Shown here one piece after another: positions 1-22,636 of a stretch of DNA of 22,636 bases (positions within the stretch are counted from its first letter, which is position 1; each line of letters begins with the position of its first letter). The notes beneath the pieces were generated by a model that saw only the letters and a list, made by a program, of their open reading frames with translations, made no database searches and was not told the origin of the DNA. The position numbers and the translations under genes are program-made. Source of the stretch: a bacterium (GTDB lineage: Bacteria; SZUA-182; DTGQ01); the NCBI GenBank assembly GCA_040752695.1, contig JBFMGO010000101.1, positions 1 to 22,636 of the forward strand. Reading direction: 5' to 3'.

Positions 1-177
1 GAAGTTGGCTGGAATTGACAGGGCGAAGCTTTATCTTTTTGGGTCGCCGCTCAAAGGTGAGTGGGAACGGGGCCGGGGAGCAGGGCTGATTGGCCACATA
101 AGTATCTTTCGAAATATTACTTTATCTGGGAAAATGTTACTTTTTTTCTATTGTGTTATAGAAATGAGGAGAAGGGG

Positions 178-3100
178 ATGGAAAAAGCTGAAAGGATCAC
201 TGAATTCACCGAAAGGATCACCGAATCTACTATTGACGCTATCAGGAGGGAGATCGGCAGGGAAAAGATCTCCTATGAGCACATATATCGCCTTGAGAAC
301 GGCTATACCCTGATTGCAGTGGTAAGCAAAGAGAAAGAGCAGGAAGGCCGCCAGAAGCAGGCAGCCCGCCAGGGGGAGCAGGAAGGCCGCCCCGAAAAGG
401 AGGGCTTCTACCGGGTCACGCTGGCCACTGATATTCCTGGCCCGCTGATCCTGCACTGGGGAGTGGGTGGACGATTTCTCTTCGAATGGACCCTGCCTCC
501 ACCCTCCATCCGTCCTGAAGGGACGACCCTGTTTCAAAACAGTGCCGCCCGGACTCCCTTTGCTGATCAGCCTGTCCGGCAGGGGAAGGAGGGGATGGCA
601 ATGAGGATTTTGCATCTTCAAATGGGCGAGCAGGAAGCCCCACGGGGCATTTCGTTCGTGCTCTTTCAGCCCGCTTCCGGCCTCTGGATAAAGGATCATG
701 GGCGCAATTTCACCATTCCGGTCATCATCCCCGATCAATACAGCAAAGTCTTGGGTGATCCCGGTCTTATAGCTCTGGCTGAAGCGATCATCGACAGGGA
801 GATGAACAGCGGGTCATGGACCCTGATGCACCGGTTCAATCTCTGCCATGATCTTTTGGATGAGATCCCTCTCCATAACCTGGACGGGCTGGCCTTGCTC
901 TTTGTCTGGCTGCGTTTTTCCGCCATCAGACAATTGGACTGGCAGAGGAACTATAATACCAAGCCCAGTGAACTGAGCCACGCCGAAGACCGCTTGACGA
1001 TCAAGCTGGCTGAACGCTACGCCGTCACAAGGGCGGGTGAAGAAGCAGGGGAAAGCCAAGGAGCAATGGCAATGACAGGGGAAACAGACAGAGCAGCAGG
1101 GACAACAGAGAGAGCAGGAAAAAATGAACCATCGGGGGCAAGGGGGGCAACAGAGAGAGCAGCGCGGGGCAGGGAACTTGTCCGCCTGCTCCTGACCACC
1201 CTGGGGCGGGGCGGTGAGGGTCAAAAGGTTCGTGACGAGGTTTTACATATCATGCACCGCTATGGTATCAAGGAGGTTTCCGGTCATTTTCTGGAGGAAT
1301 GGCACCAGAAACTCCACAACAACACAACCCCCGATGACGTAGTCATCTGTGAGGCCTATCTGGAATTTCTGAAAGGTAATGGCAACACCGATCTTTTTTA
1401 CCGCAAACTCATGGAGGCCGGCATCACCAAAGAGCGGCTGGAAAGCTACGAGCGGCCGATCAGGTCTCACCCTGAGTTCATGCCGCATCTGAAGGATGCC
1501 CTCATCCATGATTTCGAATACTTTCTGGGGATTCTCAAATCGGTCCACTCGGGTACGGACCTTGGAATTGCCATCCAGGCAGCACGCTACCTCTTTGATG
1601 CAAATATGCACGGCCTCATGGATTTCATATGGTTTCACCAGGCAGATCCCTGGACGCCGGCGGGCACTTTGGCCGAAAGCATCACCGAAGGGCGGCGGCG
1701 TCTTGCAAGCAGGTTACAGGGGTCTTTAGAGGAGCCTTCATATCAGGTGCGCGATATGCTCTTTCTCGATCAGGCACTGGAGGAGTTCCTGCGGGTGGTG
1801 ATAGAGCGGACTTCTTATTCCCTCCTGGAGGGAAATCAACTGGTAGACCTGGCAGCCCTGATGCTCGAAAATCTCAACCTTACACGGCCGGATGATGAGC
1901 TTGCCGCTATCTTCCGCCACTGGGGCCGGCTCAAACAGATGCCCCGTTTTGGCAAGGACTGGTCTTTGAGGGCCGAAGCCGCTCTCAGCCGTCTGAGGCG
2001 TGTTCTCGGCGTATACATAGACGACTATTATCAGCTCCTTCAACCCAAGGCCGAGTTTCTCGGACAAGCCTTCCGTGCTGAAAGCTGGACCATCAATCTC
2101 TTTAGCGAAGAAGTCATACGCGGCCGCTCTGCCTTCATCCTGGCCATGCTCTTGCGCTCCCTTGATCCTATCCTGCGGCAGAATGCCGACCTTGGCAACT
2201 GGCAGGTTATCAGCCGAAACCGCGTCACAGGCGAAGTGAAAGTTGTAGATGTGTTACAGTCAGTGCAGGATAAAAGATACACCCGGCCCACGGTCATTAT
2301 TGCCGATCATGTCACCGGCGAAGAGAATATTCCCGAAGGAGCCGCAGCCGTCATCACCTCTGATCCGGTGGATATTGTCTCCCATGTAGCCATTCGGGCC
2401 AGGAATGCCCGTCTGCTTTTTGCCACCTGCTATGATCCCCAAATCATCAAACGCCTGAAATCGCTCGAAAGGCAGGTAATCAGGCTTGACGTGAACGTTT
2501 CTGGTGAACTCGTCATCGAAGAAAAACCTGGTGCCGAGAGAACGAAGGCACCTTCCGTGAAGGCACCGAAGGCAGCCATGCCTGAACACCGGCCCGGTTT
2601 CACCGCTTATGCCGTACCGATGAGCGATTTCAGCGAGCACACTGTCGGGAGCAAATCCAATAACCTGAGGCGACTGTATGGCAGGCTGCCTGAGTGGATA
2701 AGCCTTCCCACGTCAGTGGCACTGCCTTACGGGGTCTTCGAAAGAGTCCTTGAGGAAAGGAGCAACAAAGATATTGCCAGGCATTACCAGGAATTAACCG
2801 GACAACTGGTTAGAGAGGAAGAAACCGGGGCAAAGGCAGGGGCTGAAGCCGGGGCCGGGGCTGGGGCTGAGCCGGGAGGGACAGGATCAGAAGCTGAAAA
2901 TGCCGGCAGGGAAAGGCTCAAGGAGCGGCTCGATGATCTTCGCCGGTCCATTCTGGCACTCGAAGCGCCGGACGAACTGGTTTCTTCCCTGCACCGGATA
3001 ATGGAGCAGGCAGGGCTGCCCTGGCCGGCCAACTGGGATGAAGCATGGATGTGCATCAAGCGGGTATGGGGCTCGAAATGGAACGATAGAGCGTACTTAA

Positions 3101-3663
3101 GCCGCAGGGCAAGTGGCATTTCCCATGATGCAGTTTTCATGGCCGTGCTCGTTCAAAGGGTAGTCGAGGCTGATTACAGTTTCGTGATCCACACGGTCAA
3201 TCCGCTCGCCAATGACCGGGACACCATGTATGCTGAAGCTGTCCTGGGGCTTGGAGAAACCCTGGTCAGTGATTATCCGGGCAGGGCTCTTGGCTTCTTG
3301 TGCAGTAAAAGAGAGTGTAATCCGCAGTTTCTGGCTTTCCCGAGTAAAAGTGTCGGGTTATTCGGCGGCGGCCTGATCTTCCGCTCGGATTTCAGCGGCG
3401 AAGACCTTTCGGCCTACGCCGGTGCGGGACTCTACAGCAGCATCATGCTGCCGCAGCCCCGTAAGGTTCTCCTCGACTATACGGACGAGCGGCTTGTGTG
3501 GGATGACGATTTTCGAAAAGGCTTTTTGACTGCTGTCTCCAGGATTGGAACAATAGTCGAACAAACCCTGGGATTCCCCCAGGATATTGAGGGCGCCTAT
3601 TCCAAAGAGCATTACTATGTGGTTCAGGCACGGCCCCAGGTGGGAATAGAAAATCAAAAATAA
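178..3663 (+). CDS. Alpha-glucan, water dikinase (GWD1/R1-like) with a single N-terminal CBM45-like module, ~1161 aa
   Basis: Motifs colinear with plant GWD1: WTLMHRFN, FVWLRFSAIRQLDWQRNYNTKPSELSHAEDRLT, LGRGGEG, EEWHQKLHNNTTPDDVVIC, phosphohistidine motif DIVSHVAIRARN (His codon 2383-2385), VGSKS..PTSVALPYGVFE, WGSKWNDRA, GLGETLV..YPGRAL, GEDL.AYAGAGLY, PQDIEG..YVVQARPQ. ATG at 178 follows a purine-rich SD (gaggagaagggg) and is preferred over GTG at 61. Confidence 0.92.
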   Translation: MEKAERITEFTERITESTIDAIRREIGREKISYEHIYRLENGYTLIAVVSKEKEQEGRQKQAARQGEQEGRPEKEGFYRVTLATDIPGPLILHWGVGGRFLFEWTLPPPSIRPEGTTLFQNSAARTPFADQPVRQGKEGMAMRILHLQMGEQEAPRGISFVLFQPASGLWIKDHGRNFTIPVIIPDQYSKVLGDPGLIALAEAIIDREMNSGSWTLMHRFNLCHDLLDEIPLHNLDGLALLFVWLRFSAIRQLDWQRNYNTKPSELSHAEDRLTIKLAERYAVTRAGEEAGESQGAMAMTGETDRAAGTTERAGKNEPSGARGATERAARGRELVRLLLTTLGRGGEGQKVRDEVLHIMHRYGIKEVSGHFLEEWHQKLHNNTTPDDVVICEAYLEFLKGNGNTDLFYRKLMEAGITKERLESYERPIRSHPEFMPHLKDALIHDFEYFLGILKSVHSGTDLGIAIQAARYLFDANMHGLMDFIWFHQADPWTPAGTLAESITEGRRRLASRLQGSLEEPSYQVRDMLFLDQALEEFLRVVIERTSYSLLEGNQLVDLAALMLENLNLTRPDDELAAIFRHWGRLKQMPRFGKDWSLRAEAALSRLRRVLGVYIDDYYQLLQPKAEFLGQAFRAESWTINLFSEEVIRGRSAFILAMLLRSLDPILRQNADLGNWQVISRNRVTGEVKVVDVLQSVQDKRYTRPTVIIADHVTGEENIPEGAAAVITSDPVDIVSHVAIRARNARLLFATCYDPQIIKRLKSLERQVIRLDVNVSGELVIEEKPGAERTKAPSVKAPKAAMPEHRPGFTAYAVPMSDFSEHTVGSKSNNLRRLYGRLPEWISLPTSVALPYGVFERVLEERSNKDIARHYQELTGQLVREEETGAKAGAEAGAGAGAEPGGTGSEAENAGRERLKERLDDLRRSILALEAPDELVSSLHRIMEQAGLPWPANWDEAWMCIKRVWGSKWNDRAYLSRRASGISHDAVFMAVLVQRVVEADYSFVIHTVNPLANDRDTMYAEAVLGLGETLVSDYPGRALGFLCSKRECNPQFLAFPSKSVGLFGGGLIFRSDFSGEDLSAYAGAGLYSSIMLPQPRKVLLDYTDERLVWDDDFRKGFLTAVSRIGTIVEQTLGFPQDIEGAYSKEHYYVVQARPQVGIENQK

Positions 3664-3928
3664 CCGTTCATCTTTTCCTTTTATGACGATATAATAAAGA
3701 AGCCAGGAAACTGAACTATTGCCGAACTATTGCCATAGATATCCACGATTTCCATAATCACTATACTTTTGCACTTTTTAGTAAGTACTTGAAATACCAA
3801 TAACTTCGTAATGACAAAAATACAAAAGCATAGATAGTCATAATTGTAATGATAAACCGAAAACCGTAACTGTAATGAGCCATAGTCATCATGAAAGCCA
3901 GAATCATAACCATCATGAAAACCTGCTC

Positions 3929-3957
3929 TTGACACTATAAATTCTCACCTTGATAAA
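3929..3957 (+). promoter_or_regulatory. Possible sigma70 promoter for the GH13 gene
   Basis: TTGACA (3929-3934), 17 bp spacer, GATAAA (4/6 match to -10), ~30 bp upstream of the ATG at 3989. Confidence 0.3.
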
Positions 3958-3988
3958 CAAGAAAGCGTGCGGAAAGGAGTCCTCTAGC

Positions 3989-5293
3989 ATGGGTCAACCG
4001 GAAAAGATGATCATTTATAATGTATTTCCCCTTTTGGCCGGGAAATTCACCGAATGGGAAAAGCACCTGGTGCGCGCCTCAGAAATGGGATTCAATTGGA
4101 TTTTCGTTAATCCTGTTCAACGTCCCGGTACATCGGGCAGTATTTATGGCATAGCTGATTATTACGATTATAACCCCATCCTGATTGATGAAAAGAGCAG
4201 CTTGAAGCCGCAGGAGCAGGTCAGGGAAGTACTCAAGGCCGCAGAAAGGCTTGGCCTCAAGGTAATGGTGGACCTGGTGATCAATCACTGCAGCGTGGAT
4301 TCCGGCCTCCTGAAATCTCACCCCGACTGGTTTGTCTGGGAAGCCAGAGGCCGGGTCGCTCATCCATTTGCAGATGAGAATGGCAAAAAGGTAGTCTGGA
4401 TGGACCTGGCTCAGTTCGATCACAGGAATACGAGGGACAAGGAAGGCATCTATCAATATTTCCTTGGTGTTGTGAAGTCCATGATAGAGATGGGGTTTAA
4501 GGGATTTCGCTGCGATGCGGCTTATCAGGTTCCCAAAAGCCTGTGGGAGAGGCTCATCGGGGAAATAAAGAGAATGTACCCTGATGTGCTCTTTTTTGCC
4601 GAAACCCTTGGATGTCCGCCGGATCAGACCAGAAGGACCGCCAGTGCAGGCTTCGATTATATATTCAACAGCTCCAAGTGGTGGGATTTCAACAGTCAGT
4701 GGCTCATGCAGCAATACGCCCTCACCCGGGACATTGCCCCCTCGATCGGTTTTCCCGAAAGCCACGATACAGTGCGACTCTGTGAGGAGCTCAATGGCAA
4801 CATCAACGGGCTTAAGCAAAGGTACCTGTTTTCCGCCCTTTTCTCAGGCGGGGTCATGATACCCATAGGCTTCGAATTCGGTTTTCGAAAAAAACCGCAT
4901 GTAGCCAAAACCAGACCCGAAGACTGGGAGGAAACATCTATCGATCTGACCTCCTTCATAACCAAGGTCAACAAGATCAAGGCAGATCACCCGATTTTTC
5001 AGGAGGACGCTCCTACCGAGGTGCAGCACTACGGTGACAACAGGAATGTTCTGGTTATGTGGAAAGCCTCCACTAGAGGGCAGGAAGAGTCTTTGATTAT
5101 CCTCAGCAAGGATATATACAGCAATCAGCACTTTTATGCGGAAACCCTGCAAAAGTTTATCCAATCCGGGGCGCCACTCGTTGACATTTCCCCGGAAGGC
5201 TCCCTGGAATACATCCCTGTGCCATTTTCCTATGAACTTCAGCCAGGACAAGGAATTGTACTGATCACCTTAAGGGAGCTCGCACCGGAATAA
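3989..5293 (+). CDS. GH13 alpha-amylase-family glycoside hydrolase/transglycosylase, cytoplasmic, ~434 aa
   Basis: GH13 conserved regions: VDLVINH, GFRCDAAY (nucleophile), FFAETLG (acid/base), FPESHDT (stabiliser). SD AAGGAG at 3974-3979 before ATG 3989. No signal peptide visible. Confidence 0.9.
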   Translation: MGQPEKMIIYNVFPLLAGKFTEWEKHLVRASEMGFNWIFVNPVQRPGTSGSIYGIADYYDYNPILIDEKSSLKPQEQVREVLKAAERLGLKVMVDLVINHCSVDSGLLKSHPDWFVWEARGRVAHPFADENGKKVVWMDLAQFDHRNTRDKEGIYQYFLGVVKSMIEMGFKGFRCDAAYQVPKSLWERLIGEIKRMYPDVLFFAETLGCPPDQTRRTASAGFDYIFNSSKWWDFNSQWLMQQYALTRDIAPSIGFPESHDTVRLCEELNGNINGLKQRYLFSALFSGGVMIPIGFEFGFRKKPHVAKTRPEDWEETSIDLTSFITKVNKIKADHPIFQEDAPTEVQHYGDNRNVLVMWKASTRGQEESLIILSKDIYSNQHFYAETLQKFIQSGAPLVDISPEGSLEYIPVPFSYELQPGQGIVLITLRELAPE

Positions 5294-5356
5294 TGACAGC
5301 TTCTCTTCCCTCTGTGCGGAATCTTGTGAAACCACTTCTGGATACCCCTCCCTCGA

Positions 5357-5426
5357 TTGGAGTAACGATTTTGGAGTAACGATTATGGAATCAGCAGGGA
5401 ATAATAGCAGGGAATAGTAGGGAATA
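5357..5426. repeat. Short tandem repeats: 2x ttggagtaacgatt and 3x ag(c/t)agggaata
   Basis: Perfect 14-bp tandem at 5357-5370/5371-5384; 11-bp units at 5393, 5406 and 5416. Confidence 0.85.
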
Positions 5427-5491
5427 AAGATGTGCTCTGACGATATAAAGATTAGTCGTATATTCTGATGGAATAAAGGAGGGAGATTTAT

Positions 5492-5941
5492 ATGACTAAT
5501 CAGGAAATAGTCGATAGATTGAGCTCATTGATGAAGCTTGACATTGATGCAGTCAAATCCTATGGGCAAGCTATCGAGGAAATCGACATTTCGGATGTTC
5601 GTCAGCAGGTTACTCAGTTCCGTGACGATCACAACCGACATATCACCGATCTTTCCAATATGATCCGTGAATTCGGAGGTACTCCGCCGAGATACTCGGT
5701 TGACATGAGGGGTTTCTTCATGGAGGGTTTTACTGCTATCCGCAGTCTCACCGGGACTGCAGGTGCACTGAAGGCGTTGCATACCAATGAGGAAATAACG
5801 AATAAAGGATATCTTGACGCTCACTCATTGGAAATGTCGCCTTCTGTCATGGAGCTCATAGAGAAAAATTTCGCTGATGAGCAGCGCCATTTGAGCTACA
5901 TTACGCAGGCAATTAACAACAAGATCTGGGAAAAAAGGTAG
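5492..5941 (+). CDS. Ferritin-like four-helix-bundle protein (DUF2383/PA2169-like)
   Basis: 149 aa; LDIDAVKSY..AI, FRDDHNRHI..L..GG.P, NEE.T...Y, NFADEQRH pattern of ferritin-like fold; SD aaggaggga upstream. Confidence 0.85.
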   Translation: MTNQEIVDRLSSLMKLDIDAVKSYGQAIEEIDISDVRQQVTQFRDDHNRHITDLSNMIREFGGTPPRYSVDMRGFFMEGFTAIRSLTGTAGALKALHTNEEITNKGYLDAHSLEMSPSVMELIEKNFADEQRHLSYITQAINNKIWEKR

Positions 5942-5967
5942 GTTCCGGATTATTGTTTGTTGTATTT

Positions 5968-6021
5968 GGGATCAGGCCCTTTTGAGGTGACAGAAACATC
6001 ACCTCAAAAGGGCCTGATCCC
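5968..6021. repeat. Perfect 23-bp inverted repeat (hairpin, 8-nt loop)
   Basis: gggatcaggcccttttgaggtga (5968-5990), loop cagaaaca, tcacctcaaaagggcctgatccc (5999-6021). No U-tract follows on either strand. Confidence 0.9.
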
Positions 6022-6044
6022 TCCCCATGTACCCACCATTATAT

Positions 6045-6132
6045 AGAGAAAAATGCATGACTCGTAACTCATCGAGAGAAAAACCGTGACTCGTAATCCG
6101 TCGAGAGAAATCCATGATTCGTAACTCACATC
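6045..6132 (+). repeat. Three degenerate ~29-bp tandem copies overlapping the debranching-enzyme start
   Basis: agagaaaaatgcatgactcgtaactcatcg / agagaaaaaccgtgactcgtaatccgtcg / agagaaatccatgattcgtaactcacatc. Confidence 0.8.
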
Positions 6133-8573
6133 CGGTATCCGGCACTCAGCACGCAGTAGCCGGTACCCGGCATTCAGCATCCAGCGCCCTGTATTCCTGT
6201 TCCTCTTCCCCTGTCAGTATGCCGGTCAGGAGAATGTCCTGGCCAGAGGGTGGCCCTGCTGATCTTGAAGCCATCCTCAGTCGCGAGTGGCTTATAACCA
6301 ATGGCCTTGGCGGCTATGCATCGGGTACGGTTTCCGGAGTTTGCACGCGCCAATATCACGGTCTGTTGATTGCAGCTTTGCCTGCTCCTTTGGGCAGGGC
6401 AGTAATGCTCACCAGTCTTTTCGAAGAGCTTCTGTTTCCGGACGGCAGAGCAGTCGAATTGGGGGCAGATGAGCGGTCCGAAAAAGAGCTGCATATACCC
6501 GGTGCCAGGCACTTGCGAGAATTCAGACTCGATTCGGGGATCCCCATTTGGCGCTACGAGACGTGCGGCCTTGTTATCGAAAAGAGTGTTTTCTTTCCCA
6601 TCGGGCAGAACACCGTCTACGTCGATTACCGGTTGATCTCGGGGAAAGAGCCTGTTCGGCTGAAGCTTCGGCCTTGCATGCACTTTCGAAAGATACATAC
6701 AGAGGTGAGCAGTGCTTCCCGGCGGCCTTACACGATCAAGGTCTTGCCAAACCGTTACGAGATAAGAGGAGCGGATGAAGCTTTCCCTGCGCTTCGGCTG
6801 TTCCTGTACGGCAGGCAGAGGTCTCTCAATCTGATCGGCAGAGGGTTCAGGGATGCTTTTTACCGGGTGGAGCAAAGGCGGGGCTATGCGTGCTGCGGCT
6901 CACTCTGGTGCCCGGGCTCCCTGGAAGCTGAAATCAGGAAGACTGGAGCGGATGGGCACCGGTATGAGGATGAGCACACGGATGAGGATGGACGTGGGTA
7001 CCGGCACGAGGATGAGCACACGGAAGAGGATAAACATAGGTATAGGCATGGGCATAGGCACAAGACAGGGCGTACGAATGATCGCAGGCATAGGCAAGAG
7101 CACCTGTCTAAGGGTGCCGGCTATGCGGCAGTAACCCTGGTTGCCTCCACTGAGCCTTGGGATGTCATGCTTGGTTCTCATCCTGAAGAAGCCCTCGAAG
7201 CTGAGATTGCGCGCAGGCAAAAGCTTCTGGCAGCAGCTCACAGGAGCGTTCAGTCAGGACCGGCTGCTGAGCTTGTTCTGACTGCTGATCAGTTTATCGT
7301 CACTCCCGGTATCAGGTCGGCTGGCTCTACTGCCCCGACTGGTTCTGCTGGTTCTGCTGGCTCGGCTGGTTCGCATGGTTTGACTGGTTCGGCTGGCTCG
7401 GCTGACTCAACTGGCCCGGCTGGTTCGGATGACAGGGCAGGTGCAGAGGGGGAGGGAAATACCGGCGCTGGTGGTAACCGGCAGCAGGCAGCCACTCTTA
7501 TTGCAGGCTATCACTGGTTCACTGACTGGGGCCGCGACACCATGATCAGCCTTGAGGGGCTTACCCTGGTCACGGGCAGATTCAGTGAGGCGGAATGTAT
7601 TTTGCACAGGTTTGCCAGTCACGTCCGTGATGGACTTATCCCCAATCTGTTCCCCGAAGGCCAGGCCGAAGGGGAATACAATACGGCAGATGCAACACTC
7701 TGGTTCTTCCATGCCATTGACCGCTACCTTCTGGCTACAGGAGACACCGCCATGCTGGAGCGCCTCCTGCCAACCCTTCTCGACATCAAGGATCACCACC
7801 AAAGAGGTACTCTTTTTGGCATCGGTGTCGATCCTGCGGACGGGCTTTTGAGACAGGGTGCAAGCGGCTATCAGCTCACCTGGATGGACGCCAAGGTGGG
7901 GGATTGGGTGGTCACGCCAAGGCGCGGCAAAGCGGTTGAAATCAATGCACTCTGGTATAATGCCCTGCGGCTCCTTGACAAGTGGGTGCGAAGCGGGCAG
8001 GGCGATGAGAAAGCGCAGCCGATTGCCGAATTGGCCGAACGGGTCTATGATTCGTTCAACCGCCGCTTCTGGTATGAGGAGGGAGGGTATCTGTACGATG
8101 TGATTGATGGCGGCGGGTACGGTGAGGATACATCCTTTCGGCCAAATCAGATTCTGGCTATTTCTCTGCCCTATCCGGTGCTTGATCCTTCACGATGGAA
8201 GCCTGTCCTTGAGGTCGTCGAAAAAAAGCTTCTCACGCCATTCGGACTGCGGTCTTTGTCAACTGATCATCCTGACTATAAGAGAATATATCATGGCGAT
8301 ATCAGGGAGCGGGATGCAGCGTATCACCAGGGAACCGTCTGGTCCTGGCTCATCGGCCCCTTTATCGATGCATGGCTGAAGGTGCATCCCGGCGATCAGG
8401 CAGGCGCAAGGCGCTTTCTCGATGGGCTTTTGGCCCATCTTGATCAAGCCTGTATCGGATCTATCAGCGAGGTTTTTGACGCCGAGCCGCCCTTCAATCC
8501 AGAAGGATGCGTATCGCAGGCATGGAGCGTTGCCCAGATGCTCCACTGCTTGGTCAAAACGGCCTCATCTTGA
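6114..8573 (+). CDS. Glycogen debranching enzyme / amylo-alpha-1,6-glucosidase (GDE_N + GDE_C, GH133-type) with two low-complexity inserts
   Basis: REWLITNGLGGYASGT, R.YHGLL, ADQFIV, IAGYHWFTDWGRDTMISLEGL, GLIPNLFP, YNTADATLW, LTWMDAK..TPRRGKAVEINALWYN, YHQGTVW, QAWS. True start may be later (ATG 6219 or 6234). Confidence 0.93.
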   Translation: MIRNSHPVSGTQHAVAGTRHSASSALYSCSSSPVSMPVRRMSWPEGGPADLEAILSREWLITNGLGGYASGTVSGVCTRQYHGLLIAALPAPLGRAVMLTSLFEELLFPDGRAVELGADERSEKELHIPGARHLREFRLDSGIPIWRYETCGLVIEKSVFFPIGQNTVYVDYRLISGKEPVRLKLRPCMHFRKIHTEVSSASRRPYTIKVLPNRYEIRGADEAFPALRLFLYGRQRSLNLIGRGFRDAFYRVEQRRGYACCGSLWCPGSLEAEIRKTGADGHRYEDEHTDEDGRGYRHEDEHTEEDKHRYRHGHRHKTGRTNDRRHRQEHLSKGAGYAAVTLVASTEPWDVMLGSHPEEALEAEIARRQKLLAAAHRSVQSGPAAELVLTADQFIVTPGIRSAGSTAPTGSAGSAGSAGSHGLTGSAGSADSTGPAGSDDRAGAEGEGNTGAGGNRQQAATLIAGYHWFTDWGRDTMISLEGLTLVTGRFSEAECILHRFASHVRDGLIPNLFPEGQAEGEYNTADATLWFFHAIDRYLLATGDTAMLERLLPTLLDIKDHHQRGTLFGIGVDPADGLLRQGASGYQLTWMDAKVGDWVVTPRRGKAVEINALWYNALRLLDKWVRSGQGDEKAQPIAELAERVYDSFNRRFWYEEGGYLYDVIDGGGYGEDTSFRPNQILAISLPYPVLDPSRWKPVLEVVEKKLLTPFGLRSLSTDHPDYKRIYHGDIRERDAAYHQGTVWSWLIGPFIDAWLKVHPGDQAGARRFLDGLLAHLDQACIGSISEVFDAEPPFNPEGCVSQAWSVAQMLHCLVKTASS

Positions 8574-8854
8574 GCCCGCCTTCTGCACTTATTCGGATAC
8601 CCCAAACCTCCCTTCCCGCTCAGAATGACGAAAGATTCCGACACACTATCCGATCGCGTATTTACTGCGCAAGTGCCCCTTTTGCAAGCCGCACATGAAA
8701 TACGCGGCATGTTTTCATCCTTCTCCCCGTGATAAGGGCTTTCGGAAAGGGGGTTTTGGGGGTGCGACAAAATGCCCCCTCGTTTTTTATAGGACAATGA
8801 AGAAGCAGGATATATGAAGAGCAAAAATAGAGAAAGAATAAGGAGAAACAGGTT

Positions 8855-10072
8855 ATGAAAGCTGTTGTTTTTTATGGGATCGGTGATATCCGTTATGAAG
8901 AGAATGCACCTGAGCCGATAATTCAAAAACCCACGGATGCCATCGTGAGGCTCACAGCCAGTTCTATTTGCGGAACGGATTTACACATGGTTCGCGGCAC
9001 TATGGGTGAGATGGAGCCAGGTACGATTATGGGACACGAAGGTGTCGGAATTGTCGAGGAAATCGGCACTGAAGTAAGGAATCTGAATATCGGGGACCGG
9101 GTCATTATTCCATCCACTATTGCCTGTGGCTATTGTGCCTATTGCCGGGCTGGCTATTACGCCCAGTGTGACAATGCCAATCCGAATGGAAAACGGGCAG
9201 GGACTGCCTTTTACGGAGGGCCGAAACTCTCCGGGCCTTTTCACGGTCTTCAGGCAGAAAAAGCCCGCATTCCCTTTGCCAATGTCGGATTGGTGAAGGT
9301 TCCCGAAGGATTGACTGACGAGGAGGCCATTTTAATTTCCGACGCCTTTCCTACAGGCTATTTTGGGGCCAAATTAGCTGAGATTAAATCGGGTGATACG
9401 GTTGCCGTTTTCGGGTGCGGCGCAGTAGGCCAAATGGCCATTGCCAGTGCCAAATTTCTGGGAGCCGGACGTATCCTGGCTGTCGATCATGTTCCAGCCC
9501 GTCTTCAGATGGCCAGGGATCAGGGTGCAGAGGTTATCGACTTTAACGCCGAGGACCCGGTTGAAGCGATCCTGAATCTCACTGGCGGTATCGGTGTTGA
9601 CCGGATTATCGATGCGGTCGGGATCGATGCCCAGCGCCCGGTCAGAGGTCCGGCGGCGGAAGCGGCCAGGAAGAAGGCTGAGCAGTTCAGGTGGGAGCTT
9701 GAGCAGGTCGCACCAAAAGCCAATCCGCAAGGGGGGCTTTGGAGACCGGGAGATGCACCGTCCCAGGCGCTCGAGTGGGAAGTTAATGCGCTGGACAAGG
9801 CAGGAACGCTCGCTGTTATCGGAGTCTATCCGTCCACGGTCAACTTCTTCCCCTTTGGTACGGCAGCGATGAAAAATATCACGGTTAATATGGGAAACTG
9901 TAATCATCGTAAATACATTCCGATGCTCGTGGACCTGGTCGAAAGCAGCAGAGTCGATCTGCCCGAGCTTCCTACTCAGGTCGAGCCCTTTGGCAGGGTT
10001 ATCGACGCCTATCGGGCTTTTGACCAACGGGAGTCGGATTGGATCAAGGTGGAGTTAATCTTCGGTAAATGA
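8855..10072 (+). CDS. Zinc-dependent alcohol dehydrogenase (MDR family, formaldehyde-dehydrogenase-like)
   Basis: ICGTDLH, GHEGVG, structural Zn cysteines CGYCAYC..C, SDAFPTGY, Rossmann GCGAVG; SD aaggag ~8840. Confidence 0.93.
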   Translation: MKAVVFYGIGDIRYEENAPEPIIQKPTDAIVRLTASSICGTDLHMVRGTMGEMEPGTIMGHEGVGIVEEIGTEVRNLNIGDRVIIPSTIACGYCAYCRAGYYAQCDNANPNGKRAGTAFYGGPKLSGPFHGLQAEKARIPFANVGLVKVPEGLTDEEAILISDAFPTGYFGAKLAEIKSGDTVAVFGCGAVGQMAIASAKFLGAGRILAVDHVPARLQMARDQGAEVIDFNAEDPVEAILNLTGGIGVDRIIDAVGIDAQRPVRGPAAEAARKKAEQFRWELEQVAPKANPQGGLWRPGDAPSQALEWEVNALDKAGTLAVIGVYPSTVNFFPFGTAAMKNITVNMGNCNHRKYIPMLVDLVESSRVDLPELPTQVEPFGRVIDAYRAFDQRESDWIKVELIFGK

Positions 10073-10186
10073 TGAGTATCTGGATAATGAGTAACGAGAT
10101 AACGAGTAACTGGATAACGAGTATCCGGATAATAAGTATCCTTAGGTGAGTATCGGGATAGTCAAAAATATCGGGATAGTCAAAAA
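10073..10186. repeat. Degenerate 15-bp tandem array plus perfect 18-bp duplication
   Basis: tgagtatctggataa / tgagtaacgagataa / cgagtaactggataa / cgagtatccggataa / taagtatccttagg / tgagtatcgggatag; tatcgggatagtcaaaaa at 10151 and 10169. Confidence 0.85.
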
Positions 10187-10194
10187 TAGCCGGG

Positions 10195-10220
10195 AAGGCC
10201 AGGATAGCCGGGCCTTTTTT
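10195..10220 (+). terminator. Probable intrinsic terminator ending the glucan cluster
   Basis: aaggcc-N10-ggcctt running into a T6 tract, between convergent genes. Confidence 0.5.
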
Positions 10221-10230
10221 CCCTCATCGA

Positions 10231-11166
10231 TCAAGGGAAAATATCCTTCCCCCCTATAGTTGAAGGCTTTGCAGCAGCGATGGGGGGAGAGAAAGGTCCG
10301 GCTGGCTTTCGACCCGGGTCGGGTGACTTTTGGATGGAAATTGGCCCTTTGCCTGGGTGGTGAAGGGTGGGAATGATTCTCTTGAGGCTTTGAGTCTCAT
10401 CTTCATAGAGTTCCAAAGCTGGCCCCATACATCCCCAGCAGGGGACATTACCCTTGAGACATCGGGCTCCGCAACCCTGGACGGTTACACTCCCCCTGCA
10501 CAGCACTCCCTGATCAAGGAAACACATCGTCGGATCGATCTTCTGGGTTTGGATGGCTGTATGGAATGAGTCAAGAACAGACGGCAGGTCCTGATGGCAG
10601 GCAGAGGCACTTTTTTGCCTTTTGCACTCGGCACAAAGGCTTTTCGTTGTCTTTGGTTTTGGCTCCTGTCCCTGCAGGAGGTTCATGATAATCTCTTTCA
10701 TGTTTTCCAAAAGGGGAGGGCATCCCGGTATGTAATAATCCACTGCTACAAACTGATTCAAGGGCCTGGCCTGGGGATGGAAGTATTCTCCTCCCTCACC
10801 CGGCATGTCCCCTGGTCCTGAAGGCTTCTTTTCAATAATGCATTCTTCCTGAAACAGCCTTCTTATCCTTGACAGCTCTCCAAAACAGGCGCACGTTCCA
10901 ACGGCCACCAGAATTTTGGATTTTTCCCGGAATTTTCTCAACATCATTTCATTCGCTTTGTTGGCTACGGCTCCTTCGATGATTCCGATATCCACGGATG
11001 GAATATCTTTCTCCCCAACAACGGTAAAATAATCAATCCTTATGCCTTCCGGTCGAAGGTGTAAAAATTCTTCCCTCAGATCGAACATTTTCATATGGCA
11101 ACCAGAACAGCTTCGCAACCAGGTAGTAGCGATACTGACTATTGGTCCCATTTGGATTATCTGCAT
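10231..11166 (-). CDS. MvhG/VhuG-like [NiFe]-hydrogenase small subunit (group 3c-like; NuoB/20-kDa fold plus C-terminal Fe-S region)
   Basis: WLRSCSGCH, IIEGAV, VAVGTCACFG, VDYYIPGCPP, LCAEC, CFLDQGVLCRG.VT..GCGARC...NVPCWGCMGP; SD aggag upstream on the minus strand. Confidence 0.85.
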   Translation of the reverse strand: MQIIQMGPIVSIATTWLRSCSGCHMKMFDLREEFLHLRPEGIRIDYFTVVGEKDIPSVDIGIIEGAVANKANEMMLRKFREKSKILVAVGTCACFGELSRIRRLFQEECIIEKKPSGPGDMPGEGGEYFHPQARPLNQFVAVDYYIPGCPPLLENMKEIIMNLLQGQEPKPKTTKSLCAECKRQKSASACHQDLPSVLDSFHTAIQTQKIDPTMCFLDQGVLCRGSVTVQGCGARCLKGNVPCWGCMGPALELYEDETQSLKRIIPTLHHPGKGPISIQKSPDPGRKPAGPFSPPIAAAKPSTIGGKDIFP

Positions 11167-11482
11167 TCTTTATCTCTCCTGACAATTTGAGTTGGATTAT
11201 GGCAACGTGAGATCGTCGAGTTGAAGTTAGCCGGACCTTCTCCCCCCCGAAAAGATTCTAAAGACCCGGCCATGAATATCTGGCTTGTCTGCTTCTATTC
11301 CATGGTGAGATTTTAGCGGAGCCCAAGAACAGCGGTTTGGAAAAGCAACTCGCACTCGAACCTTTCAACCTCTGATTTACATTTTCGCCTATAGTTTTTA
11401 AATATCCACTATTAAGATAGATATACTCTTAAAGTTAATCATCAATTAATTCTTATTTAATATTAGATTTGTTATATTATTA

Positions 11483-11737
11483 TTAATGTATTATTATTTT
11501 TTCGTTTCGATGGTCTATTCCCTTCAGTGATTTTCCCATTACACAAGCATTCACCTTTGAGGAATCAAACCAGGATCCATACCCCTTTCGTTGAAGGATA
11601 TCCTGGACCATGTACCTTACCAGGAGATTTTTCTCATCTTCCATGATAAAGGGGTTTTCAAGTTCCAATTCTTGTTCCAGTGCGTCAATAAGTTCAGTGA
11701 CAAAAAGAACCATATTCTGATCGTCTACATTTTCCAA
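11483..11737 (-). CDS. Small acidic hypothetical protein (~84 aa, TTG start)
   Basis: SD AAGGAGG (11751-11745) 7 nt before TTG at 11737; helical-looking sequence (FVTELIDALEQELE..EKNLLVRYMVQDIL); sigma54-like site just upstream. Confidence 0.65.
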   Translation of the reverse strand: MENVDDQNMVLFVTELIDALEQELELENPFIMEDEKNLLVRYMVQDILQRKGYGSWFDSSKVNACVMGKSLKGIDHRNEKIIIH

Positions 11738-11775
11738 TCCCTTGCCTCCTTCCTGCAATCAATGATGGTAAGAGT

Positions 11776-11792
11776 TGCATACCGTATGCCAA
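11776..11792 (-). promoter_or_regulatory. Sigma54 (RpoN) -24/-12 promoter candidate
   Basis: Minus strand TTGGCATACGGTATGCA has GG-N10-GC spacing and resembles TGGCAC-N5-TTGCW; it would place the TSS ~11765, just before the SD of the small ORF. Confidence 0.6.
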
Positions 11793-12287
11793 CGGTAGCT
11801 GCAATATTTTTCGGCTAAAATGGTTAAAATAACCTATAGGAATAAAAGGCTTTTTTAATTCCGGGATCAAAAGAGCAGGAAGAGAACTCGCCGGGAAAAT
11901 CACTAATTTGGTTCTCTTCAACTTAAAATAGAAACAAAGAAAATCCAATCTCCAAAGCCACGGGTTATCGAACCATCGATAAAGATTGGAGATAGCAGGG
12001 ATTCCCGTACAATGGTCAGAGAAAAACTGATTGCATCAAAATAGTGCGCTACCCTTGCAGCTGTTTTCCTGTCGGATCTATGATTATCCTGTAAGACATA
12101 ACACCATCCTATGCGATTTGGCCTTATCATGATTTCTCCTTTACAAATTATACGTAAATTGATATAATCCGCCATTTACTGAAATTAGTCCCTTGCAGGC
12201 ATACTTGTCAGATATGATAACCTCGCTTTCACCTTAAGGGGAGAGAGCTTCCAGAAAATAAATGAAAACCCTTATTATGGTAAGACT

Positions 12288-13679
12288 ATGAAGAAAATAG
12301 GCGTTTTGATTAGAAATCACTCTCCTATTCTGTTAGGGGAGCAAAAATGGTATTTCGAGAAAGTCCTGAGGACCAGAAAGTACATTCCCGGCGTTTATCT
12401 GCGGGGAGCAATAACTGATCAACTCCTTCGAGGCCGCACGAACATTGACCAATACTTCGATCAATTGATCTGCGACTCTCATCGCTGGGGAACGGAAATC
12501 GTTTTTCCCAATTGTTATCCCAATCTCAACGCCTATACTTTTCCCATGCTTCTTCCAGTAACTGCAAAAAGCTGCAGATGGAAGCCCGGATTTGTACATG
12601 ATGGGAATTTCGATGAAGAGCATGGAGTATTTGATACCCTGCTCAACCAGATCATATTCCAGCAGATAGTAGCCTCTTCTACCGAGAGCGGACGGCCGTC
12701 ACGGAGTTTAACCCTGGTTCAGAATGCCTATCGCACACTCATCGAGCAGGGAACCCTTCACTGCAATGTCTGTCATGAGCTTGCGAATTCCTATCAGGTT
12801 GATTACGCAAAGCCTCACGGAAAATTTTGGGAAATTCCGGTTCAAACCTATCAGCAGTCAAAATCCTCTCTCTCCCGCAACCACCGGAAGCGGCAACAGG
12901 AAGAATCTTCCAGTGAACAGAGCCAGTTTATCGAATGTATCAGCGAACGGACGTGGTTTTTGGGTTTTTCTTTCCTTCCTGATGATCCCTCCTTGATTAA
13001 GCTGTATAAGGATTCGCTGGAGAGCATCACTCACCTCGGAGAACCCGCTGATAAAGGCAAGGGCAGAGGGAAAGTCGAGGTCAGAGTCAAGGAGATAGAT
13101 GACCATACTCTCTCCCTCAGACAGAGAGTCCTGCAATTCAACCAAAAGTACAGGGAAATGCAGGAGGACTATTCGGTTCGAAAAACCGGCGAGGTGATTA
13201 CGGTGAACCTTCAATCCGAAGCCATTCTCAGAGACAGGGATGGGCGAACGACTTCCAGGCTCAGCGCATCTTTTCTGGTGGAGGAATTGAGGCGGATTTA
13301 CCGTAGAATGTATGCAGAGGAACTTTCGGATCTTGAAACCAGGTGCAGGGAGCTCATTTCCGTTACCCAGCCTACCTACGTAACCGGCTGGCACAGCGGG
13401 TGGAGACCTACCGATGAAGCGGTTCCGGCCATAGCCAGGGGAAGCGTGTTCGCTTTCTCCTTCCCATACCTGAGTGCAAGGCTTCTCTCAGCCCTGGAAT
13501 GCCTCGAAAAACAGGGTATAGGAGAAAGCAAAAGGGAAGGATACGGCCAGGTTTTGATCTGCGATCCTTTCCACCTGGAGGTTCCTTTACCGAGGGCCTC
13601 ATCGGACCTCTACAAGGGTGTCCGCCACTCCCCTTTTAAGGCGCCCCTTTTCCATAAGGCTGGTCATAATATACACTAG
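12288..13679 (+). CDS. Csx10-like two-RAMP-domain protein (type III-D CRISPR-associated family), orphan
   Basis: RAMP1: SPILLG..YIPGVYLRGAI..FPNCYP..degenerate G-loop LGEPADKGKGRGKVEV. RAMP2: TVNLQSEAIL..VTGWHSGW..AIARGSVF..LEKQGIGESKREGYGQV.ICDPFH. Confidence 0.75.
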   Translation: MKKIGVLIRNHSPILLGEQKWYFEKVLRTRKYIPGVYLRGAITDQLLRGRTNIDQYFDQLICDSHRWGTEIVFPNCYPNLNAYTFPMLLPVTAKSCRWKPGFVHDGNFDEEHGVFDTLLNQIIFQQIVASSTESGRPSRSLTLVQNAYRTLIEQGTLHCNVCHELANSYQVDYAKPHGKFWEIPVQTYQQSKSSLSRNHRKRQQEESSSEQSQFIECISERTWFLGFSFLPDDPSLIKLYKDSLESITHLGEPADKGKGRGKVEVRVKEIDDHTLSLRQRVLQFNQKYREMQEDYSVRKTGEVITVNLQSEAILRDRDGRTTSRLSASFLVEELRRIYRRMYAEELSDLETRCRELISVTQPTYVTGWHSGWRPTDEAVPAIARGSVFAFSFPYLSARLLSALECLEKQGIGESKREGYGQVLICDPFHLEVPLPRASSDLYKGVRHSPFKAPLFHKAGHNIH

Positions 13680-13750
13680 AGCCGAATATATAGAATATAT
13701 ACACGTTACTATATTTTGTGGGTGGAAATGAAAAAAGAAGAGGGAAAAAC

Positions 13751-14041
13751 GTGGCTCTTGATGAACGGATAAAAACCAGACGTGAAGAGATCTTAGCTTT
13801 GGCAGCAAAGTATGGTGTATGCAATGTCCGCATCTTTGGCTCTGCAAGCCGGGGTGAAGCTGGTCCGGAAAGTGATGTGGATGTCCTTGCAGAATTAGAG
13901 CCAGGCCGCAGCCTCTTTGACCTGGGTGGATTTTTAATGGACCTGCAAGACCTGCTGGGCTGTAAGGTAGACGTGGTAACCGAAAAGGGCTTACACTGGT
14001 ACATACGTGATCAAGTATTGAAAGAGGCGGTACGGCTATGA
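13751..14041 (+). CDS. Minimal nucleotidyltransferase (MNT/MntA-type antitoxin)
   Basis: [16 protein letters not shown] (GS-x10-DxD), [17 protein letters not shown] 13751 after purine-rich SD; ATGA overlap with next gene. Confidence 0.92.
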
Positions 14042-14376
14042 AAAATGATAAGCTTTACCTTATCCATATCAGTGAGTGCATCGAACGCATTGAGCAGTAT
14101 GTCAGCGGTGGTAAGGATGAGTTTTTAGATTCCACACTCATTCAGGATGCCGTGCTGCGCAATCTTCAGACGCTGGCTGAATCTACCCAGCGTATTTCGA
14201 GTTCACTGAAGGCTACATATCCTCATGTACCGTATGTACCGTGGAAAGATATCTCAGGCTTTCGAAATATTTTAGTGCATGATTATCTGGGGCTCGATCT
14301 TGAGAATATTTGGCAAGTTGTCGAATGTGAACTGCCTCCCCTCAAGCAGCAAATCAATGCGATAATAAGAAAATGA
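14038..14376 (+). CDS. HEPN (DUF86/HepT-type) RNase toxin
   Basis: [33 protein letters not shown] (Rx4HxY motif); translationally coupled to the MNT gene. Confidence 0.92.
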
Positions 14377-14631
14377 TAGGAGCATCAGGAAAAGGGGGGA
14401 AATAGGCTATGAGTAACGAGGGGTGAGTTCCCTGCGCTCCCTTGCAGGTGCGTTTTATTGTCCCCAAATGCTTGGCTCTCTTGGCCTCAAGCACCGCACT
14501 TTCCAACTTCCTGCCTTTACTCGCCCACTTCTTCCCGCCCTCCTTGCCCCGCCTTCACATCTTTCCCTCGCTCTCTGGCATCAGCTTTCCCAACTCCGGC
14601 GAGTTCTCTTTTGCCCTGCCCCCCTTTGTGT

Positions 14632-17600
14632 CTACTGCTCGCGGATGAGTTGCAGCAGTTCGTCTGCGGACATTTTGCCGGTCATGTCGCTGCCGTCGAG
14701 AAGGTTTGATGCCAGGTCGCGCTTATCCCGGTGCAGGGCTACGATTTTTTCCTCAATGGTGTGTCTGGTAACCATCCGGTAGATGGTCACGGGCCGCTGC
14801 TGGCCGATTCTGTGTGCACGGTCGGAGGCCTGGTCTTCCACAGCCGGGTTCCACCAGGGGTCCATGTGGATAACGTAATCTGCTGCGGTCAGATTCAATC
14901 CGAATCCTCCGGCCCGCAGGCTGATCAGGAAAAGGTCGCCCTTACCTGCCTGAAAGGAGTCAACCCGCTGTTTTCGCTCTCTGGCTGGAGTGCTGCCATC
15001 GAGGTATTGGTAGGTAATCCCCTTGGCATCCAAAAATTCCCGGATAATGGACAGATGATCGACAAACTGGCTGAACACCAGGGCCTTGTGCCTGTTCTCC
15101 AGGAGTTCGCCCACTACTTCCGCCAAAAGGGTCAATTTGGAGCTTTCCAGGCTGATTTTGGCGTTGACCAGGCGGGTGTTGCAGCAGGCCCGGCGCAATT
15201 TCATAATTTCGGCCAGAATCTGCAGGTGCCTCTGTCCGGCCTGACCGCCGGGCGAATCCTGAAGCCGCTGCAGGGCCTCCTGCCGCAGGGCTTCGTAGAA
15301 GGCGGTCTCCTCGTCGCTCATTTCAACATGCAGGGTGATTTCCGTGCGCGAGGGCAGATCTTCCAGCACCTGGCTTTTCGTTCTGCGCAGGATGAAGGGC
15401 TGAATGAGCTTCTTTAATCTTTTTCTGGCTTCCCTGTCCTGAAATTTTTCGATAGGAAGGGCGAACTTCTGGTTGAATTTTTCCAAAGACCCCAGTAATC
15501 CCGGATTGATGAAGTGGAAGAGGTTCCACAATTCACCAAGGTGGTTTTCAATGGGCGTGCCAGTGGTGATCAGCTTAAAGTCGGCCTGAAGAGCCATGGC
15601 GGATTGAGACCTTTTGGTGGTCATGTTCTTGATGGCCTGGGCCTCGTCAAGAACGATCGTCTGCCATTGGACCTCGGAAAGGATTTGCGACTCCATCTGA
15701 AGCAGGGCATAGCTGGTGACCAGAGCATCGAAGGGGCCCAGGTCATTGATTTGTTTTTTCCGGTCCTTTCCCGAAAACTGGACGATTTTCAGGGTTGGGG
15801 CAAAGCGAAGCGCCTCGTCCACCCAGTTCATGCATACGGAAGTGGGAGCAACGATCAGGGTCGGACCCTTATCAGCCCGCTCCAGAATCAGGGCCAGGGC
15901 CTGGACGGTCTTGCCAAGGCCCATATCGTCGGCCAGACAGGCACCGACGCCCCATCTGGATAACTGGACCAGCCATTGGAAGCCCTCCACCTGATAATCG
16001 CGCAACTGGACCTGCAGGGTCGAGGGAAGCGTAATCTTCAGGCCTTGAGATTGATCGATTCGCTTTAAGTGATCCTGCCAGGCATCATCTGCTTCCACAA
16101 AACCTGCGCTGTCAGTAAAATCCCGTATGGCGAAAGAGGCCAGGGGGTGGAACCTGACACCCCTGGCTGTCGTTTCGGTAAAAGCCCGAAACTCATCCAG
16201 CCGCTTTCGGAACTCATTGGTCAGGGCCAGGAACTGCCCCTCTCCCAGGGGGATAAAACGGCCGGGCGATGAATCTAACAGTTCAAGGAGCTTTCGCATA
16301 TCGAGCACCTTGGAATCATCCAGTTGCACCTCTCCTGTTGCGCTGAACCAGTCCTTTTCCTTGTGTATCTTAAGCTTCATCTGGTCAAAGGAGATCTGCC
16401 GGCTGACTATCTTCATCCTTTCCCCTTCGGGCCATTCGACCTGAATGCCTTCAATCCCCTGCAGATCAAGCAGGGTTTGCAGGCAATCCTCCATTCCCCC
16501 TATGGACCATTCGAAACTGTCATCGTCCAGCCCTGCGAGGGTCGGGCAGGCAGCTATCACCTCTTTGGCCTTTTCCCTCTCTTCCTGAAGGTTTCGGGTG
16601 GTTTGAAACCGCTTGCCATCTATCTCGGCGATAATATTCTTTCCTCCGTGGCCGGGTTTGAGATAAGGGCCTCCCCTGGAAAGAGGTTTGACCAGCATTT
16701 CCAGCCTGAAACCGGAGCCTGAAGGGAGTAAATGGATGTAGATTTGGGGATTCGCCGCGAGCTCTTCGACATCCTCTACACTGCCCTCGACCGAAGACTG
16801 CACCATAACCAGGGAAGAGAGAGCGGCCACGGCACTCAGGACACTCTCTTTGGCCTCAGCCGGCACCTTCAGGCCGCTCCGCCCGAGGATTTTGGCTATG
16901 GCCTGATGCTGCTGGGTAACCTCGATGACTTTATATTTGGCCAGTCCCTCCTTGATGACCAGCAAGGCGGTGGCGTCGGTAATGTCTTGAGAAAGCCTGA
17001 TATTAAATTGATTTTCCTGGCGCTCGACGAGCAGTTCCAGGTTACCGGCCAAAAGCTCCACCCTGGTGTCAGGACTATCCGCAAGGTATAGGAGAGGATG
17101 GCCGATCATGGCCACCAGAGTTTTTGGCCAGTCGAAGGAATAGGTCGTTTCCCAATAGTCGCGGCTGGCCGTGAGCGTTGCACATATTTTCTGATCCTGA
17201 GCAGTCAAAAAATCCAGATTCTTCCGCGCATGGAGCCTGCTGAGGGCAACGGAACGGCCCTTTGACCATCGCCCGTTCTTGGTGAGCTTTTGCTCTATAG
17301 GCTGAAAGGTGCAGTAGTGACCACGAAAACCAACCAGCCAGACAAGCCGCGATTTGCTGACTGCCTTTCCCCTGCCTTGCGGAGTCCCCTCTGCCAGGCA
17401 GGTCAGGGCCTTGAGAGACCTCTCCCATTCAGCCTCATAGCGGATAATGCCCAAAATGGACTCCATGCCGGTCTTGTCCTTTATTTCATCAGCCCGCTTT
17501 CGATATGCCGGATCATCGGGAAACAGAGCATCGAGGAGGCTGGCGGATTCCAGCGAAAACCACAGGTAGCCATTTTCCTCAGCTCTTTTAAATATCAGCT

Positions 17601-18789
17601 TTAGCAGGGTCATCTGGTCGGTATCGAGCTTTTTGTTTGCCCAGTAAGAGGCGAAAAGGGAAAACAGAAGGGAAAAGTAATCATCCGGTCTTGCATTCCT
17701 GAGCAGGGAGAACACGATCCTGGCCTCCTCGTCCTGGCCCTGCTGCGAGAGCAGGGCGGCTTTGAGTGCCCAATATGCGCCCAGATACTCATTATTGTAC
17801 TGCTTCTCTTCTACAATATGGATATAGTCCAGGGTTTCTCTCATAGAGGCAGGCCGTCCGGTTTTCATCAGGCCTAAAATAAAAAATATCCCCCCTATGT
17901 GCGTGAAGTAGAGTTTCTTTTGCCGTGCATCTTTCCGGTAGAGCTTCAGAGCCTCCTGGAAGCGGTTGATCGCCTGATCGTTCTTTCCCGATAAAAAATC
18001 ACACCACCCCTGGATAAGATCGGTATAAACGATTCCTTTATCGGGTTTGATTATTTCCAGGGCTTCGTCAATCCGGCCTCGAAAAACCAGGATTGAAGCC
18101 AGAGCATCCCGAAGGTAAGCTCCTGCCTCCTCACGGGGAAGATCGCGGTATTCGTTCAATGTCTCGCATATTTTCCCAGGAGGCGCTAAATCCCTCAAGG
18201 TCTGATCAGCTATCTCGTCAAGAGCCGTTACCCTTAAGGTCGCAGGAAGCTGGCCAATCCAGTCGGGCCGAAAAGGATTATTGCAGATCATGGCAAAAAT
18301 TTTTTTGCGGGCAAAGGATTGCGGATATTGAGTATACCCAAGATTGAGGAACTTTTTAACATGGTCCAGGTTATGGAGGTATATTCCTATCCGTATTTCC
18401 CGGATACATCGGACAGCGCTGTTTGCGCTGCTCCAGGCCATGGCCGGGATTTCGGCCTGAATCACCTGCGCCATCTCCTGAAACCGGCCGCTTTCTACAG
18501 CGAGCCTGCTCGCTTCTTCCACAAAAACCTCATTGCAGGCCAGATCTCTCACCAGGCCCTTTTCCATGAGCACGCTCAGCACTGCCTTCACTGCCTCCCC
18601 AGTCAGAGCCTTCCCCTCAGATGTCTTGACTCCGGCCCTGCGCAGGCAGTTCAAAAGCGTTGTCTGAGTGCACGGTTCATAGATGATCGACAGCATCTGG
18701 AGGGTTGTCTGCTCAAAGGGATTGAGCCGGGCATATTCTTCTGATAATTTTTTGAATAAATTTGTTGTATCATTGGACATAATAGGCAT
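14632..18789 (-). CDS. SNF2/SWI2-family (SF2) ATPase with long helical/TPR-like N-terminus
   Basis: LRDYQ, LADDMGLGKT, APTS, DEAQ, TGTPIEN, LRRTK, FSQF, YLDGST, SLRAGGFGLNLT, DPWWNPAVEDQASDRAHRIGQ. Start could be 18780. Confidence 0.93.
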   Translation of the reverse strand: MPIMSNDTTNLFKKLSEEYARLNPFEQTTLQMLSIIYEPCTQTTLLNCLRRAGVKTSEGKALTGEAVKAVLSVLMEKGLVRDLACNEVFVEEASRLAVESGRFQEMAQVIQAEIPAMAWSSANSAVRCIREIRIGIYLHNLDHVKKFLNLGYTQYPQSFARKKIFAMICNNPFRPDWIGQLPATLRVTALDEIADQTLRDLAPPGKICETLNEYRDLPREEAGAYLRDALASILVFRGRIDEALEIIKPDKGIVYTDLIQGWCDFLSGKNDQAINRFQEALKLYRKDARQKKLYFTHIGGIFFILGLMKTGRPASMRETLDYIHIVEEKQYNNEYLGAYWALKAALLSQQGQDEEARIVFSLLRNARPDDYFSLLFSLFASYWANKKLDTDQMTLLKLIFKRAEENGYLWFSLESASLLDALFPDDPAYRKRADEIKDKTGMESILGIIRYEAEWERSLKALTCLAEGTPQGRGKAVSKSRLVWLVGFRGHYCTFQPIEQKLTKNGRWSKGRSVALSRLHARKNLDFLTAQDQKICATLTASRDYWETTYSFDWPKTLVAMIGHPLLYLADSPDTRVELLAGNLELLVERQENQFNIRLSQDITDATALLVIKEGLAKYKVIEVTQQHQAIAKILGRSGLKVPAEAKESVLSAVAALSSLVMVQSSVEGSVEDVEELAANPQIYIHLLPSGSGFRLEMLVKPLSRGGPYLKPGHGGKNIIAEIDGKRFQTTRNLQEEREKAKEVIAACPTLAGLDDDSFEWSIGGMEDCLQTLLDLQGIEGIQVEWPEGERMKIVSRQISFDQMKLKIHKEKDWFSATGEVQLDDSKVLDMRKLLELLDSSPGRFIPLGEGQFLALTNEFRKRLDEFRAFTETTARGVRFHPLASFAIRDFTDSAGFVEADDAWQDHLKRIDQSQGLKITLPSTLQVQLRDYQVEGFQWLVQLSRWGVGACLADDMGLGKTVQALALILERADKGPTLIVAPTSVCMNWVDEALRFAPTLKIVQFSGKDRKKQINDLGPFDALVTSYALLQMESQILSEVQWQTIVLDEAQAIKNMTTKRSQSAMALQADFKLITTGTPIENHLGELWNLFHFINPGLLGSLEKFNQKFALPIEKFQDREARKRLKKLIQPFILRRTKSQVLEDLPSRTEITLHVEMSDEETAFYEALRQEALQRLQDSPGGQAGQRHLQILAEIMKLRRACCNTRLVNAKISLESSKLTLLAEVVGELLENRHKALVFSQFVDHLSIIREFLDAKGITYQYLDGSTPARERKQRVDSFQAGKGDLFLISLRAGGFGLNLTAADYVIHMDPWWNPAVEDQASDRAHRIGQQRPVTIYRMVTRHTIEEKIVALHRDKRDLASNLLDGSDMTGKMSADELLQLIREQ

Positions 18790-19148
18790 AATGTATAACG
18801 ATACCCTTTACCTTGTTTGTTTTCACCCTGTCGTATTGATACTTGGATTTTATAGTCTATACTCTGATCCTTATCGTGACTCATACATCTACTATATCAC
18901 AGATACATAGTATACAGTTTTAAAGAAAAGATTGAAAGTGTTTTAGCCGTGATTACGCACCACCAAAATATAATTTGACATTTCTCCATTCCTGAAATTT
19001 CTTCCAGGCCCGCATGGCATCTTCCGGGCAAGCAAAGGCACGGTGGCACAGTTTGGCAAAAGCCTTTAACATTCCGACCATTTTTTATCTATGGTACAGT
19101 GGAAGAGCTCACCGCTACACCATCGATGATTTCCACCGCTGGAAATGA

Positions 19149-19784
19149 TCAGAAGACGATATCATCGAAAATGACCGGAATTCGACTCTTGAATTCATTA
19201 AGGAGGGAACAGGCTACCTCAAGCATCTGGGGGTGACTGGCAGGCGAAGTTCTCAACTTGAAGAAATGCCTCCATTCACGGAGGTTCATGGTTATAACAA
19301 TCTCGGTCTTGAGCGAACTGGGAAGCACGCTTCTGGCTTCCTGGGGCGTGGCGCCTAATGCAAGGAGTTTCAGATAGGCTTTTTCAGCCTCTTCCATAGC
19401 CTTTTCCCAGATTTCGTATTTTTGTTTATCCTCAATGCTCTCACCCTTCCAGAAGCAGGGGTCAATGACCGTTATTTCATTGCCAAACTTGTCCTTGCCA
19501 TAATTACAGTAACGCGTGCTTTCCTGACTGTAACTGGCTATTCTATGTCTGACTATTTCGTGGCTCACACCCCGGTCGCAAATGATCCTGACCGTAACTT
19601 TTTCATGCTCCAATACCGTTTCATGGCCATGCTCTATGAGAAACTTTACAAATCCCTGAGCAGAATCAGTCGTGATCCTGTTTTCGCTCTTATAACAAGT
19701 CCGCCCAGCTTTTTCAATTTTTTTTAACATTTCTTCACCACTTATTGTATCTTCAATAATTACTTGCGGCGATACCCTGCGCAT
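19149..19784 (-). CDS. thyX: Flavin-dependent thymidylate synthase ThyX
   Basis: AGRTCYKS, GHETVLEH, ThyX motif RHRIASYSQESTRY, ARSVLP, NLREWRHF..LR. Start ATG 19784 (or 19790) after aggaaggga. Confidence 0.95.
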   Translation of the reverse strand: MRRVSPQVIIEDTISGEEMLKKIEKAGRTCYKSENRITTDSAQGFVKFLIEHGHETVLEHEKVTVRIICDRGVSHEIVRHRIASYSQESTRYCNYGKDKFGNEITVIDPCFWKGESIEDKQKYEIWEKAMEEAEKAYLKLLALGATPQEARSVLPSSLKTEIVITMNLREWRHFFKLRTSPASHPQMLEVACSLLNEFKSRIPVIFDDIVF

Positions 19785-20055
19785 ATGCATATCCCTTCCT
19801 GAGAGTTTATCCCCAAACTCCTGCTGTTCAAGACCCCAGGTACATGGCGCGCTCAATACACGACCGGACAGAAGGAGCAAGTAACAGGTACAAAATGATC
19901 ATGAATCGGTATTCATGAAACTGGTCGGGTAATTCCCGCGCCGTGTACTAAGCTTGCAATCTGCACGCTATACTATCTCTTGTGGTCACGTCAGTCAAGT
20001 ATAGACACTCCGGATAACTTTACGAGGAGCTTGTCTGGGGGATGTACCTTTTGAA

Positions 20056-20118
20056 TTCTTGGAATACGGCATACGATTTTTGGAACATAGTATGTGATTT
20101 TTTGAGCATAGCATGCGA
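20056..20118. repeat. Three degenerate 21-bp direct repeats in the divergent thyX/LRR intergenic region
   Basis: ttcttggaatacggcatacga / tttttggaacatagtatgtga / ttttttgagcatagcatgcga. Confidence 0.7.
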
Positions 20119-20446
20119 TAAGTTACTGCATCTTTGATCACAATATCTGGCGGTTAAAATTTTGAATATTCCTCTTTCCGGATAGCCTCCGGGCGACACA
20201 CCCGTCAGGTGGATATCCTGGCAGGATAGTATCGTTAGAATATTATAGCAGGATTGAACCTTCCTTTGAATCACCAAATGTACAGATAATTTACTTAAAG
20301 GCTCTGCTAAAAAATTAATTTATGCCGATATTTTGAGATGAAAGAGGACATACCTTAAAAGTTTGGTATATTAAGGTAACCTTACCAAAAATACATGCTA
20401 AATTATAAGTAACTGAAGGTTATAGGAGAAAAGAAAGGAGAAAGTC

Positions 20447-21838
20447 ATGAAAAAGATACCCATGTTGGCTCTCATTCTGGTTTTTGGATTCATAGCAGCA
20501 TTTGTATCAGTGGTCTGTAGGCCTGTCGAGACAAGAGCGGATGGTATCATTATCTTCGCTGACCAACATTTGGAAGGAGCAGTTCGTGATGCTCTTGGGG
20601 TAGGTGAAACAGAACCGATAACTGAGGGAATGGCTCTTACCCTTACCTCTTTGGATGCTTCTTCACGCGGGATTGAACAGGTTGATGGCCTGGAGTATTG
20701 TACTAATCTGACCGAGTTAAACCTTGCGAACAACAGCATCACCAGTGTTGGTCCTTTATCCGGTCTTCCCAGCCTCAGCAAGCTGAGTCTTTTTAATAAC
20801 TTCATAACCGATATCAACCCGATCGGGAATATATCCGGGCTAAAATGGCTGAACCTTGGAAACAACCTCATCAGTAATATCGGTGGCCTGAGCAACCTTC
20901 CCAATCTGCAGTGGTTGAATCTTGGGAATAACTTTATCAGTGATATCAATCTCTTAGGTAGGCTTAGCAATCTAAGGTGGCTGACCCTTGGAGACAACCC
21001 CATCCTTAACATCCCTTCCATGTTTCAACTGAAAAACTTGAAGTGGCTTGGTATCTGGGGCGGCCTCCTGGAAGCTGTTCAAACCTTAGCAAACGATCCC
21101 AATGCACCCTGGTTGTATGGTTTTGACGGTACCTGGTTAGAGCAGATCTTAAGCATAACCGTTAATGGTGATTCATGGATGGAAATCTGGAATGATTTTA
21201 CCGATAACTACGCTGAAATGCCCCGCTTGAGCGATTTGCCGTTTCAAGCCTATTGGAATGGAGGCAATTACACAGAGAATATCGAAATCCTGAATGAATT
21301 CTGGCAGGAGAGGATAGACCTCCTTAACCAAACCCTGGAAGATATCAGCGCCATGGCTGAAGAAGCCAATGTACCCTGGGCGGATTATCAGGCAGAATTA
21401 TGGAATACTATCCTCGATGAATTGAACTCCTTTATCCCCTCAGAAGCTCTGCCATCCTGGTTCAATTACAATGGCGATATTCCTGCCTGGTGGACGGACT
21501 ACAATGGGACTCTCCCGGTGCCCTGGGCCTATGGGTTCCTGTCCTTGTGGGGTGCCTATAATAATGGCGGCCTGCCGGTGCCCTGGAGCAGTGGGAACCT
21601 GCCCTGGTCGAATTTCTACAATAATGGTAATCTGCCAGTACCATGGGCCTATGGGACCCTGCCCTGGAGCAATGCACTGCCCTTTTGGAATTTCTATCAA
21701 CCGGCAGGAGGCAATTTAATGCAAAACTTTTTATCCTACATCCAGGGACTGTCCAACAGCGGTATCGGCACACGGATGACCTTCCCGATAAGTTATCAGC
21801 CGGGTGTACTATTCCGCAGAGTCCTGGGAGGAAGATGA
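20447..21838 (+). CDS. Secreted leucine-rich-repeat protein (internalin-like cap, 22-aa LRRs) with Trp/Pro/Gly/Asn-rich repeat C-terminus
   Basis: MKK + hydrophobic signal peptide; cap IIFADQHLEGAVRDALG; LRRs such as LKWLNLGNNLISNIGGLSNLPN; C-terminal NG.LPVPW repeats; SD aaaggag. Confidence 0.88.
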   Translation: MKKIPMLALILVFGFIAAFVSVVCRPVETRADGIIIFADQHLEGAVRDALGVGETEPITEGMALTLTSLDASSRGIEQVDGLEYCTNLTELNLANNSITSVGPLSGLPSLSKLSLFNNFITDINPIGNISGLKWLNLGNNLISNIGGLSNLPNLQWLNLGNNFISDINLLGRLSNLRWLTLGDNPILNIPSMFQLKNLKWLGIWGGLLEAVQTLANDPNAPWLYGFDGTWLEQILSITVNGDSWMEIWNDFTDNYAEMPRLSDLPFQAYWNGGNYTENIEILNEFWQERIDLLNQTLEDISAMAEEANVPWADYQAELWNTILDELNSFIPSEALPSWFNYNGDIPAWWTDYNGTLPVPWAYGFLSLWGAYNNGGLPVPWSSGNLPWSNFYNNGNLPVPWAYGTLPWSNALPFWNFYQPAGGNLMQNFLSYIQGLSNSGIGTRMTFPISYQPGVLFRRVLGGR

Positions 21839-21929
21839 GGTGAATCCAAACGAGCCGCCCCTCATAACCGGTTAGACCGAGGAGATAAGAGAGGAGCGGG
21901 AAACAAGAACAGGAATAATAACATTACTA

Positions 21930-21969
21930 TCACTATGTTACAATATTATGTCACTATATTACAATGTTA
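21930..21969. repeat. Near-identical 19-bp duplication
   Basis: tcactatgttacaatatta (21930-21948) and tcactatattacaatgtta (21951-21969). Confidence 0.7.
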
Positions 21970-22097
21970 CTCAACTTTTACCATTATGCGCATGAGATCT
22001 TACTTGAAAGCCCTTCCTGAAGGAGATCTTATCGCTAAGGAAGAGTTTTTGTCACGGTTCTCCGCACAGGAGGCAGAAACCTGAGACGTTGAGAGTC

Positions 22098-22141
22098 AAG
22101 GCGGGAAGGCAAGACATTCTTGCCCCGCCTTATCTCTTTTT
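22098..22141 (+). terminator. Probable terminator hairpin between convergent genes
   Basis: aaggcgg-gaa-ggcaaga-cat-tcttgcc-ccgcctt followed by atctcttttt. Confidence 0.55.
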
Positions 22142-22197
22142 CCTCACTTATCTCACTATGATGAAGAAAGAGTAGTGAATTGATCACTGTGGTGTAT

Positions 22198-22636
22198 TCA
22201 CTTTTGCTGAATAATTTCGTCCATGGTTATTTCCGGGTGCCGGTATCTTTTACGACCCTGTGTCCGCTTGCCCATCTCGATAGCTTCCTCAGGGCACCAA
22301 TGCAGACAGGCCAGGCATTGCTCACAATGATGCCGCCATTTCGGCCTGGTTCCTTCCATTTCGATATTGTCAACAGGACAAACTCTGGCACAGACTCCGC
22401 AGCCATTACATTTTTCACTTACCCGGAAATCGCTATCCATTTGGGAAAATCTGGATATACTGTTTTGATAAATAAAACTCGAAAATATCACATTGGTCAA
22501 GAAGAAACCGGATTCGATCCTTGCCGTCCTGCCTTCCCTGACTATTTCGGCTATCCGATTCAGCTTGATTTCCGCCTTCGAGAATAGTTCCTTCTGCTTC
22601 TTTTCAGCGGGGGCTCCATACAATGGGGTGTAATTT
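22198..22636 (-). CDS. EFR1-family flavodoxin/ferredoxin protein, C-terminal part (5' truncated by window edge)
   Basis: Frame is open to the window end (NYTPLYGAP..); two 4Fe-4S motifs CNGCGVCARVCP and CEQCLACLHWCP; C-terminal RYRHP. Confidence 0.85.
   Translation of the reverse strand, partial: NYTPLYGAPAEKKQKELFSKAEIKLNRIAEIVREGRTARIESGFFLTNVIFSSFIYQNSISRFSQMDSDFRVSEKCNGCGVCARVCPVDNIEMEGTRPKWRHHCEQCLACLHWCPEEAIEMGKRTQGRKRYRHPEITMDEIIQQK

Follow-up and report, generated by a model that had tools for sequence, protein, structure and literature searches.

A GWD homologue with a recurrent GH13 neighbour in a bacterial genome, and a candidate glucan phosphatase encoded on another contig

The window analysed here, a stretch of 22,636 nucleotides (contig JBFMGO010000101.1 of assembly GCA_040752695.1, from an uncultured bacterium), encodes a protein of 1161 amino acid residues that, by its sequence, is a true and intact homologue of glucan, water dikinase (GWD). 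It is followed by a GH13 enzyme that recurs beside GWD in other genomes. We propose, as a moderately probable reading, that this GWD phosphorylates the bacterium's own cytoplasmic storage alpha-glucan and that an Ig-domain/DSP protein (Ig–DSP; DSP, dual-specificity phosphatase) encoded elsewhere in the genome removes the phosphate. The first part of this reading, phosphorylation of a cytoplasmic storage alpha-glucan by the window GWD, is likely and agrees with the intracellular substrate suggested in the initial annotation. This reading does not require crystalline starch as the substrate. The five-gene arrangement as such is local and of little importance. What the locus adds is that the TIM-barrel partner of other bacterial GWDs is missing and a possible replacement is present.

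The five genes and the GWD homologue

The ORF scan of the window gave five real, co-oriented genes on the plus strand at this locus (Table 1), separated in order by 325, 198, 172 and 281 bp. They had initially been annotated as GWD, GH13, ferritin-like, debranching enzyme and Zn-ADH genes with gaps of 170-330 bp and no visible signal peptides. The ORFs, the family profiles and the measured gaps agree with this, and a crude hydrophobicity check found no signal-peptide-like N-terminus in the five proteins. Promoter-like and terminator-like matches in the window scan do not exceed chance overall (11 versus 7.7±3.2 expected and 15 versus 10.5±3.2 expected, respectively). The 23-bp hairpin is present in a single copy with no second match in the genome, and the ~75-bp repeat gives 43 BLAST matches genome-wide at E<=0.01, its own copy counted.

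Table 1. Features of the locus and domains of the GWD homologue
Feature	Position	Strand	Remarks
GWD homologue	178..3663	+	1161 aa; GAGGAG upstream of start
One CBM45-like domain	GWD residues 74-182		Pfam
Central helical domain	GWD residues ~200-670		Pfam / 9HA9
Phospho-His domain	GWD residues 674-782		His736
ATP-binding domain	GWD residues ~820-1156		Pfam
Dispersed ~75-bp intergenic repeat	3761..3835		BLAST
GH13 enzyme	3989..5293	+	434 aa; ATG at 3989
DUF2383/PA2169-type ferritin-like four-helix bundle	5492..5941	+	Pfam match
Perfect 23-bp hairpin 3' of ferritin-like gene	5968..6021		-47.2 kcal/mol
Amylo-alpha-1,6-glucosidase-type debranching enzyme (GDE)	6114..8573	+	GDE_N + GDE_C, TIGR01561
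Terminator-like stem-loop, GDE-ADH gap	8758..8779	+	consensus match only
Zinc-dependent medium-chain dehydrogenase (ADH), stress-island type	8855..10072	+	ADH_N + ADH_zinc_N

The GWD protein matches the Pfam families PF23166, PF22973 and PF01326, with its domains in the order CBM45-like, central, phospho-His and ATP-binding. The central domain aligns with potato GWD1 (PDB code 9HA9) at E=5.1e-79 in two stretches, residues 200-278 and 330-670. The potato residue numbering and the proposed helper residues were taken from PMC13553574. Residues E644, E645, R648, R667, W675, E716 and H736 correspond to potato E900, E901, R904, R923, W931, E971 and H992, where the central domain was mapped through the 9HA9 alignment and the His domain by offset and motif. 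Every mapped catalytic residue and the CBM tryptophans are kept in the window GWD. Among the bacterial homologues His736, R648 and K826 are conserved in 184/184 sequences, E716 in 183/184, and E644 and E645 in 178/184 each. The window GWD deviates from the consensus of its family at 17 conserved columns, where the median is 10, and the ATP-domain deviations N1032D, S1072F and D1087S are common to it and the same-genus genome G002. PEP synthase and rifampin phosphotransferase were rejected as assignments, giving only short ATP-domain matches far below the cut-off.

The dN/dS values against G002 are 0.20 for GWD, 0.11 for GH13, 0.21 for GDE and 0.11 for ADH, and these four genes are under purifying selection. 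A pseudogene reading was rejected on these values and the open frames. Eukaryotic contamination of the bin was also rejected: the GWD gene is intronless, is preceded by an SD motif, falls in a bacterial clade and keeps its surroundings in a congener. The synteny with the congener extends down to a convergent hydrogenase gene.

The GH13 enzyme was assigned through PF00128/PF14701. The motifs FRCDAAY, FAETL and ESHDT, which we take to be the Asp/Glu/Asp triad positions of regions II-IV, are intact. Its best PDB matches are a mixture of amylases, GlgE and a maltosyltransferase, all with E values of at least 8e-20, and it may be a hydrolase or a transferase. The debranching enzyme scores 424 bits with TIGR01561 (cut-off 364), aligns with the glucosidase half of 8ZEQ (E=2e-24) and carries His-rich and GSA-rich insertions. 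Its true start may be downstream of 6114; an SD-like motif is absent there. GDE adjoins GH13 in G002 only, and GH77 amylomaltase was not found in this genus. A reading of GH13 and GDE as a conserved split form of the eukaryote-type indirect debranching enzyme finds no support, since the pair occurs in 0/79 other GWD loci and the similarity of GH13 to the eukaryotic debranching transferase is confined to residues 17-114. Within this genus such a split enzyme is possible.

The Zn-ADH scores 158 bits with the formaldehyde dehydrogenase model TIGR02819, under its cut-off of 637 bits. Among 20 relatives this gene occurs only in G002, where it is syntenic, and in G003; elsewhere the family is located in stress-type islands. 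Of the same relatives, G003 alone has the ferritin-like gene, and the 3.4 kb surrounding it there hold no glucan gene; it was not found in either congener (G001, G002). Its GC content, 0.45, is lower than that of the four other genes of the locus (0.50-0.56). It is a local insertion in this genome.

Linkage of the locus in other genomes

The locus was compared with 79 GWD loci from other species, for which the neighbour figures are raw counts. A GH13 orthologue (58-70% identity) lies beside GWD in 20 of the 79, or in 19 under a second threshold. Ferritin-like, GDE and ADH genes were found in 0/79, and in 0/53 of the loci with at least 6.5 kb downstream. The collinear run GWD–GH13–GDE–ADH, four of the five genes, is repeated only in G002. 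The GWD–GH13 part of the conserved neighbourhood that had been proposed therefore stands, and the ferritin-like, GDE and ADH part does not hold outside the genus. A conserved module of all five genes for mobilisation was rejected, as three of them were found in none of the 79 loci and the ferritin-like gene in neither congener.

GH13 is the one recurrent GWD partner in the window, and it is not obligatory. Among 50 tested genomes without it beside GWD, 34 yielded no GH13 orthologue, and GWD of the window type was not found in G001 or G003, though both carry GH13. GDE and ADH are attached in this genus, and the five-gene layout is local.

An alpha-glucan gene or a second dikinase is present in 46 of the 79 loci, and this glucan-gene context is seen in several phyla. 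The neighbours include a second dikinase (21 loci), GlgA (14) and GH57 branching enzyme (13), and more rarely GlgX (5), GlgB (5), GlgC (3) and phosphorylase (3). Genes of synthesis and branching are about as frequent as degradative ones. The numbers for GlgA, the two branching enzymes and GlgC, compared with only three phosphorylases, would suit a GWD acting on the synthesis side, where phosphate tunes the branching or solubility of growing glycogen and the nearby hydrolases are incidental in this genus. PMC13011383 also describes a lowered affinity of branching enzymes, a bacterial one included, for phosphorylated glucan. However, the window has no synthase beside GWD, its glucan neighbours there being GH13 and a debranching enzyme, and plant GWD is best known for its role in breakdown (PMC12892837). 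Action on the synthesis side is therefore considered rather unlikely.

The collinearity of four of the five genes in G002, their purifying selection and the stress-type islands of the ADH family might also indicate, along the lines of the initial annotation, that all five genes work as one unit, tied to stress or dormancy, in mobilising a granule of semicrystalline, starch-like material. According to bioRxiv 10.64898/2026.09.25.754361, the correlation between GWD and semicrystalline glucan is perfect in eukaryotes, and some Verrucomicrobia form starch-like granules, and 20 of the 79 loci carry verrucomicrobial titles. However, three of the genes were found in none of the 79 loci, the ferritin-like gene was found in neither congener, and the strong hairpin and the terminator-like site lie inside the gene run. 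In addition, potato GWD1 also phosphorylates oligosaccharides of DP3-4 and glycogen (PMC13553574), so that GWD alone does not imply crystallinity. A single unit of this kind is improbable.

The missing TIM barrel and the candidate phosphatase

An endonuclease-IV-like TIM barrel with a near-invariant set of His, Glu and Asp residues accompanies GWD in nearly all other bacteria checked: it lies at 47 of the 79 GWD loci, 27 of the 31 genomes that remained carry it elsewhere, and altogether 74 of the 78 other genomes with a GWD have it. This linkage suggests that in other bacteria the TIM barrel may usually serve GWD as the dephosphorylating enzyme. No orthologue was found in the host (G000, 96.6% complete), G001 or G002. 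The TIM HMM, run over six frames of the host genome, gave only a distant protein on contig C28; a distant 30% match is present in G000 and G002 and none in G001. As the three genomes are each 96-97% complete, an assembly gap is possible but would be needed three times. The ~75-bp repeat occupies the position of the TIM-barrel gene in most other GWD loci, and no TIM remnant was detected between GWD and GH13.

The window protein could instead be a dikinase for some other acceptor, or a drifting copy, redundant beside two paralogues, whose main reaction is ATP hydrolysis. This would accord with the three paralogues of the host, the failure to find a window-type GWD in G001 or the usual TIM partner, the lineage-specific ATP-domain substitutions and the transfer of only ~2% of ATP to glucan by potato GWD1 in vitro (PMC13553574), but it is very improbable given the dN/dS of 0.20 at dS ~1, the retained catalytic residues and CBM tryptophans, and the recurrence of the glucan-gene context across several phyla.

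The glucan synthesis genes sought in the host are present. Its glycogen pathway comprises two copies of glgC, glgA, two of glgB, three GH57 branching enzymes, glgX and glgP. The three host dikinases, of which the two besides the window GWD are on contigs C64 and C109, fall into three separate clades in a tree without plant PWD; eukaryote labels in the trees (150 representative proteins) were assigned from sequence features. No CBM20 was found in the host. The initial annotation saw no glucan phosphatase in the window and supposed that one could be encoded elsewhere. In agreement with this, Pfam found no DSP domain among the nine window proteins scanned, a genome-wide DSP search gave no match on the window's contig, and the candidate Ig–DSP lies on contig C109, where it adjoins the third dikinase and not the window GWD.

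The DSP gene is directly 3' of the third dikinase in G000, G001, G002 and G004 and is present in 6/6 genomes of the host's family. In an unrelated locus (L181) it stands directly before a TIM–dikinase fusion. It occurs in only 1/50 other GWD genomes, and G003 holds both TIM and DSP. An alpha-glucan gene or dikinase is nearby in 8 of 63 DSP loci, many of them on short contigs.

The P-loop of the DSP, CRAGIGR, is invariant (107/107). This CX5R loop is of the C-x-A-G-x-G-R type found in laforin, SEX4 and LSF2 (PMC5779698 for the LSF2 P-loop), which is not diagnostic alone. The N-domain is an Ig sandwich with invariant Trp47, Trp60 and Trp111 and without a Pfam CBM match. Its best matches include GlgE domain N (Z 10.7, rmsd 3.1, 114 aligned) and a mannanase domain; Z values of 8-9 are also obtained with Ig domains that are unrelated. 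The top whole-protein matches in Foldseek are laforin (4RKK) and SEX4 (3NME/4PYH). For the catalytic domain the Z-score is higher with protein DSPs such as Slingshot (20.7) than with laforin (15.4), LSF2 (15.2) or SEX4 (14.0), and orthology to the latter three is not indicated. The Ig–DSP is a candidate glucan phosphatase.

By analogy with plant GWD, ATP would autophosphorylate His736, and the His domain would swivel to the central domain and pass the beta-phosphate to glucosyl C6, where it would disturb chain packing. The loosened chains could then be cut by GH13 and the debranching enzyme. Dephosphorylation would likely fall to the Ig–DSP from the other contig, which, from the linkage, may have taken the TIM-barrel role here. 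The swap of TIM for DSP rests on one lineage. Tentatively, many uncultured bacteria might phosphorylate and dephosphorylate a starch-like storage granule in a complete, reversible cycle, served by two unrelated phosphatases, the TIM barrel in most lineages and in this family an Ig–DSP convergent with laforin and SEX4, with the present genus recording the swap.

Significance and comparison with known systems

Starch phosphorylation is regarded as a eukaryotic invention. The literature covered, mostly other than subscription journals, mentions bacterial GWDs in the legend of one published figure; a characterised GWD or glucan phosphatase from bacteria was not found in it. The breadth of the bacterial GWD family, its glycogen-gene context and two candidate phosphatases make the eukaryote-only view open to test with recombinant proteins. 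Dikinases of this compact form, with a single CBM and no redox disulphide, could be of use for structure work and enzymatic starch modification. If the two-phosphatase reading is true, the breadth of bacterial dikinase clades reopens the origin of eukaryotic GWD.

The window protein shares the CBM45–central–His–ATP order with plant and algal GWD1 (EC 2.7.9.4; potato StGWD1, PDB codes 9HA9/9QVI). It is 42% identical to P0142, a sequence with plant GWD1 hallmarks, labelled as such from the sequence. However, plant GWD1 has two CBM45 modules and the window protein one, while some bacterial homologues (L013) have two. The plant redox pair C1003/C1007 corresponds to Leu747/Cys751, and the first Cys occurs in 0/184 bacterial homologues. 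The transit peptide is absent, and the gene lies in a bacterial cluster. GDE scores above the cut-off for the archaeal-type debranching enzyme of TIGR01561 and resembles the glucosidase half of the eukaryotic indirect debranching enzyme, but has no fused transferase.

The host resembles the plastid GWD/PWD and SEX4/LSF2 cycle, and laforin, in its dikinases, in its hydrolases and debranching enzyme, and in a putative phosphatase that joins a beta-sandwich to a DSP domain. However, its DSP domain is no closer to SEX4, LSF2 and laforin than to protein DSPs, its sandwich fits no listed CBM family, and Asn replaces the His that precedes the catalytic Cys. With the typical bacterial GWD–TIM cluster the locus shares the same GWD clade and the GH13 orthologue, but here the TIM barrel was found neither at the locus nor in the genome, and GDE, ADH and ferritin-like genes are added.

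Gene content and linkage of the locus

The window is the entire contig C101 of the host assembly (6.05 Mb, 96.6% complete). The initial annotation gave an accurate account, according to Pfam and NCBIfam, of its five plus-strand genes and their families. It also proposed these genes as a candidate phospho-glucan mobilisation cluster, acting on an intracellular, possibly semicrystalline granule under stress or on leaving dormancy. The five-gene module is not supported: orthologues of the ferritin-like protein, the debranching enzyme (GDE) and the zinc dehydrogenase (ADH) occur in none of 79 loci of glucan, water dikinase (GWD), and also in none of the 53 with at least 6.5 kb downstream. These loci come from 78 genomes in a scan of GTDB species genomes, which is biased to close relatives because six 8-residue patterns were used; their titles include Desulfobacterota, Nitrospirota, Verrucomicrobia, Myxococcota, Planctomycetota, Gammaproteobacteria and others.

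Coordinates of features in the window, on host contigs C64 and C109, and in fetched loci
Feature	Position	Strand	Basis or remark
GWD	178-3663	+	PF23166, PF22973, PF01326 (Pfam)
Dispersed intergenic repeat, ~75 bp	3761-3835		43 BLAST matches genome-wide
GH13	3989-5293	+	Pfam/NCBIfam
Ferritin-like DUF2383	5492-5941	+	Pfam/NCBIfam
Perfect 23-bp hairpin	5968-6021		single-copy; between ferritin-like and GDE genes
GDE_N+GDE_C debranching enzyme	6114-8573	+	TIGR01561 above cut-off
Second repeat	8617-8671		weaker
Zinc dehydrogenase (ADH)	8855-10072	+	Pfam/NCBIfam
Lone VhuG-like hydrogenase small subunit	10231-11166	-	below cut-off; convergent to ADH, syntenic in G002
Csx10-like RAMP gene	12288-13679	+	below cut-off (131 vs 177 bits)
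Two short overlapping ORFs	13718-14376	+	resembling a nucleotidyltransferase/HepT-type toxin-antitoxin pair
SNF2-like helicase (presumed, from motifs); ThyX (PF02511); LRR protein with export-like N-terminus	within 14632-22636		all unrelated to the GWD finding
Second dikinase	C64:1-2778 (L102)		cut at 5' end (contig start)
Third dikinase	C109:16011-19316
Third dikinase and Ig–DSP pair	C109:16011-20353 (L103:4012-8354)
Protein of ~360 aa	L013:17138-18226		after TIM-fused dikinase
Island with long-form Ig–DSP	L186:1-8924		stress-type

Orthologues of the window GH13 (58-70% identity) are located in 20 of the 79 loci, one of them truncated where its contig stops; a 21st match is distant, at 23%. 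The gene is also present in 16 of 50 genomes drawn from the 59 loci without GH13 nearby. GH13 is an optional companion of GWD. The common neighbour is an endonuclease-IV-like TIM barrel (PF01261), found in 47 of 79 loci and immediately after GWD in 44 of the 71 with at least 1 kb downstream. It occurs standalone or fused to a second dikinase (the latter present in 21 of 79 loci), and it lies elsewhere in the genome for 27 of the 31 remaining GWD genomes, giving a total of 74 of 78. Residues H67, H101, E132, D165, H168, H194, H196 and D205 are retained in all 46 aligned copies, and H207 and E241 in 45; we liken this His/Glu/Asp set to the metal ligands of endonuclease IV. Among solved structures, those closest to this barrel are MJ1311 and TTHB071, both uncharacterised. 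Further neighbours in the 79 loci are GlgA (14), a GH57 branching enzyme (13), a second GH57 (12), GlgX (5), GlgB (5), MalQ (4), GlgC (3) and phosphorylase (3). After the TIM-fused dikinase, 17 loci (L013 and 16 others) encode a protein of ~360 residues that has no Pfam match and was not found in the host; it may be another, divergent barrel, as it weakly resembles the TIM HMM.

Among the relatives, congener G002 has the order GWD–GH13–GDE–ADH, with the convergent hydrogenase subunit of the window again downstream, and no ferritin gene. Congener G001 has GH13 alone, and the window-type GWD was not found there. G003 holds ADH, TIM and GH13 in one stress-type cluster lacking GWD, and GWD–TIM is present in G006, G009, G011 and G012. 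TIM orthologues came up in 6 of the 21 genomes examined, but in neither the host nor its two congeners; the TIM HMM detected only a distant family member over six frames of the host genome. The ferritin gene occurs in one of 20 relatives and ADH in two. From these neighbour and relative comparisons, the window locus can be read as a GWD–GH13 pair that lacks the TIM gene and has stress-type genes added to it. By a simple counting method, dN/dS against G002 is 0.20 for GWD, 0.11 for GH13, 0.21 for GDE and 0.11 for ADH, with dS of 0.9-1.1. The window GDE, 90 residues longer than that of G002, carries His-rich and GSA-rich insertions missing in most homologues. No cas gene besides the Csx10-like one was recognised within the window; a 67% homologue of it lies immediately upstream of the second dikinase of G002 (L120).

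The dikinase and its putative function

Against the central domain of potato GWD1, which has been crystallised, the window GWD scores E=5e-79. The potato residues named in the literature correspond to E644, E645, R648, R667, W675, E716 and H736, which are kept in 178, 178, 184, 177, 183, 183 and 184 rows, respectively, when 184 bacterial homologues with 900 residues or more are aligned. The redox cysteine pair of plant GWD1 is reduced to one cysteine (Leu747/Cys751), and cysteine is found at the first site in none of the 184 rows. One CBM45-like domain is present. Of 308 conserved columns, 17 hold a non-consensus residue in this protein, against a median of 10; N1032D, S1072F, D1087S and E717N also occur in G002. 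Low-complexity insertions at residues 55-75, 282-328 and 883-903 are lacking in most homologues.

A word-seeded search gave a family of 1807 proteins from 7993 scored candidates, and a 50%-cluster protein library gave 513 matches at E<=1e-30. In a FastTree phylogeny of 146 rows, with library proteins below 990 residues left out, a 50-member clade holds most bacterial GWD1-like proteins, including that of the window, and adjoins a clade with plant- and algal-looking sequences, these labels being inferred from sequence. The window GWD groups with Desulfobacterota-type sequences, away from its order-mates G006, G011 and G012. An AU test, picked once the first tree had been seen, rejected an order-level clade (p=4e-5). 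Either horizontal re-acquisition or hidden paralogy would account for such a placement. A figure legend of Cenci et al. 2018 (PMC6260743) states that some bacteria could hold GWD by lateral transfer.

Glucan synthesis genes, which the initial annotation had proposed to look for, are present in the host by tblastn with neighbour proteins: two glgC, glgA, two glgB and three GH57 branching enzymes, together with glgX. The ORFs beside glgB are presumably treS-like and glgE-like, from N-terminal features. A phosphorylase was found in the host genome; GH77 and CBM20 were not.

By homology, the window GWD would autophosphorylate His736 from ATP and then move the beta-phosphate onto glucosyl units at C6, these units being held by the CBM and the central domain. 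A cytoplasmic site is predicted because the reaction is ATP-dependent and export signals are missing. The gene context points to a storage glucan as the probable substrate. Plant precedent and the neighbouring GH13 and debranching genes favour breakdown as the purpose; alternatively, phosphorylation by GWD may control branching (PMC13011383). GWD does not imply a crystalline substrate, because the potato enzyme accepts glycogen and short oligosaccharides as well. A crystalline glucan is nevertheless possible, given that GWD and crystallinity are correlated in eukaryotes. Any role of the ferritin-like and ADH genes in the glucan pathway would be putative.

A candidate glucan phosphatase

The host has three glucan dikinases in three separate FastTree clades. 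The C64 enzyme is common in the host order and groups with eukaryote-looking sequences (support 1.0, labels inferred), and the C109 enzyme is lineage-restricted, with 9 proteins at >=47% identity. Directly after the latter lies a gene for a dual-specificity phosphatase (Ig–DSP), cut by the contig end in the host. The pair is also found in G001, G002 and G004; a radical SAM-type gene lies after it in three relatives.

The phosphatase occurs in all six genomes of the host family and in G013, the match in G003 and G013 having an internal stop, and in just one of 50 other GWD genomes. There are 113 homologues, the named ones mostly cyanobacterial. By name, the cyanobacterial sources among P0282-P0373 are Cylindrospermum, Mojavia, Pleurocapsa, Calothrix and Oscillatoria; one match in this range is chytrid-labelled and one is MMETSP.

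AlphaFold models (pLDDT 91) have a beta-sandwich and a DSP domain, and some members have a second sandwich. With the whole protein, laforin and SEX4 were among the highest-ranked Foldseek matches (TM 0.27-0.29), whereas the DSP domain taken singly is structurally nearer to protein phosphatases than to these two. For the N-domain, the best matches (Z 10.7) are domain N of GlgE and a domain of a mannanase; amylase N-domains come next, and unrelated Ig domains reach Z 8-9. Among structure neighbours in the Atlas, nine of ten rows belong to alpha-glucan enzymes or to starch-binding modules, with feature scores below 0.9. Among the best 63 of 80 metagenome loci, the third dikinase is present in 3, a fused TIM–dikinase alongside GH57 genes in 1, GlgX in 2, GlgA in 2, and none of these genes in 55. 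Ig–DSP is a candidate glucan phosphatase and not a laforin orthologue. The island of L186 also holds a 71% homologue of the window ADH, a BON-domain protein and an FAD/Rieske oxidoreductase.

Comparison with the eukaryotic system

A literature search for studies of these bacterial enzymes found none. Bacterial glucan phosphorylation is handled as unknown in PMC13666283 and PMC13011383, and PMC2714694 judges a bacterial glucan phosphatase unlikely. PMC12892837 served for the role of the plant enzyme and PMC5779698 for the loop of the glucan phosphatase LSF2. The substance of the locus is a two-gene GWD–GH13 core, a missing TIM gene and a candidate replacement phosphatase. It is a real, unusual bacterial version of a system known from eukaryotes.
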